64,000 nt of DNA from NCBI GenBank assembly GCA_902533295.1, contig CACALG010000001.1, positions 19,048 to 83,047 on the forward strand, written 5' to 3'. This DNA comes from an uncultured marine group III euryarchaeote. GTDB taxonomy: Archaea; Thermoplasmatota; Poseidoniia; MGIII; CG-Epi1. This document shows positions 1 to 64,000 of the stretch, one piece after another. The notes below the pieces were generated by a model. That model worked only from the letters and a program-made list of their open reading frames with translations. It ran no database searches and was not told the origin of the DNA. The position numbers and the translations under genes are program-made. Positions within the stretch are counted from its first letter, which is position 1. Each line of letters starts with the position of its first letter.

Positions 1-477
1 TCTAAAAATACTGAGTTTACAAAGTTAGTTAATGTACTTCAAGAGAAATTGATTCATCCTGGTAAAGTTGGGCGTGTGCATAACCTTTTCTTGCTTTCAA
101 AATCAGGTATTGTTATTAGCAACCTATCTGCTAATGATGTTGAAGAGACTGATGCAGATATATTAGGTGGAATGTTTACAGCTGTAAAGAATTTCATGGA
201 AGATGCGTTTAGTGCACGCAGTGATTCATCATTGAATGATATACAATTTGGTAATTTCCACATAACATTTGCTTCTGGAGCTTATTCAGAATTGGCAGTT
301 GTATATACAGGAATAATTAATCAAGCCTCAGAAGATGCTATTGCAGATACATTAATCGCTTTTGAATTAGAACATATGGCGGTTTTGGAAAATTGGGATG
401 GTGATCTTTCAAAATTAGCAAATTCAGCAGATTATTTGGAAAAACTTTTTTCAGATATTGATAAGGATAAAAGTTAA
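1..477 (+). CDS. 3' fragment of a larger gene (frame open to the window edge; ORF track lists 49..477 from TTG). It encodes a ~130-aa conserved cytoplasmic tail module also present at the C-terminus of the 1720-aa surface protein (16966..22128).
   Basis: No stop codon in this frame from nt 1 to 477. Segment VHNLFLLSKSGIVISNLSANDVEETDADILGGMFTAVKNF aligns with VEELYLIYKDGRLLRNVSAVEVKTDTDIMSGMLTAINDF of the giant protein tail. A later L.NW.GD segment is also shared. Confidence 0.5.
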   Translation, partial: SKNTEFTKLVNVLQEKLIHPGKVGRVHNLFLLSKSGIVISNLSANDVEETDADILGGMFTAVKNFMEDAFSARSDSSLNDIQFGNFHITFASGAYSELAVVYTGIINQASEDAIADTLIAFELEHMAVLENWDGDLSKLANSADYLEKLFSDIDKDKS

Positions 478-1358
478 TCCTTTTTTAGTCTTGCAATTAT
501 ATGGCTGGTACTCGGTCCGTAGAATTTCACTCTTTCAAATTTTTCTACAGTAAATCTCTTTGTACCCATTAATTTAGAGAATTTTTCAGGAACTGTTCCC
601 CAGTCACTTCTACTTTTGAATCCTAACCAGTTATTTCGATATGCTTCATGAAAGATAACCGTCCCCTTATCATTTAAGCAGCTGTAAGCGTGTTCTAAGA
701 AATCGATGGTGTTCCCAATATATCCTAAATGTATTACGTCTGCTTTCGTTTCAATATTTCTGCAATCATCATTGATTATTTCCATATTTTCGATGGCATT
801 ATTTTTAGCGTTTAAGGAAAGATATTCAATAGATTTTGGGTTCTTGTCAATTGCAATTATTTCCGCTTCAGGATATCCCTTTGCCATTTGAATTGAAAAG
901 TATCCAATTCCAGCAAAATAATCTATAATTGTCTTAGGTTTGTCAAACGTATAAAATTCGGAAATTTTTTCTGGACCAGACAAAGCAGATCTCCATCCTG
1001 TATTTCCTGGAGACCACATAATCTCAGCTAAATCTAATTTGTATTTTATTCCATATTCTGAGATTTCTGTAACAGTTTCCTTTCCGTATAAAATTTTAGT
1101 ATCTTCTGGCTTTCGTAGTTCACCTGATATCTTATTCTTCTGTATTATGCTCTTTGCGTTAAGAACTTGTGCATAAATTTCAGCTATATTTTCTTTTTCT
1201 TTCTTAATATTAGATAAATCTAGAATCACTATATCTCCTATTTTCTTCCATTTTCTTGGTAGATTGTTGTGTAATTCTGAATCAATTTTACTTGTTATTT
1301 GTTCAAAAGGTTTCATTCTTCGGCTAACTTTCTTAGTACGGCTATTTCTGGTTTCCAC
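474..1358 (-). CDS. trm5: Class I SAM-dependent tRNA methyltransferase, Trm5/Taw2 (Met-10+) family. The real start is possibly the internal Met near 1316, which would avoid overlap with nfo.
   Basis: FAGIGYFSIQMA SAM-binding motif and DKNP motif typical of Trm5/TYW2; length ~290 aa. Confidence 0.6.
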   Translation of the reverse strand: METRNSRTKKVSRRMKPFEQITSKIDSELHNNLPRKWKKIGDIVILDLSNIKKEKENIAEIYAQVLNAKSIIQKNKISGELRKPEDTKILYGKETVTEISEYGIKYKLDLAEIMWSPGNTGWRSALSGPEKISEFYTFDKPKTIIDYFAGIGYFSIQMAKGYPEAEIIAIDKNPKSIEYLSLNAKNNAIENMEIINDDCRNIETKADVIHLGYIGNTIDFLEHAYSCLNDKGTVIFHEAYRNNWLGFKSRSDWGTVPEKFSKLMGTKRFTVEKFERVKFYGPSTSHIIARLKKD

Positions 1359-2185
1359 ATATCAGGACCTCCTGGTGTTTCTAGGTATCCTGCTAAATGT
1401 TCTAGCCTTTTTTCCTGCATGAAACTCTTGAAAGTTTCTTTACCTAATTTTCCCATTCCAATATTATCATGTCTATCTACTCTAGATCCTAGTTCACTTT
1501 TTGAATCATTAAGGTGTAGAGCTACTAAATATTCCATTCCAACTATATCTTCAAAATCGTCCCAAATATTATCAAAATTATTTCTCCAATCATAACCAGA
1601 TGCCCACGCATGTTGTGTGTCTATGCATACACCAACCCTTTTCTTATCATCAATATGATCTATAATTTTCCTTATCTCTTCAAATTTAATACCCACATTA
1701 GTCCCTTGTCCTGCAGCATTTTCAATAACTAATTTTGATTCGTATCCTTTTGTTTCGTCTAGTGTTTTGTTCATATGGTGTGCTATTCTCTCAAGGGATT
1801 CATTTCTTGTTTGTTCATCATCCCTCATGCTTTTTTTTGGATGAGTATGTGAACCTGGGTGGAAATTTAGATAGGCAACACCTAAGGCCTCACAGCGATG
1901 ATATTCTTCTAGGAATGCAACTTGAGCTCTTTTTCCTTTGGCTTCATCTGGGCTTCCCATATTGATTAAGTAAGAATCATGGATCATTAGAGGCCCTAGA
2001 TCTGTTTTTGATAGAGGTTCTTTGAACCCCTTTATCTCCTCATCTGTGAGTGGTTTAGCAATCCATTGTCTTTGATTTTTACTGAACATTTGGAAAGTAT
2101 CAGCTTCTATTTCTAATGCCCAAGGTATTGCATTCTGCAGGCCTCCAGCAACACTTACGTGAGCTCCTAGTCTCATTATTTCCAA
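1313..2185 (-). CDS. nfo: Endonuclease IV (AP endonuclease family 2)
   Basis: TIM-barrel Nfo signatures (HLNDSK, GVCIDTQHAWASGYD); 290 aa. Confidence 0.8.
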   Translation of the reverse strand: MEIMRLGAHVSVAGGLQNAIPWALEIEADTFQMFSKNQRQWIAKPLTDEEIKGFKEPLSKTDLGPLMIHDSYLINMGSPDEAKGKRAQVAFLEEYHRCEALGVAYLNFHPGSHTHPKKSMRDDEQTRNESLERIAHHMNKTLDETKGYESKLVIENAAGQGTNVGIKFEEIRKIIDHIDDKKRVGVCIDTQHAWASGYDWRNNFDNIWDDFEDIVGMEYLVALHLNDSKSELGSRVDRHDNIGMGKLGKETFKSFMQEKRLEHLAGYLETPGGPDMWKPEIAVLRKLAEE

Positions 2186-2224
2186 TTCAAGCCTACCTTA
2201 ATAATAACTATTCGATAAGAGCCT

Positions 2225-3022
2225 GTGAAATTTTGCATAGTGGCTAACCCAAAACAGCCAAACATGAAAAAAATCTTAACAAAGGTTATTGGTTTTTTAG
2301 ATGACTTTGATTTGGAAGAAGAATCAGCCAAAATTGTTGGTTTGAAGGGGGAACCAATGGATCAATTAAAAGGTGAGATGGTAATTTCATTAGGGGGAGA
2401 TGGCACTTTATTATTCATACTAAATAATCTGAATAAGCCCGTTTTTGGAATTAATTGCGGTGGTGTGGGCTTTCTGACAGAAATAGAACATTCAGATGAT
2501 ATGTTCAATGCTTTTAAGCGGTTGCAATCAAAAAATTATCAATTACAGAAGTTAGGTAGAATTGATGCTTTTATCAATGATTTAAAGGTTGGAACTGCCC
2601 TGAATGAAGTAGTTTTACACTCTTCAAGAGTAGCTAAAATCCAAGGTTTCGAAATTGAGATAGATGGTTCAGTTGCAGATAGTTTTAGAGGTGATGGAGT
2701 TATTGTTGCTACGCCCACCGGATCAACAAGTTATGCAATGTCAGTAGGGGCGCCAATTCTATATCCAACAATGGATTCACATATTGTAGTTCCAATGGCA
2801 GCTTACCGTATTGGTGCTAGACCATTAGTTGTACCTTCTAAATATGATATTACAGCCAGAATCACGGGCCATCCTGAGGCTGTTATGGTAATTGATGGGC
2901 AAGATGAAATTATGATTAATAAGGATGATAAGATACAATTTAAAAAGTCTAAAGAGTCAGTAGAATTAGTTAGATTTGGTGACAATTTCTTTGACAAAGT
3001 TCGAAAAAAATTGAGGTTATAA
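2225..3022 (+). CDS. nadK: NAD(+) kinase
   Basis: GGDGTLL motif, NEVVL, and DG...V.TPTGSTSY motif. Confidence 0.8.
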   Translation: MKFCIVANPKQPNMKKILTKVIGFLDDFDLEEESAKIVGLKGEPMDQLKGEMVISLGGDGTLLFILNNLNKPVFGINCGGVGFLTEIEHSDDMFNAFKRLQSKNYQLQKLGRIDAFINDLKVGTALNEVVLHSSRVAKIQGFEIEIDGSVADSFRGDGVIVATPTGSTSYAMSVGAPILYPTMDSHIVVPMAAYRIGARPLVVPSKYDITARITGHPEAVMVIDGQDEIMINKDDKIQFKKSKESVELVRFGDNFFDKVRKKLRL

Positions 3023-3023
3023 T

Positions 3024-4502
3024 TTGAAAAAACGTAAGGCAAGATTAAGAGGAACTAAAACAGCAGCTAAATTTGAGCAAAAGAAGTTGATGTCTCGTAT
3101 TAAAGAATTGAAGGAAAATCCAAAAATATTGATACCTAAAACTCCTCCAGGTAGTGAAGCTGAGAAGGTTTATTCAAGAGTTCTAAAAGAAATGGAACTA
3201 GCTAAAGAACAATATGAGAACCCACCTGGTTTCTTTTCAAGAATGATGGGAAATAGGGTTAAGGATCCTTTAGCAAAGGCATATGGTGCAACTCTCACAG
3301 TTTTAGACTCAGGTGCTCCAGTAATGGCAATTGCACGTTTCCCTCATGGTGAAGTAAATTATGTTATGAGAGGATCGGGGTTATCCAAAGAAAAATTGAT
3401 TGGTGTGCAAAATCATCACCATAGATTATGGTCACGTTTTGCGCATTTAGATTATGTGAAAAAGTATAAATTTTTCATGTATGCTTTAGACAAAGGCCTT
3501 GTTTGTACAGGAACTTCACCTAAATATCCAAAAGCTTTGTGGGAAGAGGCGTGTAGAACTCTTAAAATTAAAAAGGGTGGTAATGGTATAGAAGGAATTC
3601 AGATTCGCTGTAAATCATTGAACGAATTAGCAGTTTTACCTGTGAAGAAAGTCTCGAAATCTAAAGAAAATAGTTATAGCCATTTTCTTAGAAATCAAGT
3701 AGCTTTTGAACAGGATTTAGATTTTGAGATTACTGTTTCAACCTTCCTCTCTGAAATTATTGATGATATTCCTAAAGAATTATTTTCGGGTTATTTGACA
3801 GGCACTGCTACTGATTCAGATTTATGGAATGCAGTAGTTAGTTTTCAAAAGGAAAAAGTAAAAGCATTAGATGAGCAATATTTCATTATATCAAATACTA
3901 TTGTAGATAGTAAGGAATTAATCAATAAGATTAGTAGTAATAAGATTGATCAGGCAATTATAGAGGATATCCTGAAAGATTGCAAAGACACTATAGTAAT
4001 AGATAATTTTACACTATCAGCATTTACAGAATATACCTGGGAGTCTGCAGGAAGAGAAATAGTTAATAGCATAGATTCAAAGAAATTAGAGGATTATAAT
4101 GGAGAAAACTCGCTAGAATTATTAAGAGATTTGTACAATAAAATTGTCAAAGATAGTTTGACCAGTGATTATCCAAGATTCAAATCTCTCAGTGAACCAT
4201 TAAAGTTGATAGACGATGTCGTAAGGATGTTGAAATCAGGAGAAAAAGATAGTGCTATCAAGGCAATAGAGAGTCTTTCATCAAATAATAATATGACTAA
4301 ATCAGTGTCATGGGCTACATTGATATGTCTTAATGCTACATCTAGTAGGGCCTGGAAATATAGTAAGGAAGAGCAATCTCTTGGTGAATCACTTAAAGAA
4401 TTAGTACAAAGTTTAATTGATAGTCAACCATCTAAATATTTAGTAATATTAGAAGAGATATCGTCAAGAATAGGACTTGGTAATAAATTGGAAGTTATTT
4501 AA
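3024..4502 (+). CDS. Hypothetical protein with a basic Lys/Arg-rich N-terminus (TTG start in ORF track)
   Basis: Long ORF with uniform coding composition; no motif I can assign. Confidence 0.4.
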   Translation: MKKRKARLRGTKTAAKFEQKKLMSRIKELKENPKILIPKTPPGSEAEKVYSRVLKEMELAKEQYENPPGFFSRMMGNRVKDPLAKAYGATLTVLDSGAPVMAIARFPHGEVNYVMRGSGLSKEKLIGVQNHHHRLWSRFAHLDYVKKYKFFMYALDKGLVCTGTSPKYPKALWEEACRTLKIKKGGNGIEGIQIRCKSLNELAVLPVKKVSKSKENSYSHFLRNQVAFEQDLDFEITVSTFLSEIIDDIPKELFSGYLTGTATDSDLWNAVVSFQKEKVKALDEQYFIISNTIVDSKELINKISSNKIDQAIIEDILKDCKDTIVIDNFTLSAFTEYTWESAGREIVNSIDSKKLEDYNGENSLELLRDLYNKIVKDSLTSDYPRFKSLSEPLKLIDDVVRMLKSGEKDSAIKAIESLSSNNNMTKSVSWATLICLNATSSRAWKYSKEEQSLGESLKELVQSLIDSQPSKYLVILEEISSRIGLGNKLEVI

Positions 4503-4528
4503 AACGGGCTTAACTGGAGAAACTCTCT

Positions 4529-4605
4529 GGGTCCGTGGTCTAGTTGGTTATGACGTCGCCTTGACATGGCGGAGATCCCCGGTTCGAATCCGGGCGGACC
4601 CACCA
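4529..4605 (+). tRNA. tRNA-Val (anticodon GAC at 4563-4565), CCA encoded
   Basis: Cloverleaf read directly: acceptor GGGTCCG/CGGACCC, D-arm GTCT...GAC, anticodon stem TCGCC/GGCGG with loop TTGACAT, T-arm CCCGG-TTCGAAT-CCGGG, discriminator A, CCA. Confidence 0.85.
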
Positions 4606-4606
4606 C

Positions 4607-5035
4607 TTATTTTCCTTCTTTCCATCTACGATATTCTTCACTGTCATGTGATATAGGCCCGTCATTAGGTTTAGTTTCAGTTTTCATGGATGATAACTTA
4701 GGTTGTACCGTAGTACTTTCCTTATCTTCATTGATGGTAGCACCAATTAAAATAGCACCAATAGTGAGTAATATGATTGGAATAAATAGTACAAAATAGA
4801 TTTGAAAAACAATAAAAACAATAAATATTACAAGGCCACATATAGCTAAAATCCAGCCAGCGGCTTTATGTCCATTGAGGCTATCATTAATTAAAATAGC
4901 ACCAATAGTGAGTAATAGGATTGGAATAAATAGTAAAAAAAAGAGTCCAACGAGAAGAAAAACAATGAATTGTATGAGGCCAATTATAGCTAAAATCCAG
5001 CCAACTACTTTACGCCCTTTGGCCTCTTGATCCAT
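4607..5035 (-). CDS. Small membrane protein with an internal tandem duplication (two ~45-aa hydrophobic repeats)
   Basis: Repeats GWILAI(I/C)GL(I/V)...FIPI(L/I)LLTIGAILI; the corresponding DNA duplicated at ~4740-4800 and ~4890-4950. Confidence 0.45.
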   Translation of the reverse strand: MDQEAKGRKVVGWILAIIGLIQFIVFLLVGLFFLLFIPILLLTIGAILINDSLNGHKAAGWILAICGLVIFIVFIVFQIYFVLFIPIILLTIGAILIGATINEDKESTTVQPKLSSMKTETKPNDGPISHDSEEYRRWKEGK

Positions 5036-6319
5036 TTATGGAGTCATCCGAGTCCTATCTCTAGGAAACAAAACACATTCTCTTACATTTTTTGCACCTG
5101 CAAAAATCATTGACAATCTATCCAATCCTAATCCCCATCCAGCATGAGGTGGCATACCATATCTAAATGGATCCAAATAATGATTAAATCCATCGGGTTC
5201 TAAACCTTGTTTTTTCAATCTTTCTCTAAGCATATTGACGTCATGAACTCTTTGTCCTCCAGATGTCATCTCGACTTCATTATACATAAAATCAAAGCCT
5301 TTACTGTATTTCGGATCATCATCTGGGAGTATGTAGAATGGTTTGAGCGATAATGGCCATTTTGTTATGAAATAGAAACCATTCATCTGCTGAGCAATTT
5401 CTCTTGTAGCTTCCATAGATAAATCTTCACCCCATTCCGCTTTTCCGTTTGACATTTCTACAGCTTCATCGTATGTTATTCGTGGCAAAGGTAATTCAAG
5501 CTCAATAGGCTCAATTCCAAGCGTTTCTAGGGCTTCTATCTCTTTTGCAACAGCTCTTGCTGCACTATCTACTAATCTCTCCATTACTCCCATTACTACA
5601 TCATCATCAGCAAACGACATTTCTATATCAATTGAGATAAATTCATTCAAGTGTCTGGGTGTGTTATGTTCTTCAGCCCTAAATGCAGGTCCTATTTCGT
5701 ATACTCTCTCTAAACCACCTCCCATTAACATTTGCTTGTATAATTGAGGAGATTGAGCAAGATATGCAGGTTTATCAAAATATTTCATTTCAAATAATGA
5801 AGTTCCACCTTCAGTTGCCGAAGCAATAATTTTTGGAGTTTGAACCTCAAGGAATTTTTCTCTTCTTAGATGTTTATGTACTGCGCCTGAGACAGCTGCG
5901 CGAATCTGGAAATTTGCAGCTATCTCACTTTTCCTTAGATCAAGATATCTGGCATTTAATCTAGTTTCAATTTCACTATCTATCTTATCAATCACACCTA
6001 AAGGAAGTGGTGTTTCAGCTTCATTCAATATTTCTATATTGTCTGGTAACATTTCAACACCTCCTGGTGCTTCTTTGTTTTCTTTGACAATGCCTCTGAC
6101 TAATACTATTGATTCTCTATTGATATTTGTCCATTTCTTGTAATTCTCAGCATCTAATTTCTTTTTTAATAATGTTAATTGAATTACTCCAGTGATATCT
6201 CTTAGTTGAAGGAAAGCAATACCTCCTAAATTACGTGTATCTTGCAACCATCCACATAGCGTTTGCTCAGAGCCGAAGTCTGATTCTTCGATTTCACCAC
6301 ATTTTCGAGTGTAAAACAT
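5036..6319 (-). CDS. aspS: Aspartyl-tRNA synthetase, archaeal type (class II)
   Basis: N-terminal OB fold; class II motifs FRAEE..TPRH and GGGLERV..GPAFRAE-like; 427 aa. Confidence 0.85.
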   Translation of the reverse strand: MFYTRKCGEIEESDFGSEQTLCGWLQDTRNLGGIAFLQLRDITGVIQLTLLKKKLDAENYKKWTNINRESIVLVRGIVKENKEAPGGVEMLPDNIEILNEAETPLPLGVIDKIDSEIETRLNARYLDLRKSEIAANFQIRAAVSGAVHKHLRREKFLEVQTPKIIASATEGGTSLFEMKYFDKPAYLAQSPQLYKQMLMGGGLERVYEIGPAFRAEEHNTPRHLNEFISIDIEMSFADDDVVMGVMERLVDSAARAVAKEIEALETLGIEPIELELPLPRITYDEAVEMSNGKAEWGEDLSMEATREIAQQMNGFYFITKWPLSLKPFYILPDDDPKYSKGFDFMYNEVEMTSGGQRVHDVNMLRERLKKQGLEPDGFNHYLDPFRYGMPPHAGWGLGLDRLSMIFAGAKNVRECVLFPRDRTRMTP

Positions 6320-6323
6320 AGTT

Positions 6324-7442
6324 CTAACTTATTGGATACCTCAGTATCGCAGCCAGCCCTCCAAAAGCTTTCTGTAAGGAAACGCCTTCTTCACTTTCAG
6401 TAGATACTATCGTAATTTCTGCTTTGCTTTTTTCAGCTAGTTCTCCTAATTTTTTTACAGTCCCTTCTTCCACATTAGCCATTTTTTCCAGACCTTCAGA
6501 AATCATTAATTGATTTACTGCTCCCATTGTCAGAGCCATTTCAACTTGTTTCATGCCGTAAGTAGCTAATGTTCCTTTTGGAGATAATATTTCTTTCATA
6601 AATTTATCCATAAGTTTTTTCTCTTTTACTAATTGCATTTCTGCTAATCTTCCAGAACCTCTAGTAACTAATTCTCTCAATCCAGTCTCATCAGTATAAC
6701 CTGTATCAAAGGAATCGATAACTATTTTCTGTAATTCATGATTCAAATATTCTCTTTTTATAAAATATTCTTTAGTAGCTCCAGGTCCACCGATCAAAAT
6801 ACCTTCTACGTTATTCCCAAGAAAACATTCGGTAGCTGAGTGTGCCACCTTCTTGTACCATTCATGTGCTGCCTCCTCTATCAAACGTTCAAAACGTTGT
6901 TTAGATTGTCCACCTTTTCCATGTTTTGATGGAACTTGTGAATACATGTGTTTAAGCGTTGTAATTGTAGCCCCCCTAAGAATTCCTAGAGCTGCTTCAG
7001 ATCTATCTATAACTATCAATCCAAATTGAGTTTTGGTTTCACCAAGACCTTCTAATGGTTCTAAAAAGAAACCTGAATCACAACGATAAAGAAATGTAGG
7101 TAATGGTTCTGGAGGTACTACTACTTCTTGGACCATGGTAGTTTGATTTCCTCCTTTTGATACATGGCCAACAAAGAAAACCACTCCATTTTCAGGAGGA
7201 GTTTTGAACATTTTTAATCTAGACATTATTGATTCAATTGCTGCACTGACATTCTTTCTTGTGGATTTAGATTTTATGTTTGCAGATTGTGAAGCTTCAT
7301 TCCTAAGGTATGATTGCACATCATAAATTTTGCGATCAGGAGGAATATACAGGCTAACGAGTTCTGTAGCATGTCCTCTATAATTCTTGAGACGTTCAAG
7401 GGATTGCTTGAATTCATATTTTTGTAGAGACTCAGAACTCAT
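6324..7442 (-). CDS. prf1: Peptide chain release factor aRF1
   Basis: NIKS motif (NIKSKSTRKN) and GGQ motif (KGGQSKQRFERL). Confidence 0.8.
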   Translation of the reverse strand: MSSESLQKYEFKQSLERLKNYRGHATELVSLYIPPDRKIYDVQSYLRNEASQSANIKSKSTRKNVSAAIESIMSRLKMFKTPPENGVVFFVGHVSKGGNQTTMVQEVVVPPEPLPTFLYRCDSGFFLEPLEGLGETKTQFGLIVIDRSEAALGILRGATITTLKHMYSQVPSKHGKGGQSKQRFERLIEEAAHEWYKKVAHSATECFLGNNVEGILIGGPGATKEYFIKREYLNHELQKIVIDSFDTGYTDETGLRELVTRGSGRLAEMQLVKEKKLMDKFMKEILSPKGTLATYGMKQVEMALTMGAVNQLMISEGLEKMANVEEGTVKKLGELAEKSKAEITIVSTESEEGVSLQKAFGGLAAILRYPIS

Positions 7443-7521
7443 TGATTTTGTTAATGCAGGACCTTTTTATGATATTGGTCTCGGTTTATACTCATTTTAT
7501 GCAAAACCAAAATCATCTTCA

Positions 7522-8112
7522 TTATTTGCCGTCATCCTCTGCATAATAATCAAAATCCAAATAGTAATTAAATATGATACAGTTCGAATCTTCCCAATTT
7601 AAGCTTGTATGGCATATATCTACAGGCGCCGCATGATCAATGAAGTATGGCCTTACCACCTCTTCGGATTCATATGATGTTCTATAATCCCAATCTATTA
7701 CAAAAAAGTAATTACTTGGTGAAAAATACGTTCCTTTCTTATCATCATGCACCATATATTCATTTTTCTCTACTATTAAATCAAAATTATTTACACCAAA
7801 TACTTCTCCATTTAGGTAATCATTATAATTAGAATAATCGAGAATAAATACCTCTTTTTCAAACTGACTTGGGAAATTTAAATAATATTCTAGCTCGCCA
7901 TGCCCTTCAATATATCCTATCTCACATGAAAAGAAACCTATATCTTTATTCAGATAAAATGGATAATCTGAACCATCACCATTTTGATAACTGAAATCTT
8001 TATTACAATATTCAGTAGTATAATCTCTCAATAAGCCTCCACTAGGTATTGCAGAACCTAAAATAATAACAGCTACAAAAACAATTACGATGTCATTTTT
8101 TATATTTAACAT
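7522..8112 (-). CDS. Small secreted hypothetical protein (signal peptide)
   Basis: N-terminal hydrophobic segment followed by a Tyr/Asn/Asp-rich region. Confidence 0.4.
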   Translation of the reverse strand: MLNIKNDIVIVFVAVIILGSAIPSGGLLRDYTTEYCNKDFSYQNGDGSDYPFYLNKDIGFFSCEIGYIEGHGELEYYLNFPSQFEKEVFILDYSNYNDYLNGEVFGVNNFDLIVEKNEYMVHDDKKGTYFSPSNYFFVIDWDYRTSYESEEVVRPYFIDHAAPVDICHTSLNWEDSNCIIFNYYLDFDYYAEDDGK

Positions 8113-8114
8113 AT

Positions 8115-8357
8115 CTAGTTTTTCCTCCTTTTTGCAGATAAGGAAATAATCGCAAATGATATAAGATAATATATTAGAGCAAATACAAGTATTGTATTAC
8201 CGTAATCGAATCCTAATTTTGCGTATTCTCTTAGTATAGGTATGTACATTAAATGGGATGAAAATAAAAGCAAAATAAAAGTAAAGATATTAAATTTAAT
8301 AGATGCAAATAGAGTTCTGGAGGCCAATGGTGTTGAATCTTCCACTGATAACGCCAT
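8115..8357 (-). CDS. Small membrane protein (2 TM)
   Basis: Hydrophobic 80-aa ORF abutting the downstream gene (start/stop overlap at 8357). Confidence 0.35.
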   Translation of the reverse strand: MALSVEDSTPLASRTLFASIKFNIFTFILLLFSSHLMYIPILREYAKLGFDYGNTILVFALIYYLISFAIISLSAKRRKN

Positions 8358-9151
8358 TATTCACCACCTTTCTCTTGATTGTCTAAATTAAATTCCTCAG
8401 AAAAATACTCATCTTCATTTTCTTCAGCAAAGTCTCTGATTGCTCTACCCTCGTCTTCATCAAATTCATCAATAGACTCAGCCTCAAGAACAATGTTTTC
8501 ATCAATTTGAGCCTCAAAGCCTTTAATATTAGTAGATGGGACTATTCTCCAAAGCCCATATGGTAAAACATAAACTAGGATGAAATCTCCAAATTTCCTT
8601 CCTTCTGATTTTTCCATCATAGGTTCGTTTCCGATAACTCCTAAGAGGTGAAATAATAGGAAAAAATTAATGAAGAAAACAACTAAAGATATAGAATTAT
8701 TGATAATATATTTTTCTTGAGATATTTGGAATGAGATTCCTTTAATTAAGGACAATATACCAACATAAATCATACAAGATCCAAGAAATACGGAGAATTC
8801 TGAATCAGATAAAAATAATAGAATTGCTCCAAACATTATAAAAATTAGGCCAAAAACAGCGAAACTGATAGCCCAGTTACGTTTTTCTTCAGCAACCAAA
8901 ACTTCTGGAGTTTTTTCTTCTTCTATTATCTCTTCTTCATCCTCTACATCATGACTTATATTATAACCAGAATTTGGGGCATCCAGACTATCTATAGTAC
9001 CTTCAAGTAATTCCAAATCTATATTTTGGTTTTGATTTGTCGCCTTTGGTCTTCCAAAATAGATAGTTATTGAAACAAGAAGAAGCGAAGCTAAAATAAG
9101 CCAAAAATATAATTCAAGAAGATAATTCCATCCAGAATAGTATGCCAACAC
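8357..9151 (-). CDS. Membrane protein with acidic loop and acidic C-terminal tail
   Basis: Several hydrophobic segments; EDEEEIIEEE and EDEYFSEE acidic stretches. Confidence 0.4.
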   Translation of the reverse strand: MLAYYSGWNYLLELYFWLILASLLLVSITIYFGRPKATNQNQNIDLELLEGTIDSLDAPNSGYNISHDVEDEEEIIEEEKTPEVLVAEEKRNWAISFAVFGLIFIMFGAILLFLSDSEFSVFLGSCMIYVGILSLIKGISFQISQEKYIINNSISLVVFFINFFLLFHLLGVIGNEPMMEKSEGRKFGDFILVYVLPYGLWRIVPSTNIKGFEAQIDENIVLEAESIDEFDEDEGRAIRDFAEENEDEYFSEEFNLDNQEKGGE

Positions 9152-9239
9152 AGAAATACAAGTAAGAGGTAGATATTACAATCTACCTCTTATTTTTATT
9201 CGAAATCAATTTAGCGCTAGGCAGCCAACCCTAAATCTT

Positions 9240-10707
<1,468 letters not shown>

Positions 10708-10760
10708 TTTTTTCCTTTCGAATGCACACTATGAGTTTATAAATTTACTAGAATTGTCGG
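10708..10760 (-). promoter_or_regulatory. Putative 16S promoter region; TTTATAAA TATA-like box at ~10736-10743
   Basis: AT-rich palindromic TATA-like element ~30 nt upstream of the mature 16S 5' end. Flanking segments (9176-9239 and 10775-10830) show partial complementarity (TTCGAAATC / GATTTCGAA, TAGGGTTG) consistent with a processing stem. Confidence 0.3.
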
Positions 10761-10989
10761 ATTGACTGCACTAGTTTCGCTTAGATTTCGAATGTCAGAT
10801 GATAGCCCAAACTAGGGTTGTTATCATCTCCATAACATTGTCTGCAATAACGGAATAGGTCCATCATAAAATCAGGAATTCGCCGAAGTCATTGCAACCG
10901 CTTACACGGTACCTGGTGACAGTTTTACCTGTTCAGGAGCTTCATCACTTAAAATGGTCTATTTAAGAAAAACGCCATATTTATCATAG

Positions 10990-13900
10990 TTAAACCTTAA
11001 CTTGAAATTGTTGCCCAGGCTGTAATCCAGCAGGTATTGCAACAGTTACAACACGACCATCTGGTGCCTTAATTTGAATCTGCTGTCCTGGTTGTGCTCC
11101 AGCAGGTACTGCTACATTCAGAACGGTTCCTCCAGGAGCTGGTGCAGGCGGAGCTGCAGGTTCAGGGGCAGGTGGTTGTTCTGGAACTGGTGCAGGAGGT
11201 GCTGCTGCAGGTTCAGGGACTGGTGGTTGTTCTGGAACTGGTGCAGGAGGTGCTGCTGCAGGTTCAGGGACTGGTGGTTGTTCTGGAATTGGTGCAGGAG
11301 GTGCTGCTGGTGGTTGCTCAGTTATTGGAGGTGCAGCAGGCGGTTGTTCTGGTAATTCACCACCGAAAGCATCCAGTGAATCTCCAGAAGACTTAGATCT
11401 AGAATAGAAAAAGTATCCAGCTCCAGCTCCAACTAATACTACAGCTCCTGCCCCGGCTAAAACGATTGGATTAAATGATTCTGATGATCCTCCCCCTGTA
11501 ACTTCACTTTCTTTGAGTGTTCCTGAAACAGCTATTTTTACGATTTCAGAATCATCATTTAGAGCATCCTGTGGGCCCAATGCAGGTATTACACTATCTC
11601 TGTTAATTCTAACTTTTAGAGTTAGTTCACCATCATAAGGATCTGGTAATATATGTATTATTTGAACTTCAAGTGAACCAAAACCATCTATTGTAAAGTT
11701 TCCATCATTACCAGGATAAGTATCATCGTCCAAAGTGACTACAGAACCAAATTCTAACAATTCAAGAGTTCCACTAGCTGAAGCTCCCCCTTCGTTTGCC
11801 AAAAATATTTTTAGAGTAACCTCATCTCCTTCGCCAGCATTCATAGGAATTGCCATGAGACTTGTGATTGCGAGACTTGGTGGAGTGGAAATTTCCACTC
11901 TATTATTTGTATCAGAGAAAATAAGTTCCTCTGAATCCCAAAATTGCTCTCCACTATTTTTAGCATTGATATCTCTGATTGATAACTCAAATGTCCAGAA
12001 GCCTGTAAAATCAGAATTTCCACCAGATAGGAAAGAAACTGAAGGATAATTCTCATTAAAAGTGATTATTGTCTCTTCATTAGCAGGTAATTCTATGGAA
12101 CCATAACTGTCAACAATACCTGCAAAATTAACTTGGAGGTCTTTTCCAGATTTTGTAAGGCTAATTTCAGCATTTGCAGTTACATCAAAAGAACCTTCAT
12201 TCATTACATGGATTTTTGCATAAGCAATTGAACCATCACTAAATGAGACAAGTTCATTGCCATTCTCATCCTCCCAAACAATCTGAGTAACTATCAAATT
12301 AGGCAATTTTTTAATATCAATATCAACTTCTTCATCAAACAGTACACCTTCTTCAGAATCTTCTAACATTATATACAATTTTTCTACATTAGCAGTAGGT
12401 GTGATCTCTCCTTGGAAAGTTTTTGTCTCATCTACATCAACTTTTGTTTGAGGCTCAATAGTTATGATATTGTCTTCATCATCACTATCATCCCAATACA
12501 AAGTAGTTGTAATCTCTCCATATTTTTCACCATCATTCTCAATTTCTAAACTCCATGTATTCGCTATTCCTTCAACAAGCATATCTCCAAATTCAATATT
12601 GTAAGTAATATCGGGAGATGCAGATGAAACCAATATTGATTGTGAAACACTATCTTCGGCACCCTGACTACTGTCTTCTGGTAAAGAATCTACAATTTCT
12701 GCAGTTATTGTGTGTTCTCCCTCAGGTATATCTCTCCAGGTTGTAGTCACTGTTTTAGATTCCCCTCCTGTTACTCCATCTATATTAGCTGTAGCAATCA
12801 AATCCCCTCCATTTCTGAATTCTACGGTTACTCTTGCATCACCTTCCCCGTCATTTGATATGACTGCTGAAATAATTACATCATTACCTTCCACTAATTC
12901 TCCGGAAAATGATAGATCATCTATTGATAAATCTGCATCAGTAGTCAAGATATTTAGATCAGTAAGTTTTACTCTTCCAGGAGTTTCAGAATTTAATTTT
13001 AGTATTGCTTCAGCTTCCAAATCATCACTATTCTCTATCACTGCATTAAGTGCACTGACTAGCCCATTTGTACTGACGTGAATCACGGCATCATATTCAA
13101 TACTCAATTCACTAAAACCTACAGTACCTTTAGATGAACTACCCACAGTCATTACAATTTCAGTCATTTCTACACCATATTCATCAACAATAGTGTCACC
13201 ATTGTCTATTGCATCTTGTAATGCTTCTTGTAGGGCATTTTTCAAAGATTTTATTCCACCGGATTCACCCCATGTTTGCGGAGAATTTTCACTGTTTAAT
13301 TCACCAGCCCATTCCCAATCATTATTATTTGTAATTTTAATGTATGGATCCTCTGGGTAATCATCACTAAGAGTGCTTCTTACATAGATATTTTTGTCCG
13401 TATCCTCGCCACCAGAAATATCTGTTTCTTCAGTAAATGCAAAGTATGTTTTATCTCCAACTACCATATCCATGCGGTGATATTTTGCAACTAGTTGCTC
13501 ATTGTCATAATCAGTAATCTCGAAGCTGTCAGACCATGAACCTCCATCATCCTGGGTAAAAGCGAAATAGTAATCATACGAGCCTCCGGAAGCATATTGA
13601 TATGAAATATATGTAAAACCAGAACCACTAGCAATACTTGGTAATGCAAGCGTAGTACTAGTATCGGTATCTATTGCAATTGTAACATCGTTCCATGTTT
13701 CTCCATTGTCATTGGATACTGCCCAAACAATATCATAATCACTTGAACCATCTCCATCATAATCTCCACTGTCTACCCAAGCTACATACAATTTTGATCC
13801 TTCAGCACTAATAACGGGAGTATATGAGTAATAAGCAGTTGTTCCTTCATTTAAATAGACTAAATCAGCCCAGGAACTTCCATCAGTACTATATGTGTAA

Positions 13901-16197
13901 TACAAAGATTCACCATATGATGAATCACTCCAAACTAAATGGAATTTTCCTTCATTATATAATATTTCAGGCATATAATTTAGGCCAGTTGTGTCTCCAC
14001 TTACCAGGATAGCATCATCCCATGAGCCACCACCATTAGTTGAACTGACTGTGTAAATATCATATGTATACGTATTTGTCCATGAAGCAACAATATTATT
14101 ATCATCATCTGATGTAATAGTTAAACCATATTTTACTCCCGTGTTTCCACTATCTATTTTTTCAGGTGATGTCCAATCTTTACCATTATTTGTTGATTTT
14201 GTGTAGTAAATTGAGGATACACCAGTATATCCGTTATAATCTGTCCACGCCACATGTACATCATCTCCAGATGCAGTGATATCGGCTCTATATTGTAATG
14301 TTGTTGAAGAATAATCTAAATCTGTAGCATGATCATCATCAAAATTAGAGAGAACACTAAGTTCTTCCCATGATTCTCCACCATCATCCGATCTTGTGAA
14401 ATATACATCACCATCTCTTGTAGACTGATCACAACCGTTTGTGTCATCTTCCTGATCTAAATCACCATTATCAAGATAAACAAGATACAAATAATCATTA
14501 GAGTAAGCGATACTTGGACTACCAGAGTCTGCCTCATAATAATGTTCGGAAATATCCTCTATATCAGACCATGTAGAACCATCATTACTACTAACAGAAT
14601 AAACTATATCTTGGTCGTTTGAAGCACCACTTCCATCATATTCATCTGACCAAACTACAAGAACTTCATCAGAATTTGCAGTGATAGTGGGTGATGCTCT
14701 AAACTCATTCACATCGCCATTACTAATTCCGTCAACATTAACTGGTGAATTCCATGAACTTCCTGAATTCGCACTCCGTACAGACATTATTTTACGTGGA
14801 GAATTAATATCGTCGATATCCATCCATGTCATATAGAAATTATTGCTCCCATCATTGTCAGATCCTAAAAATGAAAAACTGGATCCATCTGCTGCTTGAA
14901 TCACATTTTCAGAACCAAAACTTGTGCCAGAATTAGATGATGTTTTAGATTTTATTGCATAACCATCTCCTGTAAGTTCAAGCCATCCAATAATAACATT
15001 AGATCCTTGTGCAGAAATTGTTGTTTCAGTGACAGTCTCATCTGAACTTATAGTGCCTGGCGAGCCAAAAGTTTCGCCTCCATCTGTAGAACGTGCATAT
15101 TCTGCTGCATAGTAAGATTGAGATTCATAGTATTGTTCCCAGCTGATGTGTACATTGTTTCCGCTAAGGGCTATTTGAGCACCAATACTACTTGAACTAT
15201 CTGCATCTGAAATTAATATTTCATCGTCCCAAGATTGCCCTAAATCATCTGATTTTTGATAATAGATGTGGTATTCATCATTACTACTCTCTTTGAGAGC
15301 AGACCAAACAATATGAATGGTCCCATCACTACTTACAGCTCCATCGTAATCATAGATAATGTAATGCGAACTACCTGGTTCTATTTGCTGTCCAGTAGAC
15401 CATGTTTCTCCCTCATCATCACTATAGGAAGCTTCAATGACTTCACCACCTGTGTCTGATATCCAGGCAATAACGGCATGATCATCATTTGCATGAATGA
15501 GAACATCGCTAAGAATAGCGCTTGTTTCAGCTCCATTTGTAGCAATAAGTACTATATCATCCCAATTACCATCATAATATCTAAACTTAACAGAATCAAT
15601 AGTTGTATCTCTATCGGTCAAGTCTCCATCATCAATCCATGCTACATAGTAATCATCATCTAGCATAGATACTACTGGTGCACTCGAAGTAGAACCGCCA
15701 TTTGTGCCTATTGAGGCTTTATTATAGTCATTTAATTCACCAGATCCATAAGGTAAACCAGTTATTTTGATAGAGGCCTCATTGATTGTAGTATTCGTAG
15801 GAAGATATAGTGATACCTCTTCTTCACCACTGCCTGCAAACCTTGCGGATGCACCTTTAGCATTACTAGAAAATTTTTCCTGATAGCCTAAAGCCCCATA
15901 TCCAGTTCCATCATATTTCCATTCGTAATTTTTAACACCTAATGATAACCCTTCAGGATATGAACCATCACTATCAGGCATACCTGAAAGGCCAATATTA
16001 GCTTCTAAAACTTCTGTAGCAGGAAATTTAACAGAAACACTAGAATCCTCATTTTCACCATCTAAAGTAACTGTCTTTTCATCACTGCCATTACCTTCTT
16101 TGTAATAGGTTGTTGAGGTTTCCCCAAATACAGATGAAGTACTACTGAGCAAGAGAAGTGTCACGGCGAAAGCCACGACTTTGTTTTCAAACATCAT
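10990..16197 (-). CDS. Giant (1735 aa) secreted surface protein: signal peptide, ~12 BNR/Asp-box (S-x-D-x-G-x-T-W) repeats, single C-terminal TM anchor, Pro-rich cytoplasmic tail
   Basis: N-terminal MMFENKVVAFAVTLLLLSSTSSVFG. Asp-boxes include SDDEGETW, SDDLGQSW, STDGGETF, SANSGSSW, SNDGSTW, SDDGGESW, STNNGKDW, STNGGGSW, STDGSSW, SNDNGETW, TQDDGGSW. TM segment IVLAGAGAVVLVGAGAGYFFY, then a PEQPPAAPPAP repeat tail. Confidence 0.8.
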   Translation of the reverse strand: MMFENKVVAFAVTLLLLSSTSSVFGETSTTYYKEGNGSDEKTVTLDGENEDSSVSVKFPATEVLEANIGLSGMPDSDGSYPEGLSLGVKNYEWKYDGTGYGALGYQEKFSSNAKGASARFAGSGEEEVSLYLPTNTTINEASIKITGLPYGSGELNDYNKASIGTNGGSTSSAPVVSMLDDDYYVAWIDDGDLTDRDTTIDSVKFRYYDGNWDDIVLIATNGAETSAILSDVLIHANDDHAVIAWISDTGGEVIEASYSDDEGETWSTGQQIEPGSSHYIIYDYDGAVSSDGTIHIVWSALKESSNDEYHIYYQKSDDLGQSWDDEILISDADSSSSIGAQIALSGNNVHISWEQYYESQSYYAAEYARSTDGGETFGSPGTISSDETVTETTISAQGSNVIIGWLELTGDGYAIKSKTSSNSGTSFGSENVIQAADGSSFSFLGSDNDGSNNFYMTWMDIDDINSPRKIMSVRSANSGSSWNSPVNVDGISNGDVNEFRASPTITANSDEVLVVWSDEYDGSGASNDQDIVYSVSSNDGSTWSDIEDISEHYYEADSGSPSIAYSNDYLYLVYLDNGDLDQEDDTNGCDQSTRDGDVYFTRSDDGGESWEELSVLSNFDDDHATDLDYSSTTLQYRADITASGDDVHVAWTDYNGYTGVSSIYYTKSTNNGKDWTSPEKIDSGNTGVKYGLTITSDDDNNIVASWTNTYTYDIYTVSSTNGGGSWDDAILVSGDTTGLNYMPEILYNEGKFHLVWSDSSYGESLYYTYSTDGSSWADLVYLNEGTTAYYSYTPVISAEGSKLYVAWVDSGDYDGDGSSDYDIVWAVSNDNGETWNDVTIAIDTDTSTTLALPSIASGSGFTYISYQYASGGSYDYYFAFTQDDGGSWSDSFEITDYDNEQLVAKYHRMDMVVGDKTYFAFTEETDISGGEDTDKNIYVRSTLSDDYPEDPYIKITNNNDWEWAGELNSENSPQTWGESGGIKSLKNALQEALQDAIDNGDTIVDEYGVEMTEIVMTVGSSSKGTVGFSELSIEYDAVIHVSTNGLVSALNAVIENSDDLEAEAILKLNSETPGRVKLTDLNILTTDADLSIDDLSFSGELVEGNDVIISAVISNDGEGDARVTVEFRNGGDLIATANIDGVTGGESKTVTTTWRDIPEGEHTITAEIVDSLPEDSSQGAEDSVSQSILVSSASPDITYNIEFGDMLVEGIANTWSLEIENDGEKYGEITTTLYWDDSDDEDNIITIEPQTKVDVDETKTFQGEITPTANVEKLYIMLEDSEEGVLFDEEVDIDIKKLPNLIVTQIVWEDENGNELVSFSDGSIAYAKIHVMNEGSFDVTANAEISLTKSGKDLQVNFAGIVDSYGSIELPANEETIITFNENYPSVSFLSGGNSDFTGFWTFELSIRDINAKNSGEQFWDSEELIFSDTNNRVEISTPPSLAITSLMAIPMNAGEGDEVTLKIFLANEGGASASGTLELLEFGSVVTLDDDTYPGNDGNFTIDGFGSLEVQIIHILPDPYDGELTLKVRINRDSVIPALGPQDALNDDSEIVKIAVSGTLKESEVTGGGSSESFNPIVLAGAGAVVLVGAGAGYFFYSRSKSSGDSLDAFGGELPEQPPAAPPITEQPPAAPPAPIPEQPPVPEPAAAPPAPVPEQPPVPEPAAAPPAPVPEQPPAPEPAAPPAPAPGGTVLNVAVPAGAQPGQQIQIKAPDGRVVTVAIPAGLQPGQQFQVKV
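11120..11335. repeat. 51-bp tandem repeat (~4 copies) encoding a 17-aa Pro/Ala-rich unit (APPAPVPEQPPVPEPAA) in the cytoplasmic tail of the BNR protein
   Basis: Unit ggtggttgttctggaactggtgcaggaggtgctgctgcaggttcagggact recurs with period 51 at 11172, 11223 and 11274, with degenerate copies upstream. Confidence 0.8.
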
Positions 16198-16248
16198 AAT
16201 CCTAATAAGAAGCTAGTACTTTAATATAGTTTCACTAATGAGAATTAG

Positions 16249-16986
16249 ATGACTGAACAATACCACATGAATTCCCATGAAGGCACATATACTAGGGAAT
16301 TTGAGGCTAAAGTAGAGGCTACATTCCCAGGCATCATCGAACTAGATAAGACTGCATTCTATCCATTGGGAGGGGGCCAACCCTCAGATATTGGAACAAT
16401 AACTTGGAATGAAGGAGATGCAAATGTTACTGATGTGAGGAAAAAAAATCGAATTAGGCACATTGTAGAAGGAGATTTACCAGAAGTTGGAGATTCCATA
16501 AAAGGTAATCTTGACTGGTCACGAAGATATTCACATATGAGAATGCATACTTCTCAACATTTAGTTTCTGCTGTAGTGAATGAAATATATGGTTCAGATA
16601 CCGTAGGAAATCAGATAGGAAATGAGAAGTCTAGAATAGATTTTAAGCCTTTAAAAATAAACCAAACTGAGCTTAATGAAGTAGAGGACAAAGTCAATGA
16701 TTACATATCTAAAGACTTGAAAGTTACTATATCTGAGGAATTACGGTCCAATTTAGAAAATAATCCAGATATCCGTTCAAGTATGTCTAGTGGTCTTTGG
16801 AAAATGTTACCGAAAAGTGTTACAGAATTAAGAGTAATAACCATAGGTGATATCGATGTTTGTCCATGCGCAGGCACTCATGTAAAAAGCTTAAAGGAAA
16901 TAGGTAATGTTTCTTTTATTAAAAGAGATAATAAGGGTTCTGAAAAATTAAGATTAACATATAATCTAGGCGATATCGACTCTTGA
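16249..16986 (+). CDS. alaX: AlaX-M type Ala-tRNA(Ala) editing protein (alanyl-tRNA synthetase editing-domain homolog)
   Basis: HxxxH (HTSQH) and CxxxH (CPCAGTH) zinc motifs of the AlaRS/ThrRS second additional domain; 245 aa. Confidence 0.75.
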   Translation: MTEQYHMNSHEGTYTREFEAKVEATFPGIIELDKTAFYPLGGGQPSDIGTITWNEGDANVTDVRKKNRIRHIVEGDLPEVGDSIKGNLDWSRRYSHMRMHTSQHLVSAVVNEIYGSDTVGNQIGNEKSRIDFKPLKINQTELNEVEDKVNDYISKDLKVTISEELRSNLENNPDIRSSMSSGLWKMLPKSVTELRVITIGDIDVCPCAGTHVKSLKEIGNVSFIKRDNKGSEKLRLTYNLGDIDS

Positions 16987-19900
16987 ATTTGTAAGGCCCT
17001 CTCTGTCCTTTTGTTCATACATCATTTTAATTTCTACAGAAGTTGCAGCATTACTTTTTTGTTGCATTTTTAGTTTAAATTGTACTTCGTTATATGAAGA
17101 TATATCACCCACAATAAACGAGTTATCTGAGAATGAATAATATACATCTGGATCTATACCTACTAATCCTAAGATGCTACTATTGAATTCTGGACTTATT
17201 TTACAACTACTAATAGTTTCAGATGAATAATTACTGAGATTTACGTTCAAAGTTATATTTGTACCGAGTTTTTCGTATGATGATGTAATAACAATTTCTT
17301 TTTCAGTGAAGTAATTGTCAACCATTTCTCTTGTAGATGCAATTGTTTCATCAATTATTGGGTTCAGATAAATTTTTACCTGCTTTACACTCTCGGCATC
17401 TCCATTCCAATTTGCTAGGGTTGGATTAATTGTTTCTATAGCTCTAACGGCATTAATCAGCTTCCCTTTGAACATATTATCTATTTCTCCATAAATTACA
17501 GCAGCAAGATAGGAATGTTCTCCTCTCTGTAGAATGATTTTATTATTACCATAGTCTATGGAACCCAGATCTCCTTCAGTTTGAAATGAGTCTTGAACAA
17601 AATCATTGATTGCTGTGAGCATCCCGCTCATGATATCTGTATCAGTTTTAACTTCAACAGCACTAACATTTCTAAGAAGCCTTCCATCTTTGTAAATTAA
17701 ATATAATTCTTCAACTTTATACTTAGCAATAGGTTTTGATTCAATAATAGATACATTTTCATCTAATTCTTCTTTCCTAGATCGGTATAGTAAAACACCA
17801 CCAAACATTAAGAAAAGAAGACTTATACCTATAGTAGCAGGTAAAATTTCTTTCATTCCAAATTGATCAGTTTCTGTACCTGAGGAACTATATAATTTGA
17901 CTACTTCTTCCATACTTACTGTTTCATTATTAGAATTGCTAATGTGACCGAATTCATCTTCTATTGTGATTCTATAAAAATAATCTCTGTCTGGACTTGG
18001 ATTCTTATGAATCCATTCATAATAACCTTGTTTACAGGAAGTTTCCATACCAACTCCTATTATTTCTTGTGTGAACCATCCACTATCTGAAGCAGGTAAT
18101 TCATCAGCTACCATTTGTACTTTACAAATAGCGGCATCTTCAGGAATAACAAAACCTAAAACCAATTCTGTAGCATTAGTATGCGATATTGCAACATTTG
18201 TAGCTTTCTGAGGGTCCTCTGTAAATACTTCAAAAGTTAAATGAACTCCTGAATAATCAATTTTTATGTTGTTATTACCTGTAATATCCTCAGTTGGTAC
18301 AAAACCTCCATTTGAAGTTCCACCAAATTGAATAGTCTTATTGATTATATCTAAATAATATTCATCTACTAACAATTTATTTTTGTTCATTCCTCTAACT
18401 AATGCTTTTTCATATATTCCATCTAAATCATTATCTACACTAACATTAAACCAATGGATATCATTAATTGCTGGAATATATTTCAAATTGAAACTTTGAT
18501 CATATTGCCCATTGGAACTGAAATATTCAGTAGTATCTAGTGGATTCTCAAGATTGCCTGCAAGATCACGACTTTCAGCATACAGGAAATATCGTGTATT
18601 ATCTTGCAAGTCCTGTAATTTAATTTTATCATCAGAGATATCATGAGGTAATAAATACCAAGTTAATAGATCATTACCTTTCTCTATAGTCTGTATTGCA
18701 ATATATATCTTATAATCTAGATTTAGATTATCTGTATCTATGAAGATTTCTAGATAATCATATCCCCATTTTTGAGGTACATTTGAGAAAGAAATGGTAT
18801 CTACTTTCGATGCATAATTCATTATTATATCATATTCTTCTTTATCCTCACTATTTCCGGCATAATCACTAGCCAGAATTTTAAATGCATAATGACCTAA
18901 TTCATCAAATTCATAAATATAGTGCGTGTCTCCATAAATATTTATTGAATCCAGAGCTGTCCAAGTAACTGAATTAGGATCTAAATTAGCATTTGTAAAA
19001 TTAGAATAGGAAACCTCTAGAGTATTATACGCAATATCATCTGCACTATTCTTCCACGATAAATCTATTTGACTATTGCCTATGAAATAATAATCCTCTT
19101 CAAAATTCAAAAGTTCGGTGGAAGGTATGGATGTATCAATCTTAACTTGATACTCGTAATTATTCTTATTCTCTGTGTTTCCATAAATATCTCTAGCTAA
19201 TGATCTAAACCGATATTCCTTACCATCTTCGCCAGTAAACAATACAATTGATTCTGTAAACGTGCCATATTCTTCCCATTGGGCAAATTTATCATTTACT
19301 ATATACTCAATAATATATTCTTTGAAATCATTATCATCATTCAAAAGAGATATTTGTAACTCAATAGATTCTGAATTAATTAATCCAGTTCCGGGAATTA
19401 TCTCTGATTGTGGTGATGTTGTATCCAATAATGCTAAAAGTGTGTGATTATAGGATAAATTTTTGTATATTTCTACCATAATGTCATTATTATAATAAAT
19501 AATTCTTATGGGATTATAATTAATTTCATTTTGATCGGCAGCTTTGCTAATTACATTTATCATATAATAATCGGAAAAACCATAGTTATCAGTTTGTGAA
19601 TCAACCAGTTTACTTCCAAAAGAATTTTCGATATCAAAACCATGCTCTCTTGAACCAGTGCCCCGCTCATCAGCTATATTAATTTGCAAATTGTAGCGGA
19701 TCAAATAATCAGTATCACGACAATTAAAATCATTGTTTTGTAAAGTAGAATCACTGTCAATTAAGTCCAAACAAAAATCTCCTTCTGAGAATATATTATT
19801 ATCTATTGATATAGTACTATTAAATGAATAAATAGCTTTTTCAAAATCGTTAAAGACATTGTTTAAAATATTTATATCTGATCTATAAGAGCTTACTGAT

Positions 19901-22128
19901 TGTGTATTATTCGTTAATATATTATTTGAAATTCTTCCTTCACTATTATTTGCAGTTATAGCTATTTCCGAAAAATTAATAATATTGTCTTCTAAGTCAA
20001 AATCTGCAAGAACGACAGTTATAGATTCTCTAAAATTCGTTATTATATTATCACTAACTTCGACTTCACCTTCCTGCGAAAAAATACCTACTGCAGCAAC
20101 TTTTTGTAAATAAAGAACATCACATCTATCATGTGTGCATAATCCGGTTACATTATTATTAACTATTTTACTATATGTCCTGTTACTAAGAATACCATAA
20201 TCATTTACATGCAATATATTATCTTCAATAAGTATAGGAAACGTACTATCCTCAAATCCTCCTACTTCGATACCCACTGCCGAACTTAATGTATTATTTT
20301 TAATTATAGTTTTTGGAATATAATATGCATAAATTCCTGATAATTGTGATTCAGGACTCATGTTTGTTTGAACTGTATTATTTGCAATATATCCTTCTTC
20401 AACATCTCTGAACATTATGCCAGCACCATCGATAGAATGAACAAGATTATTTGTTACATGTATATTATCAATTGTAAATGCTGAACCAAACTGAGTATAT
20501 GCAGATATTCCATTATATTTTATATTTTTGAGTGTGTTATTAGCGACAATACCATTTGATATGTCGCCAAAACCATTATCATATATCCAAATTCCTATAG
20601 ACGCATTATCAATATAATTATCCACTATAGTAAAATTTTTGTAGAAATTCCAAACCGTTATTGCTCTTGCTGATGTATTAGTAATATAATTTGAAATTAT
20701 ATGATTATCAGTTCCTACATCATTATATACATTTTCAAAATCAAGCGCTATTGGAAAGTCATTATCATTGATGGTATTATTTATTATATAATTTCCAGAA
20801 GGTGATATACCTCCTTCAGGCCAACCCCAAAGTCCTATAGCTTGCCATCCTATTTCAAAATTATTATTTCTTATAGTATTATTGTTCTGAAATGAATTAA
20901 TAAAAATAGCAATTGTGTAATTTTCAAAGTAATTATTTTCGATTAAATGACCTCCACCATAATATTCATCTGTATCAAAATCCCAGAACCAGAAAATCAT
21001 ACAACTATGCCCCCAATAGGGTTGTTTAGACCCGCAATTTATGAATGTATTATTACTGTATTCATTTCTATTTCCTGCACGATCCATAAGATTGTGCCAA
21101 TATACGCCAGAAACATTGAATATGTTGCGGCTAATTATATTGTCATCTGTAGCTTGTAGAGACATATCATGTATTGTATTATTTAGAAATTGGTTATCAA
21201 TTATTGTATGATTACTGCCTTGAGTTATAGTAAGCGTACCTCTGCCTCCCTGTCCATTATCCTTGTAAATATAATCTCTAAAGATGTTACCACTAATTAG
21301 ATTATAATTCCCATAGGAAATAGTTACACCTAATGTACCGTTAATGAAAGTATTATTTTGTATTAAGGCGTTCTCTCCTGAGACAAACAAGTCATAGAAT
21401 ATGTAACTATTATAAATCGTGTTATTAATAAATCTAAAATTATCAGTATAAGCACTAATTATTCCAATCATATCAAATGTGGAATTAGTTATGTAAGATC
21501 CAGCTCCAGTAAATCTTAATGCCTTTACATACTCAAAATCAGAATTCTCAATAATTACCCTAGTATTAGGAATTCCTGAGCCTGGCTGATTATTTACTAA
21601 TCTGCCTACTTGAACAGTATAATCTAACCTCTCTGTGTAATTCCCTTTACCAATTATATTAGATTTAATAACGGAACGATCATTACTAGTTGTCGGATTC
21701 AAATCATAATCTGTAACAATTAGTACAGAATTCTCATTTAAATCAAGACAATTAGCAGTTATTTCACTATTCTTTTGAATAGAATCAAGTATTAATTCAG
21801 AATTAATTATGGTCAGTGTACTGTATAATGATATATTGTCACCATGTGAATCTTGTTCATGAAATACTGTAGAATTAATCCATCTGGTTTCTCCTCTAAT
21901 TTCAATGAAACCTTTTGATGATAGAGAAACGTTTTCAAGTTTCAAAGTCTTACCAAAATTAACGACAATATCTTTGACTGAGACGTCCTCATCCCAAACA
22001 TGCGTGTCTTGAGTGATAATCCAATCCTGACCCTCTTGGGGTGCATTTCCATTTGAACCTGCTGAAGCATTTCCAGTACTGATTACTATCGCAGTAATTG
22101 CGATTAAAAGAAATGCTGTTTTCTTCAT
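16966..22128 (-). CDS. Giant (1720 aa) secreted surface protein: signal peptide, right-handed parallel beta-helix (PbH1/NosD-like) repeat region, beta-sandwich domains, single TM, ~280-aa cytoplasmic domain
   Basis: Signal peptide MKKTAFLLIAITAIVISTGNASA. Many N-N-T/I-x-N beta-helix rungs (IQNNTFINGT, ISGNIF, IIDNQFLNNT, ITNSTFD...). TM segment ATIGISLLFLMFGGVLLY near aa 1400. The cytoplasmic domain is homologous to ORF 1..477. Confidence 0.8.
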   Translation of the reverse strand: MKKTAFLLIAITAIVISTGNASAGSNGNAPQEGQDWIITQDTHVWDEDVSVKDIVVNFGKTLKLENVSLSSKGFIEIRGETRWINSTVFHEQDSHGDNISLYSTLTIINSELILDSIQKNSEITANCLDLNENSVLIVTDYDLNPTTSNDRSVIKSNIIGKGNYTERLDYTVQVGRLVNNQPGSGIPNTRVIIENSDFEYVKALRFTGAGSYITNSTFDMIGIISAYTDNFRFINNTIYNSYIFYDLFVSGENALIQNNTFINGTLGVTISYGNYNLISGNIFRDYIYKDNGQGGRGTLTITQGSNHTIIDNQFLNNTIHDMSLQATDDNIISRNIFNVSGVYWHNLMDRAGNRNEYSNNTFINCGSKQPYWGHSCMIFWFWDFDTDEYYGGGHLIENNYFENYTIAIFINSFQNNNTIRNNNFEIGWQAIGLWGWPEGGISPSGNYIINNTINDNDFPIALDFENVYNDVGTDNHIISNYITNTSARAITVWNFYKNFTIVDNYIDNASIGIWIYDNGFGDISNGIVANNTLKNIKYNGISAYTQFGSAFTIDNIHVTNNLVHSIDGAGIMFRDVEEGYIANNTVQTNMSPESQLSGIYAYYIPKTIIKNNTLSSAVGIEVGGFEDSTFPILIEDNILHVNDYGILSNRTYSKIVNNNVTGLCTHDRCDVLYLQKVAAVGIFSQEGEVEVSDNIITNFRESITVVLADFDLEDNIINFSEIAITANNSEGRISNNILTNNTQSVSSYRSDINILNNVFNDFEKAIYSFNSTISIDNNIFSEGDFCLDLIDSDSTLQNNDFNCRDTDYLIRYNLQINIADERGTGSREHGFDIENSFGSKLVDSQTDNYGFSDYYMINVISKAADQNEINYNPIRIIYYNNDIMVEIYKNLSYNHTLLALLDTTSPQSEIIPGTGLINSESIELQISLLNDDNDFKEYIIEYIVNDKFAQWEEYGTFTESIVLFTGEDGKEYRFRSLARDIYGNTENKNNYEYQVKIDTSIPSTELLNFEEDYYFIGNSQIDLSWKNSADDIAYNTLEVSYSNFTNANLDPNSVTWTALDSINIYGDTHYIYEFDELGHYAFKILASDYAGNSEDKEEYDIIMNYASKVDTISFSNVPQKWGYDYLEIFIDTDNLNLDYKIYIAIQTIEKGNDLLTWYLLPHDISDDKIKLQDLQDNTRYFLYAESRDLAGNLENPLDTTEYFSSNGQYDQSFNLKYIPAINDIHWFNVSVDNDLDGIYEKALVRGMNKNKLLVDEYYLDIINKTIQFGGTSNGGFVPTEDITGNNNIKIDYSGVHLTFEVFTEDPQKATNVAISHTNATELVLGFVIPEDAAICKVQMVADELPASDSGWFTQEIIGVGMETSCKQGYYEWIHKNPSPDRDYFYRITIEDEFGHISNSNNETVSMEEVVKLYSSSGTETDQFGMKEILPATIGISLLFLMFGGVLLYRSRKEELDENVSIIESKPIAKYKVEELYLIYKDGRLLRNVSAVEVKTDTDIMSGMLTAINDFVQDSFQTEGDLGSIDYGNNKIILQRGEHSYLAAVIYGEIDNMFKGKLINAVRAIETINPTLANWNGDAESVKQVKIYLNPIIDETIASTREMVDNYFTEKEIVITSSYEKLGTNITLNVNLSNYSSETISSCKISPEFNSSILGLVGIDPDVYYSFSDNSFIVGDISSYNEVQFKLKMQQKSNAATSVEIKMMYEQKDREGLTNSRVDIA

Positions 22129-22220
22129 CTTGCTTATAGAGATAGTTATCTGTTAATAAAATAAACCGAAGATTTATACAATACAATAATTTTAAATTAG
22201 TCAATGAATCAAGATAATTA

Positions 22221-23555
22221 ATGGTTCTTGAAAAATTAGGAGATGCACTAAGAGAAACTCTTAGAAAAATAGCCGGTGCCAGCCACATTTCTCCTGAATT
22301 AATTAAAGAATTAGTAAGAGATATACAAAGAGCACTATTACAATCAGATGTTAATGTAAGACTCGCCCTAGATTTGAGTAAAAGAATAGAAACTAGAGCT
22401 TTAGATGAAAAAGCGCCGGCTGGAATGACAGGGCGTGAACATGTTGTTAGAATTGTGCATCAAGAACTAGTATCTGCATTAGGTGAACCAAGATCTCTTA
22501 AATTAGAAAAACAAAGAATTATGTTAGTAGGTCTTTATGGCCAAGGTAAAACTACTACTACAGGAAAACTAGCAAAGTACCTTAAGAAAAAGGGTTTGAG
22601 CCTAGGATTAATTGCAGCTGATGTCCATAGACCTGCAGCATATGACCAATTATCTCAAATTGGCGAACAAATAGATATTCCTGTATTCGGAAGTTCAAAA
22701 AACACTGACGCAGTAAAAGTGGTAAAAGAAGGATTAAAAGAATTTGAAGAACTAGATATTGTGATTGTTGATACTGCAGGTCGTCATGCTTTAGATGATG
22801 ATCTAATATCTGAAATGGAATCAATTTCTAAAGTAGTCAAACCAGATGAAATATTCCTTGTCATGGATGCAACTGTTGGACAGCAGGCTGGACCACAAGC
22901 AGAAGCTTTCCACGAAGCCGTTGGTGTTTCTGGTGTCATATTAACTAAATTAGATGGTTCTGCTAAAGGTGGAGGTGCATTATCTGCAGTTTCAGTAACA
23001 AATGCCCCAATTATATTTGTAGGAACTGGGGAAAGTTTAGAAAGTTTAGAAACATTGGATCCAGATAGATTTATTTCACGCCTTCTTGGAATGGGAGACC
23101 TACAAACTCTTCTTGAAAGAGCTGAAGAAGTTATAGATGCTAGTACAGCTGAAGATACTGCAAAGAAAATGCTCTCAGGTAAATTTACCTTAATTGATAT
23201 GAGAGAACAAATGGAAGCCATGAATAAAATGGGTTCATTAGATAAAATCATGGAAATGATTCCTGGCATGTCTTCAATGATGAACAAAGGCCAAATGGAA
23301 GAGACTGAGGGTAGATTAGAAAAATTTAAAGTTTTGATGAATTCAATGACTCATGAAGAACTAGAAAATCCAAAATTAATAAAACGTTCTAGGATTGAAA
23401 GAATTGCCAAAGGTTCAGGTTCCGACCCCCAAGAAATCAGAGAATTATTGAAACATTATAATAAAAGTAGAAAAATGATGTCCAATCTTGGTGGAAACAG
23501 AAGAATGCAACAAAGAATGATGAAACAATTTGGAAAGGGTGAACTAAAACTATAG
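22221..23555 (+). CDS. srp54: Signal recognition particle protein SRP54
   Basis: N domain, G domain with GLYGQGKTTT, DTAGRH, TKLDG, and a Met-rich M domain. Confidence 0.9.
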   Translation: MVLEKLGDALRETLRKIAGASHISPELIKELVRDIQRALLQSDVNVRLALDLSKRIETRALDEKAPAGMTGREHVVRIVHQELVSALGEPRSLKLEKQRIMLVGLYGQGKTTTTGKLAKYLKKKGLSLGLIAADVHRPAAYDQLSQIGEQIDIPVFGSSKNTDAVKVVKEGLKEFEELDIVIVDTAGRHALDDDLISEMESISKVVKPDEIFLVMDATVGQQAGPQAEAFHEAVGVSGVILTKLDGSAKGGGALSAVSVTNAPIIFVGTGESLESLETLDPDRFISRLLGMGDLQTLLERAEEVIDASTAEDTAKKMLSGKFTLIDMREQMEAMNKMGSLDKIMEMIPGMSSMMNKGQMEETEGRLEKFKVLMNSMTHEELENPKLIKRSRIERIAKGSGSDPQEIRELLKHYNKSRKMMSNLGGNRRMQQRMMKQFGKGELKL

Positions 23556-23592
23556 CCCCAAAATACAAATACATAGACTTAGAGTATAACTT

Positions 23593-23943
23593 ATGTCGAG
23601 TTTCGAAATTAAGCGTGGACACGGTAAAACGTTGGAAGATGGTGGACTGAAATCACTAATGACCGAAGAATTTGGTGATATAACTGAGGAAAATAATCAT
23701 TTTACTGCATCTTTTAAAGCACTAAAGCAAATCAATGTAGAATTTGTATCAATTACAGAAATCCGGGTAAAAACTGAAATGGATCCTGATGCATCTTTAG
23801 AAGATGCAACAGAATCTCATCAAGCATACAATAGGTTCATGGAAGCTGCAACTAGTTTCAATGCTAAACAAAGAGTAGATAGGGCGAAAGCCAGGGCAAA
23901 AAAAGAAGCTAAGGCTGCTGCTGAAAAGGAAATGCAATCTTAA
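23593..23943 (+). CDS. Small hypothetical protein with a basic Lys/Ala-rich C-terminus
   Basis: 116-aa ORF, stop overlapping the start of the next gene (23943). Confidence 0.4.
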   Translation: MSSFEIKRGHGKTLEDGGLKSLMTEEFGDITEENNHFTASFKALKQINVEFVSITEIRVKTEMDPDASLEDATESHQAYNRFMEAATSFNAKQRVDRAKARAKKEAKAAAEKEMQS

Positions 23944-24449
23944 TGCAAAAATATGCCCTAACTGGAACACCAGGAACGGGCAAAACCTCAGTATCTAAGC
24001 TATTAAATGAAAAGGTAATCTCTCTTTCAAATTATTATAAGAAAGCCTCAGAAGGGAAAACAAAAGATGGAGAATGGCTTGTAGATATTGGAAAATTAAA
24101 TCAGATTCTTGAAACTTCAAATTCAAATCTTTTTGAGGGAAATTTTGCTCACAAACTAGATAATATAGATAAGATAATCGTTCTAAGATGCGACCCGAAT
24201 ATACTAAAAAAAAGATTAGAGGAAAGAGGATACAACAAAGAAAAGGTAATGGAAAATATTGAGGCAGAAGCTATTGGTTTAATTTTCTCAGAATCAATAG
24301 ATTATGTAGGGAAAAATAATGTTATTCAATTAGACACAAGTAATACTGATGTTGAAAGTATATCAAATATTATAGGAAAATATTTGGACGGGAAGATTAA
24401 AGTAGAAGAAGAAATTGATTACTCAGAAAGAATATTGGATTGGTACTAA
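23943..24449 (+). CDS. P-loop nucleotide kinase, archaeal adenylate kinase/Fap7 (AK6)-like
   Basis: Walker A LTGTPGTGKTS at N-terminus; ~170 aa size typical of Fap7-like kinases. Confidence 0.55.
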   Translation: MQKYALTGTPGTGKTSVSKLLNEKVISLSNYYKKASEGKTKDGEWLVDIGKLNQILETSNSNLFEGNFAHKLDNIDKIIVLRCDPNILKKRLEERGYNKEKVMENIEAEAIGLIFSESIDYVGKNNVIQLDTSNTDVESISNIIGKYLDGKIKVEEEIDYSERILDWY

Positions 24450-24450
24450 G

Positions 24451-25053
24451 ATGGTAGCTGACGATTACAGAGATTTTGGAACAAAATTACTTGATCCTAT
24501 AGCAGAAAAAATACCTCTTGGGCCAATGGGAATAAGTTTTTTATCGTTATTAACTGCAATTGGTGCAGGATATTCCTTTTTTATTATAGAAGATAATTTG
24601 TCAAATAAAGAATGGTTACTAATTGGTTCTGGACTCGTATTTCTAACAGCTGTTCTCGATGCACTTGATGGTATAGTTGCACGAAAAAGAAACTTATCTA
24701 GTAAGAGAGGAGACTTGGTAGATCATACACTTGATAGAGTTGCAGACATTCTAATTATTGGAGGTATTGCTTTTGGAGCCCTTGTAAATATCGAAATTGG
24801 TTTTGCTGCGATTATTGGAATTCTAATGTTATCTTATATGGGAACACAAGCTCAAGCAGTGGGGGCTGGCAGAGAATATGCAGGTTTACTTGGTAGAGCA
24901 GACAGATTAATCGTACTGATGCTCATTCCAATATTTCATTACTTTAATCAAGAATATAATTATATGGAGTTAATGTGCTATGCATTTGCAATTATTTGTA
25001 CATTATCTGCCATTTATCGGTTTCAAAAAATCTGGATTGAATTAGAAGAATAG
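24451..25053 (+). CDS. CDP-alcohol phosphatidyltransferase family protein (archaetidylserine/archaetidylinositol-phosphate synthase-like). Start taken at internal Met; ORF track starts 24415.
   Basis: D-x2-D-G-x2-A-R-x8-G-x3-D-x3-D motif: DALDGIVARKRNLSSKRGDLVDHTLDRVAD; multiple TM segments. Confidence 0.7.
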   Translation: MVADDYRDFGTKLLDPIAEKIPLGPMGISFLSLLTAIGAGYSFFIIEDNLSNKEWLLIGSGLVFLTAVLDALDGIVARKRNLSSKRGDLVDHTLDRVADILIIGGIAFGALVNIEIGFAAIIGILMLSYMGTQAQAVGAGREYAGLLGRADRLIVLMLIPIFHYFNQEYNYMELMCYAFAIICTLSAIYRFQKIWIELEE

Positions 25054-25225
25054 TGGTGGGAGCACTGGGATTTGAACCCAGATCGGCGGGTCTCACCTAT
25101 TGAGCCGGAGCCCATAGTTTGCACAGGTCATAGCTCCAATCATTCATCACGACATCAGCAGACCCTGTAGCAATCATTCCTGTATAATTGGAGCCCGCAA
25201 TGCTGCCAGGTTACACCATGCTCCC
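25054..25225 (-). tRNA. tRNA-Trp (anticodon CCA) interrupted by a ~96-nt intron (approx. 25092-25187) in the anticodon loop; CCA encoded
   Basis: Minus-strand reading: GGGAGCA-TG-GTGT-AACCTGGCA-GCAT-T-GCGGG-CTCCAA [intron] A-CCCGC-CGAT-CTGGG-TTCAAAT-CCCAG-TGCTCCC-A-CCA. The 7-bp acceptor stem is perfect and the anticodon stem is GCGGG/CCCGC. The intron contains GUGAUGA and CUGA boxes. Confidence 0.75.
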
Positions 25226-25307
25226 CAATATAGGCTGATTAGAACACTACAATAAAAAGTCTCTGATGAGTAACGTTAATAACGTATGCTTTATCGAGTA
25301 TACATAA

Positions 25308-25745
25308 ATGAGCTCAGATGAAGAAACCGAAGAGGAGGTTTTGAATGAGCACAATCCTGCACCTCCTACTGAAAGAATTTGGATGCCCGTTTATCAGGAT
25401 GAAGATAAAAAACTAGCTAAACATGATTGGTGTTTAGATACTGGAATTATTAAGAATCTTAGTGGAGAAGAAGCAAAGCCTAAAGGTTTCTATGTTTCAG
25501 TTCTAAACAAAATGAAATACATTCTGGAACATGATTTAGGACACAGTAGAGGTGCTCCAAAATTTCCAGCTTCACAAATTAAACTAATTATAAAAGATTT
25601 AGATAATATAGATGGCTTCTATGATAAATGGTGGAGAACTGAATCTTCTCAATTGGAAGCCTTTATTCGTGTAGTTCAAAATAGAAGGGCTGACTTATCA
25701 CAAAGATTTATTATAGATTCGGTAACGAGGACTCTACGTGGTTGA
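25308..25745 (+). CDS. Hypothetical protein (acidic N-terminus)
   Basis: 145-aa ORF overlapping the rpe start by 8 nt. Confidence 0.4.
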   Translation: MSSDEETEEEVLNEHNPAPPTERIWMPVYQDEDKKLAKHDWCLDTGIIKNLSGEEAKPKGFYVSVLNKMKYILEHDLGHSRGAPKFPASQIKLIIKDLDNIDGFYDKWWRTESSQLEAFIRVVQNRRADLSQRFIIDSVTRTLRG

Positions 25746-26361
25746 AATTGCACCATCAATGTTGGGGGCTGATTTCGGAGATATGCGGCGAGCTGCTGAA
25801 TTAGTTGCTCCAGAATCTGGCTATTTACATATGGATGTTATGGATGGTCATTTTGTGCCTAATCTCACCATGGGTTCTGATTTAGTTAAATCTCTGAAAG
25901 GTATTGCTCCCTTAGATGTTCATCTGATGATTACGGACCCTTGTGATTTCATAGATGATTTTAGTGAAGCAGGAGCTGAAATAATATCGATACATATAGA
26001 AGCGAATAATCCAAGTAAAGCAATTGATATTATTAAAGAAAAAAACATAAAAGCTGGGATTGCACTTAATCCTTCGACACCTGTGGATGCAATTGATTTC
26101 GTTGTAGATAAAGTGGATCTGATTCTCGTAATGTCAGTGGAACCAGGATATTGCGGTCAATCCTTTCATGAGACTTCTATTGAACGTGTAAGAAATTATA
26201 AAGAAAAATACCCTGATAAATTGATTGAAGTAGATGGAGGTGTGAGTACTTCTAATTCAAAAAAACTTATTGAAGCAGGAGCGGATATTTTAGTAGCTGG
26301 AAGTGCTGTTTTCAACTCAGAAGATCCAATTCAGACGATAAATCAAATGAAACAGGGTTAA
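25738..26361 (+). CDS. rpe: Ribulose-phosphate 3-epimerase
   Basis: HMDVMDGHFVPNLT, DVHLM, and VDGGV motifs of Rpe; 207 aa. Confidence 0.85.
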   Translation: MVEIAPSMLGADFGDMRRAAELVAPESGYLHMDVMDGHFVPNLTMGSDLVKSLKGIAPLDVHLMITDPCDFIDDFSEAGAEIISIHIEANNPSKAIDIIKEKNIKAGIALNPSTPVDAIDFVVDKVDLILVMSVEPGYCGQSFHETSIERVRNYKEKYPDKLIEVDGGVSTSNSKKLIEAGADILVAGSAVFNSEDPIQTINQMKQG

Positions 26362-26385
26362 ACTTATTAATTAGAAAGGGATATA

Positions 26386-28719
26386 ATGAATGTGAGAAAA
26401 GTCTTTGTTATTGGATTAGCTTTGCTTCTAAGCGTCAATTTAGTTAAAATTGACACAAGTGCAGAATTACCTGTAGAAGATTTTACACATGCAGTTTTTG
26501 GAGAAGAATTTACTGCCACATGGTGTGTTTATTGCCCTAGTGCTGCAGAAAACCTGATGAAGGTTTATGATGACATACCAAACGAACCATATTATCATGA
26601 TAAATTTTTCTTTGTTGCCCTAATAACTGATGTTAATGATAAAGCAGATGAAAGGATGGATGATTATCCTGATGTAACTGGATATCCTACTGTTATATTT
26701 GATGGGAATGATGAAAAGGTTTCTGGAGGACAATCAGATACTGCTAATTATGAACAAGCAATAGATAGTTGTGGGCAACGTGACGATACAGATATATCAT
26801 TGGATATTGAAATGAATCATCTAGGGGCAGACCAATTAGAAGTAAGTGTGAAAATGACTTGGAATGAAGATGCTTCGCTTGGAGACCCCACTTTCAATGG
26901 TTATGTTCGAGCCTATATTGTAGAAAAGGTTTCTAGATACAATAATTATGATGGAGATCCATACCATTTTGGGTTCTTAGATTATGCCTTTGAGGAAAAC
27001 GTTGAATTAGAACCTCATGAAGAAACTGTATTGAATACTGTATGGATTGGGGGAGACCATGAAGATAAGAATGGAAATGATTTTTCAGATATCGATTATG
27101 AAAATATTAATATTTTCGTAGCTTTTTTCAATGATGAATCTGCTACAACTGACAAATATGTTTTAGAAACTGCTTTTGCAATACCTCCTGAACTGAGTGT
27201 GAGTGTTCCTGAGGGATTATTAAGTGGTAACATTGAAATTGAAGGAACTGCAGTTAGTGAAAAATCAGAAATTGAAAATGTATATTATAGATGGGACAAA
27301 ACAGAATGGATCAACACCGATTTATCTTCTTTTAATGGTAATTTTAATTTTGAACTGGATACTTCTGAAATGACAAACGGAGAACATGAATTGGATATCA
27401 AAGTTGTTGATAGAGGAGCGAGTATGATTAAAACACTCAATCTTGAAATCCTAAATGATGAAAATCCTCCTTCCATCCAGATAATATCACCCGAAGAAGG
27501 TGATACCTTAGAAAGTATAGCTATTCTGGAAGTCGAAGCTACAGATGATAACCAAATTTCAGAAGTTGATTATCGAGTAAACCAAGGAGATTGGAGAAAA
27601 ATGTATTACAATGAAGGAGACTCCTATATTGCTAGTTGGAATACACAAGAAGCAGGGGCTGGTAATGGAGATCATCAGATATCATTCAGAGCTATAGATA
27701 TGAATTCTAATGAGATAAGTCAAACAATAGAGATTACTGTTCTCAATGAAGAAGATATTACTTATCCATACTTAAAAATCAACGAACCTAAAGAGGAAAT
27801 TTACAATAATAGAGTGAATATTAATGTAAAATCATCTGATCCTGATGGGATTGAAAAGGTCCAATATCGTGTTGATAATGGCACTTGGAGAGATATGTCA
27901 CTAGAAGGAAATGAGATTTTCACTGACACCTGGACACCAACTTGGGACGGATGGCATTGGTTAGATGTTAGAACAGTTGATAACCAAGAATATGAGACCT
28001 TCCAAGGAATTCGATTTGAGACCGATAGTACTCCTCCATCACTAATCCTAGATTCCTTCTCAAATGATATTACTGCAATAGCTGAATTCGATCTCCAAGT
28101 TTATGATTATAGTAGTCTTCAGACACTAAAATATAGAATCAAACCATATGGTTCAATTTGGCAAGATTGGAATGAACTAGAACCAAGTGGAGAACAGGTT
28201 GCATTCGGTTGGGATTCAACAAAGTATGAAGATGGAGAATGTCTGTTAGAAATAGAATGTACAGATGAGTGGGGTGGAGTAAGCACATTATATCGGAACC
28301 TAGATGTGAAGAATCAAGATTTAGTTTATTCAATTCCTCCTTCAAATATTGAGACTAATACAGTTACAAAAATAACATCAATAGTTGATTATGAAAACCC
28401 AATTAGTGTTAATATGATAGTAGCTAAAATTGATGCAGATGTTTTGGCTGAAGGACAGAAAATACCAATGAAAAAAGATGGTAATTATTATATTGGTGAA
28501 TTATACTTTGAGAATTCAGGAAATTATGTTTATAGCATAGAAGTTGATACAGGTCATGGAAAATTAACTTCGTATGAGCAGAATATAATTGTTTCTGATA
28601 AACAAATGGTTACTTCCTCAGGTGAAGAAAATAATTCTCTGATGAGTCCTAATATTGTGCCTGTAATTGTTATTTTAGTAGTTGTGGCATTCCAAAGAAA
28701 ACGCTTATTTTCTAGATAG
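26386..28719 (+). CDS. Secreted membrane-anchored surface protein: signal peptide, thioredoxin-like CxxC module, ~4 Ig-like repeats, C-terminal TM
   Basis: Signal peptide MNVRKVFVIGLALLLSVNL. WCVYCP motif. Repeated YR(V/W)(D/N)xGxW(R/I) units (IENVYYRWDKTEW, ISEVDYRVNQGDW, IEKVQYRVDNGTW, LQTLKYRIKPYGSIW). C-terminal IVPVIVILVVVAF-QRKR. Confidence 0.6.
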   Translation: MNVRKVFVIGLALLLSVNLVKIDTSAELPVEDFTHAVFGEEFTATWCVYCPSAAENLMKVYDDIPNEPYYHDKFFFVALITDVNDKADERMDDYPDVTGYPTVIFDGNDEKVSGGQSDTANYEQAIDSCGQRDDTDISLDIEMNHLGADQLEVSVKMTWNEDASLGDPTFNGYVRAYIVEKVSRYNNYDGDPYHFGFLDYAFEENVELEPHEETVLNTVWIGGDHEDKNGNDFSDIDYENINIFVAFFNDESATTDKYVLETAFAIPPELSVSVPEGLLSGNIEIEGTAVSEKSEIENVYYRWDKTEWINTDLSSFNGNFNFELDTSEMTNGEHELDIKVVDRGASMIKTLNLEILNDENPPSIQIISPEEGDTLESIAILEVEATDDNQISEVDYRVNQGDWRKMYYNEGDSYIASWNTQEAGAGNGDHQISFRAIDMNSNEISQTIEITVLNEEDITYPYLKINEPKEEIYNNRVNINVKSSDPDGIEKVQYRVDNGTWRDMSLEGNEIFTDTWTPTWDGWHWLDVRTVDNQEYETFQGIRFETDSTPPSLILDSFSNDITAIAEFDLQVYDYSSLQTLKYRIKPYGSIWQDWNELEPSGEQVAFGWDSTKYEDGECLLEIECTDEWGGVSTLYRNLDVKNQDLVYSIPPSNIETNTVTKITSIVDYENPISVNMIVAKIDADVLAEGQKIPMKKDGNYYIGELYFENSGNYVYSIEVDTGHGKLTSYEQNIIVSDKQMVTSSGEENNSLMSPNIVPVIVILVVVAFQRKRLFSR

Positions 28720-30075
28720 GACTTTTGATATACACAAACCCAAATCAGTTGGTAAAAAACCAGCCCCATATTCTTCGTAACATAGTTCTCCTGCCCTTCC
28801 TAATACATATGCACCTAAACGTCCTGCTTCGAATGATGACAAACCTTTAGCCATTAAACCTCCACAGAGTCCGGACAATAAGTCTCCAGTTCCTCCTACT
28901 GCCATTCTAGGATGTCCTGTAGTATTTATCTTAAAAGAAATCCCATTTGTGATAAAATCTCTTTCACCTTTTAATAATAAAGATATATGGTTAAAACTTG
29001 CAAATTTCATTAAACCAGATCTATTATTCTCGACCTTTAACCGTGCCAATTCCCCTGAATGAGGCGTGAGTAAGATATTATTTTTTCTAAAACTATAGAT
29101 ATCTATTGCATCAGCATCGATTACTACATTTTCAAAATTATCTATTATACCCTGAACGGCTTCAATAGAATCCTCGTGTTTACCCATGCCAGGACCTATA
29201 ACAACACTATCAAATTTATTTCCACCTATTGATGCTAAAACCTCTTTATTAATCCTATTTCCTTCCAATTTATGTACTATAAGTTCAGGTGCAAATGAAG
29301 AAACTTGTTCATATGAAACTTCTGGGACAAAAACATGAACCAAATCCACTCCACTTCTGTACGCACCAATAGCTGCTAGAGCAGGCGCCCCTGAATATTC
29401 TCCACCTCCTACTATTGCCACTTTACCATTTTGACCCTTGTACTTCTTTGAATCAAATTTAGGAAATAACAATAATTCCCCCGGTCCTGTTAATTCATCA
29501 ATATCAGAAGGAAAACCTACGTCAACAACAATAATTTCTCCACAATTAGTTTGGTTCATCCCTATTTTTTTCTCATGGAAAGTGATGGTTTGTGAAGGTT
29601 TCACAGATTTAGGCGTCCCAAACCCTGATGGAACATCAACAGATATTACATTTTCAAACTGATCGACTTTTCCTATTATTTCTTTGTAAGGTGGACGTGG
29701 TTGACCAATTATGCCAGATCCTAATAAACAATCAACTATTATTACTGATTTCTCGCCGAAATCACTCAGCTTTGTAATTTTCTTTATATTCCCATTATAA
29801 TTATCTAAGGCTCTCTTAGACGTTTCTGTTTTAGGTTCTTTTACATAATATACTTCTACATCAAATCCTTCATCTTTTAAAATTCCTGCAGCCACAAAAC
29901 CATCACCTCCATTATTACCATGCCCACAAATGAATTTTAGTGGAATTGTGTGCTCTATATTCTCAGATATGTGTTTAGCTACTTGAACTCCTGCATTCGT
30001 CATCAATTCAAAAAAATCAAGGCCATAATACTCTGCATTAATGTCTAAAATCTGGAACTCTACTAATTTTCTCAT
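28705..30075 (-). CDS. nnr: Bifunctional NAD(P)H-hydrate repair enzyme (epimerase/dehydratase)
   Basis: YjeF-N motif GHGNNGGDGFV and C-terminal carbohydrate-kinase-like GTGDLLSG. Confidence 0.8.
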   Translation of the reverse strand: MRKLVEFQILDINAEYYGLDFFELMTNAGVQVAKHISENIEHTIPLKFICGHGNNGGDGFVAAGILKDEGFDVEVYYVKEPKTETSKRALDNYNGNIKKITKLSDFGEKSVIIVDCLLGSGIIGQPRPPYKEIIGKVDQFENVISVDVPSGFGTPKSVKPSQTITFHEKKIGMNQTNCGEIIVVDVGFPSDIDELTGPGELLLFPKFDSKKYKGQNGKVAIVGGGEYSGAPALAAIGAYRSGVDLVHVFVPEVSYEQVSSFAPELIVHKLEGNRINKEVLASIGGNKFDSVVIGPGMGKHEDSIEAVQGIIDNFENVVIDADAIDIYSFRKNNILLTPHSGELARLKVENNRSGLMKFASFNHISLLLKGERDFITNGISFKINTTGHPRMAVGGTGDLLSGLCGGLMAKGLSSFEAGRLGAYVLGRAGELCYEEYGAGFLPTDLGLCISKVLSRK

Positions 30076-30998
30076 ATAACTGTTAACTGATAAATAAAGA
30101 ATAAAAAGAAAGCAAACAGTAGTGAACCACTTAGTCTATTTAATGGAATACGAATTAAACCGAAAGTAACCAAAGTTAAGATAATCAGTAATGGGAGAGT
30201 TTGCTCAACAACAAAATCTTGGACTGCTATAGGATTAATTAGTGACAATATACCCATAACTAGAAAGATATTTGCTATATTCGATCCAATAACATTTCCT
30301 ACAGCTATTTCTTTATGTCCCATCCTTGCGGCAGATATAGTTCCTGCTAATTCTGGTAAACTAGTTCCTACTGCTACAACACTCAAACCAATTACAATTT
30401 CAGGAATGCCAATTGCTATCGCAATCTCCACTGCTGAATCAACTGTTAATTGAGCTCCAATCAGCAATGCAATAAGACCTCCTAACAAGTAAATATACGA
30501 TGTCTTAGAATCATCAGAATTGACTTCATCTCCTTTTGTTCTATTGTAAAGCCAAAAAATATAAATTATGTAAAGTGAGAAAAATACGCCACCCTCAAAT
30601 TGAGATATTGATTTATCCATTGCAAAGAAATATAACATCAATACAGCCAATAGCATTACATAACTGTCATTATTTGCATCTTTATCTGGCAAAATATCAG
30701 TTTTAAGGACATAATAAAAAATGAAGGTCGAGACGGATAATACTAAACCTATATTTGATATATTAGAACCAACAATATTGCCTAATGCTAGGTCGTTGTA
30801 ATTATTTATTGATGATATGATTGAAACTAGCAACTCAGGTAAACTAGTCCCAAAAGCAACAATGGTGACGCCTACAACATGTGGTGAAATTCCTTTTTCC
30901 TCAGCAAAAGATGCTGAATTTTCAATAAAGTAGTCAGCTCCTTTAGTTAACAAAATAAATCCTACAATCAAAAGTAAGACTGCTAAAATTAAACTCAT
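30072..30998 (-). CDS. Na+/Ca2+ exchanger (CaCA) family membrane protein
   Basis: Two alpha-repeats each with a GTSLPEL motif; ~10 TM segments; 308 aa. Confidence 0.8.
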   Translation of the reverse strand: MSLILAVLLLIVGFILLTKGADYFIENSASFAEEKGISPHVVGVTIVAFGTSLPELLVSIISSINNYNDLALGNIVGSNISNIGLVLSVSTFIFYYVLKTDILPDKDANNDSYVMLLAVLMLYFFAMDKSISQFEGGVFFSLYIIYIFWLYNRTKGDEVNSDDSKTSYIYLLGGLIALLIGAQLTVDSAVEIAIAIGIPEIVIGLSVVAVGTSLPELAGTISAARMGHKEIAVGNVIGSNIANIFLVMGILSLINPIAVQDFVVEQTLPLLIILTLVTFGLIRIPLNRLSGSLLFAFFLFFIYQLTVI

Positions 30999-32305
30999 CT
31001 GAGGCTCTCCATGTGATTTATTCTCTTTTGTATTAATTCTGATTTTCCTATATCATGCCTAGTAAATAAATTCTTACCAGAAACAAATGATAAACCAGTT
31101 TCACATTTTTCTTCAGCCTCCTTGATAGACTTCCCTGTAGAAACAATTGCAGCCGCTCTAGAACTTGTTGTAGTTATAATTCCATCTTTATTCAAATTTA
31201 CTGCAGCATAATAGAGATCTGAATATTTACTATAAGAATCATCAACAATCAGAGTCGCATCTTTTGCTGGATTACTTCCATATCCTTTTGGAACCACGTA
31301 CTTACACACTGAAGCATAATTGCTAAAATTTACAGAAGTCAAATTACCTTCTACAATATCATTACATATTGAAGCCAAATCTGTTTTTAACAAAGATAAA
31401 AGATTCATCGCCTCAGGGTCGCCAAAACGTGCATTATATTCTATCAATTTAACTCCATTAGCTGTTGCCATAAACCCACCATAAAGAATTCCTCGATATG
31501 GTTCACCAGTATGATCAAACAAAGCTTGGGCAACTCGTTCATTTATCTCTCTTGCCTCCGAAATTTCAGTATCATTTAAGAATGGTAGGGAATGGTTACT
31601 ATCTGAATAACACCCCATACCTCCTGTATTTGGCCCAACGTCTCCATCATATGCTCTTTTGTGATCCTGTATAGCAGGCATATGAGCTAGATTTTTACCA
31701 TCACAAAAACTCATTAATGAAAATTCTTCCCCTATTAATTTTTCCTCAATAACAAATATACCTTTCCGAGAAATAATGTCTTTACAATAACCTAGCCCCT
31801 CATCTATATTATCCAAATGTTCCCCTGATACTTTAACGCCTTTACCACCCATCAAACCATCAAATTTGACTACATAATTTTCTGACAACAACTCAATAAA
31901 TTCTTTTACACCTCCCATACTATCAAACCGTTTGTACAAAGGAGATGAATCTATGTTATATTTAGTCAATAAATCTCTGGTGAAACCTTTGCTAGTTTCT
32001 ATTTGCGCTAAAATCCTAAGAGGGCCTACAACAGGAAATCCTTTTTTCCAGAACAAATCTGAAAAACCATGCGCTAGAGGATCCTCAGGTCCAATAACTA
32101 CACAATCAATTCTATTTTCTACAGAAAAATCGATTATTTTTTTTTGCTCATTCACAAAATTATTAACAGGTAATGTCTTTTCAGAAATTGATATCAATCC
32201 AGGGTTAGAATTTGTTATAATTGAAAAAACAGTTGCCCCTGATTGTGACAATTTCTCACCTATTATATGCTCTCGAGCACCGCTTCCCATAACTAAAAAA
32301 TTCAT
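30995..32305 (-). CDS. purD: Phosphoribosylamine--glycine ligase
   Basis: ATP-grasp GARS signature, 436 aa, start MNFLVMGSGAREH. Confidence 0.85.
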   Translation of the reverse strand: MNFLVMGSGAREHIIGEKLSQSGATVFSIITNSNPGLISISEKTLPVNNFVNEQKKIIDFSVENRIDCVVIGPEDPLAHGFSDLFWKKGFPVVGPLRILAQIETSKGFTRDLLTKYNIDSSPLYKRFDSMGGVKEFIELLSENYVVKFDGLMGGKGVKVSGEHLDNIDEGLGYCKDIISRKGIFVIEEKLIGEEFSLMSFCDGKNLAHMPAIQDHKRAYDGDVGPNTGGMGCYSDSNHSLPFLNDTEISEAREINERVAQALFDHTGEPYRGILYGGFMATANGVKLIEYNARFGDPEAMNLLSLLKTDLASICNDIVEGNLTSVNFSNYASVCKYVVPKGYGSNPAKDATLIVDDSYSKYSDLYYAAVNLNKDGIITTTSSRAAAIVSTGKSIKEAEEKCETGLSFVSGKNLFTRHDIGKSELIQKRINHMESLR

Positions 32306-32832
32306 TAATCCACCAAATCAGATATTTTAATTAAACTTCTATAATCCAAATTAAAAGGATTTATCTTTTCTTCAGCACCTTCTTCTCTATCGACAACAAC
32401 CATCACCTGAATAACTTCCACTCCTTCATCTACTAACGATTTAATCGATTCAACGTTAGAGCCACCTGTTGTTGCTACATCATCAACAAGAATTGCTTTA
32501 CCCTCACTTGGCCCTTCAATACGTGAGCCGGTCCCATGTTCACGAGCCGTCTTTCGTATCATTGAATAAGGAATTCCTGTTTCTAAGGAAAGTGCTACTG
32601 CTAAAGGAACAGCTCCTAATTCCATACCTGCTATGAAATCTACTTCATCTGATATGTGTTTAGCGAATTCTTTTGCTATACAGCCTAAAATATCAGGATC
32701 AGTAGATGCCAATTTCATATCTACATAAAACTTGGATTTCTTACCTGATGTCAAAGTAAAATCTCCAAATTTTACAGCTTGACAATCTAACAATTTTTGC
32801 TTTAAGATATCCAATGAGGAAGGGCCCTGCAT
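32305..32832 (-). CDS. pyrE: Orotate phosphoribosyltransferase (type I PRTase)
   Basis: KFGDFTLTSGKKSKFY and PRPP-binding ILVDDVATTGGS. Confidence 0.75.
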   Translation of the reverse strand: MQGPSSLDILKQKLLDCQAVKFGDFTLTSGKKSKFYVDMKLASTDPDILGCIAKEFAKHISDEVDFIAGMELGAVPLAVALSLETGIPYSMIRKTAREHGTGSRIEGPSEGKAILVDDVATTGGSNVESIKSLVDEGVEVIQVMVVVDREEGAEEKINPFNLDYRSLIKISDLVD

Positions 32833-32867
32833 ATCTCGTTATAGAATGCCTTAAAAAATTAGTATCC

Positions 32868-33905
32868 CTAATTAAAAACCTTAATAGCAGATGGTAAAAC
32901 CTTGATATCTATTGGAGTTGTCCCCAAATTTTCTCCATCAATATTTATTGAAGTTGGTTCATCTGTCTCAATACGTAATGTCTTGAATCTATAAAATTCT
33001 ACATTAGGATTCCATACATGGGAACCTTGAGCTTTTAATTGATTAAATAACTTGAGAATTTTGAATCTACCGATATGATAAATTATACCAAGATCCATCT
33101 TTCCATCATCAATCTGAGCTTTTGGTGCCAACCTAAGTCTATCACCACCTGTGCATGTATTTTGTATCAAAAGTAAAACAAAATCCGACTCAATGAGATG
33201 TCCATCGATGAAACATTTGGCTTTCCTTACTTTACCTCTTATAATACTAAGAAGGACACCAATATCATACCTTAAGGGTCCAAGGAAGCGCATTTTTTCT
33301 GCTAGGATGTTAGAATCTACACCCAGCCCCCATCCTACAAGATTATGAGAATATCTTAATACTTCCTTATCATCCTCTAAAAAACGAGTTTCAGCAATAT
33401 CCATCAACCTTACTCTTCCTTTAGTAATTCTCTCGACAGCATCCATGTAATCTGATATTTCCATATCATTAGCTTGACTATTTCCAGTTCCTGCAGGAAC
33501 AATAGCTAATGGAATATTGGGAGCCTCTTCTGTACGACTCATAAAACCAGATATGACTTCACAAAAGGTTCCGTCACCTCCAACAGTGACTATTGTATCA
33601 CCATCATTCAAATCTATATTTCTTGCAATTTCTATTGCATGTTCAGGTCTTTCAGTAACATATAATACAACTTCTATTTTGGAATTAGTTAATTCCTCTT
33701 TGACAAAATTGCCTACAGTAATTCCTTTTTTCTTTCCCGAATAAGGATTAACAATGACATGTGCTTTAGTTACATTATACTGCTCTTTGAATTGTAAATT
33801 AGAAAAATGAGAGACTTTATTAGGAGGTGAAAAATATTTGCTACCGAAGAAACCTCTTTGCACTTCTGGCTCTTCAAATATTACTTTCTCAGGGCCTTCA
33901 ACCAT
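32868..33905 (-). CDS. Diacylglycerol kinase catalytic-domain (DAGK_cat/YegS-like) lipid kinase
   Basis: VNPYSGKKKG and VTVGGDGT motifs. Confidence 0.7.
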   Translation of the reverse strand: MVEGPEKVIFEEPEVQRGFFGSKYFSPPNKVSHFSNLQFKEQYNVTKAHVIVNPYSGKKKGITVGNFVKEELTNSKIEVVLYVTERPEHAIEIARNIDLNDGDTIVTVGGDGTFCEVISGFMSRTEEAPNIPLAIVPAGTGNSQANDMEISDYMDAVERITKGRVRLMDIAETRFLEDDKEVLRYSHNLVGWGLGVDSNILAEKMRFLGPLRYDIGVLLSIIRGKVRKAKCFIDGHLIESDFVLLLIQNTCTGGDRLRLAPKAQIDDGKMDLGIIYHIGRFKILKLFNQLKAQGSHVWNPNVEFYRFKTLRIETDEPTSINIDGENLGTTPIDIKVLPSAIKVFN

Positions 33906-33999
33906 TACAAAACTATTGTATTAACCTTTATAAGGTAGCTTCTGTCGAGACAAATACGGGAATGTGGCGAAAGCTGAACCCTAGAAGTGAGGAATCGCG

Positions 34000-34620
34000 A
34001 TGAGTAAATCATTATACAACTACGTAAGAGACCAATGGAAATCTCCATCTGGTGATGTAAAAAAATTACACAAAACAAGGCTAGTGCAGTATCGTGGAGA
34101 AGACGCTACTACTAAAATTGAAAGACCAACCAGAATTGATAGAGCAAGGGCCTTGGGTTATAGGGCAAAACAAGGATATGTTTTAGCACGTACTAGAATA
34201 AGAAGAGGAGGTATGCGAAAGCATGCTATAACTTCTGGCCGTAGAGCAAAGCGTGCGGGTATATCTAAAATAACAATGGGGAAAAATTTGCAAATGATTG
34301 CAGAAGAAAGAACTTCTAAAAAATATCCAAACTTAGAGATATTAAATTCATATTGGGTTGCAGAAGATGGACGTTACAAATGGTATGAAATGATAATGGT
34401 TGATCCAAACCATCCAGTCATAATGGCTGATCCAAAAATAAACTGGATTTGTAATAGAGCTCAAAAAGGAAGAGTTCATAGAGCTTTAACATCTGCAGGG
34501 AAAAAATCTAGAGGATTGATGAATAAAGGTAAGGGTGCTGAAAAATTAAGGCCAAGTCGCCGTAAGCACATGGTAAGAACCAAACAGAGCCGCACACCAC
34601 ACCCTCCAAGAAAAACCTAA
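34000..34620 (+). CDS. rpl15e: 50S ribosomal protein L15e
   Basis: Highly basic 206-aa protein with L15e N-terminal SLYNYVRDQWK and RGG motifs. Confidence 0.85.
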   Translation: MSKSLYNYVRDQWKSPSGDVKKLHKTRLVQYRGEDATTKIERPTRIDRARALGYRAKQGYVLARTRIRRGGMRKHAITSGRRAKRAGISKITMGKNLQMIAEERTSKKYPNLEILNSYWVAEDGRYKWYEMIMVDPNHPVIMADPKINWICNRAQKGRVHRALTSAGKKSRGLMNKGKGAEKLRPSRRKHMVRTKQSRTPHPPRKT

Positions 34621-34660
34621 GGAAGTTGATAAAATCGCCTACAATCGTAAAAATCCATTC

Positions 34661-35770
34661 ATGGCCACTGTAGTGGATGCACACTGCATATCTGAAGGTT
34701 CATACAAAGAAACAAACCACTATGCAGTATCCATAAGAGGAAGTGGAATCAGGTACAAACCTGGAGACTCTATGGGTTTTTATCCTAGTAATGATGAGGA
34801 CTTAGCAAAACAAACACTAAGAGCTATTGGCGCAAAAAAGAACGTTATTGTTGAAACTAAAGAAACTGGGAAAATAGAACTTTTTGATGCATTACTGAAT
34901 CGGTTCACAATTCATAGAGCTGGAAAGAAATTTTTAAGCGCAGTAGTTTCTAAAATGAAAAAAGGAAAAGAGAAAGACGAATTAACCAAAATACTAGAAG
35001 ATCGTGATAAGACTGAAAAATATTTGTTCACAAGAGACTGTATAGATATTCTAAATGAACATCTGGTTCATTTTGAACCACAGGAATTCATAGATACTTT
35101 ATCGCCTATAACTCCAAGATTGTATTCTATTAGTTCTTCACCTAAATTACATCCTGGTGAAATACATTTAACTATTGCAATAGTAAAATACAATAATTTT
35201 GATAGAGATAGATACGGTTTAGCAACAGGTCACTTAGCAAAAGAAGTAGATGTAAATAAAACAAATATTCCCGTCTATGTACAACCAACAAAAGAATTTA
35301 TTCTTCCAAAGGATAAATCTAAAGATATTATTATGGTTGGGCCTGGAACTGGTATTGCACCATTTAGAGCATTTATTGAACACCGGAAAGCTACTGAAGC
35401 AACAGGAAGAAATTGGTTATTCTTCGGTGAAGTAAATCAAGATTCTACCTTCTTTTACAACGATGAATGGGCTGAATACATGAAAGGTGGAAACTTAGAC
35501 AAACTAACTACTGCATTTTCCAGAGATCAAGAAGATAAAATATACGTGCAACATAGATTACTAAGTAATGCTAAGGAAATATGGGAATGGTTAGACAATG
35601 GTGCTTATTTCTATGTTTGTGGTGACAAACAATACATGGCTAAAGATGTTCATAAAGCCTTAATAGAAATTGCTGAGAAAGAAGGTAAAATGAAAAAGAA
35701 AGATGCTGAGAATTACATTAATCAAACATTAATGAAAGATGAACATAGATATCTCAGAGACATTTACTGA
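34661..35770 (+). CDS. FAD/NAD(P)-binding oxidoreductase, CysJ/CPR C-terminal (FNR-like) family, without a flavodoxin domain
   Basis: FAD-binding RLYSISSSP motif and C-terminal YVCGD...M..DV; 369 aa. Confidence 0.7.
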   Translation: MATVVDAHCISEGSYKETNHYAVSIRGSGIRYKPGDSMGFYPSNDEDLAKQTLRAIGAKKNVIVETKETGKIELFDALLNRFTIHRAGKKFLSAVVSKMKKGKEKDELTKILEDRDKTEKYLFTRDCIDILNEHLVHFEPQEFIDTLSPITPRLYSISSSPKLHPGEIHLTIAIVKYNNFDRDRYGLATGHLAKEVDVNKTNIPVYVQPTKEFILPKDKSKDIIMVGPGTGIAPFRAFIEHRKATEATGRNWLFFGEVNQDSTFFYNDEWAEYMKGGNLDKLTTAFSRDQEDKIYVQHRLLSNAKEIWEWLDNGAYFYVCGDKQYMAKDVHKALIEIAEKEGKMKKKDAENYINQTLMKDEHRYLRDIY

Positions 35771-35786
35771 TTTTTTTCTTTTCTTC
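35771..35786 (+). terminator. Poly-T tract (TTTTTTTCTTTTCTT) right after the stop of the FNR-like gene, at a convergent junction
   Basis: Archaeal terminators are oligo-T runs; this one sits immediately after the stop at 35768-35770. Confidence 0.3.
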
Positions 35787-35872
35787 GTCCATTTAATCAT
35801 TCAAAAGATGTTCATCCTGTTTGGAACAAACCAATAGAGAAGACCAAATAATCTCCTCATAATTATCTACAA

Positions 35873-38437
35873 CTAATCCTTTTCCTTTCCACCCTGCTGA
35901 ATTATTTCACCAGTTTGTGAATCATAAGTATTACCAGTTACTGGATCATATCTAAAACCAGATTGTTTACTTGGAATCTGATTAGTGGAAGAAGTACCTG
36001 TATCATAATCATCAAAATAATCACCACCATCACCTAAGCGACTGTAAGCAAATATTCCAAGGCCTGCAACAGTTAAAACACCTAATGGAATCCAAATCAA
36101 AGGTTGATTAATTAATGAATCTTCTTCTTCTTCTTCCACCTCAATAATTTCTATCTCTTCCTCTACAGCAACCGTAACTTCTGCGGAAACGCGATTATCT
36201 AATTCATTAAACTCATCAATTATATTATCAGGATCAATCACTGCTTCGATGTAATAAAGTCCAGGTTCAGTGGGTTTCCAATAGAAAACTCTCACTTCCT
36301 CACCATTGACACGTCCCAAAGGTTTTGTTTGATATATATCAACTAATTCACCATCAATAAAGAGAGAAATTTCAGCTCCAATACACTCTTCTGAAGAGTT
36401 ATCAAAAGAAATACCAAATGGACATTCACAACAAATTTCAGGACCGAAATTTATAGCACTAATTTCTATCTCCAAAGTTTGATTCAAATATATCATACTT
36501 GGAATGTCTCCCATCTCGACAGATAATTGGAAATTTCGTGGTTTAACATTGATTGATAAATTTATTTTATTATCTGTTAAATTCAAATCTTCAAAGTCGC
36601 TGTTTGTTATCACTGCCTCTATTGTAATATTGTGAAGACCATCCATTGTTGTTGTCCTCCAGAAGACAGTTACAAATCGAATTTCTTCATAAGCTAAATT
36701 TTCTTGGGGAACATTGTAGATTGCATTACCTTCAAAATCATAAGTCTGTACTTCAGGTGAAGTGGAATTATCCAAGTAAACCAATAAATGGAATGATGGA
36801 ATTTTAGCCATATTATTCCTTACCTGAACAACCATTTCAACATTATCTCCACGAAATACAGTATCAACAGCATCAACAGATACTAAGGTCAAATCATAGT
36901 CCGGAGCGGCTACGTTGATTAGCATAGATTTTACATTATTAGAATCATCTAATTCTTCAATCTCCTTCGCTGAATCTGCATGCCCTGCTACGCTTGGTTG
37001 CTGCTCATCCCAAGTATATTCACCCGTAATATTGTAAAATTCCCCTTCATTCAAATTTAGAATCCAAGAATCAATAACTTCTCCATCAATTCTCAACTCA
37101 ATAGGGCAATTAGTGATATCCTGTGCTCCTTTGTTAAAGGCTGTAATTATTATATCCGAAGGCATACCTCTAACAGCTTGACCTACTACTGAAATCTCAT
37201 GGATGGTGATATCTGGTTTAGATTCTAGAACGACTAAGCTAAAAGTAAAATTATTATCTTCTTCATCCCATTCTTCAATTTCATTCAAAGGGTCAATTCT
37301 TATAATAATTGTATGGTTACCGATAATCTCTGTACCAGAACCTGCATCCCATGTTACAGTAGCTGGTTCAGTTGCAGATACTATCTCTTCTCCTACCCTT
37401 GTAGCATTATCCATATTACTAATGATACTATAACCAATTAGTGACTCAGCACCTCCCTCTGGTATATCATAAAACCCTACACGTACATTCTCAGCTCCAA
37501 CAACATAATCATCATTAAAAATATGAACTGTTAATTTAACAGAATGTTGGTCAAATACATCTTCCAACCAAGTGTCATCAGGATTTATTGTAATATTACG
37601 AGATTCATCTAAGGTTAACTCAGGTGTGTGTGCTCTGACTTGAACTGTAGCCTCATAAGTGTTGTCATCTTCCACAAATTCATCAATATCGTCATCAGAA
37701 TCTAGAACAATCGTAATCGTAAATTCTCCTATTCCATCAGGTTGCCATGTTATATTGTACTGACCAGAATCACCAGCCCCAATTATAGTTCTAACTTGGG
37801 GATTAGAAATTGTATTTGTTTGACCATCAAGTGTTTGACGAAATTCAATATTGAAATTTGTACAATCATCACGGCCATTATTATCAAAAAGAACTAAAAT
37901 ATCAACTGAATCTCCCTCTGCGGGATTTTCAGGTGTAAACATGATATTCAATTCCGCAGGTAGTGGTCTAAGATTTGCTAGAGGACCAGGAGGCACAGGA
38001 TATATGGTATATTCATATACGATTTTGTTATTATCTTCATCTGTTTCAATAATCTCGTCATCATAGTCCACAGAGATAGTCAAGACACGATCGCCAAATC
38101 CGCCGCACTCACTTGCACCACAAGTAATATCAATTATCGCAATCCTTTCATTACCAATAACTGGCTCAGTTTGTTCATGGATAGGAATACATTCATCTTC
38201 TGGATCACATTCAGAGGTACTATTCCATACAATAATTTTTACATCAGTAGCAGGATTTATAGGATCATGATTGACAACTTCGAAATATATTTCTAATTCT
38301 TCTCCTTGAAGAGGAAAATCTGGTGAAAACGTAAAATTAACTGGTTCTAGGTCTATAGCTTCGGCATCTCCTGTAAATAAGAACAGAACCAATACAGCCC
38401 CAAAAACGGTCACAATTGCACTCGTCAACCTTTTCAT
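35873..38437 (-). CDS. Secreted surface protein with multiple CARDB-like domains and a C-terminal TM anchor
   Basis: Signal peptide MKRLTSAIVTVFGAVLVLFLF. Repeated domain ends E(E/D)xNN...V (EEWDEEDNNFTF, IDEFNELDNRVSAEV, IDEFVEDDNTYEATV, ELDDSNNVKSMLINV). TM segment LIWIPLGVLTVAGLGIFAY. Confidence 0.65.
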   Translation of the reverse strand: MKRLTSAIVTVFGAVLVLFLFTGDAEAIDLEPVNFTFSPDFPLQGEELEIYFEVVNHDPINPATDVKIIVWNSTSECDPEDECIPIHEQTEPVIGNERIAIIDITCGASECGGFGDRVLTISVDYDDEIIETDEDNNKIVYEYTIYPVPPGPLANLRPLPAELNIMFTPENPAEGDSVDILVLFDNNGRDDCTNFNIEFRQTLDGQTNTISNPQVRTIIGAGDSGQYNITWQPDGIGEFTITIVLDSDDDIDEFVEDDNTYEATVQVRAHTPELTLDESRNITINPDDTWLEDVFDQHSVKLTVHIFNDDYVVGAENVRVGFYDIPEGGAESLIGYSIISNMDNATRVGEEIVSATEPATVTWDAGSGTEIIGNHTIIIRIDPLNEIEEWDEEDNNFTFSLVVLESKPDITIHEISVVGQAVRGMPSDIIITAFNKGAQDITNCPIELRIDGEVIDSWILNLNEGEFYNITGEYTWDEQQPSVAGHADSAKEIEELDDSNNVKSMLINVAAPDYDLTLVSVDAVDTVFRGDNVEMVVQVRNNMAKIPSFHLLVYLDNSTSPEVQTYDFEGNAIYNVPQENLAYEEIRFVTVFWRTTTMDGLHNITIEAVITNSDFEDLNLTDNKINLSINVKPRNFQLSVEMGDIPSMIYLNQTLEIEISAINFGPEICCECPFGISFDNSSEECIGAEISLFIDGELVDIYQTKPLGRVNGEEVRVFYWKPTEPGLYYIEAVIDPDNIIDEFNELDNRVSAEVTVAVEEEIEIIEVEEEEEDSLINQPLIWIPLGVLTVAGLGIFAYSRLGDGGDYFDDYDTGTSSTNQIPSKQSGFRYDPVTGNTYDSQTGEIIQQGGKEKD

Positions 38438-38484
38438 TGTTATTACCGTTATAGTTTTGTTATATAAAAGAATGCCAAAAAAGT

Positions 38485-39864
38485 TTGGAAAAAAGAAACG
38501 CAGAGTTTATAATGGGCAGTTTTTGCGAACACATGGACCCAGTAAGTGTGCTTGACTACAGATACGGCACAGAGCAAATGAGAACTATATTTCGTGCTAA
38601 TTCATATTTACAAGCATTACTGGAAGTAGAAGCGACACTTGCCGAAGTACAAGAAGAGAAAGATATAATTCCTAAAGGAACCTCTTCCCAAATCCGTAAT
38701 GGAATCAGTGCAGTAAAACGTGAAAGAGTAGAAGAAATAGAATCTCAAATAAATCATGATGTCATGGCTGTTGTCAAAGCTCTCGAAGAACAATCTGGTG
38801 ATGCAGGGAAATGGATTCATTTTGGAGCAACCAGTTATGATATAGTAGATACTGCAAGAGCTTTACAGCATAAAAGTGCTATTACGTTATTGGAAGTTGC
38901 AATTGATAAATTAATAAATTCTTTAGCTCATTTAGCAAAAGAACATAAAAAAACAGTTATGTTAGGCAGAACACATGGCCAATGGGCAACACCAATTACT
39001 TTCGGCCTAAAAATGGCTGTTTTTACATCTGAACTGAAGAGACACAGAGATAGACTTATTGAATTAAAACCTAGAATATTAACAGGGAAATTTCTGGGTG
39101 CTGTAGGTTCTGGAGCTGCAATGGCACCACATACTCTAGAAGTTCAAAGTGCTATTTGCAAAAAATTAAGTCTCAATGAACCATTAGCTACAACACAAAT
39201 ACTCGGTCGAGATCGAATTGCAGAGTTGATAGCTTGGGGTTCTAATCTAGCAGTAAGTTTAGAAAAATTCACTACAGAAGTACGTAACCTACAAAGAAGT
39301 GATATTGGTGAAGTAGCTGAAGCCTTTGATCGTGAAAAACAGGTTGGATCTTCTACTATGGCTCAAAAAAAGAACCCAATTACATCTGAGAATATTGGCG
39401 GATTAGCAAGAGTTGTTAGATCTATGCTCTATACTTCTTATGAGAATAATTTGCAGTGGCATGAAAGGGATTTAGCCAATTCCAGTGCAGAGAGAATAAT
39501 TTTGCCTCAATTCTACATATTATTAGAATATATTTTAGTCAAATCTGACAATGTTTTCTCAAACCTCTATGTTAATAAAAAAAGGATGAAAGAAAATCTA
39601 GACAATGCTGGTGGTTTACCTATGGCAGAGGCTTTTGTTATCGCACTAGGAAAAACAGATTTAGGAAGACAAGAAGCCCATGAACTCGTCAGAACTATCA
39701 CAATGGAAGCTGAGAAGTCAAATATATCATTTTCTCAAGCAATAGAAGAGAATAAAGAAGTTTTAAATTATTTAAATCAGAAAGAAATAAGTTATTGTTT
39801 AGATCCTCAAAATTACACGGGCCACTCTGAAGAAATCATTGACAAAGTTTTGGGTTCATTATAA
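38485..39864 (+). CDS. purB: Adenylosuccinate lyase
   Basis: Fumarate-lyase signature GSSTMAQKKNP; 459 aa; preceded by a TATA-like TTATATAAAAG at ~38455. Confidence 0.85.
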   Translation: MEKRNAEFIMGSFCEHMDPVSVLDYRYGTEQMRTIFRANSYLQALLEVEATLAEVQEEKDIIPKGTSSQIRNGISAVKRERVEEIESQINHDVMAVVKALEEQSGDAGKWIHFGATSYDIVDTARALQHKSAITLLEVAIDKLINSLAHLAKEHKKTVMLGRTHGQWATPITFGLKMAVFTSELKRHRDRLIELKPRILTGKFLGAVGSGAAMAPHTLEVQSAICKKLSLNEPLATTQILGRDRIAELIAWGSNLAVSLEKFTTEVRNLQRSDIGEVAEAFDREKQVGSSTMAQKKNPITSENIGGLARVVRSMLYTSYENNLQWHERDLANSSAERIILPQFYILLEYILVKSDNVFSNLYVNKKRMKENLDNAGGLPMAEAFVIALGKTDLGRQEAHELVRTITMEAEKSNISFSQAIEENKEVLNYLNQKEISYCLDPQNYTGHSEEIIDKVLGSL

Positions 39865-40304
39865 TGCAAGGATTTGCAATAAGCAATTTAACGAATAAGA
39901 ATCTTAAACAAAAAGCAAACAAAATTGTACTTGATTTAGTCAAAAAAGGGCTAAAAGTAAAATACAAAATCTTTGGGAAATATATATATTTAGAATCAAA
40001 AAATGAAATAACTCAAAAAAATTTGAATAAAAATATCTATCATGCAAAAATGAGCACAGATAAAAAAGATGAGATTTTCACATCTATAAGTGGGTTAATA
40101 GACGGTACAAAAGAACCTGCAGATTTTGCAGTAAGAGTCAATCGAAAAGGTGAACATAAATACACTTCAACTGAATTAGCTAAAGAAGTAGCCGGGGCTG
40201 CATTTGAAGAATGGCCAAATATTAAAGTAAATCTAGACAAACCCTCATTAGAAATTAATATTCAAATTATTAATAATCGGAGTATTATATACTTAAGAAA
40301 CTAA
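39864..40304 (+). CDS. THUMP-domain protein (putative RNA-binding)
   Basis: 146 aa; C-terminal half resembles a THUMP fold (FAVRVNRKGEHKYTSTELAKEVAGA...INIQII); weak. Confidence 0.4.
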   Translation: MQGFAISNLTNKNLKQKANKIVLDLVKKGLKVKYKIFGKYIYLESKNEITQKNLNKNIYHAKMSTDKKDEIFTSISGLIDGTKEPADFAVRVNRKGEHKYTSTELAKEVAGAAFEEWPNIKVNLDKPSLEINIQIINNRSIIYLRN

Positions 40305-41191
40305 TGGACATTACAATAGTTGGAGCTGGCGCATTGGGGAATATGCTTGCCACTAAACTTTCGAGGAATAACAAAGTAAAGTTAATAGTAAAGTCAAAGC
40401 ATACTGGATTGATTGAAAACCAAGAAATACTATTCAGAGATATTGAAGGAAATATTATAAAATCTAAAATTAAGATAGGGACGAATATAGAAAATTGTGA
40501 TTTAATTATATTATGTGTAAAAAGTTATGATGCAGAAATATTAATACAAGAATTATCTAGATTAGATACTCCAATATTATTATGCCAAAATGGTTTGAAA
40601 ATTATGAATTATGCTTTAAAGAATATAGATGAGAAAAGAATATCATATCTAGTAACTGGTAACGGAATTTCTAAGATAAAAACAGGCATATCTGAACATA
40701 AAGGTCTAGGATTTACTTATTTAGGGAATTTATCTAAATCAAAATCAAATCTCTTGCATAGCATATCTAATAATCTAAAAGAACAAGATATGGATTGTAG
40801 TATTGTAGAAAATATAGAAGAATTTGTATGGCTAAAAACAGTAATCAATAGTGCAATAAACCCAATAGCTACACTGGCTGAAGTAAAAAATGGAAAACTA
40901 GGGAATCCAGAACTTAATGATGAAGTAAAGAAATTGTGTGAAGAGAGTAGTAATATTGCATCATCCAACGGCATTACATTACCATTAGATCCTTGGAGAG
41001 AAATAAACAAGATAATTGAAAAAACCGCTGATAACAAGTGTAGTATGTTACAGGACTTAGAAAACAATCAACAAACTGAAATTGATGCAATCAATGGAGA
41101 ATTGATTAGAATAGGAAAGAAACTCTCCATAAATACAATTTATAATCAGCAAATTTTTTCAGAGATAGAAAAATTATCAGTCTATTCCTAA
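40304..41191 (+). CDS. panE: 2-dehydropantoate 2-reductase (ketopantoate reductase)
   Basis: N-terminal Rossmann IVGAGALG; ApbA family C-terminal domain; 295 aa. Confidence 0.7.
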   Translation: MDITIVGAGALGNMLATKLSRNNKVKLIVKSKHTGLIENQEILFRDIEGNIIKSKIKIGTNIENCDLIILCVKSYDAEILIQELSRLDTPILLCQNGLKIMNYALKNIDEKRISYLVTGNGISKIKTGISEHKGLGFTYLGNLSKSKSNLLHSISNNLKEQDMDCSIVENIEEFVWLKTVINSAINPIATLAEVKNGKLGNPELNDEVKKLCEESSNIASSNGITLPLDPWREINKIIEKTADNKCSMLQDLENNQQTEIDAINGELIRIGKKLSINTIYNQQIFSEIEKLSVYS

Positions 41192-42211
41192 TGCTTTATT
41201 TGTCTTCAAAATAGATTTCATATTATCTGCTTCCAGATTAAACATTGCTCTTATAGCATCAATATTTTCAGGTATCACGTCAGATTCTTGATGTATAGCT
41301 TGGTAATAATACAATTTCTTTCCAAATGCATGAACTCCATCTTTCCAGACTGCAATTTGATTTAAGTCCCCTCGAGTATACAATGCGTCACGAGCTAATT
41401 CCATTATCTCTGCTGTACCTGGTAAATTACGTATTTTATTACCATCTGAATTCAAAAATCCTTCTAATAAATTTACACGAGGTGTTGAATCCCACATAGA
41501 TAATATCTCATCAACATCAGGTTCATTATCTAATTCAGCTATAATACAATGAACATGCATAATAGTTGTAGGTACTTTAACTGCCATAGTTTGTATGTTT
41601 ATACCCTCAATAACTGTTTGAACATCAGGGCCATGGTGACTCGGAACTGAAAGAACTGGTTCTATTGAATTCAGGGGGCCTCTATCACTATCTTTAGGAT
41701 CTCCACTTCTTCTAACCATAACTGCTTGGACATTATCAATACCATACTTCTGAAGTACTGGAAATAACGTCCTTGCAAGCCCTGTTGTATTGCAGGAAAC
41801 AACTCTGACAAAATCTTCATTTATAGATGAAGAATAATTTGTTAGAGCGTTAAAACTTACACCGATAGGTGCATGTTTTTCACCACCTTGCCAGATAGCC
41901 TTAGTACCTGCTTTTTTGTACATTTCCATATTATTTACACCTAATTTTCCAGGTGTACAATCTATGATAACATCCGAAATTTTGACTAAGTCTTCTGTCA
42001 CACCAGAAACTTCCACGCCTTTTTCCTCAAAGAACGGTATTTTTGATTTTGTAGAAGCAAAAACTGGAAAACCAGCATCGAGAGCTCCTCTTAATTCATA
42101 TGTTGGTTTTGTTTTAACTATACCAACTATTTCCATGTCATCTTGAAGTGTAACAGCTTCAGCAACACGCTTTCCAATCGTGCCATAGCCATTGATCCCA
42201 ACCTTAATCAT
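41177..42211 (-). CDS. gap: Glyceraldehyde-3-phosphate dehydrogenase, archaeal type II
   Basis: KVGINGYGTIGKRVA N-terminus and active-site VSCNTTGL. Confidence 0.85.
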   Translation of the reverse strand: MIKVGINGYGTIGKRVAEAVTLQDDMEIVGIVKTKPTYELRGALDAGFPVFASTKSKIPFFEEKGVEVSGVTEDLVKISDVIIDCTPGKLGVNNMEMYKKAGTKAIWQGGEKHAPIGVSFNALTNYSSSINEDFVRVVSCNTTGLARTLFPVLQKYGIDNVQAVMVRRSGDPKDSDRGPLNSIEPVLSVPSHHGPDVQTVIEGINIQTMAVKVPTTIMHVHCIIAELDNEPDVDEILSMWDSTPRVNLLEGFLNSDGNKIRNLPGTAEIMELARDALYTRGDLNQIAVWKDGVHAFGKKLYYYQAIHQESDVIPENIDAIRAMFNLEADNMKSILKTNKALGID

Positions 42212-42238
42212 ATTTCTTTATTTGATAGTGCTATTTAA

Positions 42239-44332
42239 CTAATTTTCTTTATCATCACTCATTTTTTTTCTGAGCTGTTCAACAGAAACCGAAATTTTCT
42301 TTTCAGGAATGGATTCTGCGCCTTGGGTAAATTCTTCAACCTCTTCAACTTCCTCATTAAAATCACCAACGTCTTCAATATCTGATGAATCATCATCAAA
42401 AACTTCAACCGCTGACTCAGCGACATCCTCTTCTCCAATATTTTTAGAAATAGCATAATCTCCATCACTACCTTGTCCCACAGCAATATCCCCGCTTTCG
42501 ATATCCTCTGCCAATTGCATGCGCTTTTCTGAACTAGCATCATCCACTATTTCCTCTAACAATTCCTCTGGTGAAAGCTCCTCCTCCACTTCTGGAAATT
42601 CCTCATCTTCTGTCTCAATAAGTTCATCTAAATCTAATTCAACTTCCTCATTATACAAGAATTCTGGCATTTCAGGAGCTACCGCACCTGGTGTAGCTAT
42701 TGCATCATAAAATTCAAAAGCCGTCCTCTCAACCTCTTCCACAAATTCTTCTAAATCTTCTTCCCCTATTCTAGAATAGATAGTAGCCATTCTATCTGCA
42801 ATGAATGCAAAGTAATTCGGTGCAACTTCAAATGCTTTTTCAGTCCATGTAAATGGAATCCATGCCATAACTTGCTTATTTTTAGGATCTACTGTTATTT
42901 TTAATTGAGGACCAGGATAAATTATACCACCGCAGGAAACATCATAATTATTCATATATGCTAAAACTTTGTACACATCTTCTTGTTTTGGTGTTTCAGT
43001 TAAATTATATTTGGCCTCAAAATAGAAATTGACTTTCTTATAATTCATGAAAATTTCAGGCCTTCCTGAACCCTGAACAGGATTGGTCTTAGTGTCTGAT
43101 TCAGCAAAAAGTGAACCCATTATTGAATCGCTCCAGCCTTGCCTTACTTGTTCTGGTGCATCATATTTCAATACTACATCTTTATTTTTAGATCTAAACT
43201 CACGAAGTGATTTAGCATGTGCACTTAATTTTAATCCTGATGCCATCTCACAGAGAATCCATAGAGCATAAATATCTGTCATCTTTTGTGTCTGTACAAG
43301 TACTGTTTCTTCATAATATGATTGGTACTCATCTAAAAACTCTCTCCACAAAGGGGGCAATTCTCTGTAAGAACGATTTCTACTCCAAGTTTTAGCTTCG
43401 ATAAGTGCTTCTCTATTAATTAAACGCTGCTCTTTACGAGTAGCCTTAGCAGTAGGTATTAATTCTGCTAATTTCCCATCACCTAAGACCTGTTTATGGA
43501 ATTTACATGCCATATCTAACTTATCCAATTGCTCCTTAACTGAATCATTAGGGGGCTGATATTCTTTGCCATAAATTGCAGACCAAGCTTTCTTTTCCCT
43601 TTCTCTTCTATCCATTTCATCTCTAAAAAAGATAGCTTCAATGAAAACTTCCATATGGAATTTTACAAGAAGGATGTTAGTGGGTGTACTCCATCTCCTC
43701 TTTCGGATATCTGTTACATGAGCAGTAGCATATTCTGTACCTTTTTGAGCACGAGCAAGAGCCGTTTTTTGCCACCTTACTGCACCCCTTATCTGGGATT
43801 TCATAGTCTTTCTTTCAACTTCTACTTTGTAAGTGTAAGCTCCTTTTCGGATATCATTTGTAACTTTCAACAATTTTCCAGAAAATTCTAATAATTGTTC
43901 AATATTAAGTAATATTTTCTCCTCTTCAATTGATGATGTCCCACCAGGATACATGTCTTCGGGCGGATCATCGGCTCCAGAATTCTTAACCAAATCAGGA
44001 ATATGAACATCTCGTAATTCTTTGAAGCTCTCATAATCTAACATCTTAGGAGCTATCACAACTTCTAGCTTGTTTGAAACCGAACTTCCATCTTTACTGT
44101 GCAAACTTATAGTGTTAGTTCCAATATAGTCTGGCACTACAAACTGTAGAGAATGTGTTGTATTTGATCTAACTGGAGGTAATGAATCAACTTTAGCACT
44201 ACCTACTCTGATATGCACATCTTCTAATGCCTTGAAAGCATTAACATTCAACATAACTGATTCACCCTCAGTCAAATTCTCAGAATGACCCTCTGGTAAT
44301 CTGAGATCTATAGTTGCATCTGGTAAACTCAT
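42239..44332 (-). CDS. McrC-like putative nuclease partner (697 aa) with a PD-(D/E)xK-like motif and a ~170-aa polyacidic C-terminal tail
   Basis: RPEIFMNYKKVNFYFEAKYN resembles the McrC/restriction-endonuclease-fold h-h-E-A-K-Y core. Immediately downstream of, and 1 nt from, the McrB-like gene. Tail is EEVELDLDELIETEDEEFPEVEEE... Confidence 0.4.
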   Translation of the reverse strand: MSLPDATIDLRLPEGHSENLTEGESVMLNVNAFKALEDVHIRVGSAKVDSLPPVRSNTTHSLQFVVPDYIGTNTISLHSKDGSSVSNKLEVVIAPKMLDYESFKELRDVHIPDLVKNSGADDPPEDMYPGGTSSIEEEKILLNIEQLLEFSGKLLKVTNDIRKGAYTYKVEVERKTMKSQIRGAVRWQKTALARAQKGTEYATAHVTDIRKRRWSTPTNILLVKFHMEVFIEAIFFRDEMDRREREKKAWSAIYGKEYQPPNDSVKEQLDKLDMACKFHKQVLGDGKLAELIPTAKATRKEQRLINREALIEAKTWSRNRSYRELPPLWREFLDEYQSYYEETVLVQTQKMTDIYALWILCEMASGLKLSAHAKSLREFRSKNKDVVLKYDAPEQVRQGWSDSIMGSLFAESDTKTNPVQGSGRPEIFMNYKKVNFYFEAKYNLTETPKQEDVYKVLAYMNNYDVSCGGIIYPGPQLKITVDPKNKQVMAWIPFTWTEKAFEVAPNYFAFIADRMATIYSRIGEEDLEEFVEEVERTAFEFYDAIATPGAVAPEMPEFLYNEEVELDLDELIETEDEEFPEVEEELSPEELLEEIVDDASSEKRMQLAEDIESGDIAVGQGSDGDYAISKNIGEEDVAESAVEVFDDDSSDIEDVGDFNEEVEEVEEFTQGAESIPEKKISVSVEQLRKKMSDDKEN

Positions 44333-44333
44333 A

Positions 44334-47243
44334 TCAACCGAATACGCTTAAACCTGGTGAATCAACCATTTTCTCTAAGGTATTGCTTATGCCGTGGTCT
44401 TGACCAAGAACTTCTTGAGCTTTTAGCATTAAACATTTTAGCTCATTTCTTTCCAATCCTTCCAATGCAGGCATTATATTGGATTTAATTACATCCTCTA
44501 ATGCTCTATCTAAATCATATTGCCCTCGAGAATTAAAGACAGTCAACATTGAATCTATAATTACTGCAGGACCAATCTTTCTATAAGTTCTAACACCTCT
44601 TGCAATTTCATCATCTCTAGATTGAGGTAACTCTTCTTCCTCCAAGAAATTCATAAATTTATTGAATGCTTTGAACATTGTCCCATCATCATCATAAAAG
44701 TCAAACATTTCTTTGGCATACCAATCCTCCTCTTCACTGTCCTCAGGCCTATCAGGTGCAATTCCCAACTTATTCAGTTTATTGAACACAAATATAGGCA
44801 TACGTCTGTACTCATCATCTCTATCAGGAAGACCAATTTCAACGAAAGCAAATCTTCTCATTAAAGCGTGACCCACATTGAAAAGAGTATTCTTATCTTG
44901 AGTATTCATAGTTCCAATTATTCTGAATTCTGGTGGCATCATAAACGGAGCCCCGCCAGTCTCTTTTGCTGTAAGAAGTGCTTGCTTGTCCCTGTACTCA
45001 AACACCGTAAATAATTTACCAAAAGCTTCATCGATATTTGCTCTATTAAACTCATCGATTACTAAATAATGAGGTTTGCCATCCTCTTGCATTGTTTTTT
45101 CACAACTCTTTGCAGCATCTGCAACATAACCATCTTTGAAAAAATAACCTCCTGAATCATCTGGTGAGATACCACCAATAACTTCGAAATTAGACCATTC
45201 TGCATTTGCAGTTACAATGGTGTAATTAGGAATAGGACTGCCGTCTTTTCCCTCTTTGACTCCACATATTTGACTCAGCAAAAGATTAGCTAATGCTGTT
45301 TTACCAGTACCTGGATCTCCATACAACATTATGTTTCTACCAGATTTAAGGTGTGTTACTGTCTGATTAATAGTATCTTCAGTCGTTGAATAATATTTTG
45401 ATAATTCTTCATAGTCAACATTGTAATCGACTTTCATTGCTTTTCGAATCTTTGGAGATTCAGCTAATTCTTCTTTCAAATCCTTTTCTAAATCATCTAA
45501 GTGAGAAAGATCAGCTCCATAATTTTCATCCTCTGTTGGCTTGATGTCTATTGTTGCTTCAGGAAATTCTGAAAGAAGCCTATCCATTGCATCTTCTAAA
45601 CTAATTTCTTTAGGTGTTGATGATGATGGAGTTTCGTCAGATTTTGGCCCATCTTCTGCCTCAAAAGAAGAATCGAAGGGATCTGAGGAAGGGGGACTAG
45701 ATAATTGCATTTCCATCATTTTATCTCTGAATTTCTCTGCACCAAATTGCCAACCATACCATATAGCACCTCCAGAAACTATGAGTGGAATTAGAAACAT
45801 AGCCCATTCTTCACTCGATTCAGGAGATGAAATATCTGAACCTGAAAGTAAAGCAGGAGCAATCATTGTTGCGAATAAAGTGCCTATTCCTGCTACAAAT
45901 AATCCAAAATAAGCAAACCCTTCCATGCTTTCTTCGGATTTCCTTTTCCGGTAAAATAAGAATACACCCAAAAATGTAATAACCATAAACAAAACAGTAA
46001 GAATCCAGTCTCCCTGTTCAAAATAAAAATTAGCCCCATTACGTAATAAATTCCATAACAATACAATGTACTGGAATCCAAGACCAAACAATATGAAGAA
46101 GAAATATTTTGCTTCTTCCATATCTTTCAAACGAATTGTTTGAAGAATATAGGCTGCAATACCTATCAAAAGAGCTAAAACACCAAGCATTAAAACTAGC
46201 ATTTCACCCGCTTGAAGATTAAGCATCACTGTTGCAGTTCCCATTGGTGGGTCTGCGGATGCACAAGCAGATTGAAGATCTGGGATTGTACTATCGTATG
46301 ATCCAACTGCGTCACATGAAGCCCATGGTCCACGCACCCAATTATGGTGTATAGATCCAAATACTAATGAACCGGCTCCCACAAAGGAATAAATTGTACT
46401 CAGTGGAGCCTCTCCAATGTCTTTTCCAGTTACTGCATACAAAAATACGATATAAGATACAATAATTATTATTAGAGAAGACGTCGCTCCTAGAGATGAA
46501 TAAAATCCATCTAGTGCACCTTTTGGATATGTCTCATTAATGAATGACTCACCTTCTGTAAGCTTTTCATCATTTGCGCTAGAATATCCACCGCCTACAT
46601 AAACATAAATAATAAGCATCACAAAAACACACAGAATTAATGGAGCCATGATATTACTATCATTAATCCGTCTTGCTTGTATCATAATTAATAGAGCAAG
46701 GAGCGTAAGCAAACCAAAAACAGACTGAAATTGATGAGTATCTACTTTGAAATCGGATGTATCAAAATTATCTCCTTCACCGACACGACCCCCCGGTCCA
46801 TTATTCAAAACCAACGGACATCCATCTTTATCTCCACGAACATCTATATCCGACCAACCTGGACACACAAGTGGGTTATTATCATCAGTCCAACCAAGTA
46901 AAGTCAACTGCGCTTTTTCTTCATCAGTTAACTCTTGTTCTATCTCGCTATTTGACTCTGGAGCCTCATCATTGTAATGTGGGATGTCTCCTGTTGTATA
47001 ATACAAAATCAAACCTAAGAGGGCAACAGCAATCAAAAATTGTAAAGCTGGCAAGTAAAAACTAGGTTTAGTTTTGATTAAAGGTGGTTTAGAAGTTGCA
47101 GCAGGCTTACCTTCAGATTTAGAAACTGGTGTCTCCACTTGAGAAGGACCTGAATCCTTAGCTCCAGACAGATTTACACCGCAAATATTACAGAATGGTG
47201 CATTATCTTCAACATCTACAGCACAGACTGGGCACTTTTTCAT
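44334..47243 (-). CDS. Fusion protein (969 aa): N-terminal double zinc ribbon, polytopic membrane domain (~8 TM), acidic linker, C-terminal McrB-family AAA+ GTPase domain
   Basis: CPVCAVDVEDNAPFCNICG. Multiple hydrophobic helices at aa ~60-480. Walker A LYGDPGTGKTALA, Walker B YLVIDEFNRANIDEAFGKLFTVFE (McrB DEINRAN...FGE), GTMNTQDKN (McrB N-T-x-D), ALMRRF. Confidence 0.6.
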   Translation of the reverse strand: MKKCPVCAVDVEDNAPFCNICGVNLSGAKDSGPSQVETPVSKSEGKPAATSKPPLIKTKPSFYLPALQFLIAVALLGLILYYTTGDIPHYNDEAPESNSEIEQELTDEEKAQLTLLGWTDDNNPLVCPGWSDIDVRGDKDGCPLVLNNGPGGRVGEGDNFDTSDFKVDTHQFQSVFGLLTLLALLIMIQARRINDSNIMAPLILCVFVMLIIYVYVGGGYSSANDEKLTEGESFINETYPKGALDGFYSSLGATSSLIIIIVSYIVFLYAVTGKDIGEAPLSTIYSFVGAGSLVFGSIHHNWVRGPWASCDAVGSYDSTIPDLQSACASADPPMGTATVMLNLQAGEMLVLMLGVLALLIGIAAYILQTIRLKDMEEAKYFFFILFGLGFQYIVLLWNLLRNGANFYFEQGDWILTVLFMVITFLGVFLFYRKRKSEESMEGFAYFGLFVAGIGTLFATMIAPALLSGSDISSPESSEEWAMFLIPLIVSGGAIWYGWQFGAEKFRDKMMEMQLSSPPSSDPFDSSFEAEDGPKSDETPSSSTPKEISLEDAMDRLLSEFPEATIDIKPTEDENYGADLSHLDDLEKDLKEELAESPKIRKAMKVDYNVDYEELSKYYSTTEDTINQTVTHLKSGRNIMLYGDPGTGKTALANLLLSQICGVKEGKDGSPIPNYTIVTANAEWSNFEVIGGISPDDSGGYFFKDGYVADAAKSCEKTMQEDGKPHYLVIDEFNRANIDEAFGKLFTVFEYRDKQALLTAKETGGAPFMMPPEFRIIGTMNTQDKNTLFNVGHALMRRFAFVEIGLPDRDDEYRRMPIFVFNKLNKLGIAPDRPEDSEEEDWYAKEMFDFYDDDGTMFKAFNKFMNFLEEEELPQSRDDEIARGVRTYRKIGPAVIIDSMLTVFNSRGQYDLDRALEDVIKSNIMPALEGLERNELKCLMLKAQEVLGQDHGISNTLEKMVDSPGLSVFG

Positions 47244-47276
47244 TAATGGACAGTTAAGAGTATTGGTTAAAAGCTT

Positions 47277-47972
47277 TTGATTATGGCAAACGTTCTTAAC
47301 AACCTTTTCAATGCGAAAATAATGTCTAATGATTTAATGACTCTAAGAGATTTAAGAGTCCAAACTTTAAAGGAAAGAAGAGAAGGAAGATTAACCAAAC
47401 TTCCCTCTCATTTCTACAGAAGAGTATACCAATTAGAAGCAAATATTAGGATGTTTATAGAGGATTCAAAAGATAACCCACAAAAACTTGGGAAGGCAAA
47501 CGCAGATGTAAGGAAATTTTTAGACATGAAATTAGAATTACACAAACATAGGGAAAGAAAGTTGACAGATTTAGCCAGAGAACGGATCAATGGCCAGAAT
47601 CCTAATACAGATAATGTTCACAAAAATGAACAGGAATATCTCACATCACTCTGCGAAGTTATTGAAAATCATAGAAAGAAAACACTTCTGAGTAAAGATA
47701 ATGGAGAAAGTGAAGAACCGGAAATTAAAGAAACAAAACTCGAAGAAAAAGTAGAAGAAGAAATTATCGAAGAAGAACCTGTAGAAGAAAAGAAAGAAAT
47801 CGCAGACGAATATATAGAAGTAGAAGTTCTTGAAGATTTACCTACATTTACAGGAATGGATGCAAAAAATTATACTTTAAAAAATAACAAAAAAGAAATT
47901 ATTCCAATATACAATGCCAAGATATTGAGTGATGCAGGAAAAGTAAAAATTATTACTGAGGTGAAGGCCTGA
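47277..47972 (+). CDS. GINS complex subunit, Gins51 (Gins15/Sld5-Psf1-like) family
   Basis: A-domain LTKLPSHFYRRV (LP..FY motif) and C-terminal B-domain VEVLEDLPTFTGMDAKNYTL...IIPIYNAKILSDAGKVKII. Confidence 0.55.
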   Translation: MIMANVLNNLFNAKIMSNDLMTLRDLRVQTLKERREGRLTKLPSHFYRRVYQLEANIRMFIEDSKDNPQKLGKANADVRKFLDMKLELHKHRERKLTDLARERINGQNPNTDNVHKNEQEYLTSLCEVIENHRKKTLLSKDNGESEEPEIKETKLEEKVEEEIIEEEPVEEKKEIADEYIEVEVLEDLPTFTGMDAKNYTLKNNKKEIIPIYNAKILSDAGKVKIITEVKA

Positions 47973-48706
47973 CCTACAAAACCACCGATAAGGGCATATT
48001 AATTACAGACGAAAGATTAGCTGCACAAATATACAATAAAGGAAAAACAGGAACTACCCAGGAAAAAGGTAACCTGTTATTAAGGCCTGAAGAAGCATTA
48101 TATTGCGATTATCGAGGTGATTTTGAGCTTTCAGATAACGAGAGAAAGAAATTCATGTCAAATAATTATACAGTTTACAGAGATCTAAAAGAACGTGGTT
48201 TAATAGTAAAAATTGATGATTTTGGCCTAAGAGTTTATGACCGAAAAACTGAAACTAAAGGACAAGCATCTGCAATTGTTTTGCCTAAAAATTTCGACGA
48301 AAAAATAGATTTTAGCAATATTTTTAATGAACTGGAAAAGGGACTTGAGAGAAGAGTCCAAATTGGAATAATAGATTCTGACAATGATGTAGTATATTAT
48401 GTGATTAAAGGCATCAAATGGGATGAAACTAAACTAAAAGAAGGTCAAAAAAGTACAATTACAGACAAGGAAGTTCAAGAACTACTCGAGAAAGGATACC
48501 AAATAAATTCTGGATTAAAATTTGGAACACATTACAGAGTCTACAACTATGAGTCAAATCATGCCCCTTGGCTAATACACGTCATAAAAGAAGGAATTAA
48601 TTGGTTAGATATTGCAAGAATGGTACGTGTAGGTCATGGTGTCAATAAGACAATAGTTTTAGCATACAAACAGAAATGGCTTAGTATTGAATGGATTAAA
48701 CCTTGA
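47960..48706 (+). CDS. endA: tRNA-splicing endonuclease EndA. The ORF track gives 48155..48706, but the N-terminal domain is encoded in frame upstream from ~47960 with no ATG/GTG/TTG.
   Basis: Catalytic domain SGLKFGTHYRVY...NHAPWLIHV...VGHGVNKT (Tyr/His/Lys triad). Upstream in-frame peptide ...KGILITDERLAAQIYNKGKTG...LLLRPEEALYCDYRGDFEL matches the EndA N-domain (HYG..G, LSLVEALYL). Confidence 0.7.
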   Translation, partial: GEGLTYKTTDKGILITDERLAAQIYNKGKTGTTQEKGNLLLRPEEALYCDYRGDFELSDNERKKFMSNNYTVYRDLKERGLIVKIDDFGLRVYDRKTETKGQASAIVLPKNFDEKIDFSNIFNELEKGLERRVQIGIIDSDNDVVYYVIKGIKWDETKLKEGQKSTITDKEVQELLEKGYQINSGLKFGTHYRVYNYESNHAPWLIHVIKEGINWLDIARMVRVGHGVNKTIVLAYKQKWLSIEWIKP

Positions 48707-49416
48707 TAGTTGGACTCTACACCAAAGATTTTGCTTTACTTAACAATATCACAAATAAGATAAAAGATCAAAAAATTAAACTTCGCCACCTAGATAATCT
48801 TTCAAATTTAGGAAAGGATTTGCAAATAATTATTTCTAAAAGAAGAATTAAGAATTGTAAAATACCTCAAATACAACCTGAAAATTTGGACGTTCTAGAA
48901 TTGAAATTAAGATGTAAACTATATACCTGTTCTGGTTTAGTAATAGGAATAGATCCTGGTGGCATGATTGGCCTATCTGCAATAGGTACTGGTAGAATAT
49001 TGTTCATGAATACTTATGATAATCCTAATGATTTAGCCATAATTGTTAAATCTATATATTTAGAAATAGGGCTAAAAGCGATTAAGATTGGATTAGGGTC
49101 TCCACCTGAGAGAACAAGAATATTAGACGTACTCAAAGAATATTCAAGTATCATTCAATTAGTCAATGAGCAAAATAGTGGAAGTGGGAGTCATACTGAA
49201 GCTGCAACAATAATTGCTTTGCGCCAAGGTAAATATAATTTAGATGAAAAATACAGACCTAAGGATGGAGAAATATCATGGATTCAGAAGGAATCAAGAA
49301 GATTATCAAAAGGATTAGTTACAATAGACAAAGAACTTGCTCATGAAATACTAATTGGGGAAAAGACTATGGATGAAGCCATAAAAATTTACACAAAAAA
49401 AATGAAACTTCGGTAA
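48703..49416 (+). CDS. Hypothetical protein with an RNase H-like (YqgF/RuvC-type) N-terminal motif; start overlaps endA stop by 4 nt
   Basis: VIGIDPGGMIGLSAIG start-of-fold motif; TTG start; translationally coupled to endA. Confidence 0.35.
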   Translation: MIVGLYTKDFALLNNITNKIKDQKIKLRHLDNLSNLGKDLQIIISKRRIKNCKIPQIQPENLDVLELKLRCKLYTCSGLVIGIDPGGMIGLSAIGTGRILFMNTYDNPNDLAIIVKSIYLEIGLKAIKIGLGSPPERTRILDVLKEYSSIIQLVNEQNSGSGSHTEAATIIALRQGKYNLDEKYRPKDGEISWIQKESRRLSKGLVTIDKELAHEILIGEKTMDEAIKIYTKKMKLR

Positions 49417-49472
49417 ATTAGGCACTTGATTGAGAATACTTATATAGACAAATAATAACAAGGAGATACGAT

Positions 49473-50205
49473 ATGGCATTACTAGAAGTTAAAGAGCTAA
49501 AAAGAGGCTTTGGATCCAAGACCTTTGGCACTCGAATTGAGGTTCTTAAGGGCGTTAATTTAGAAATAAAAAAGGGTGAACTAGTTGCGTTAATGGGACC
49601 GTCTGGATGTGGAAAATCTACCTTATTGAATATAATTGGAGGATTGCTAAAAGGAGATTCCGGAAAAATAAGTATTACTTCTCAAGAAAATAATTATAAT
49701 TATGGAACTAAGAATCCTAATCGTGTTGTAGATGTAAGAAGAAATGGTGTAGGATGGATATTTCAAGATTTTCACTTAATCGAACATTTAACTGCTATAG
49801 ACAACGTTGCATTATCACTTGAAATTTCAGGATTAACGGAGAGAGAAGCTGAGGAAAAAGCTAGATTAGCACTTACTAAAGTTGGTCTCAGGGATAGGAT
49901 AGACTTTGGTGTAGAGCAACTTTCAGGAGGTCAACGTCAACGAGTTGCTGTTGCAAGAGCTATTGCTGGTTCTAGACCGCTACTATTAGCAGACGAGCCA
50001 ACGGGAAATCTAGATATTGAGAGCGGAAATGATGTCATAAAATTGTTTAAGATGCTTACAAAATCTGAAAAAACCAATCTCAGTACTAATGGTTACACAT
50101 GATCCTAATCTAGCCAGTCAAGCCGATCGTATGTTATTGTTAAAAGACGGACTTGTGGCTGCGAGTGATATAAAATCTGCATGGGGAATAGGAGGAAAGA
50201 AATGA
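49473..50205 (+). pseudogene. ABC transporter ATP-binding protein (MacB/LolD-like) interrupted by a +1 frameshift at an A6 run (50068-50073)
   Basis: Walker A GPSGCGKST, signature LSGGQRQRVAVARA, Walker B LLADEPTGNLD in the ORF 49473..50102. The H-loop and C-terminus (ISVLMVTHDPNLASQADRMLLLKDG) are in the +1 frame from ~50075 to 50205. Deleting one A restores KSEKPISVLMVTHD. Confidence 0.55.
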
Positions 50206-51734
50206 AGAAAAGAATAATAAAATGGAAAAATAAATTCCGAGATCTTCCTGATAATTTAAGAATAGCTGGCCTTAGTTCATGGCGTGACAAGGAAAGAGGA
50301 TTAGCTGTATTCGCAGGAGTTTTCCTCGCAAGTTTAGTAATTACTTTAGTATTAGTATACGGAGTTGGGCTTTCACAAGCTTTCTTAGAAGAATCATTAG
50401 AACAAACAGTTTTTGATTCAAAAATAGAATTTAAAAATGCTCCAGCTCAGGGTTCTACTGGATGGACAAACAACACTACTATTTTACAAAATATGTGTGA
50501 TGAAGTTACACTAAAGGAAGAATTTAGTGATTGCACAGTAATATTGGGTAAAAGTGGGATACATAGTGAGTTGAGCTTTTCTAATGATGCTGCATTTTAC
50601 GCATCTCCACTCTTTTTGAAGGAAATCGAATCTTCTGATAATGACAGAGACTGGGATCAAGAGGATTTATGGGATTATGAATACACGACAGGACCTCCTG
50701 TTGTAAACATAAGAGCTATTTCATTTTTGGGCCCTGAAGCTTTTGATGGTGAAATCTCAGAACGCTTATCTAAAAAAACATAATTTATGAAATGGGCGAA
50801 TGGAAAACTCATGAAGAGGTCCATGCTGAAAGAGGCATATACATTCCATTAGATATTGCATCTACTACTGGTGCGGAAGTAGGAGATAAAATAGAACATC
50901 TAACATTTACTTACACTTCTGAAAGAAGCCTTCCAGGAGGGATGTCTGAAGAAGATTGTGCTGGTGAGATAATTGAAGGTGAAGAATTCAGGCTTATGTA
51001 TTGCCAAATTCCCCTAACTCTTGATAATGTCACAATTCTAGGAATATATGAACCATGGCCACAAGGTAATCCAGTTCTTGCTGCTAATCCTATATACACA
51101 ACATGGACTATACTTGATGAAAAGCAGCAAACTACTCTGATTGATAATGACCATGTATACCTTGGTGTAACTGTAGATCGCACTCTATTACCAACATCAT
51201 CTATCTCAGCTGCAGAAGATTGGTTAGAAATTGTTGCAAATGATATGCAAAAAACAAACTTACGATGATGGAAATGTAAAGATATTCTATGTAGATATAA
51301 TAAGTAGCAGTATTTTGTGGCTTGAATTTTTCCTTGGATTCGTTCAAGTATTCGATTATATTTTAATGATACCTGTGGTTATTCTTTCCCTATACTTACT
51401 AATTTATGGACTAGAACTTTCATTAGAACAAAGAAGAAGAGAAATAAGTATTCATAGAGCCATTGGTGCAACAGCAGAAAAACTTAAGGGAATGGTTCTC
51501 TTTGAACTGTTTATAATCTCTACAGTTGCTTGGTTAGGTGGATATTTGCTTGCCCTTATTGCAGTTCCTTTTGTCCTATCTATTGTTGGTTTTATGGAAT
51601 TTGAGGCATTGGAAATCGATGTTAATCCAAGTCTGAGCTTTGGCGCTACATTCTTCACCATTCTTACCACCCTGGGATTAGCTTTAATTTTCGGTAATTC
51701 TCGCACGAAAAGCTTCCTAGAGATGGAAAATTGA
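50202..51734 (+). pseudogene. MacB/FtsX-family ABC permease (~510 aa if contiguous) split into three ORFs by frame changes at A7 (50772-50778) and A6 (51249-51254)
   Basis: N-terminal TM (LAVFAGVFLASLVITLVLVYG) and an extracytoplasmic domain spread over ORFs 50181..50783 and 50792..51268. FtsX domain RRREISIHRAIGATAEKL plus TMs in ORF 51231..51734. Adding one A at 50772 and removing one A at 51249 gives a continuous frame. Confidence 0.5.
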
Positions 51735-51780
51735 TGAGGGGGTCAGAAAGACAAAGGAGACAGGTAAACCAAGAGTTTGG

Positions 51781-53778
51781 TTGCATTGGACTATGTTTGG
51801 CATAGGAGCCATAGGTGCAATAGATACTTGGCAAGAATTGAATACAACCGGTGAAGGAATAATAACCAACTGGTTTGTAGGTGGCTTAATTAATATTTTT
51901 GGACCTTTCTTATTATGGATAGGTGGGGCTTTGTTGCTTTCAAGATTAGGTGCAGCCGGACCTTCTATAATGCTTAAATTCTTCAGAAAAACCCCATTGC
52001 TTTCTGATGTAAAGAGAGGTCTTGAATCGACTGGAACAAGTGAATCTACAGGTAGACTATCAACAATTATGCTATTGACATTATCAATAGTAACTCTCGC
52101 AGCCGTACAAGGATATACAGGTTCTCTTGTCGATGAAAGAACAGCGGATTTAGATATTGGTAGCGACATCAAAGTTTATGCTGTTGAACCAATGACTTCA
52201 ATTGAAGTAGAACAAGCAATCACTAATATCAGCTCTAAAGACCTTACTGTAAATGCAGTAAATGTACCGATTATTCCCTTGATATCTGAGGATGGGACGG
52301 ACGTTAATGCATATGTACTAATGAATGAAAGTACCGAGATACTCAAATGGTTTCCTCAAGCCGTTCCTGGAAAAGATATTTCTGAAGCAATGATTGCATA
52401 CAAAGATGGAGGATTCACAGCAGGCGAAGATATAGCATTTACATTGGATTTATGGGGTTCTGGCCGTTACGGTGATTCAGAAGACATATTACTAGATAAA
52501 AGCAATAAGAACTCAGAAAATTTGAATTTAACATGGGAAGAAACTATTGTTACCTTTACAGGTGAGGAAAATGAAGAACTAGATCCAATGATGGCGATAG
52601 TGTTGTATACTGGGTTCATGGAAAAGAATTGGTCAAATATTGACCTATCTAACCAGGATATAAGCAGCCGGAATTTTACACAAACTGACTTTTCGAATAC
52701 AAATTTATCTGGTGCCAATTTAGCTAATTCAGATTTATCAGAATCGATATTCTTCAACGTTGATCTAAGGGGTGCTAATCTAACTGGTGCAAATCTAAAC
52801 AATACTGTATTTGTGATACAACCACAAAACATTGTCGGTGCAAACTTTACAGGTGCAAATCTGAGAGGGGCCTTTGAATATACTGGATTTGTTAATTTGT
52901 CAAACGAGGAAATAAGTGGTGCTATTTGCCCTGATGGAACTATACAAACTAATGATAATAATTGTTCCACTGGATTTAGTACAATACCTCCCCCCTTACT
53001 GGCACCTTTCTTTATTCCTGCAACAGTTGAATTTGAAGTGATTCCACATGAAACAACTATACGATACATTGGAGTTCATGAATTCATTCCTGGTGTTGCT
53101 ACAAATGACATGAATAATTATTTAGTAATAAATGAGCTAGCATATAGAGAATTACGAGGAAATCAATTCGTTGATAGTGAAACTTCAACTACTTGGATTG
53201 TAGATATAGATGGGCTCAATAATGATGAATTACAAGTATTGGCCCTGCTAATAGCTGCAGATTCTCGTTTTGAAAGTGCCGATGATTGGGAAACATCACA
53301 TGAAAATGTTGAGAGAAATGGAGGAATTATATTCGGAACACAGGGTCTTTTCACACTACAATATCTTGTTGCAAGTGTTGCTGCAATAGCCTCATCATTT
53401 GTTTTCTTATCATTAGTTTTAAATCAAAAGAAGAAAGAATTGGCTATTTTACAAGCAATAGGAGCTAGTCCAAATCAGATTATCAGACTCGTTTTATTCG
53501 AGATTCTATCTATAGTATTTGTTTCTATGATTTTAGGAGTTATACTCGGTATTGGTTTGGCTTTATCCTTTAACGGACTGTTTGATATCTTTGGATTCTT
53601 ATTCCAGTTGTTTTCTGGAACTGGAGAATCATCAGTAATTACAAGAGTACTACAGTGGCCTTGGTGGGTTATAATCAAGGTCACATTAGGTGTACTATCT
53701 GTGGTTGTCTTGGCTTTAATTATGACCACCAGAAGGGCATTACGTGCCGATTTAGCCGTTGTTTTAAAGGGAGAATAA
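51781..53778 (+). CDS. FtsX-family ABC permease with a large extracytoplasmic domain containing pentapeptide repeats
   Basis: C-terminal FtsX domain KKELAILQAIGASPNQIIRLVLFEILSIVF...TTRRALRADLAVVLKGE. About 20 A(N/D)LxG-type pentapeptide units at aa ~285-380 (DLSNQDISSRNFTQTDFSNTNLSGANLANSDLSESIFFNVDLRGANLTGANLNNTVF...ANFTGANLRGA). Confidence 0.65.
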   Translation: MHWTMFGIGAIGAIDTWQELNTTGEGIITNWFVGGLINIFGPFLLWIGGALLLSRLGAAGPSIMLKFFRKTPLLSDVKRGLESTGTSESTGRLSTIMLLTLSIVTLAAVQGYTGSLVDERTADLDIGSDIKVYAVEPMTSIEVEQAITNISSKDLTVNAVNVPIIPLISEDGTDVNAYVLMNESTEILKWFPQAVPGKDISEAMIAYKDGGFTAGEDIAFTLDLWGSGRYGDSEDILLDKSNKNSENLNLTWEETIVTFTGEENEELDPMMAIVLYTGFMEKNWSNIDLSNQDISSRNFTQTDFSNTNLSGANLANSDLSESIFFNVDLRGANLTGANLNNTVFVIQPQNIVGANFTGANLRGAFEYTGFVNLSNEEISGAICPDGTIQTNDNNCSTGFSTIPPPLLAPFFIPATVEFEVIPHETTIRYIGVHEFIPGVATNDMNNYLVINELAYRELRGNQFVDSETSTTWIVDIDGLNNDELQVLALLIAADSRFESADDWETSHENVERNGGIIFGTQGLFTLQYLVASVAAIASSFVFLSLVLNQKKKELAILQAIGASPNQIIRLVLFEILSIVFVSMILGVILGIGLALSFNGLFDIFGFLFQLFSGTGESSVITRVLQWPWWVIIKVTLGVLSVVVLALIMTTRRALRADLAVVLKGE

Positions 53779-53780
53779 AT

Positions 53781-54872
53781 ATGAGTGAAGAACTATTTGA
53801 ACATACAACGGGACAAGGAAAAGAAAATGAAGAATCAAAGCAGCAAATGGAAGCTGCTCAATTCTCAGAGAATTTATATGACAACAAAATAGACAAAAAT
53901 GCTATCTTACAAGCTATAGCATTATATCATGTTTATCAATCTACTGCTGAAGATGGAAATGTTGTTGCTTTGAGAGGATTAAATGTAACTGTTAAGAAAG
54001 GAGAAGCTGTAGCCATTGTTGGTCCTTCTGGTTCTGGTAAATCAACCTTATTGAAATGTCTTGGAGTTTTAATGAAGCCCTCAGCAGGAGGGGTTATCCT
54101 AAACGGAACGCCAACTACACGTAAGACTGGACTTGAACTAGTAAAAATGAGACAAGAAACAGTTTCATTTATTTTCCAAGAAGGGAATCTATTGCCTGAT
54201 CTAAATGCCCTCGATAACGTAGCTCAACCACTACGCCACAGAGATGTAAGCCCATATGAAGCAAAAGAAAAAGCACGTGAATTATTAATTGAATTAGGCT
54301 TAGAAGAAAGAATATATGGATTTCCTGAAACACTTTCAGGTGGTGAACAGCAAAGGGTCGCAATTGCACGGGCGTTAGTAACAAATCCAAAACTGATTCT
54401 AGCCGATGAACCTACGGGGGCACTAGATCCTATAACCAGTAGAGAAGTACTAGAATTATTTGGAAAATTACACAAGGAAAGAGGTGTAGCATTCTTAATT
54501 GTAACACATAGTGCAGAAGTAGCAGCTTTTTGTGATCGTAGCTTAGAATTACGTGATGGCAGATTTGTCGCCGAACATGGAACAAACTTAGAAATAGAAG
54601 ATTTAGAAGAATCTCGTGAACTAATAATTGATGATTTAGGAACATTATCATTTCCTCCTGAAGTATTGATGAGAATGGGTGGTTCTGGACGATTTGAAGT
54701 TGAGGAAGCTGCTGATGGAAAAATTACCTTGGTTGCTGCTGAGAGAAAAGAATCTATGATTAAAGGAAAGCAAAAACTGGCTGAGAAATGTCCTGCTTGT
54801 GAGTACAAATACAAGGACAATAGCCAAATGTGTCCTGAATGTGGTTCAAGCCGACCAATGATTAAATCATAA
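53781..54872 (+). CDS. ABC transporter ATP-binding protein with a C-terminal extension ending in a zinc ribbon. Start taken at ATG after the permease stop; ORF track starts 53655 in the same frame.
   Basis: Walker A GPSGSGKST, LSGGEQQRVAIARA, ILADEPTGALD, VTHS. C-terminal CPACEYKYKDNSQMCPECG. GGGAG precedes ATG 53781. Confidence 0.7.
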   Translation: MSEELFEHTTGQGKENEESKQQMEAAQFSENLYDNKIDKNAILQAIALYHVYQSTAEDGNVVALRGLNVTVKKGEAVAIVGPSGSGKSTLLKCLGVLMKPSAGGVILNGTPTTRKTGLELVKMRQETVSFIFQEGNLLPDLNALDNVAQPLRHRDVSPYEAKEKARELLIELGLEERIYGFPETLSGGEQQRVAIARALVTNPKLILADEPTGALDPITSREVLELFGKLHKERGVAFLIVTHSAEVAAFCDRSLELRDGRFVAEHGTNLEIEDLEESRELIIDDLGTLSFPPEVLMRMGGSGRFEVEEAADGKITLVAAERKESMIKGKQKLAEKCPACEYKYKDNSQMCPECGSSRPMIKS

Positions 54873-55425
54873 GTTTAATTCTAGGACTTTGACTATTTAC
54901 CTCAGGAATTTGATCTTTGCCTATAGGTTTCACAAATTTTTCGTACTCTTTTAAAAAATTAGATATATCTAAACCCATAAATTCATCCTGCCCAACTTGA
55001 GATAGAAGAGACATACCTGATTTTGATAGATTACGGGCACCTATCAAATCCTGAATTTGATAATTGGCCATTCTTATTTTTAGAAGTGCCGCACCACATT
55101 TAATTAGTCCTTGAAGAAAGCGATGCTCACTACTATTTCTTACAGCTGCAATCCATAGACCTTCCCATGCTTCATGGGCTTCCCAGTAATAGTGATAATT
55201 ATACAAATCAATTCCAAATAAATAATCTCCATTATCTTTCCACAAATCTGAATCCCATTTTTCATGGTCTTCATCATCATTTCCATAACTGTGACCCTCA
55301 GGACTATTCGTAGGATGTGGGTGCATACCGGGAACATATCGGTATGGTGGAAAATTCCTAGATGAATATCTTACCTTTCCAATATTCAATTCAGTTTCTG
55401 AATCTGCTAAAGGATAATCTGCCAT
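54862..55425 (-). CDS. DUF309-domain protein
   Basis: YYWEAHEAWEGLW...FLQGLIKCGAALLKI matches the DUF309 core (F..G.YWEAHE..E.LW). Confidence 0.5.
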   Translation of the reverse strand: MADYPLADSETELNIGKVRYSSRNFPPYRYVPGMHPHPTNSPEGHSYGNDDEDHEKWDSDLWKDNGDYLFGIDLYNYHYYWEAHEAWEGLWIAAVRNSSEHRFLQGLIKCGAALLKIRMANYQIQDLIGARNLSKSGMSLLSQVGQDEFMGLDISNFLKEYEKFVKPIGKDQIPEVNSQSPRIKLMI

Positions 55426-56624
55426 TAGCTACTCAAAGTTTCTTCAATAGCATCTGTGAATTTTCTAATATCTGATTCATTATTGTAAAGATACGCACTA
55501 GCTCTTGCAGTACCTTCTATTCCTCGAGAATTAAACCAAGAATGAACACAATGCATACCACTTCTGATTGCAATGTTATATTTTTCATCTAAATGCATTG
55601 CTACTTCTGTTGGATCCCAACCTTCTATATTGAAAGAAAATATACCTCCTCGGTGAGAAACGTCTTCAGGACCTACTATAGATATTCCATCTAAATCCTT
55701 TAATTTATTTGACATTATAGTATTTAATTTGTTCTCATGTTCCCTAATATTGTCTCTTCCTACATTCATAACATAATCTGCTGCCACGCCTGAACCTATA
55801 GCCCCAGCATAATCCTGTAATCCTGCCTCAAAACATGAAGGAGGTGGTAACAACTTATAATCATCATAGGAAGTATTGACGACTGTGGAACCTCCAACAT
55901 ATGTTGGAATCAATTTCTCTAATTCTTCATATTTACCATACAAAGCACCCATACCACTAGGTCCACAAAATTTATGTGCACTGACTGCCGCAAAATCTAC
56001 ATCTAAATCAACTACATTAACTTCTTTGTGTGGTGCTGATTGTGCTGCATCCATCATAACTTTCACTCCCTTATCATGACATATTTCTATAATTTCTTTA
56101 GCAGGATTTGAGTGCCCATCCAAATTAGATGTATGGACAAAACTTACTAATTTTGTATCGGAAGTTATCCTATCTTTTAGTGCTTCTAAATTGAAATAAT
56201 AATTGTCTTTAGCCTCTAAAACTTCATATTTAATACCCTTATATTTTGCCAAATGATGCCATGGTACCACGTTAGCATTATGCTCTTTATCAGATGTTAG
56301 AACTTTATCTCCTTTTTTGAGATTTAAACCATTTGCCACAATATTCATACCTTCTGTAGCATTTTTTGTGAAAACTATTTCGGTTTGTTTTTCAGCCCCC
56401 ATAAAACGGCGAATTTGGTCTCTTGCAATTTCAAAATTTTCAGTAACCTGCCAACTTAACTTATGTACTGAACGACCTCCACATGCAGGATAATTTGTAT
56501 AATAATCCGTTAAAGCATCTATAACTGCCTGAGGTCTGAGAGTCATACAGGCACTATCTAGATAGATCGGATTATCGTCAGAATTTAACAATGGAAAATC
56601 CTTTCTAAATTTTGAAATGTCCAT
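55425..56624 (-). CDS. Cysteine desulfurase / class V aminotransferase (SufS/CsdA-like)
   Basis: PLP-lysine region SAHKFCGPSGMGALYG and HTSNLDGHSNP. Confidence 0.75.
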   Translation of the reverse strand: MDISKFRKDFPLLNSDDNPIYLDSACMTLRPQAVIDALTDYYTNYPACGGRSVHKLSWQVTENFEIARDQIRRFMGAEKQTEIVFTKNATEGMNIVANGLNLKKGDKVLTSDKEHNANVVPWHHLAKYKGIKYEVLEAKDNYYFNLEALKDRITSDTKLVSFVHTSNLDGHSNPAKEIIEICHDKGVKVMMDAAQSAPHKEVNVVDLDVDFAAVSAHKFCGPSGMGALYGKYEELEKLIPTYVGGSTVVNTSYDDYKLLPPPSCFEAGLQDYAGAIGSGVAADYVMNVGRDNIREHENKLNTIMSNKLKDLDGISIVGPEDVSHRGGIFSFNIEGWDPTEVAMHLDEKYNIAIRSGMHCVHSWFNSRGIEGTARASAYLYNNESDIRKFTDAIEETLSS

Positions 56625-56708
56625 AGTTGTCTAAACACATTATAATAATGGGATTTAAAGCCATATGACCAGAAGAAAATTTCTTAAAGGGGACGCAATG
56701 AAACAAAT

Positions 56709-57587
56709 ATGAGCTGTGTAGATGACTTATCCAAAATTGGCATGAACGATTTGAACTATACTTGTGCAACAGAAATAGCAAGTATGGGGCCTGTTGCAGC
56801 TTTACTTACTATACTCATTGGAATCCCTCTTGTAAGGCTGGTTTTGAGGTACCTAAAGAATATATTTGAGAAGTATGATTACATCGATGAAGGAATAGAA
56901 AATTTCCTTTTTAGAGCTACCAGCGTAGCTCTTTGGGCTGTTATTTTCTTGACAGCCGCAAATGAACTAGGAATAAATGTTACAGGAATTGTAGCAGCTC
57001 TTGGTATTGTTGGTTTAGCAATGGCTTTTGCAGCTCAAGATACTATAGAGAATATTATTGCAGGTATATTCCTAATGGTAGATAGACCATTCCGTGAAGG
57101 TGATCGAATATTATTACCGAAGAAAATTGGTAGTTTGTATTCAAGCTGGGGTGATGTAACTGAAGTTGGCCTTAGAACAACAAGAGTGCGCTCCACTGAT
57201 GGAGTTTTGCTTACAATACCAAACAAAAATTTGACAAAAGACACCATTGCTAATTTCAACCATAAAGATGACCGAAATCTCCGTGTAAGGATTAGATTAG
57301 GACTAGTGCCAACATGGGAAAATGTATCCAAAGGTGAAGAAATTGTAGAAAATATTGCTAAAAGTCATGAGGACATTTGCCAAGATAAACCAAAACCACC
57401 ACAGATAGTTTTGAGAGATTTTGGAGATCAAGAAGTAATCATGGAAATTAGATACTATGTCCCTAATGCACCTCTAATGAGAAGTACAAAATCATATTTT
57501 GTTAAAGAAATTCTAAAACAATTTGAAGAACAAGATGTTAGATTGGCATACCCAACTAGACTAATTATGAAGGAAGATATTGAATAA
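56709..57587 (+). CDS. mscS: Small-conductance mechanosensitive channel (MscS family)
   Basis: TM3-beta region IIAGIFLMVDRPFREGDRI; 292 aa. Confidence 0.75.
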   Translation: MSCVDDLSKIGMNDLNYTCATEIASMGPVAALLTILIGIPLVRLVLRYLKNIFEKYDYIDEGIENFLFRATSVALWAVIFLTAANELGINVTGIVAALGIVGLAMAFAAQDTIENIIAGIFLMVDRPFREGDRILLPKKIGSLYSSWGDVTEVGLRTTRVRSTDGVLLTIPNKNLTKDTIANFNHKDDRNLRVRIRLGLVPTWENVSKGEEIVENIAKSHEDICQDKPKPPQIVLRDFGDQEVIMEIRYYVPNAPLMRSTKSYFVKEILKQFEEQDVRLAYPTRLIMKEDIE

Positions 57588-58631
57588 TTAAGGATTCAAA
57601 CCCTTTTCAAGTTCTTCTATTTCCTTACGCAGAGAATCTAAATCCTTATTGTCTTGCGTAGTTGTGGTAGGTGCTTCCGTTGTAGCTAACTGATGCTTAT
57701 ATGGATTGAACCAATTGACAAAATGATTTGCTGCCACTTTCAAAACAGTACTAACTTTGGCCATACCGCCATTGGTTTTAGATATATTGATATCACATGA
57801 CAGCACACCACAGTCAGCATTTGCATTATTAATTTCTGAATATGGGATAGTAACACCTGCACCACCACCGGCAAAAATTAGCCTATCCTGTAAAGCAGCC
57901 ATTGCATTTACAGGAATACCATCAATCTGTGTGTTAAGTTGTGCCTGGACAAGTGCATATACTGTATCCCCGGATTGCATCATACCTATAAGTGGAAAAA
58001 TCTGGGAATCATTATTAGTTACATAAAAACCATCTGGCAACTGTTTGAGCATTTCTCTAAAAAAGGCAAAATCGGCATTGTAAGGTACTCCTGAGATACC
58101 CTGAACCTGATTAGAAACTGGAGGTGTAACTGGAGGTGTAACTGGAGGTGCAGCTGGAGGTGTAGCTGGAGGTGTGCTAATATTAGCATCTTGATTTGTA
58201 GCTAACTGATGCTTATATGGATTGAACCAATTGACAAAATGATTTGCTGCCACTTTCAAAACAGTACTAACTTTGGCCATACCGCCATTAGTTTTAGATA
58301 TATTGATATCACAGGACATTACGCCACAGTCAGCATGTGCATTATTAATTTCTGAATAAGGGATAGTAACACCTGCACCACCACCGGCAAAAATTAGCCT
58401 GTCTTGTAAAGCAGCCATTGTATTTACAGGAATACCATCAATCTGTGTGTTAAGTTGTGCTGGCACTAGTGCATACACTGTGTCTCCAGGCTGCATCATA
58501 CTCATAAGTGGAAAAATCTGAGAATCATTAGTCGTTACATGAAAACCATCTGGCAACTGATTTAGCATTTGTCTAAAAAGAGCCAAATCAGCATTGTAAG
58601 GCACTCCTATTATATTACTCATAAATATCAA
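57588..58631 (-). CDS. Hypothetical protein built from two near-identical ~150-aa domains joined by a (T/A)PP(V/A)-repeat linker, with a short C-terminal coiled-coil
   Basis: Residues 8-160 and 178-330 are ~90% identical (GVPYNAD.A.FR.ML.QLPDGF.VT.NDSQIFPL...GGMAKVSTVLKVAANHFVNWFNPYKHQLAT). Linker PPATPPAAPPVTPPVTPPV. Confidence 0.5.
   Translation of the reverse strand: MIFMSNIIGVPYNADLALFRQMLNQLPDGFHVTTNDSQIFPLMSMMQPGDTVYALVPAQLNTQIDGIPVNTMAALQDRLIFAGGGAGVTIPYSEINNAHADCGVMSCDINISKTNGGMAKVSTVLKVAANHFVNWFNPYKHQLATNQDANISTPPATPPAAPPVTPPVTPPVSNQVQGISGVPYNADFAFFREMLKQLPDGFYVTNNDSQIFPLIGMMQSGDTVYALVQAQLNTQIDGIPVNAMAALQDRLIFAGGGAGVTIPYSEINNANADCGVLSCDINISKTNGGMAKVSTVLKVAANHFVNWFNPYKHQLATTEAPTTTTQDNKDLDSLRKEIEELEKGLNP
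57590..58625. repeat. Intragenic direct tandem duplication, two ~515-bp copies with high nucleotide identity
   Basis: For example, gtagctaactgatgcttatatggattgaaccaattgacaaaatgatttgctgccactttcaaaacagtactaactttggccataccgccatt occurs at ~57682 and ~58197. Confidence 0.8.
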
Positions 58632-58657
58632 AAGGTTAGCATATTATTTATTATTTA

Positions 58658-59113
58658 TTATTCATCTAGACTGGCTTCAAGTTCTTCGATTTCTTTCTGC
58701 AAACGCAACTTTTCGGCTGCTTTCACTTCTTCATCTTTTTTCATTAAGTATTCCTTTCTCTTTTGCAAAAGTTCTTCTCGTTCAGCTTGTTCTACTTTTG
58801 CCCTTTCCCGTTCTTGAGCTTCAGCGATAATTCTTGTTTCCTGAAACTGCCTTGCCATTTCCGCATGTGCCTCTAAATTCTCCTTATCCTGTATATTTTT
58901 AGCCCAAGCTACAAAAACCAACATTATTATGAAACTGATACAACAAATAACACTATCTTCCCCAAATTCTTCATCTTGCTTTTCACACTCTGGTGTCCAA
59001 TCAACGTCACAAGAATCATCAGGAGACTCTGAACCAAAAAAGAAAACACATGCGATGAGAAAAAATGTTATAGCAAGAAAATTCAACAGATTCTTCAAAA
59101 TTCCAGAAGCCAA
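58658..59113 (-). CDS. Small membrane protein (2 TM) with a C-terminal coiled-coil
   Basis: TM segments LNFLAITFFLIACVFFF and ISFIIMLVFVAWA; C-terminal ...LRLQKEIEELEASLDE echoes ...LRKEIEELEKGLNP of the upstream gene. Confidence 0.45.
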   Translation of the reverse strand: MASGILKNLLNFLAITFFLIACVFFFGSESPDDSCDVDWTPECEKQDEEFGEDSVICCISFIIMLVFVAWAKNIQDKENLEAHAEMARQFQETRIIAEAQERERAKVEQAEREELLQKRKEYLMKKDEEVKAAEKLRLQKEIEELEASLDE

Positions 59114-59161
59114 ATAATCACCCTATAACAACAAGAAAAACACTATTTAAAAAAATTTACC

Positions 59162-60100
59162 TTATTTAGAAAGCTTTTCCATCCTTTCTTCATATATCTT
59201 ATCATTAATCAATCCTTCAGCATGCAATTCTTTAAGTTGATCAATCTTAACTTGCAAAGAACCACTTGAAGCTTCTTTCTCAATATTTGATTTACTTACA
59301 ACACTATCTTTGATAATTGTGTCTCTGTCATCTACATAAGTTGTTGTTGTATCTCTATCATCTATATAATTTCCTTGAACAATTGTTGTAGGTGGTCCTG
59401 CACTCACTTGCATCTTACTCTTATTAACACGACGTATATCCTCTACCCTATCTAATTCTCTATACAAATCAAGTGCATGTTCATAATCTAATTGTCTCTC
59501 ATACTTCCTAGCTAATTCTAACTTCTTCGCTACCTTTCTATCTGCCTCCTCTCGCCTCTTTTTATCCTTTAATTCATTCTTAAGCTCAGCCTTCTTAGCT
59601 CTGAGTTTTTCCAATTCGGGATCAACAGATTTACTTGATGGTTCAACTTTTTCTCTAGGGTTGTTAAACTTTTGACTCGTATTTGGGATTTCATTTTTAA
59701 ATTCCTGATTAGTAGTGTCGTGAACATTTACAGGACACAGACCAAACAGAACTTGGGCATCTGTTTGCGATACAAAAGTAGAGGCTGCCATAAACTGATA
59801 TTTTTCTTGAGCATATCCATTGTCATAACTGAAATTAAAGAATTGCTTACCATTTCCAGTAATCCATTTTGTTCGCATTTTGATTAATTCAAAGGCCATT
59901 TGATTAGTGGCATCTCCACAGACCAAAAGTCTCGTATTAGTCAAAAAAATATTTGCCTTACTGTATATTGTATTTTTACCCAAATATGAATCTGTTGTAG
60001 TAATATTGTAAAATTTTTGAATTGTTACATTGGCTCCATTTCCTCCAGAAGACCAAACAATATGCTCATTAGCCTCAAGCAAAGGATTCGTATTAGGCAT
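59162..60100 (-). CDS. Hypothetical protein: N-terminal PH-like/bPH-type domain, Lys/Glu-rich coiled-coil, C-terminal SHOCT-like motif
   Basis: C-terminal LKELHAEGLINDKIYEERMEKLSK resembles SHOCT (L..L...G.IT..E...++..LL); N-terminal ANIFLTNTRLLVCGD. Confidence 0.4.
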   Translation of the reverse strand: MPNTNPLLEANEHIVWSSGGNGANVTIQKFYNITTTDSYLGKNTIYSKANIFLTNTRLLVCGDATNQMAFELIKMRTKWITGNGKQFFNFSYDNGYAQEKYQFMAASTFVSQTDAQVLFGLCPVNVHDTTNQEFKNEIPNTSQKFNNPREKVEPSSKSVDPELEKLRAKKAELKNELKDKKRREEADRKVAKKLELARKYERQLDYEHALDLYRELDRVEDIRRVNKSKMQVSAGPPTTIVQGNYIDDRDTTTTYVDDRDTIIKDSVVSKSNIEKEASSGSLQVKIDQLKELHAEGLINDKIYEERMEKLSK

Positions 60101-60190
60101 ATCTAATTACTATAAGTGGAGTTTTAGAAACTTTCTCCAAAAGATTCATTCTATACACATAAATATAATAAATCCCTCACAGATAGAGCT

Positions 60191-60807
60191 ATGAGGAAAA
60201 AAATGTCATTTGAAGTACCTGATTTACCGTACGACTACAGCGCTCTTGAACCATACATAGATGAAGAAACTATGCGAATACATCATGACAAACATCATGC
60301 TGCATATGTTAACATGTTGAATGGTGCAGTTGAAGCTGCAGGAATAAAGGGAAAATCTGTAAAAGAATTAATCACAGACTTGGATTCTGTACCTGAAGCT
60401 CAAAGAGGAGCTGTTAGAAACCATGGTGGTGGGCACTTTAATCACTCACTATTTTGGGAAGTCATGGGTCCAGTTAATGGTGAAATGAGTTCCGATCTGA
60501 ACACAGCACTTTTGGAAGCATTTGGATCATTAGATGATTTTAAAGCTAAATTTCAGAACGCAGGAATGACACGCTTTGGCTCTGGATGGGCCTGGTTATG
60601 TTCAAATAATGGAAAATTGGAAATATGTTCTACTGCAAATCAAGATAATCCAATTATGGGTAACAAATACGGTGGAACTGATGGAGAGATACCAATCCTA
60701 GGAATTGATGTTTGGGAACATGCATATTATCTGAATTATCAAAATTTGAGGGCAGATTACATTTCAGCTTTCTTCAATGTTATTAATTGGGCTGAAGTCT
60801 CAAGGCG

Positions 60808-60826
<19 letters not shown>
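60191..60826 (+). CDS. sod: Fe/Mn superoxide dismutase
   Basis: [20 protein letters not shown], and DVWEHAYY signatures. Confidence 0.9.
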
Positions 60827-63086
<2,260 letters not shown>

Positions 63087-63105
63087 CTATAAAGATATCT
63101 TACGA

Positions 63106-64000
63106 TTATATAGCTAAAGAACCCATAGGATCCCAAGGAGGAAGACCTATTGGTTCAGTATTGTATAAATCTACTAATTTTTTTGTAAGATGCTTTTTGT
63201 GAACCACTACTTCATACATGAATTGATCAAACCACGGATCTGTCATAATGTCATATCCTTTTTCACCATGATCTGCCCCCCAACTATTCTCTACTCTCCA
63301 CTTGACAGGACTATTATTTTTCAAATCAACGCCTGTGAACAACATTGCATGCGTCATAACACTGTCACCATAATCTAGCCTTTCAGCCTTATCCATTCCA
63401 AAAGTAGTACCAAAGAACTTATCAAACTCAAATAAATTAGTATCCATTACTCCAAACTCACGTGTAAAGAATTTACCTACATCACACCCAAACCATACTG
63501 GATCATCGGCCTTAATCGACTTTATGGTATATTTTTTCAATTCTTCATTTTCCAAATTAAGATATCTAATTATATTTCCACCATAAACATTTCCTAAATA
63601 TTCTACAGTATATGTTTTGTTATATTCAGTGAATTGCCTTGGATCATTAATTAAACAGACGAAATCATTTAAATCAATATCAACATGTTTTTTGAAAAAC
63701 GTTTGAGGAGTCAAATCTGTAAATCTCCTGAATTTATCCTTCTTGTCCCGTATGGACCAATCAAATTTCTCAGGAGGAGTTCCCAAACTAATACACAACA
63801 TTTGATATACTATTGAAAGCATCTCATCCTTCATTTTGGATACCTCAGCCTTGGATTTTCCTTTATTCACGGCAGCTCTGAGTTCTTTAGCGCTCTCACG
63901 TAATTTTCTAGTTATTAGCTTGTTCATTTGAGCTGAATGACTGCTATGAAAACTTTCAGCCATCAATTTTTTGGGAACTGTGCCATATTTCATCAATAAA
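63106..64000 (-). CDS. pepC: Peptidase C1B (bleomycin hydrolase/aminopeptidase C)-like, C-terminal part only; N-terminus lies beyond the window edge
   Basis: WRVENSWGADHGEKGY (papain-like His/Asn region). Frame still open at nt 64000. The catalytic Cys region is absent from the visible part. Confidence 0.55.
   Translation of the reverse strand, partial: LLMKYGTVPKKLMAESFHSSHSAQMNKLITRKLRESAKELRAAVNKGKSKAEVSKMKDEMLSIVYQMLCISLGTPPEKFDWSIRDKKDKFRRFTDLTPQTFFKKHVDIDLNDFVCLINDPRQFTEYNKTYTVEYLGNVYGGNIIRYLNLENEELKKYTIKSIKADDPVWFGCDVGKFFTREFGVMDTNLFEFDKFFGTTFGMDKAERLDYGDSVMTHAMLFTGVDLKNNSPVKWRVENSWGADHGEKGYDIMTDPWFDQFMYEVVVHKKHLTKKLVDLYNTEPIGLPPWDPMGSLAI

Follow-up and report, generated by a model that had tools for sequence, protein, structure and literature searches.

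A predicted Roadblock-like module shared by a giant surface protein and a response regulator of a marine group III euryarchaeote

The DNA studied here (the window) is a 64,000-nt stretch from an uncultured marine group III (MGIII) euryarchaeote, assembly GCA_902533295.1, contig CACALG010000001.1, positions 19,048–83,047. It encodes a segment of ~140 aa that is a true homologous domain and occurs in two unrelated protein contexts, the cytoplasmic tail of a giant surface protein and the C-terminal part of a response regulator. Structure prediction assigns this module a Roadblock/LC7-longin type of fold. We propose, with a probability of roughly 55%, that the module is a membrane-proximal Roadblock-type docking platform linking a phosphorelay to giant surface proteins.

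One domain in two protein contexts

The giant, encoded at 16966..22128 on the minus strand, is a type-I membrane protein of 1720 aa with a signal peptide, an ectodomain, one TM helix and a cytoplasmic tail. Its N-terminus reads directly as signal-peptide-like (MKKTAFLLIAITAIVISTGNASAG; 22057..22128, minus strand), and the ectodomain combines a right-handed beta-helix/NosD-like part (Beta_helix 3.9e-16, NosD 2.8e-8) with an Ig-like region. The sole TM helix (aa 1428–1448, ILPATIGISLLFLMFGGVLLY; 17785..17847, minus strand) is followed by RSRKEE, in keeping with a positive-inside orientation, and by a cytoplasmic tail of 272 aa (nt 16969–17784, minus strand). The tail holds the module (aa 1460–1596; 17341..17751, minus strand), delimited by BLASTP, HMM, the family alignment and AF2. 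A conserved helical linker (ASTREMVDNYFTEK; 17299..17340, minus strand), in which M160, D162 and Y164 are invariant or nearly so, joins the module to a C-terminal beta-sandwich (aa 1611–1719; 16972..17298, minus strand). An earlier note on this DNA had set the module region at 16966–17800; the in-frame start closest to that right-hand coordinate is at 17802. Among giant orthologues, taken from orthologous loci that were gathered with alignment A3 against GTDB genomes, the tail is conserved at 54–83% versus 33–72% for the ectodomain.

The similarity between this tail and the product of an ORF at the window edge, which the earlier note had reported, is real. BLASTP of the edge ORF (1..474, plus strand) against the tail gave 70.5 bits (E=8e-20) with 48/152 identities (32%) and 7 gaps, and the motif strings cited for the two were found in both products. 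After 300 shuffles of the tail segment, scores averaged 12.4 bits (sd 4.9) and reached at most 24.3, against 73.6 for the real sequence in the same test. Searches of the window by tblastn and HMM located only two copies of the module, in the edge ORF and in the giant's tail. Sharing 32% identity, these copies are old paralogues that resemble one another no more than they resemble the rest of the family. The regulator's module is likewise no nearer to the giants' tails (24–32% identity) than to other members, so there is no sign of a specific co-evolved pair. A 1735-aa BNR/CARDB giant was considered as a third carrier and rejected, the module being absent from it in Pfam, HMM and tblastn-type searches of the window.

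The edge ORF (1..477, plus strand) comprises the last 158 codons and stop of its gene; its frame has no upstream limit inside the window and is open at the window edge, as described earlier. To judge from its orthologues, the gene encodes a soluble REC response regulator of ~316 aa, and the part inside the window is the C-terminal output domain. The orthologues at P0041 (92% identity), locus L011 (91%) and P0095 (318 aa) carry an N-terminal Response_reg receiver (PF00072, E 1e-21 to 1e-25) and have no TM segments. In L011 and P0083 the receiver residues DDD...FSDINMP...MLTS...LKP are visible, corresponding to the acidic pocket, the phospho-acceptor Asp and the conserved Thr and Lys. The profile and the orthologues place the module of the edge ORF at nt ~40–465 (plus strand), about aa 14–155 of the fragment. 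The first ~158 codons, for the REC domain and linker, fall outside the window. An exact look-up of the 1720-aa protein, aimed at extending the contig, returned no record, so we infer the upstream part of the regulator from orthologous loci. P0122 is a second REC-module protein, on a contig that spans just 2.4 kb and is uninformative on neighbours.

The earlier note had instead read 1..477 as the probable cytoplasmic tail of a further giant envelope protein, the rest of which would be encoded upstream. The frame open at the window edge would allow this, and related genomes do hold paralogous giants with the same tail. However, all 47 of 47 close homologues of 1..477 are short, with REC in those that reach further upstream, and intact REC-plus-module ORFs of 316–318 aa without TM segments are present in L011, L003 and P0095; the ORF belongs to a small soluble protein. 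Additionally, its module has neither a preceding TM helix nor a following beta-sandwich, unlike the giants' tails. Because the orthologues are intact soluble REC proteins, we regard a second giant at the window edge as refuted and leave it almost no probability.

Predicted fold of the module and of the tail

Scans of the module with Pfam and NCBIfam matched no model; the sole traces were DUF7280 at E=0.12 and, in 2 of 67 family members, weak scores with Robl_LC7 (E of at least 0.06). On either window copy, Pfam Robl_LC7 (PF03259) had no match. Sequence-profile searches of the PDB with the module gave chance helical matches only, and hhalign against MglB and LAMTOR2, run with single-sequence templates, returned probabilities of 8% and 1.7%, which are not significant. 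We therefore did not file the module under Pfam Robl_LC7, and these profile comparisons do not demonstrate kinship with canonical Roadblock at the level of sequence.

Structure prediction is more informative. The AF2 model of the module (pLDDT 80, from a shallow alignment) has the order alpha-beta-beta-alpha-beta-beta-beta-alpha. In Foldseek searches of the PDB, the best 50 of 83 matches with E <= 0.001 were all Roadblock/longin proteins (E 4e-5 to 4e-4, prob 1.0), including LAMTOR2, MglB, AP sigma, TRAPP, 3kye and the Asgard Roadblock 7yh1, at moderate TM-scores of 0.4–0.65. A separate model of the tail, also analysed by AF2 and Foldseek, had the same module fold plus the beta-sandwich. On these models the module is predicted to adopt a divergent Roadblock/LC7-longin fold, in line with the earlier note, which had called the module possibly "roadblock/LC7-like in size". 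Similar to Roadblock/LC7 proteins (MglB, LAMTOR2/MP1, dynein light chain; PF03259), which provide its best structural matches, the module family is genomically coupled with small Ras-like GTPases, and like Ragulator it would form a membrane-proximal platform. In contrast to these free proteins of ~100–130 aa, the module usually comes covalently attached to a TM helix; it also has extra C-terminal helices, no significant sequence or profile match to Roadblock/LC7, and a signature of its own, D.DI.SGMLTA..DFV.DSF ... YG ... WNGD (with the variants.QDFV and WDGD).

The superficial likeness of alpha/beta sandwich topologies would also admit a PAS/GAF/profilin-type small-molecule sensor that reports a cytoplasmic metabolite, and an ammonium-transporter–kinase fusion adjoins the regulator in some relatives. 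Yet PAS/GAF proteins account for 0 of the best 50 of 83 Foldseek PDB matches (E <= 0.001), and the residues conserved in the family map to the surface of a helix and to loops (G, WxGD), with no obvious pocket among them. Furthermore, a module that serves REC as its output is better explained as an effector than as a sensor. We consider a sensor very unlikely.

The C-terminal domain of the tail is modelled as an 8-strand beta-sandwich (AF2 pLDDT ~90), with Foldseek matches and a marginal Pfam Cohesin match (PF00963; 26.5 bits on the tail alone and 24.8 on the whole protein, cut-off 24.1; 18.8 bits in the L011 paralogue). Searched alone with Foldseek, the sandwich matched the gamma-adaptin ear/GAE (1gyw, 1iu1, 3mnm; TMt 0.59–0.65, rmsd ~3 Å), and its fit to cohesins was poorer (TMt ~0.41, versus ~0.6 for the ear/GAE). 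Cohesins occur in an extracellular scaffoldin context with dockerin partners, whereas the sandwich here is cytoplasmic, a site that is atypical for a cohesin. For the two-domain tail model, AP mu chains came out on top (E 2.5e-8), with a global TM of 0.2–0.3 and rmsd >20 Å. The tail resembles clathrin-adaptor mu/sigma chains and the gamma-adaptin ear/GAE in having a longin/Roadblock-like domain and a beta-sandwich. However, it has no sequence similarity to them, and the Ig-like fold of the sandwich is a generic one, matching cohesins too; nothing indicates common descent with clathrin adaptors.

A large family beside GTPase and two-component genes

A profile search with the module returned 5,297 cluster representatives. 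With clusters counted at 50% identity, these more than 5,000 clusters define a very large domain family overlooked by current Pfam and NCBIfam models. Our survey of the literature on prokaryotic Rup follow-up, membrane-anchored Roadblock domains and MGII/III giants found no description of the module. Its usual site is just inside a TM helix, in large surface or multipass proteins: in 77 of the 141 best matches a TM helix precedes the module by at most 70 aa, and 36 of these 77 proteins are at least 1000 aa long. It is found on hundreds of unrelated large TM-anchored proteins, and related MGIII genomes hold 1–2 further beta-helix giants with the same tail. The module thus marks a paralogous family of giant surface proteins, as the earlier note had supposed.

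Across the family, module genes are frequently linked to small GTPases. Among metagenomic module genes found by a back-translated motif scan, 48 of 76 have a Ras-family GTPase gene directly downstream (<=200 nt, same strand), and in the archaeal loci L018–L020 a Ras/Arf/Roc GTPase gene follows the module gene after 28–44 nt. These GTPase-linked loci match the published Group 1 Rup neighbourhood, in which the protein 'Unc' combines a conserved domain, left uncharacterised, with an inner-membrane helix and OmpA (Wuichet & Sogaard-Andersen 2014, PMC4316618); rup, a gene for a coiled-coil protein and one for a signalling output lie alongside (PMC4316618). Our bacterial relatives L024, L045 and L048 fit 'Unc' in having an unknown domain, a TM helix and OmpA; they are flanked by genes for a helical or coiled-coil protein, a Ras-family GTPase and a histidine kinase or cyclase, and their unknown domain matches the module profile. 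That study gave the 'Unc' domain no fold and did not note giant surface proteins (PMC4316618). With the present analysis, the "domain of unknown function" of Rup systems from 2014 gains a predicted fold and context. The window proteins differ from 'Unc' in that a TM helix or REC precedes the module, OmpA and an adjacent rup are lacking, and the host is an archaeon.

This linkage raises the possibility that every copy of the module, both window copies included, is an MglB-like regulator or docking site (a GAP/GEF platform) for some Ras-family 'Rup' GTPase whose gene lies elsewhere in the MGIII genome. Regulator and giant would then be connected only indirectly, through that GTPase. The frequency of downstream GTPase genes, L018–L020 included, and the agreement with the Group 1 Rup system speak for it, as does the position of the family's best-conserved segment on helix alpha2, which in the MglA–MglB complex is part of MglB's GTPase-contacting face. 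On the other hand, motif and HMM searches that covered the window and ~200 kb from related MGIII loci found no small-GTPase genes, and no GTPase gene is adjacent to the giant TM-module proteins L033, L081, L135 and L099. We hold a purely GTPase-centred role to be possible, at clearly lower odds than the docking platform that we propose.

Two-component genes form the second association. Within ~2.4 kb of module genes, we counted 33 REC-domain ORFs in 27 of 126 loci (6 plus 120 from the metagenomic motif scan), and histidine kinase or cyclase genes share operon-like clusters with module genes. The signalling role considered in the earlier note fits the REC fusion as well as these GTPase and two-component neighbourhoods. 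The Myxococcus RomR/MglC/MglB polarity module and the actinobacterial conservon (CvnA kinase, CvnB Roadblock, CvnD GTPase; PMC4316618, PMC4719450, PMC12719032) similarly wire REC or histidine kinase signalling to a Roadblock domain and a small GTPase, with the REC or kinase and the canonical PF03259 Roadblock on separate polypeptides. The regulator described here, in contrast, has REC fused to its Roadblock-like domain, and no GTPase was seen in the searched loci. NitrOD3, a thaumarchaeal response-regulator output domain for which Galperin et al. (2018, PMC5847659) reported an HHpred relationship to Roadblock/LC7, is likewise a Roadblock-like output domain of an archaeal REC protein, but belongs to a different lineage and is not described on surface-protein tails. 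In the same census, two-component proteins are almost absent from Thermoplasmata (PMC5847659). The P0095, P0122 and L011 regulators had no Pfam matches besides REC, and no sequence relation to NitrOD3 was detected.

Proposed coupling of a phosphorelay to the cell surface

In related MGIII genomes the regulator lies among genes of a phosphorelay and of module-tailed giants. The order in L011 is TRM5 > giant 1 > giant 2 > < RR < Hpt > HK, and L001–L003 are similar, with an Amt-HisKA-HATPase fusion. In L011 and L001–L003 the regulator adjoins Hpt (PF01627, 3e-7) and membrane kinases of the HisKA/HATPase_c type; the equivalent region of the present contig is outside the window. Additionally, the regulator adjoins module-tailed beta-helix giants in four or five related genomes. 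Because these genomes are close relatives, their adjacency evidence is not independent. In the window it is TRM5 that adjoins the regulator gene, and 16.5 kb lie between that gene and the single module-tailed giant, so the adjacency is not conserved in this genome.

In the docking platform that we favour, the modules would, by analogy with Roadblock, assemble as homo- or heterodimers into platforms on the membrane's inner face and dock a signalling partner. In many other lineages this partner would be the Ras-family small GTPase encoded immediately downstream. In MGIII, phosphorylation of REC would control the pairing of the regulator's module with the modules of surface-protein tails, or competition for the same partner. 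A phosphorelay would thereby be coupled to the state, clustering or turnover of giant surface proteins.

The module could also be a generic homodimerisation or oligomerisation domain that was reused independently, dimerising the phosphorylated response regulator and, separately, clustering or anchoring the giant surface protein, with no cross-talk between them. Roadblock domains are typically obligate dimers; the window copies diverge as old paralogues no closer than the family at large (32% identity), and their genes are not adjacent in the window. Against such independent use stand the module-tailed giants beside the regulator in four or five related genomes and the family-wide GTPase and two-component coupling, which argues for partner binding beyond self-association. 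We judge it improbable.

A more speculative idea, offered with considerable doubt, is that the two-domain tails of giant surface proteins may serve planktonic archaea, and a wide range of other prokaryotes, as a signalling layer comparable to integrins or receptors. Adhesin- or enzyme-like giants with beta-helix, FG-GAP/PKD, BNR or CARDB ectodomains would each have on the cytoplasmic side a membrane-tethered Roadblock/longin-like domain and an adaptin-ear-like beta-sandwich. Through this tail they would attract Ras-like GTPases, a phosphorelay regulator with the same domain, or both, and the cell surface would be controlled from outside in or from inside out. Within MGIII, such control may tie to ammonium sensing through the Amt-kinase fusion. 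If true, these tails would represent, outside Asgard archaea, a prokaryotic equivalent of Ragulator/adaptor-type platforms.

Eukaryotic trafficking and nutrient signalling depend centrally on Roadblock/longin platforms for small GTPases, and membrane-tethered, receptor-fused versions in Thermoplasmatota and bacteria broaden the prokaryotic background of this machinery. In uncultured marine archaea, many of the giant surface proteins are not passive adhesins; their intracellular part includes a conserved signalling module. Since the module doubles as the output of a two-component regulator, it provides a testable hypothesis for how the surface is regulated or read out, and suggests that these marine archaea wire huge surface proteins into intracellular signalling.

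Copies of the module in the window

The 1720-aa giant protein (ORF reading, 16966..22128, − strand) begins with a signal-peptide-like segment and contains right-handed beta-helix/NosD repeats (Pfam Beta_helix, 3.9e-16; NosD, 2.8e-8). Its single hydrophobic helix (aa 1428-1448, nt 17785-17847, − strand) leads into RSRKEE and a tail of 272 aa. The earlier note had proposed that this tail resembles the product of the edge ORF (1..477, + strand), whose frame is open at the window edge and closed by a stop at its 3' end. This similarity was confirmed. BLASTP aligned the two over 152 residues at 32% identity (70.5 bits, E=8e-20), and 300 shuffles of the tail segment reached a maximum of 24.3 bits (mean 12.4, sd 4.9) against 73.6 for the real pair. 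The window contains only these two copies of the module.

The same note took the edge ORF for the tail of another giant. However, all 47 close homologues of the 158-aa edge fragment found in a homology search are short, and those reaching further upstream carry a Response_reg receiver domain (REC). Of these, P0041 shares 92% identity with the fragment, P0083 (N-terminus MKILAVDDD...) aligns to the full-length Pfam REC model (1.8e-25), and in P0095 (318 aa) REC spans 9-119 and the module 161-317. The orthologue in L011, a Marine Group III single-cell genome, is 91% identical across the window part and is an intact 316-aa ORF whose receiver keeps the acidic pocket, the phospho-acceptor Asp, Thr and Lys. 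Because the upstream-extending homologues and the L011 orthologue are REC proteins, the window begins ~158 codons inside a soluble response-regulator gene, to which, judged by homology, the edge ORF belongs. These short, soluble proteins of REC plus module rule out the tail of a second giant envelope protein, a small soluble protein being what the note itself had set against its proposal.

Genes at both sites are packed so tightly that terminators have no room. An AlaX-like ORF (16249..16986, + strand) is convergent with the giant, and their 21-nt 3' overlap (16966-16986) comprises the last 7 codons of the giant; the regulator stop overlaps that of the convergent TRM5 gene by 4 nt (474-477).

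The window encodes another giant surface protein (1735 aa, 10990-16197, − strand), which has BNR/sialidase-like repeats and CARDB and lacks the module. Its tail differs, with a proline-rich tandem repeat (PEQPPVPEPAAAPPAPV, x3) after the TM helix and a C-terminal element of ~45 aa that itself contains a repeat (..PAGAQPGQQIQIKAPDGRVVTV / IPAGLQPGQQFQVKV). Across genomes, conservation is 71-83% in this element and 42-77% in the remainder. The module is also missing from a 969-aa protein (44334-47243, − strand) with a zinc-ribbon motif, MKKCPVCAVDVEDNAPFCNICG, at its start and a P-loop motif at aa 642, though proteins with zinc ribbon and module occur in the family (P0174). A complete archaeal 16S rRNA gene (9240-10707, − strand; Rfam SSU_rRNA_archaea, 1504 bits), which has no 23S beside it, accounts for the GC-rich 8-12 kb region (0.435 vs ~0.34 elsewhere) and for a spurious 102-aa ORF (9459..9767) that is 96-100% conserved in related loci.

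Family range and predicted fold

In a library of 1.84 billion proteins, the module profile matched 5,297 cluster representatives with a cut-off of E<=1e-3, of which 3,540 also passed E<=1e-10. No Pfam or NCBIfam model covers the family, and source records annotate only "hypothetical protein". Both window copies keep the signature of the family alignment: FLI..DGRLI, D.DI.SGMLTA.QDFV.DSF, L..I.YG, LA.V..G and WDGD. Architectures were counted over the 141 best new profile matches. A TM helix lies at most 70 residues ahead of the module in 77 proteins; 58 are at least 1000 aa long, and 36 combine both features, reaching 4,911 aa. The module follows the last helix of multipass proteins in 23 cases, is present two or three times per protein in 24 and has a TM helix just C-terminal of it in 8, while 41 proteins, REC fusions included, have no TM segment. 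Ectodomains of the large members are varied (beta-helix, CARDB, FG-GAP + PKD, BNR + PKD, DUF11, cadherin-like). Some apparently soluble proteins of 1,100-2,400 aa (P0087, P0100, P0102, P0108-P0110, P0113, P0115, P0117, P0120-P0125) carry two or three tandem modules, CARDB domains and, at the C-terminus, DUF5915, which is known elsewhere from isoleucyl-tRNA synthetase C-termini.

The AlphaFold2 model of the edge fragment (mean pLDDT 80.2, pTM 0.79) runs helix, two strands, long helix, three strands, long helix and two short C-terminal helices. Its best 50 Foldseek matches in the PDB are all Roadblock/LC7 or longin domains (E 4e-5 to 4e-4, probability 1.0, TM-scores 0.4-0.65), including LAMTOR2/MP1, MglB, AP sigma subunits, TRAPP subunits, Streptomyces Roadblock 3kye and an Asgard Roadblock. 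The giant-tail model (pLDDT 77.6) repeats this domain and adds a conserved linker helix and a beta-sandwich of eight strands at pLDDT ~90. As a whole it matches adaptor mu subunits (longin domain plus beta-sandwich region); the sandwich alone matches gamma-adaptin ear/GAE domains (TMt ~0.6, rmsd ~3 A) and also cohesins, and Pfam gives the tail a marginal Cohesin match. The note's suggestion of a module possibly roadblock/LC7-like in size agrees with the predicted fold. At sequence level, hhalign of the family profile gave probabilities of 8% for MglB and 1.7% for LAMTOR2, templates first confirmed to be identical in sequence to the PDB chains. Since kinship to canonical Roadblock is not demonstrable at this level, we label the module Roadblock-like, by predicted fold, and do not claim membership of PF03259.

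GTPase and two-component neighbourhoods

Three contigs of a euryarchaeote carry a gene for a 203-aa TM + module protein and, 28-44 nt downstream of it, one for a 275-aa Ras/Arf/Roc GTPase. Scanning metagenome contigs with the back-translated motif GMLTA[IV]QDF gave 120 loci, 126 with six others, and 124 of the 126 encode the module. Of the 76 module genes whose 3' end is complete and that have 500 nt or more of sequence beyond it, 48 are followed on the same strand, within 200 nt, by a gene for a 160-180-aa GTPase, and 53 have one within 3 kb; by Pfam these GTPases are Ras family (E 1e-26 to 1e-35). The typical order is helical protein, module-TM-(BON)-OmpA protein, Ras-family GTPase, then histidine kinase or cyclase, and REC-domain proteins lie ~0.5-2.4 kb from the module gene in 27 of 126 loci. 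This arrangement is that of the Group 1 Rup neighbourhood, which includes an OmpA-bearing protein with a part matching no Pfam model (Wuichet & Sogaard-Andersen 2014, PMC4316618). At family level, the module is the domain left uncharacterised in Rup systems. A rival explanation, a purely GTPase-centred role for the module, can point to these neighbours; against it, the giant TM-module proteins in the scan sample have no adjacent GTPase, and searches of the window and of ~200 kb of MGIII loci turned up no GTPase gene.

Tail orthologues come from Poseidoniia/Marine Group III MAGs and SAGs. The window neighbours are housekeeping genes (Trm5/TYW2, AP endonuclease, NAD kinase, AlaX, SRP54), and true orthologues of the giant lie in an SRP54 - giant - AlaX - BNR-giant locus conserved in seven genomes. 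Their tails are 54-83% identical, their ectodomains only 33-72%. The idea of paralogous giants with a common tail was upheld in related genomes, where a second set of beta-helix giants carries tails 66-70% identical to that of the window giant. These genes occupy the interval from TRM5 to the response regulator (3969-13828 in L011), with two intact copies in L011 (1622 and 1645 aa), two in L003 and one each in L001, L002 and L012; the interval varies among MGIII genomes from none to one or two ~1630-aa giants. The window lacks this island, and the regulator's stop codon abuts TRM5 (474-477). The pattern suggests that surface-protein genes are gained, lost or recombined at a fixed site. By gene content and synteny, contigs L012 (NZOY01000037.1) and L005 (CAYTYA010000104.1) are clearly of MGIII type, yet the public records name them as bacterial ('Flavobacteriaceae bacterium', 'uncultured bacterium'), probably through mistaken binning or labelling.

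In related genomes the regulator is adjoined by an Hpt protein and membrane histidine kinases, one of which is fused to an ammonium transporter in L001-L003. This Amt-HisKA-HATPase_c fusion adjoins Hpt and regulator (L001 6961-9211; L003 19179-20951), and in L011 (15192-16514) a kinase core 72% identical to that of the fusion has a different multi-TM sensor. A 2018 census found two-component systems nearly absent from Thermoplasmata (Galperin et al. 2018, PMC5847659).

Possible roles of the module

As far as the searchable literature and our Pfam/NCBIfam copies show, four points are new: the fold assignment; the family size and architectural range; the module as juxtamembrane tail of giant archaeal surface proteins, with a conserved beta-sandwich; and the Marine Group III protein that joins it to a receiver domain. 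InterPro, arCOG or ECOD may already name the domain.

Dimers of Roadblock and longin domains provide platforms to which small GTPases bind and on which they are regulated (MglB-MglA, Ragulator-Rag, TRAPP-Rab). By analogy, and from the predicted fold, we infer that the module functions as a platform of the Roadblock type. Across the family it is usually membrane-held and surrounded by GTPase and two-component gene contexts, and the positive-inside rule, the REC fusion and the neighbouring cytosolic GTPase genes place it in the cytoplasm. Independent homodimerisation in regulator and giant is a less probable alternative, and a role as ligand sensor is unlikely. In the family alignment, the regulator module and the tails have no specific similarity above family level. 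Cross-talk between regulator and tails is argued against by the lack of a visible GTPase in the MGIII loci searched, and the related genomes showing the adjacency are not independent. Such cross-talk, the favoured reading, is suggested by the regulator repeatedly lying next to module-tailed giants in related genomes and by the tail being more conserved than the ectodomain. In the window, the regulator and tail modules would then assemble as homodimers or heterodimers, or else compete for a single partner, so that REC phosphorylation may be passed on to the giant surface proteins, or the signal may run the other way.

What the first reader, a model, noticed from the sequence alone, without database searches (positions are those of the whole stretch)
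42239..47243. Candidate membrane-integrated McrBC-like GTPase-nuclease system
Two co-directional genes sit 1 nt apart between gap and the GINS gene.
- The 5' gene (44334..47243) ends in an AAA+ domain with McrB-specific hallmarks. These are Walker B DEFNRAN followed by FGKL, a GTMNTQD segment carrying the McrB N-T-x-D GTP-specificity motif, and ALMRRF.
- Ahead of that domain come an N-terminal Cys4 double zinc ribbon, about 8 TM helices with a ~90-aa extracellular loop, and a ~120-aa acidic Ser/Pro-rich linker.
- The 3' gene (42239..44332) has a restriction-endonuclease-fold-like core (RPEIF...FYFEAKY) preceded by ~450 aa of unassigned sequence, and ends in a ~170-aa polyacidic tail that could be a DNA mimic or autoinhibitory segment.

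Known McrBC, and Mrr- or GmrSD-style methyl-directed restriction systems generally, are cytosolic. I am not aware of a described family with a polytopic membrane domain fused to McrB. The architecture suggests envelope-coupled sensing or injection-site surveillance feeding a GTP-driven nuclease.
Basis: partly seen in the sequence, partly recalled or inferred. Interest (0 to 1): 0.85.

Follow-up and report, generated by a model that had tools for sequence, protein, structure and literature searches.

The report
Membrane-anchored McrBC-like GTPase–nuclease pair
Two adjacent genes of a Marine Group III archaeon encode a McrBC-type GTPase and nuclease whose GTPase is built into the cell membrane, and the pair is inherited like a housekeeping operon rather than like a mobile antiviral island.

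Summary

The defence-island reading is not supported.
- In all 30 loci of about 37 Poseidoniia genomes (many labelled Marine Group III) that were complete enough to score, the order GINS-like | A, B, gap is kept.
- B identity tracks GAPDH identity (r = 0.99). The AAA+ domain is more conserved than GAPDH in 30 of 30 loci.
- GC3 and codon usage match the flanks. No viral or plasmid copies were found.
- At least 24 of these genomes also carry a second membrane-McrB paralog with no McrC-like gene in the fetched flanks.

The nearest non-membrane relatives look like restriction systems: one TPR-EVE-McrB with a B homolog, and one TPR-McrB beside SIR2. I read this as a new, lineage-fixed membrane variant of McrBC. 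Its role is unresolved.

The parts
44334..47243 (-). Gene A: zinc ribbon, 10-helix membrane domain, linker and McrB-type AAA+ GTPase (969 aa)
   Evidence: ORF. Pfam AAA_5 at residues 637-798, E 1e-18. NCBIfam best hit McrB, 6e-17. Only McrB chains among solved structures.
47172..47243 (-). N-terminal Cys4 zinc ribbon (aa 1-24; C4, C7, C18, C21), predicted cytoplasmic
   Evidence: The four Cys are invariant in 9 orthologs and kept in 9 of 10 paralogs aligned. Pfam zinc-ribbon hits are sub-threshold.
45750..47060 (-). Polytopic membrane domain (aa 62-498), about 10 helices. Three large outside loops (81-171, 217-252, 299-348), two of them with Cys pairs (C127/C142 and C310/C327).
   Evidence: Hydropathy scans. 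AlphaFold2 helices at nine of the ten positions, though the model has low confidence. The loops are the least conserved parts: dN about 0.5, against 0.03 in the AAA+ domain.
45399..45749 (-). Acidic Ser/Pro-rich linker (aa 499-615) with a conserved segment at about 545-572
   Evidence: Composition of residues 500-615. Invariant columns L549 to T570.
44814..45398 (-). McrB-type AAA+ core (aa 616-810): Walker A GDPGTGKT, Walker B DEFNRAN, N-T-x-D signature MNTQD, ALMRRF
   Evidence: Residue-by-residue alignment to E. coli McrB 6hz4 and 6ut6. 76-98% identical among orthologs and 77-80% to the paralog.
44337..44813 (-). C-terminal region of A (aa 811-969). I take it to be the AAA+ lid; it lies beyond the part aligned to solved McrB.
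   Evidence: 58-95% identical among orthologs. The McrB alignments end at about residue 809. The lid assignment is an inference.
42239..44332 (-). Gene B: McrC-like partner (697 aa)
   Evidence: ORF. No sequence-family hit. AlphaFold2 model with pLDDT 80. Top fold matches are McrC.
44048..44332 (-). B N-terminal beta-sandwich, Ig-like (aa 1-95)
43313..44047 (-). B middle region (aa 96-340), mixed strands and long helices. It corresponds to the McrC N-terminal (DUF2357-type) part, with helical insertions.
   Evidence: Foldseek alignments to McrC span 429-491 columns, which covers whole McrC chains of 336-414 residues. Secondary structure. The domain assignment is an inference.
42833..43312 (-). 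B PD-(D/E)xK nuclease domain (aa 341-500): E362 on the first helix, P425-E426, E439-A-K441, then YKVLAYMN and GGIIYPG
   Evidence: Alpha-beta-beta-beta-alpha-beta order in the model. hhalign places E426, E439 and K441 on E. coli McrC D244, D257 and K259. Motif table over 48 family members.
42242..42760 (-). B polyacidic tail (aa 525-697) with conserved short motifs AIATPGAVAPE (544-554) and GDYA (624-627)
   Evidence: Composition. Invariant columns. Among the 17 family members aligned, only the window protein's two closest relatives (P0196, P0197) carry such a tail; the more distant members end near residue 545.

Best explanation
A and B form a McrBC-type, GTP-dependent nuclease machine that is tethered to the cytoplasmic membrane.

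Shown:
- A carries a canonical McrB GTPase module behind a zinc ribbon and a polytopic membrane domain.
- B has the McrC fold, with an acidic, acidic, Lys site in the McrC catalytic positions.
- The two genes are 1 nt apart and co-directional, which fits translational coupling.
- The pair is a vertically inherited, syntenic operon of Marine Group III (Poseidoniia) archaea under very strong purifying selection.
- Most of these genomes also carry a second membrane-McrB paralog with no nuclease gene nearby.

Inferred, by analogy with solved McrBC complexes:
- Six A subunits form a GTPase ring under the membrane, held there by about 60 helices.
- B plugs the ring, stimulates GTP hydrolysis, and is licensed to cut nucleic acid close to the membrane.
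- The usual N-terminal modified-DNA reader of McrB has been replaced by the membrane module. Spatial confinement, or a signal passed through the membrane domain, would then replace base-modification reading.

Because the pair behaves like a housekeeping operon and not like a mobile island, I think it most likely is a type IV restriction system that became fixed in this lineage and was put to a constitutive cellular use. Whether its substrate is incoming foreign DNA or the cell's own nucleic acid is not resolved.
For: McrB identity:
- Pfam AAA_5, 1e-18.
- NCBIfam McrB, 6e-17, far better than GvpN.
- Only McrB chains among solved structures, with Walker A, Walker B and N-T-x-D aligned.

McrC identity:
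- Foldseek top three are McrC (E 2e-8 to 2e-6) over the whole McrC length. The fourth is the B. subtilis YdjA-YdiS model.
- hhalign puts E426, E439 and K441 on McrC D244, D257 and K259.
- Distant family members give near-threshold Pfam McrBC and PDDEXK_7 hits.

Membrane domain.

Core status:
- The order GINS-like | A, B, gap | ApbA, THUMP, ADSL is kept in all 30 loci complete enough to score.
- r(B, gap) = 0.99. The AAA+ domain is more conserved than gap in 30 of 30 loci. GC3 and codon usage are like the flanks.
- dN/dS of the AAA+ part is about 0.01-0.03.
- No copies in viral contigs or plasmids.

Restriction-type ancestry:
- The Thermoplasmata relative is TPR-EVE-AAA_5 followed by a B homolog.
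- Another relative is TPR-AAA+ with a SIR2 gene between it and a B homolog.
Against: - No experiment and no complex model. Ring formation, B insertion and GTP dependence are inferred from homology.
- The window's B has no significant sequence-family hit, and the hhalign probability is low (3.4%, E 0.013).
- The catalytic Lys is Q in four and R in two of the 33 Poseidoniia B sequences. It is lost in the archaeal sister tier. Nuclease activity may therefore not be essential to the family.
- The membrane-domain model is unreliable (pLDDT 48.7), so its fold and any pore are unknown.
- 'Core' rests on about 37 incomplete genomes that were found through two exact peptide patterns.
- The cellular substrate is unknown.
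Confidence: 0.55

Rival explanations
1. The pair is an active antiviral type IV restriction system. Its membrane domain senses virus adsorption or envelope perturbation, or simply positions the nuclease at the DNA entry site, and B destroys incoming DNA. It happens to be fixed in this lineage.
For: - The family is defence-derived, and its nearest non-membrane relatives carry EVE or sit beside SIR2.
- The nuclease site is intact in 27 of 33 Poseidoniia B proteins.
- The three extracellular loops are by far the fastest-evolving parts and carry indels: dN about 0.5 against 0.03. A surface under virus pressure would look like this.
Against: - The pair is single-copy, strictly syntenic, co-directional with gap, and more conserved than GAPDH across the whole lineage. 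There is no island signature and no mobile copies. Defence genes usually turn over quickly.
- Loop dN/dS is 0.2-0.4, not above 1, although dS is saturated.
- A second paralog that is equally widespread has no nuclease gene nearby.
Confidence: 0.3
2. The pair is a non-nucleolytic GTP-driven remodeller. B's PD-(D/E)xK domain is only a structural or nucleic-acid-binding module. The complex would remodel or assemble membrane or surface components, or tether DNA or RNA to the membrane.
For: - The catalytic Lys is replaced in two Poseidoniia subclades and lost in the sister tier, including partners of EVE-McrB.
- The paralog works with no nuclease gene nearby.
- B carries an Ig-like domain and a long acidic tail with conserved short motifs that suggest protein-protein contacts.
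- CoCoPALM systems link McrBC homologs to pilus assembly (PMC11090510).
Against: - E362, E426, E439 and K441 are all kept in the window protein and in 27 of 33 orthologs.
- From my own knowledge, not checked here: Gln in place of Lys occurs in active enzymes of this fold, for example BglII.
Confidence: 0.12
3. A is a MoxR, CbbQ or GvpN-type AAA+ chaperone, and B is an unrelated adaptor.
For: All these families share Pfam AAA_5. GvpN is the second NCBIfam hit (3e-7).
Against: McrB scores ten orders of magnitude better. Only McrB appears among solved structures. The N-T-x-D signature is invariant. B's best structural matches are McrC.
Confidence: 0.02

Closest known systems
E. coli and Thermococcus gammatolerans McrBC (type IV restriction; PDB 6hz4, 6ut6, 6ut3-6ut7)
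   Same: - McrB-type AAA+ module with Walker A, Walker B and the N-T-x-D signature.
- A partner with the McrC fold and an acidic, acidic, Lys site in register with McrC D244, D257 and K259.
- Gene order B then C with almost no spacer.
   Different: - The N-terminal modified-DNA reader is replaced by a zinc ribbon and about 10 membrane helices.
- B is twice the size of McrC, with an Ig-like N-terminal domain, helical insertions and a 170-aa acidic tail.
- B does not reach any McrC sequence model.
- The pair is a syntenic, vertically inherited operon with a second, partnerless paralog.
CoCoPALM systems (Bell et al., eLife 2024, PMC11090510)
   Same: McrB-family GTPase fused to a membrane-spanning module and paired with a McrC homolog.
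   Different: As the paper describes them, CoCoPALM has an FtsB-like membrane helix plus coiled coils, belongs to the group with the NxD signature variant, and sits beside signal-peptidase or pilus genes. The pair here has about 10 helices, the canonical NxxD signature (MNTQD), no signal-peptidase or pilus gene among its neighbours, and is archaeal.
TPR-EVE-McrB plus B-family partner in Thermoplasmata bin33 (CP070751, locus L074), and TPR-McrB, SIR2 and B homolog (locus L006)
   Same: The AAA+ domain is 47-50% identical to A's. The partner belongs to the same B family (29-30% identity; HMM E 7e-179 for the L074 partner).
   Different: These relatives have soluble reader or repeat domains (TPR, EVE) instead of a membrane domain. 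Their partners have no acidic tail and lack the catalytic Lys. Their neighbours are not the conserved housekeeping set.
Bacillus subtilis YdjA-YdiS (integrative model 9a5m)
   Same: The 9a5m_A chain is the fourth-best Foldseek match to B (E 3e-6 over 543 columns).
   Different: From memory only, these are components of the soluble BsuMI restriction system, with no membrane domain. I did not examine this further.
FtsK/SpoIIIE DNA translocases (an architectural analogy only, from general knowledge)
   Same: An N-terminal membrane domain, then a long low-complexity linker, then a C-terminal hexameric NTPase motor.
   Different: The motor folds are unrelated (RecA-like FtsK against AAA+ McrB). FtsK has no nuclease partner. 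No homology was detected here.

Membership tests
McrB (GTPase subunit of McrBC, AAA_5 clade) | AAA+ domain that matches McrB better than other AAA_5 families | tested here: met
   NCBIfam McrB 6e-17 against GvpN 3e-7, although far below the equivalog cut-off (61 against 637 bits). All 5 solved-structure hits are McrB.
McrB (GTPase subunit of McrBC, AAA_5 clade) | N-x-x-D signature (MNTAD in E. coli) after sensor 1, plus Walker B DExNRAN | tested here: met
   MNTQD is aligned to MNTADR and DEFNRAN to DEINRAN. Both are invariant in orthologs and in the paralog.
McrB (GTPase subunit of McrBC, AAA_5 clade) | GTP binding and hydrolysis, stimulated by McrC | not testable with these tools
   Needs biochemistry.
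McrB (GTPase subunit of McrBC, AAA_5 clade) | N-terminal nucleic-acid specificity domain | tested here: not met
   Residues 1-615 give only sub-threshold zinc-ribbon hits and contain about 10 membrane helices.
McrC (Pfam PF10117 McrBC; DUF2357 plus PD-(D/E)xK) | Sequence match to the McrC or PDDEXK_7 models | tested here: not met
   The window protein has no hit at E <= 1. Distant family members score 19-23 bits against a cut-off of 23.9 for PF10117. One (P0216) passes PDDEXK_7, with 23.9 bits against 22.1.
McrC (Pfam PF10117 McrBC; DUF2357 plus PD-(D/E)xK) | McrC fold over both the N-terminal and the nuclease parts | tested here: met
McrC (Pfam PF10117 McrBC; DUF2357 plus PD-(D/E)xK) | Catalytic D...D-x-K triad (D244, D257, K259 in E. 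coli; residue numbers from memory) | tested here: met
   E426, E439 and K441 sit in register. The triad is kept in 27 of 33 Poseidoniia orthologs, with Q in 4 and R in 2. Activity itself was not tested.
McrC (Pfam PF10117 McrBC; DUF2357 plus PD-(D/E)xK) | Encoded immediately downstream of, and co-directional with, a McrB gene | tested here: met
   1-nt spacer. B lies directly after A in every locus that extends past A's 3' end.
Mobile defence island or type IV restriction system in the ecological sense | Patchy distribution, variable neighbourhood, compositional deviation, or presence on mobile elements | tested here: not met
   Synteny is conserved in all 30 scorable loci. r(B, gap) = 0.99. 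GC3 and codon usage match the flanks. No viral or plasmid copies.
CoCoPALM or CoCoNuT branch of McrBC | NxD signature variant and extensive coiled coils | tested here: not met
   The signature here is NxxD (N780-T-Q-D783). The definition is taken from PMC11090510. Coiled coils were not tested formally.
MoxR, CbbQ or NorQ chaperones | Best match to MoxR-type AAA+, and a VWA-domain partner | tested here: not met
   No such hits. The partner has the McrC fold.

The most novel reading that the evidence does not exclude
McrBC has been domesticated in Marine Group III archaea into an essential, membrane-embedded GTP-driven machine. It consists of two paralogous polytopic McrB motors, one of them coupled to a McrC nuclease. 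It would handle the cell's own or imported nucleic acid at the membrane, for example as a functional analogue of FtsK/SpoIIIE or of a DNA-uptake channel with a nuclease. This would be the first housekeeping role for a type IV restriction machine.
Probability: 0.25. Interest if true: 0.85.

Novelty: new variant of a known kind. Interest (0 to 1): 0.65.

Why it matters
McrBC is the textbook GTP-dependent, modification-dependent restriction enzyme, and the solved examples are soluble. Here its motor is fused to a roughly 10-helix membrane domain. The nuclease partner has gained an Ig-like domain and a long acidic tail. The pair, together with a second motor paralog, behaves as a slowly evolving core operon of an abundant, uncultured group of ocean archaea.

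That gives a concrete case for asking how defence machines become fixed or are put to new uses, and what a McrB ring does when it is attached to a membrane. It also assigns a fold and a probable activity to a protein family (B) that has no annotation at all. That family comprises only 33 clusters at 50% identity among 1.8 billion representative proteins.

Tried and rejected
1. The AlphaFold2 model of the membrane domain (aa 1-505, 8 sequences) reached only pLDDT 48.7. I did not run a fold search on it, so the membrane fold remains unassigned.
2. The afdb50 fold library was not available.
3. The 17-member B alignment was too diverse for a genome scan.
4. The third homolog search, with the B family profile, was swamped by close MGIII sequences and listed no distant members.
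5. The B profile against solved-structure sequences gave only chance-level hits.
6. dN/dS: all pairs of species representatives are saturated at synonymous sites (dS > 1). Positive selection on the outside loops therefore cannot be judged. Only the rank order is usable: loops, then membrane helices, then AAA+.
7. Apparent split A genes in four genomes looked like pseudogenes, but each of those loci carries a run of 10 or 100 N, and the breaks in A fall between the two aligned halves. I rejected them as assembly or masking gaps.
8. I looked for B homologs beside the paralog with BLAST and with a family HMM. None was found.
9. Viral-contig and plasmid searches for B were negative.
10. The bacterial-type promoter and terminator scan was uninformative for an archaeon.
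11. The cluster look-up gave no organism names.
Full report
**Observation**

Two minus-strand ORFs lie exactly where stated: A at 44334..47243 (969 aa) and B at 42239..44332 (697 aa). A's stop and B's start read TGA-t-ATG. B's stop is 27 nt before the start of gap. All three genes are co-directional and tightly packed. The flanks are housekeeping genes:
- a weak GINS/Sld5-like gene (18.1 bits, below the cut-off), tRNA-splicing endonuclease and an unassigned 237-aa ORF on one side;
- GAPDH, ketopantoate reductase, a THUMP protein and adenylosuccinate lyase on the other.

An archaeal 16S rRNA gene is in the window.

**Gene A**

Pfam finds AAA_5 at residues 637-798 (E 1e-18). The best NCBIfam hit is McrB (6e-17). 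The next is GvpN (3e-7), and no MoxR-type model appears. A sequence search of all solved structures returns only McrB chains from E. coli and Thermococcus gammatolerans (E about 1e-17 to 1e-15). In these alignments GDPGTGKT, DEFNRAN...FGKL, MNTQD and ALMRRF sit on the corresponding McrB motifs.

Upstream of this domain there are:
- a single Cys4 zinc ribbon (C4, C7, C18, C21);
- eight strongly and two moderately hydrophobic 19-residue segments between residues 62 and 498;
- a 116-residue acidic Ser/Pro/Thr-rich stretch, which nevertheless contains an invariant segment at about 545-572.

Ten helices put the zinc ribbon, the K/R-rich short loops (ARRINDSN, RLKDMEEAK, YRKRKSE) and the AAA+ domain in the cytoplasm. 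The three long loops (81-171, 217-252, 299-348), two of them with Cys pairs, then face outside. This topology is an inference from hydropathy and charge. The AlphaFold2 model of this part is too poor (pLDDT 48.7) to say more.

**Gene B**

No Pfam, NCBIfam, PADLOC or solved-structure sequence hit was found. An exhaustive HMMER search of 1.84 billion representative proteins finds only 33 clusters. They fall into three tiers.

| Tier | Identity to B | Features |
|---|---|---|
| Close marine-archaeal relatives | 48-61% | Same length class, acidic tail |
| About 545-aa archaeal-type proteins | 25-35% | No acidic tail |
| About 500-aa proteins | 21-25% | Textbook R-P-D...(L)-D-x-K-Y motif |

The third tier gives near-threshold Pfam matches to the C-terminal nuclease part of McrC (PF10117, 19-23 bits against 23.9) and to PDDEXK_7. 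One member passes the PDDEXK_7 cut-off.

An AlphaFold2 model of B(1-545), built on this 17-member alignment, has mean pLDDT 80. It shows an N-terminal beta-sandwich, a middle region with long helices, and a C-terminal alpha-beta-beta-beta-alpha-beta unit.
- Foldseek against 350,542 chains ranks three McrC chains first (E 2e-8, 3e-7, 2e-6). The alignments cover the whole McrC length. The B. subtilis YdjA-YdiS model comes next.
- A profile-to-sequence alignment with E. coli McrC (fetched) is statistically weak (E 0.013). It places B's P-E426, E439-A-K441, YKVLAYMN and GGIIYPG on McrC's T-D244, D257-A-K259, YQLMNYL and GLLIYPH.

D244, D257 and K259 are the residues I recall as the McrC catalytic triad. 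That recollection was not checked here.

Across 33 Poseidoniia B proteins the Lys is kept in 27, is Gln in 4 and is Arg in 2. The helix Glu (E362), Pro425 and Tyr442 are invariant across the 17 diverse family members aligned.

The tail (525-697; 63 D/E in 173 residues) carries conserved short motifs, AIATPGAVAPE and GDYA. Among the 17 aligned family members, only the window protein's two closest relatives also have such a tail.

**Distribution and inheritance**

Homologs of both proteins are abundant in marine metagenomes at 53-95% identity. A scan of one genome per prokaryotic species found 66 loci in about 37 Poseidoniia assemblies. Many of these are labelled Marine Group III. The nearest, AH-321-L02, is 81% identical in A and 92% in GAPDH.

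- Every locus complete enough to score (30 loci) keeps the order orf237, EndA, GINS-like | A, B, gap | ApbA, THUMP, ADSL.
- Over these loci, B-core identity correlates with GAPDH identity at r = 0.99, and the A AAA+ domain at r = 0.96.
- The AAA+ domain is more conserved than GAPDH in 30 of 30 loci. B-core is at least as conserved as GAPDH in 21 of 30.
- GC3 and codon usage of A and B fall within the range of the flanking genes.
- Nonsynonymous divergence is about 0.03 in the AAA+ part, 0.1-0.2 in the membrane helices and about 0.5 in the outside loops. Synonymous sites are saturated.
- No B homolog is found in viral contigs or plasmids.
- Four apparently split A genes lie in loci that contain runs of N, so I treat them as assembly or masking gaps.

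These results do not fit a mobile or rapidly turning-over defence island.

**A second paralog**

At least 24 of the same assemblies carry, elsewhere in the genome, a second protein of 950-1270 aa with the same plan: a zinc ribbon (present in 9 of the 10 paralogs aligned), 8-10 hydrophobic segments, a linker and an AAA+ domain. Its Walker A core (PGTGKT), Walker B and MNTQD motifs are unchanged.
- The AAA+ core is 77-80% identical to A's, while the membrane helices are mostly 13-35% identical.
- Its neighbourhood is also conserved and housekeeping-like: peptidase M3, AhpC, an asparagine-synthase-like gene and an Elp3-like radical SAM enzyme. A divergently transcribed protein of about 790 aa has three hydrophobic segments and a GreA/GreB C-terminal-type domain.
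- No B-family gene is detectable in the fetched paralog loci, by BLAST or by a family HMM.

**Relatives outside the lineage**

Four relatives with A-type AAA+ domains or B-family partners were examined.
- A Thermoplasmata chromosome (L074) encodes a 1090-aa TPR-EVE-AAA_5 protein (AAA+ 47% identical), followed by a B homolog.
- An unnamed metagenomic contig (L006) encodes a 1101-aa TPR protein with a 50%-identical AAA+ domain. A SIR2 gene lies between it and a B homolog.
- A contig binned as Planctomycetales (L075) has a DUF4340-AAA_5 protein and a B-family fragment downstream.
- Two third-tier B homologs have no McrB gene on the DNA fetched. One sits after two LPG_synthase_TM genes (L009, L010). 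The other is on a 2.9-kb contig that is too short to judge.

So A's motor and the B family form a distinct McrBC sub-branch. Its soluble members look like ordinary modification-dependent restriction systems.

**Literature**

The McrBC census by Bell et al. (eLife 2024, PMC11090510) defines McrC as DUF2357 plus PD-(D/E)xK. It notes frequent insertions and Ig-like and zinc-ribbon accessory domains. It describes CoCoPALM systems, in which the GTPase is fused to an FtsB-like membrane helix with coiled coils, within the group that has the NxD signature. I found nothing on a polytopic McrB fusion or on McrBC in Marine Group III. The library searched is incomplete.

**Interpretation**

The molecular identity is well supported: a membrane-integrated McrB-type GTPase with a McrC-like nuclease partner. 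The mechanism is inferred by homology. It would be a hexameric ring under the membrane, plugged and activated by B, with cleavage confined to the membrane-proximal zone.

The biological role is open. The inheritance pattern makes me favour a fixed, constitutive function (confidence 0.55) over a classical antiviral system that senses the envelope (0.30). The fast-evolving outside loops and the restriction-type ancestry keep the antiviral reading alive. A non-nucleolytic remodeller is a minor alternative (0.12), suggested by the Lys substitutions and the partnerless paralog. A MoxR-type chaperone is effectively excluded.

**Verdict**

This is a new, membrane-integrated and lineage-fixed variant of McrBC. 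Interest 0.65.

Noticed in passing
Loci L043-L048, L050, L052, L053, L056-L065, L067-L071, L076 (for example L045:5089-8154): The same genomes carry a second paralog of A at a different, also conserved locus. It has the same plan: zinc ribbon, 8-10 hydrophobic segments, and an AAA+ core 77-80% identical to A's. No McrC-like gene was found in the fetched loci.
   Followed up: partly
L045:2612-4981 (minus strand), with counterparts in L047, L063, L068, L070: A conserved protein of about 790 aa, transcribed divergently from the paralog. It has three hydrophobic segments, a leucine-zipper-like stretch and a C-terminal GreA/GreB C-terminal-type domain (E 1.5e-10). This is an unusual combination, and it is a candidate partner of the paralog.
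   Followed up: no
L074:5047-10011 (Thermoplasmata bin33 chromosome, CP070751): A TPR-EVE-AAA_5 McrB-like protein (1090 aa) followed by a B-family protein whose D-x-K Lys is replaced (VDTIY). A SAM methyltransferase gene lies upstream.
   Followed up: partly
L009:4510-8560 and L010:1572-5622: A distant B-family member with the canonical PD...DxK motif sits directly after two LPG_synthase_TM membrane-protein genes and next to glycosyltransferases. No McrB gene is on the DNA fetched.
   Followed up: no
L031, L051, L055, L066 (within gene A): In four assemblies gene A is split, and each of these loci contains a run of 10 or 100 N. Three of the four breaks lie in or beside an outside loop of the membrane domain. 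This may reflect population-level variability that breaks assemblies, or masking.
   Followed up: partly
window 9240-10707 (minus strand): A complete archaeal 16S rRNA gene (1504 bits), in a stretch of about 50% GC against a 35% background. No other rRNA gene reached threshold anywhere in the 64-kb window, so the rRNA genes appear to be unlinked.
   Followed up: no
window 16966-22128 (minus strand): A 1720-aa ORF in the lowest-GC stretch of the window (28-31%). It has right-handed beta-helix/NosD repeats and a C-terminal cohesin-like domain, so it is probably a surface protein.
   Followed up: partly
window 51781-53778 (plus strand): An FtsX-type permease (665 aa) with a pentapeptide-repeat region ahead of its FtsX permease domain. 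It lies next to ABC ATPase genes. A large CARDB-domain protein is at 35873-38437.
   Followed up: partly
window 47244-47276: Only 33 nt separate the start of A from the divergently transcribed GINS-like gene, which leaves little room for two separate archaeal promoters. The arrangement is conserved in the orthologous loci.
   Followed up: no

Follow-up and report, generated by a model that had tools for sequence, protein, structure and literature searches.

Five surplus adenines interrupt a putative ABC transporter operon in one assembly of a Marine Group III archaeon

In the contingency loci of Neisseria, Haemophilus and Campylobacter, reading frame is set by one long tract, usually at least 8 nt, which is polymorphic among close isolates and typically lies in a surface or restriction gene. 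Among close strains, a recoding site or contingency tract is either conserved or polymorphic, and tracts need roughly 8-9 nt before phase variation or slippage by RNA polymerase reaches an appreciable level. In the AT-rich endosymbionts Buchnera and Blochmannia, frameshifts in poly(A) tracts are reportedly rescued by transcriptional slippage; these tracts are said to be ~9 or more A's long, with the frameshifted state conserved between strains or species. Here we analyze a locus with shorter runs, in a 64,000-nucleotide stretch of DNA (the window) from a Marine Group III archaeon with an AT-rich genome (~35% GC). As written, the locus holds an ABC ATPase truncated to 209 aa, lacking its H-loop, and a permease in four ORF fragments. 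After repair, it encodes a MacB/LolD-type ABC ATPase of 243 aa, a fused double-FtsX permease of 1190 aa and a second ATPase, which is intact as written. The features, in window coordinates, are as follows.

49473-50204, + strand: ABC ATPase 1, with a MacB/LolD/FtsE/DevA-like nucleotide-binding domain, 243 aa after deletion of one A
50068-50073, + strand: frame break 1, A6; A5 or an interrupted run in the alignment of L001, L008 and L009 (+1 A)
50202-53778, + strand: fused double-FtsX permease (type VII ABC, MacB-like), 1190 aa with five surplus A's removed
50772-50778, + strand: frame break 2, A7 vs. A5 in the three closest orthologs (+2 A)
51249-51254, + strand: frame break 3, A6 vs. A5 in relatives (+1 A)
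51727-51730, + strand: frame break 4, A4 vs. A3 in relatives (+1 A), which makes a false stop at 51732-51734
53781-54872, + strand: ABC ATPase 2, LolD/MacB-like with a C-terminal zinc-ribbon tail, 363 aa, the intact third gene of the operon

Five surplus A's at four runs thus break ATPase 1 once and the permease three times within 1.66 kb. The first-pass annotation had placed three breaks at the two A6 runs and the A7 run, and these positions are exact. Its account of ATPase 1, which loses the H-loop and C-terminus at the first A6, also holds: with one A deleted, ...KSEK runs on into PISVLMVTHD... and the protein regains its 243 aa. Removing one A at site 3, as had been proposed, yields NDMQKQTYDDGNVK. 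Site 2 had been read as one missing A, but the three closest orthologs have A5 there, and the change is therefore A5 to A7, a gain of two A's rather than a loss of one. The permease had also been taken to end at 51734; that stop is created by the fourth break, which had been missed. Deleting one A at site 4 yields ...SFLEMEIDEGVRKTKE... and joins the 665-aa ORF at 51781-53778, so the permease is a single protein of 1190 aa. Aligned with the three closest orthologs, the coding strand of the window has gained A's at each of the four sites (+1, +2, +1 and +1), and apart from these insertions the broken genes contain no stops or deletions.

The repaired proteins have the features expected of an ABC transporter. 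ATPase 1 matches PF00005 over residues 25-177 (E = 6.5e-35), and direct reading of the repaired protein finds the motifs GPSGCGKS, LSGGQ, LLLADEPT and VTHD; Walker A, LSGGQ, Walker B/D-loop and H-loop come together in one polypeptide only when one A is deleted at 50068-50073. A GGAGA Shine-Dalgarno sequence lies upstream of the gene. ATPase 2 matches PF00005 (E = 2.8e-34) and, more weakly, the zinc-ribbon profile PF12773 (DZR, E = 8.6e-4). The best NCBIfam matches are DevA, MacB, FtsE and LolD for ATPase 1 and LolD and MacB for ATPase 2, none of them reaching its equivalog cut-off: at best, DevA scores 201 (cut-off 295.8), MacB 197.5 (966), FtsE 186.6 (264.9) and LolD 184 to 210.8 (307.8). On these profile scores, the operon ATPases would belong to the superfamily only and to no specific equivalog. 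Our definition of an FtsX-domain permease was a protein whose FtsX domain (PF02687) supplies three C-terminal transmembrane helices, with one more transmembrane helix and an extracytoplasmic domain ahead of it. In the repaired 1190/1191-aa protein, PF02687 is found in two stretches (E = 1.6e-23), with the transmembrane topology inferred from hydrophobic stretches, and PF00805 is matched as well (E = 5e-12), its pentapeptide repeats being located in the second extracytoplasmic domain. The C-terminal FtsX domain gave weak matches to LolC, LolF and YtrF chains.

Ten genome loci at 73-96% amino acid identity all have an intact ATPase and a single permease ORF of 1190-1212 aa, with the same ATPase 2 gene downstream of the permease in 10/10 loci of the genome collection. 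When metagenomes are included, an intact ATPase and a single permease ORF of 1190-1219 aa are present in every related locus that covers the genes, with the exception of L033, a 57% homolog with a single in-frame stop. Full-length permease homologs in databases are ~1030-1230 aa. The conservation extends to the break sites themselves. At site 2, the three closest orthologs read TCT AAA AAC/AAT ATA, encoding LSKNIIY, and LSKNIIYEMGEWK is found in all listed cluster members that reach the site, except P0202 and P0205, whose contigs end just after LSK. At site 3, all listed full-length relatives have NDMQKQTY or a variant with one residue changed in its first two residues. At site 4, relatives read ATG GAA ATT GAT GAG, encoding MEIDEG, with LEMEIDEGV in all listed full-length relatives. 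No tract-length polymorphism was seen among the relatives. In Marine Group III/II archaea, the locus is a three-gene ABC transporter operon that is conserved and normally intact. In protein collection look-ups, the truncated products (209, 193, 158, 164 and 661 aa) were recorded from only one NCBI contig, of 96,659 bp; neither the exact repaired permease nor the exact repaired ATPase 1 was found in the protein collection.

Contigs of the same species cover the first break. Two independent Illumina contigs from Tara Oceans, L035 (ERR594337 assembly, 98.8% identical to the window) and L037 (SAMEA2622737 scaffold, 99.1%), have A5 at site 1 and read CTGAAAAACC; the extra A at site 1 is their sole indel relative to the window. 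Their ATPase 1 is identical to the repaired window protein at 242/243 residues, as is P0230, in which the difference is N74S. Two further Tara Illumina scaffolds, L034 and L038, match the window strain at 99.8-99.95% identity, with no indels relative to the window. Tara Oceans run ERR594337 and samples SAMEA2622733 and SAMEA2622737 contain this population at 99-99.95% identity. This same-species evidence covers site 1, while sites 2-4 are judged from orthologs at ~92% nucleotide identity or less, the scans of genomes and metagenomes having given nothing above ~92% there. A 468-aa protein query across sites 2-4 returned distant or partial matches only, and the cluster listings for the permease and ATPase 2 include no same-species member.

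The first-pass annotation had suggested a decaying transporter operon, and the substitutions contradict decay of any long standing: purifying selection has been as strong as in intact orthologs. On the window branch, the permease has 14 nonsynonymous vs. 77 synonymous substitutions and ATPase 1 has 5 vs. 42, both strongly purifying and at a ratio comparable to, or lower than, that of the intact ortholog lineages. All 11 window-unique replacements are conservative and are evenly distributed over the 'broken' and 'unbroken' parts. The relaxed selection, radical replacements and further lesions expected of a decaying pseudogene were therefore not found. Relative to the same-species contigs, ATPase 1 has 5 synonymous differences and 1 nonsynonymous difference, rejecting neutrality over the whole within-species branch (p ~0.002).

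The breaks are tightly clustered. Of the A/T runs of at least 5 bases, 3/11 are broken in 50068-51730 vs. 0/338 elsewhere (Fisher p = 2.3e-5), and the probability that four uniformly placed events would fall within 1663 bp of 64 kb is ~7e-5. No further homopolymer-repairable breaks or split domains were found in the 64-kb window: a systematic +/-1 homopolymer repair scan flagged only gene junctions beyond the locus, and Pfam searches of adjacent ORF pairs found the domains full-length. One pair, 23593/23943, was considered as a broken gene and rejected, being two genes, a DUF5611 protein and a kinase. The intact 5-kb ORFs previously described as neighbors do exist (10990-16197 and 16966-22128), but they lie ~30 kb away and do not adjoin the locus. 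A sliding identity profile showed 50.5-52 kb to be unusually conserved across lineages, with no clear chimeric junction. The 16S rRNA, used as an internal homopolymer check, had no suspicious insertions in the part of the alignment displayed.

What, then, are the surplus A's? We infer that their cause is technical rather than mutational, and our preferred explanation, with moderate confidence, is that homopolymers were over-counted only within one ~1.7-kb part of this assembly. Such over-counts would arise in the consensus over a short stretch, probably one with poor coverage, poor polishing or a merge, and the organism itself would encode a normal 243-aa ATPase and 1190-aa permease. The lesions occur only in mononucleotide runs and are private to one assembly, with the same-species check bearing on site 1 only; one kind of lesion, in one direction and on one strand, is the signature of a homopolymer-calling bias. 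The tight clustering and the clean other 62 kb fit a local problem of coverage, polishing or merging better than a genome-wide process. Several observations sit awkwardly with an over-count. If the contig was assembled on a de Bruijn graph from Illumina reads alone, finding four homopolymer errors within 1.7 kb would be highly unusual and a real haplotype would be likelier, and the Tara scaffold matches are compatible with an Illumina-derived MAG. Neither the +2 (A5 to A7) nor an error in an A3 run is among the commonest homopolymer miscalls, and clustering in one operon is also expected of a real gene that is already dead. In the literature we found nothing usable on merge-induced frameshifts in MAG pipelines. 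Local sequencing error, one of the explanations offered at first pass, survives, as does a very recent private lesion. The latter, a genuine and very young strain-private inactivation by replication slippage in four A-runs, is a serious possibility, although we consider it somewhat doubtful. The runs would have expanded after the transporter became dispensable in this cell line, or at the same time, with the first insertion killing the operon and the rest following neutrally. All lesions lie in A-runs, which are mutational hot spots when a genome is AT-rich; the lesions cluster within one functional unit, as expected of a dead gene, and the clean remaining contig argues against a generally error-prone assembly. 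Given the Tara matches, the assembly may derive from short reads, where errors of this kind are rare, and the in-frame stop of the distant homolog L033 means that databases do contain defective alleles of this transporter. Against this, selection was not relaxed on the window branch, and four or five independent indels without substitutional damage would, by our estimate, need an unusually high slippage rate. The 5:1 ratio of synonymous to nonsynonymous differences within the species limits any neutral period to at most a small fraction of the ~1% divergence. Every event is an insertion, and indel spectra of prokaryotes are usually deletion-biased. One event falls in a run of only three A's, and the C-terminal 60% of the operon has no lesion at all. 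The site-1 insertion is absent from two same-species contigs, and the truncated products appear in no independent assembly.

Functional explanations have far less in their favor. A reversible phase-variation switch, or recoding by transcriptional slippage or by +1/-1 ribosomal frameshifting on AAA-A or A-AAA-AAA that would leave a fraction of the product full length, is very unlikely. The sequence context offers it something: at sites 1 and 3, tRNA-Lys could re-pair in +1 on AAA-A, site 2 (T AAA AAA C) permits a -1 slip giving LSKKNIIY, and the flanking intact reading frames show no decay. Yet no relative is shifted at any site, no ortholog needs a frameshift, and site 1 is A5 in the same-species contigs; the three closest orthologs keep their reading frame across all four sites, so a polymorphic tract is not what is seen. 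Nor is there a single long tract, the four simultaneous breaks lying in runs of 6, 7, 6 and 4 nt, too short for appreciable slippage. Each working transporter would require four separate events, and full-length yields would therefore multiply to near zero. Re-pairing is poor at site 4 (GAA-A), and the 70 nt downstream of each site contain no stable RNA structure relative to shuffles (z = -0.37, +0.42, +0.45 and -1.41), leaving frameshifting without a stimulatory structure. The phase-variation-like switch raised at first pass is thus unsupported, given four breaks, short tracts, no polymorphism and no RNA structure. It likewise seems to us very unlikely that the surplus A's are real while the operon is still expressed, or silenced in a reversible way. 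If it were true, this archaeon would tolerate or exploit slippage of RNA polymerase or the ribosome at several short A-runs, and recoding or an off-switch spread over several sites is not known from archaea. Alternatively, the ATPase and the permease could be split by nature, every fragment being a gene with a start of its own, and ATG codons do occur in frame or nearby after the breaks (50792, 51240 and 51793). This we regard as scarcely credible. Natural splitting, which the first-pass annotation had named as one outcome that would overturn its interpretation, is refuted at the level of sequence by orthologs that are always single ORFs. The breaks also fall inside domains, severing the H-loop, cutting the first extracytoplasmic domain and cutting the link after the first FtsX domain. 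True starts here have GGAGG or GGAGA 7-10 nt upstream, which the fragment 'starts' lack, and the ATG at 51240 does not lie in the frame that the orthologs use.

The finding matters mainly as quality control. An annotation that takes the locus at face value contains five spurious gene fragments, which have already spread from this contig into protein collections, and misses a conserved permease of 1190 aa. It would also lead to too many pseudogenes being counted, or too much transporter loss being claimed, for this Marine Group III genome. Were the lesions real, they would represent an ordinary, very young, strain-private transporter loss of little wider consequence.

Among known phenomena, the locus resembles the homopolymer miscalls of flow-based, long-read or overlap-merge consensus sequences, in which run lengths change in one direction, privately to an assembly and without substitution damage; the lesion at site 1 is likewise missing from same-species Illumina contigs. 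Unlike typical miscalls, the lesions here all fall within 1.7 kb rather than being scattered along the contig, and they include one +2 and one in a three-base run. With Buchnera and Blochmannia it shares an AT-rich genome and frameshifts in A-runs of otherwise well-conserved genes, but here the runs have 4-7 A's, the shifted state is seen in one assembly only, and rescue would have to work at four sites at once. As in contingency loci, the length of a homopolymer in the coding region sets the reading frame; unlike them, there are four short tracts, none polymorphic among related loci. The biology of the repaired operon is a question separate from the frameshifts. Its architecture is common across Marine Group II/III archaea, so the window is no exception in having it. 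It resembles type VII ABC transporters (MacB, LolCDE, FtsEX, DevCA and YbbAP/BceAB-like): the operon ATPases score best against DevA, MacB, FtsE, LolD and YbbA models, and the permease has two PF02687 domains, each after a large extracytoplasmic domain. It differs from them in that the permease is a fused, pseudo-dimeric polypeptide of ~1190 aa lying between two different ATPase genes, with pentapeptide repeats in its second extracytoplasmic domain and a zinc-ribbon tail on ATPase 2.

In the sequence as it stands, the first gene is cut short at 209 aa, and positions 50181-53778 contain four ORFs in different frames (200, 158, 167 and 665 aa). Three-frame translation showed conserved protein sequence running on in another frame past each ORF boundary. 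With five surplus A's removed, there are three co-directional genes at 49473-54872, all with a ribosome-binding site (GGAGG or GGAGA) upstream:

start 49473, + strand, ABC ATPase 1, 243 aa after repair; PF00005, E = 6.5e-35, with Walker A, LSGGQ, Walker B and the H-loop VTHD
50202-53778, + strand, permease, a single 1190-aa protein after repair; two FtsX domains, PF02687, E = 1.6e-23
53781-54872, + strand, ABC ATPase 2, intact, with a zinc-ribbon tail, directly after the permease

The operon is a member of the type VII (MacB/FtsX) ABC superfamily. Using NCBIfam, both ATPases fell into the DevA, MacB, FtsE, LolD, YbbA group, with all equivalog cut-offs missed, and assignment to any specific functional family failed at the cut-offs. 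The permease carries pentapeptide repeats in the second of its external domains, and its last FtsX domain weakly matches the LolC, LolF and YtrF structures.

The first-pass annotation, made from the sequence alone, had located three breaks exactly (sites 1-3 below). An additional, fourth shift is bounded to 51721-51731 by a frame-1 stop at 51718-51720, with an A4 as the sole run inside, and the permease end previously proposed (frame-0 stop 51732-51734) is an artefact of this break. Alignment to the three closest orthologs, from loci L001, L008 and L009, revealed surplus A's at 4/4 sites:

site 1, 50068-50073, + strand: A6 in the window, A5 or an interrupted run in the orthologs
site 2, 50772-50778, + strand: A7 in the window, A5 in the orthologs
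site 3, 51249-51254, + strand: A6 in the window, A5 in the orthologs
site 4, 51727-51730, + strand: A4 in the window, A3 in the orthologs

Site 2 is therefore a +2 insertion; the single added A suggested earlier would yield LSKKNIIY, where relatives have LSKNIIY. All five surplus bases, within 1663 bp, are A's on the coding strand inside A-runs. Over 14 kb aligned to L001, other indels that are not a multiple of three occur in intergenic spacers only.

For relatives we used ten loci from a one-genome-per-species scan and 23 from a metagenome scan, all Marine Group III / Poseidoniia-type Thermoplasmatota, with 57–96% amino acid identity to the repaired permease. Every locus spanning the genes encodes an intact ATPase of ~240–280 aa, a single permease ORF of 1190–1219 aa, and then a second ATPase; the ancestral state is therefore intact and fused. 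The exception among relatives, L033 (JGI Ga0066376_10042285, 2967 bp), is a distant permease homolog (57% identity) lacking the pentapeptide-repeat insert, with a reading frame that is continuous except for one in-frame stop (…TVLN*SEQITL…). Full-length database homologs of the permease are single proteins of ~1030–1230 aa, widespread across Marine Group II and III; the fused double-FtsX design is a common one in this group of archaea, not a special property of the window. Naturally split genes, which the first pass had proposed looking for among orthologs, were rejected on these unsplit loci. The fragment 'starts' at 50792, 51240 and 51793 lack the ribosome-binding motif found at real starts here. 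Several partial public proteins in the permease N-terminal cluster (ENA; P0199, P0203, P0206) start or end in peptides such as CLLYTSPSPRDS, DLSLIHI or MYKRQ, which look like translated library-adapter sequence remaining at contig ends; if so, they would mean contamination of the public protein collection.

The breaks are clustered. Of 349 A/T runs of at least 5 bases in the window, 11 lie in 50068-51730, and 3 of these 11 are broken vs. none of 338 elsewhere (Fisher p = 2.3e-5; span statistic, p ~ 7e-5). A plus-or-minus-one repair scan of all runs of at least 4 bases in the window found no further candidate beyond ordinary gene junctions, and suspicious neighbouring ORF pairs proved to be distinct, complete domains. 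The gene map has no gaps apart from the 16S rRNA, near which no 23S or 5S gene was found within the window. Other features are:

4529-4605, + strand, tRNA-Val(GAC)
9240-10707, - strand, complete archaeal 16S rRNA gene (Rfam RF01959, 1504 bits, model positions 1-1478)
10990-16197, - strand, 1735-aa protein with BNR/sialidase-like repeats, a CARDB domain and a proline-rich repeated tail
16966-22128, - strand, 1720-aa protein with beta-helix/NosD and cohesin domains
57588-58631, 58658-59113 and 59162-60100, - strand, three genes with no confident Pfam hit

Both giant proteins are of secreted or surface type; the tail of the first consists of recurring units of ~16–20 residues (e.g. PAAPPAPVPEQPPVPE), and GC falls to ~29–30% over the second. 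The last three genes occupy ~2.6 kb (57575-60200) missing from syntenic loci L001, L008, L004, L005 and L016; this is an insertion, specific to the strain or species, that separates a mechanosensitive-channel gene from the conserved gene that follows. Within it, a 300-nt direct repeat (57680-57979 and 58196-58495, 93% identity, spacing 516 nt) is an internal duplication of the 347-aa ORF 57588-58631. A Tara scaffold, L038, spans the left edge of the insertion and stops at the first repeat copy.

On the window branch the permease has 14 nonsynonymous and 77 synonymous changes and ATPase 1 has 5 and 42; the intact L001 lineage has 22.5 and 72.5 in the permease, 15 and 27 in ATPase 1. Pairwise dN/dS is 0.07–0.12, equal to flanking housekeeping genes. 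All 11 window-unique replacements are conservative (R>K, D>E, V>I and similar), and window-unique changes are evenly distributed: the first 507, 'broken' codons have 5 nonsynonymous and 19 synonymous, the remainder 6 and 27. Within the species, the ATPase has 1 nonsynonymous and 5 synonymous differences; ~8.5 nonsynonymous would be expected were the whole branch neutral (p ~ 0.002), and ~4.8 were half of it neutral (p ~ 0.05). By these counts the genes have not evolved like pseudogenes, which speaks against the decaying operon suggested in the first pass; the breaks are therefore evolutionarily instantaneous.

ATPase 1 has a hypervariable in-frame segment (49646-49700, residues ~58–76), in which L001 and L011 have a net 32 extra codons, L009 and L013 are intermediate, and L008 has the window's length. 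The closest relative is L008 for ATPase 1 and L001 for the permease, which hints at recombination inside the operon. Positions 50500-52000 (end of the first external domain and first FtsX domain of the permease) retain 90–97% nucleotide identity even with lineages that stand at 80–87% elsewhere (L013, L028); this stretch is either unusually constrained or exchanged between lineages.

A search with the repaired ATPase returned P0230, an intact 243-aa protein encoded on Tara Oceans contig L035 (ERR594337). Aligned to window 48601-50362, this contig shows 98.8% identity, 20 mismatches and a single gap, which falls at the extra A at 50068. Tara scaffold L037 (sample SAMEA2622737), independent of the first, covers 48641-50138 at 99.1% identity and has the identical single gap. 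Both ATPases differ from the repaired version by one residue, N74S, in a stretch of variable length among relatives. Two more Tara scaffolds, L034 (99.76% identity) and L038 (99.95%), show no indels against the window. No same-species contig covering sites 2-4 was found by protein search or in cluster listings, and the fragment products are on record from one unannotated NCBI contig (96,659 bp) only.

On balance we favor, by a modest preference, a local consensus error, a technical over-count of A's. Such an error would fit five events sharing one base and one direction, one of them in a run of just three A's, the absence of the site-1 insertion from two same-species assemblies, and truncated products that no independent assembly supports; it would also avoid four to five indels building up without substitutional damage. 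Counting against it, the remaining contig is clean, and because Illumina Tara data contain this population, the contig may come from short reads, in which such errors seldom occur. A real, young lesion private to the strain is a credible though tentative alternative, and each of these two readings accounts for both the clustering and the absence of decay. Recoding or phase variation at the A-runs, the switch raised in the first pass, is very improbable: four events would be required per working transporter, the tracts are just 4–7 nt, relatives are all in frame with no counterpart, and no downstream structure was detected at sites 1-4 (z = -0.37, 0.42, 0.45 and -1.41).

Nothing at the locus is novel; what is useful is the corrected gene model, with an ATPase of 243 aa and a permease of 1190 aa, and a warning about this part of the assembly. 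The frame breaks look like homopolymer miscalls of the usual sort; they lack what defines a contingency locus, a programmed frameshift, a slippage-rescued poly(A) gene or a decaying pseudogene.
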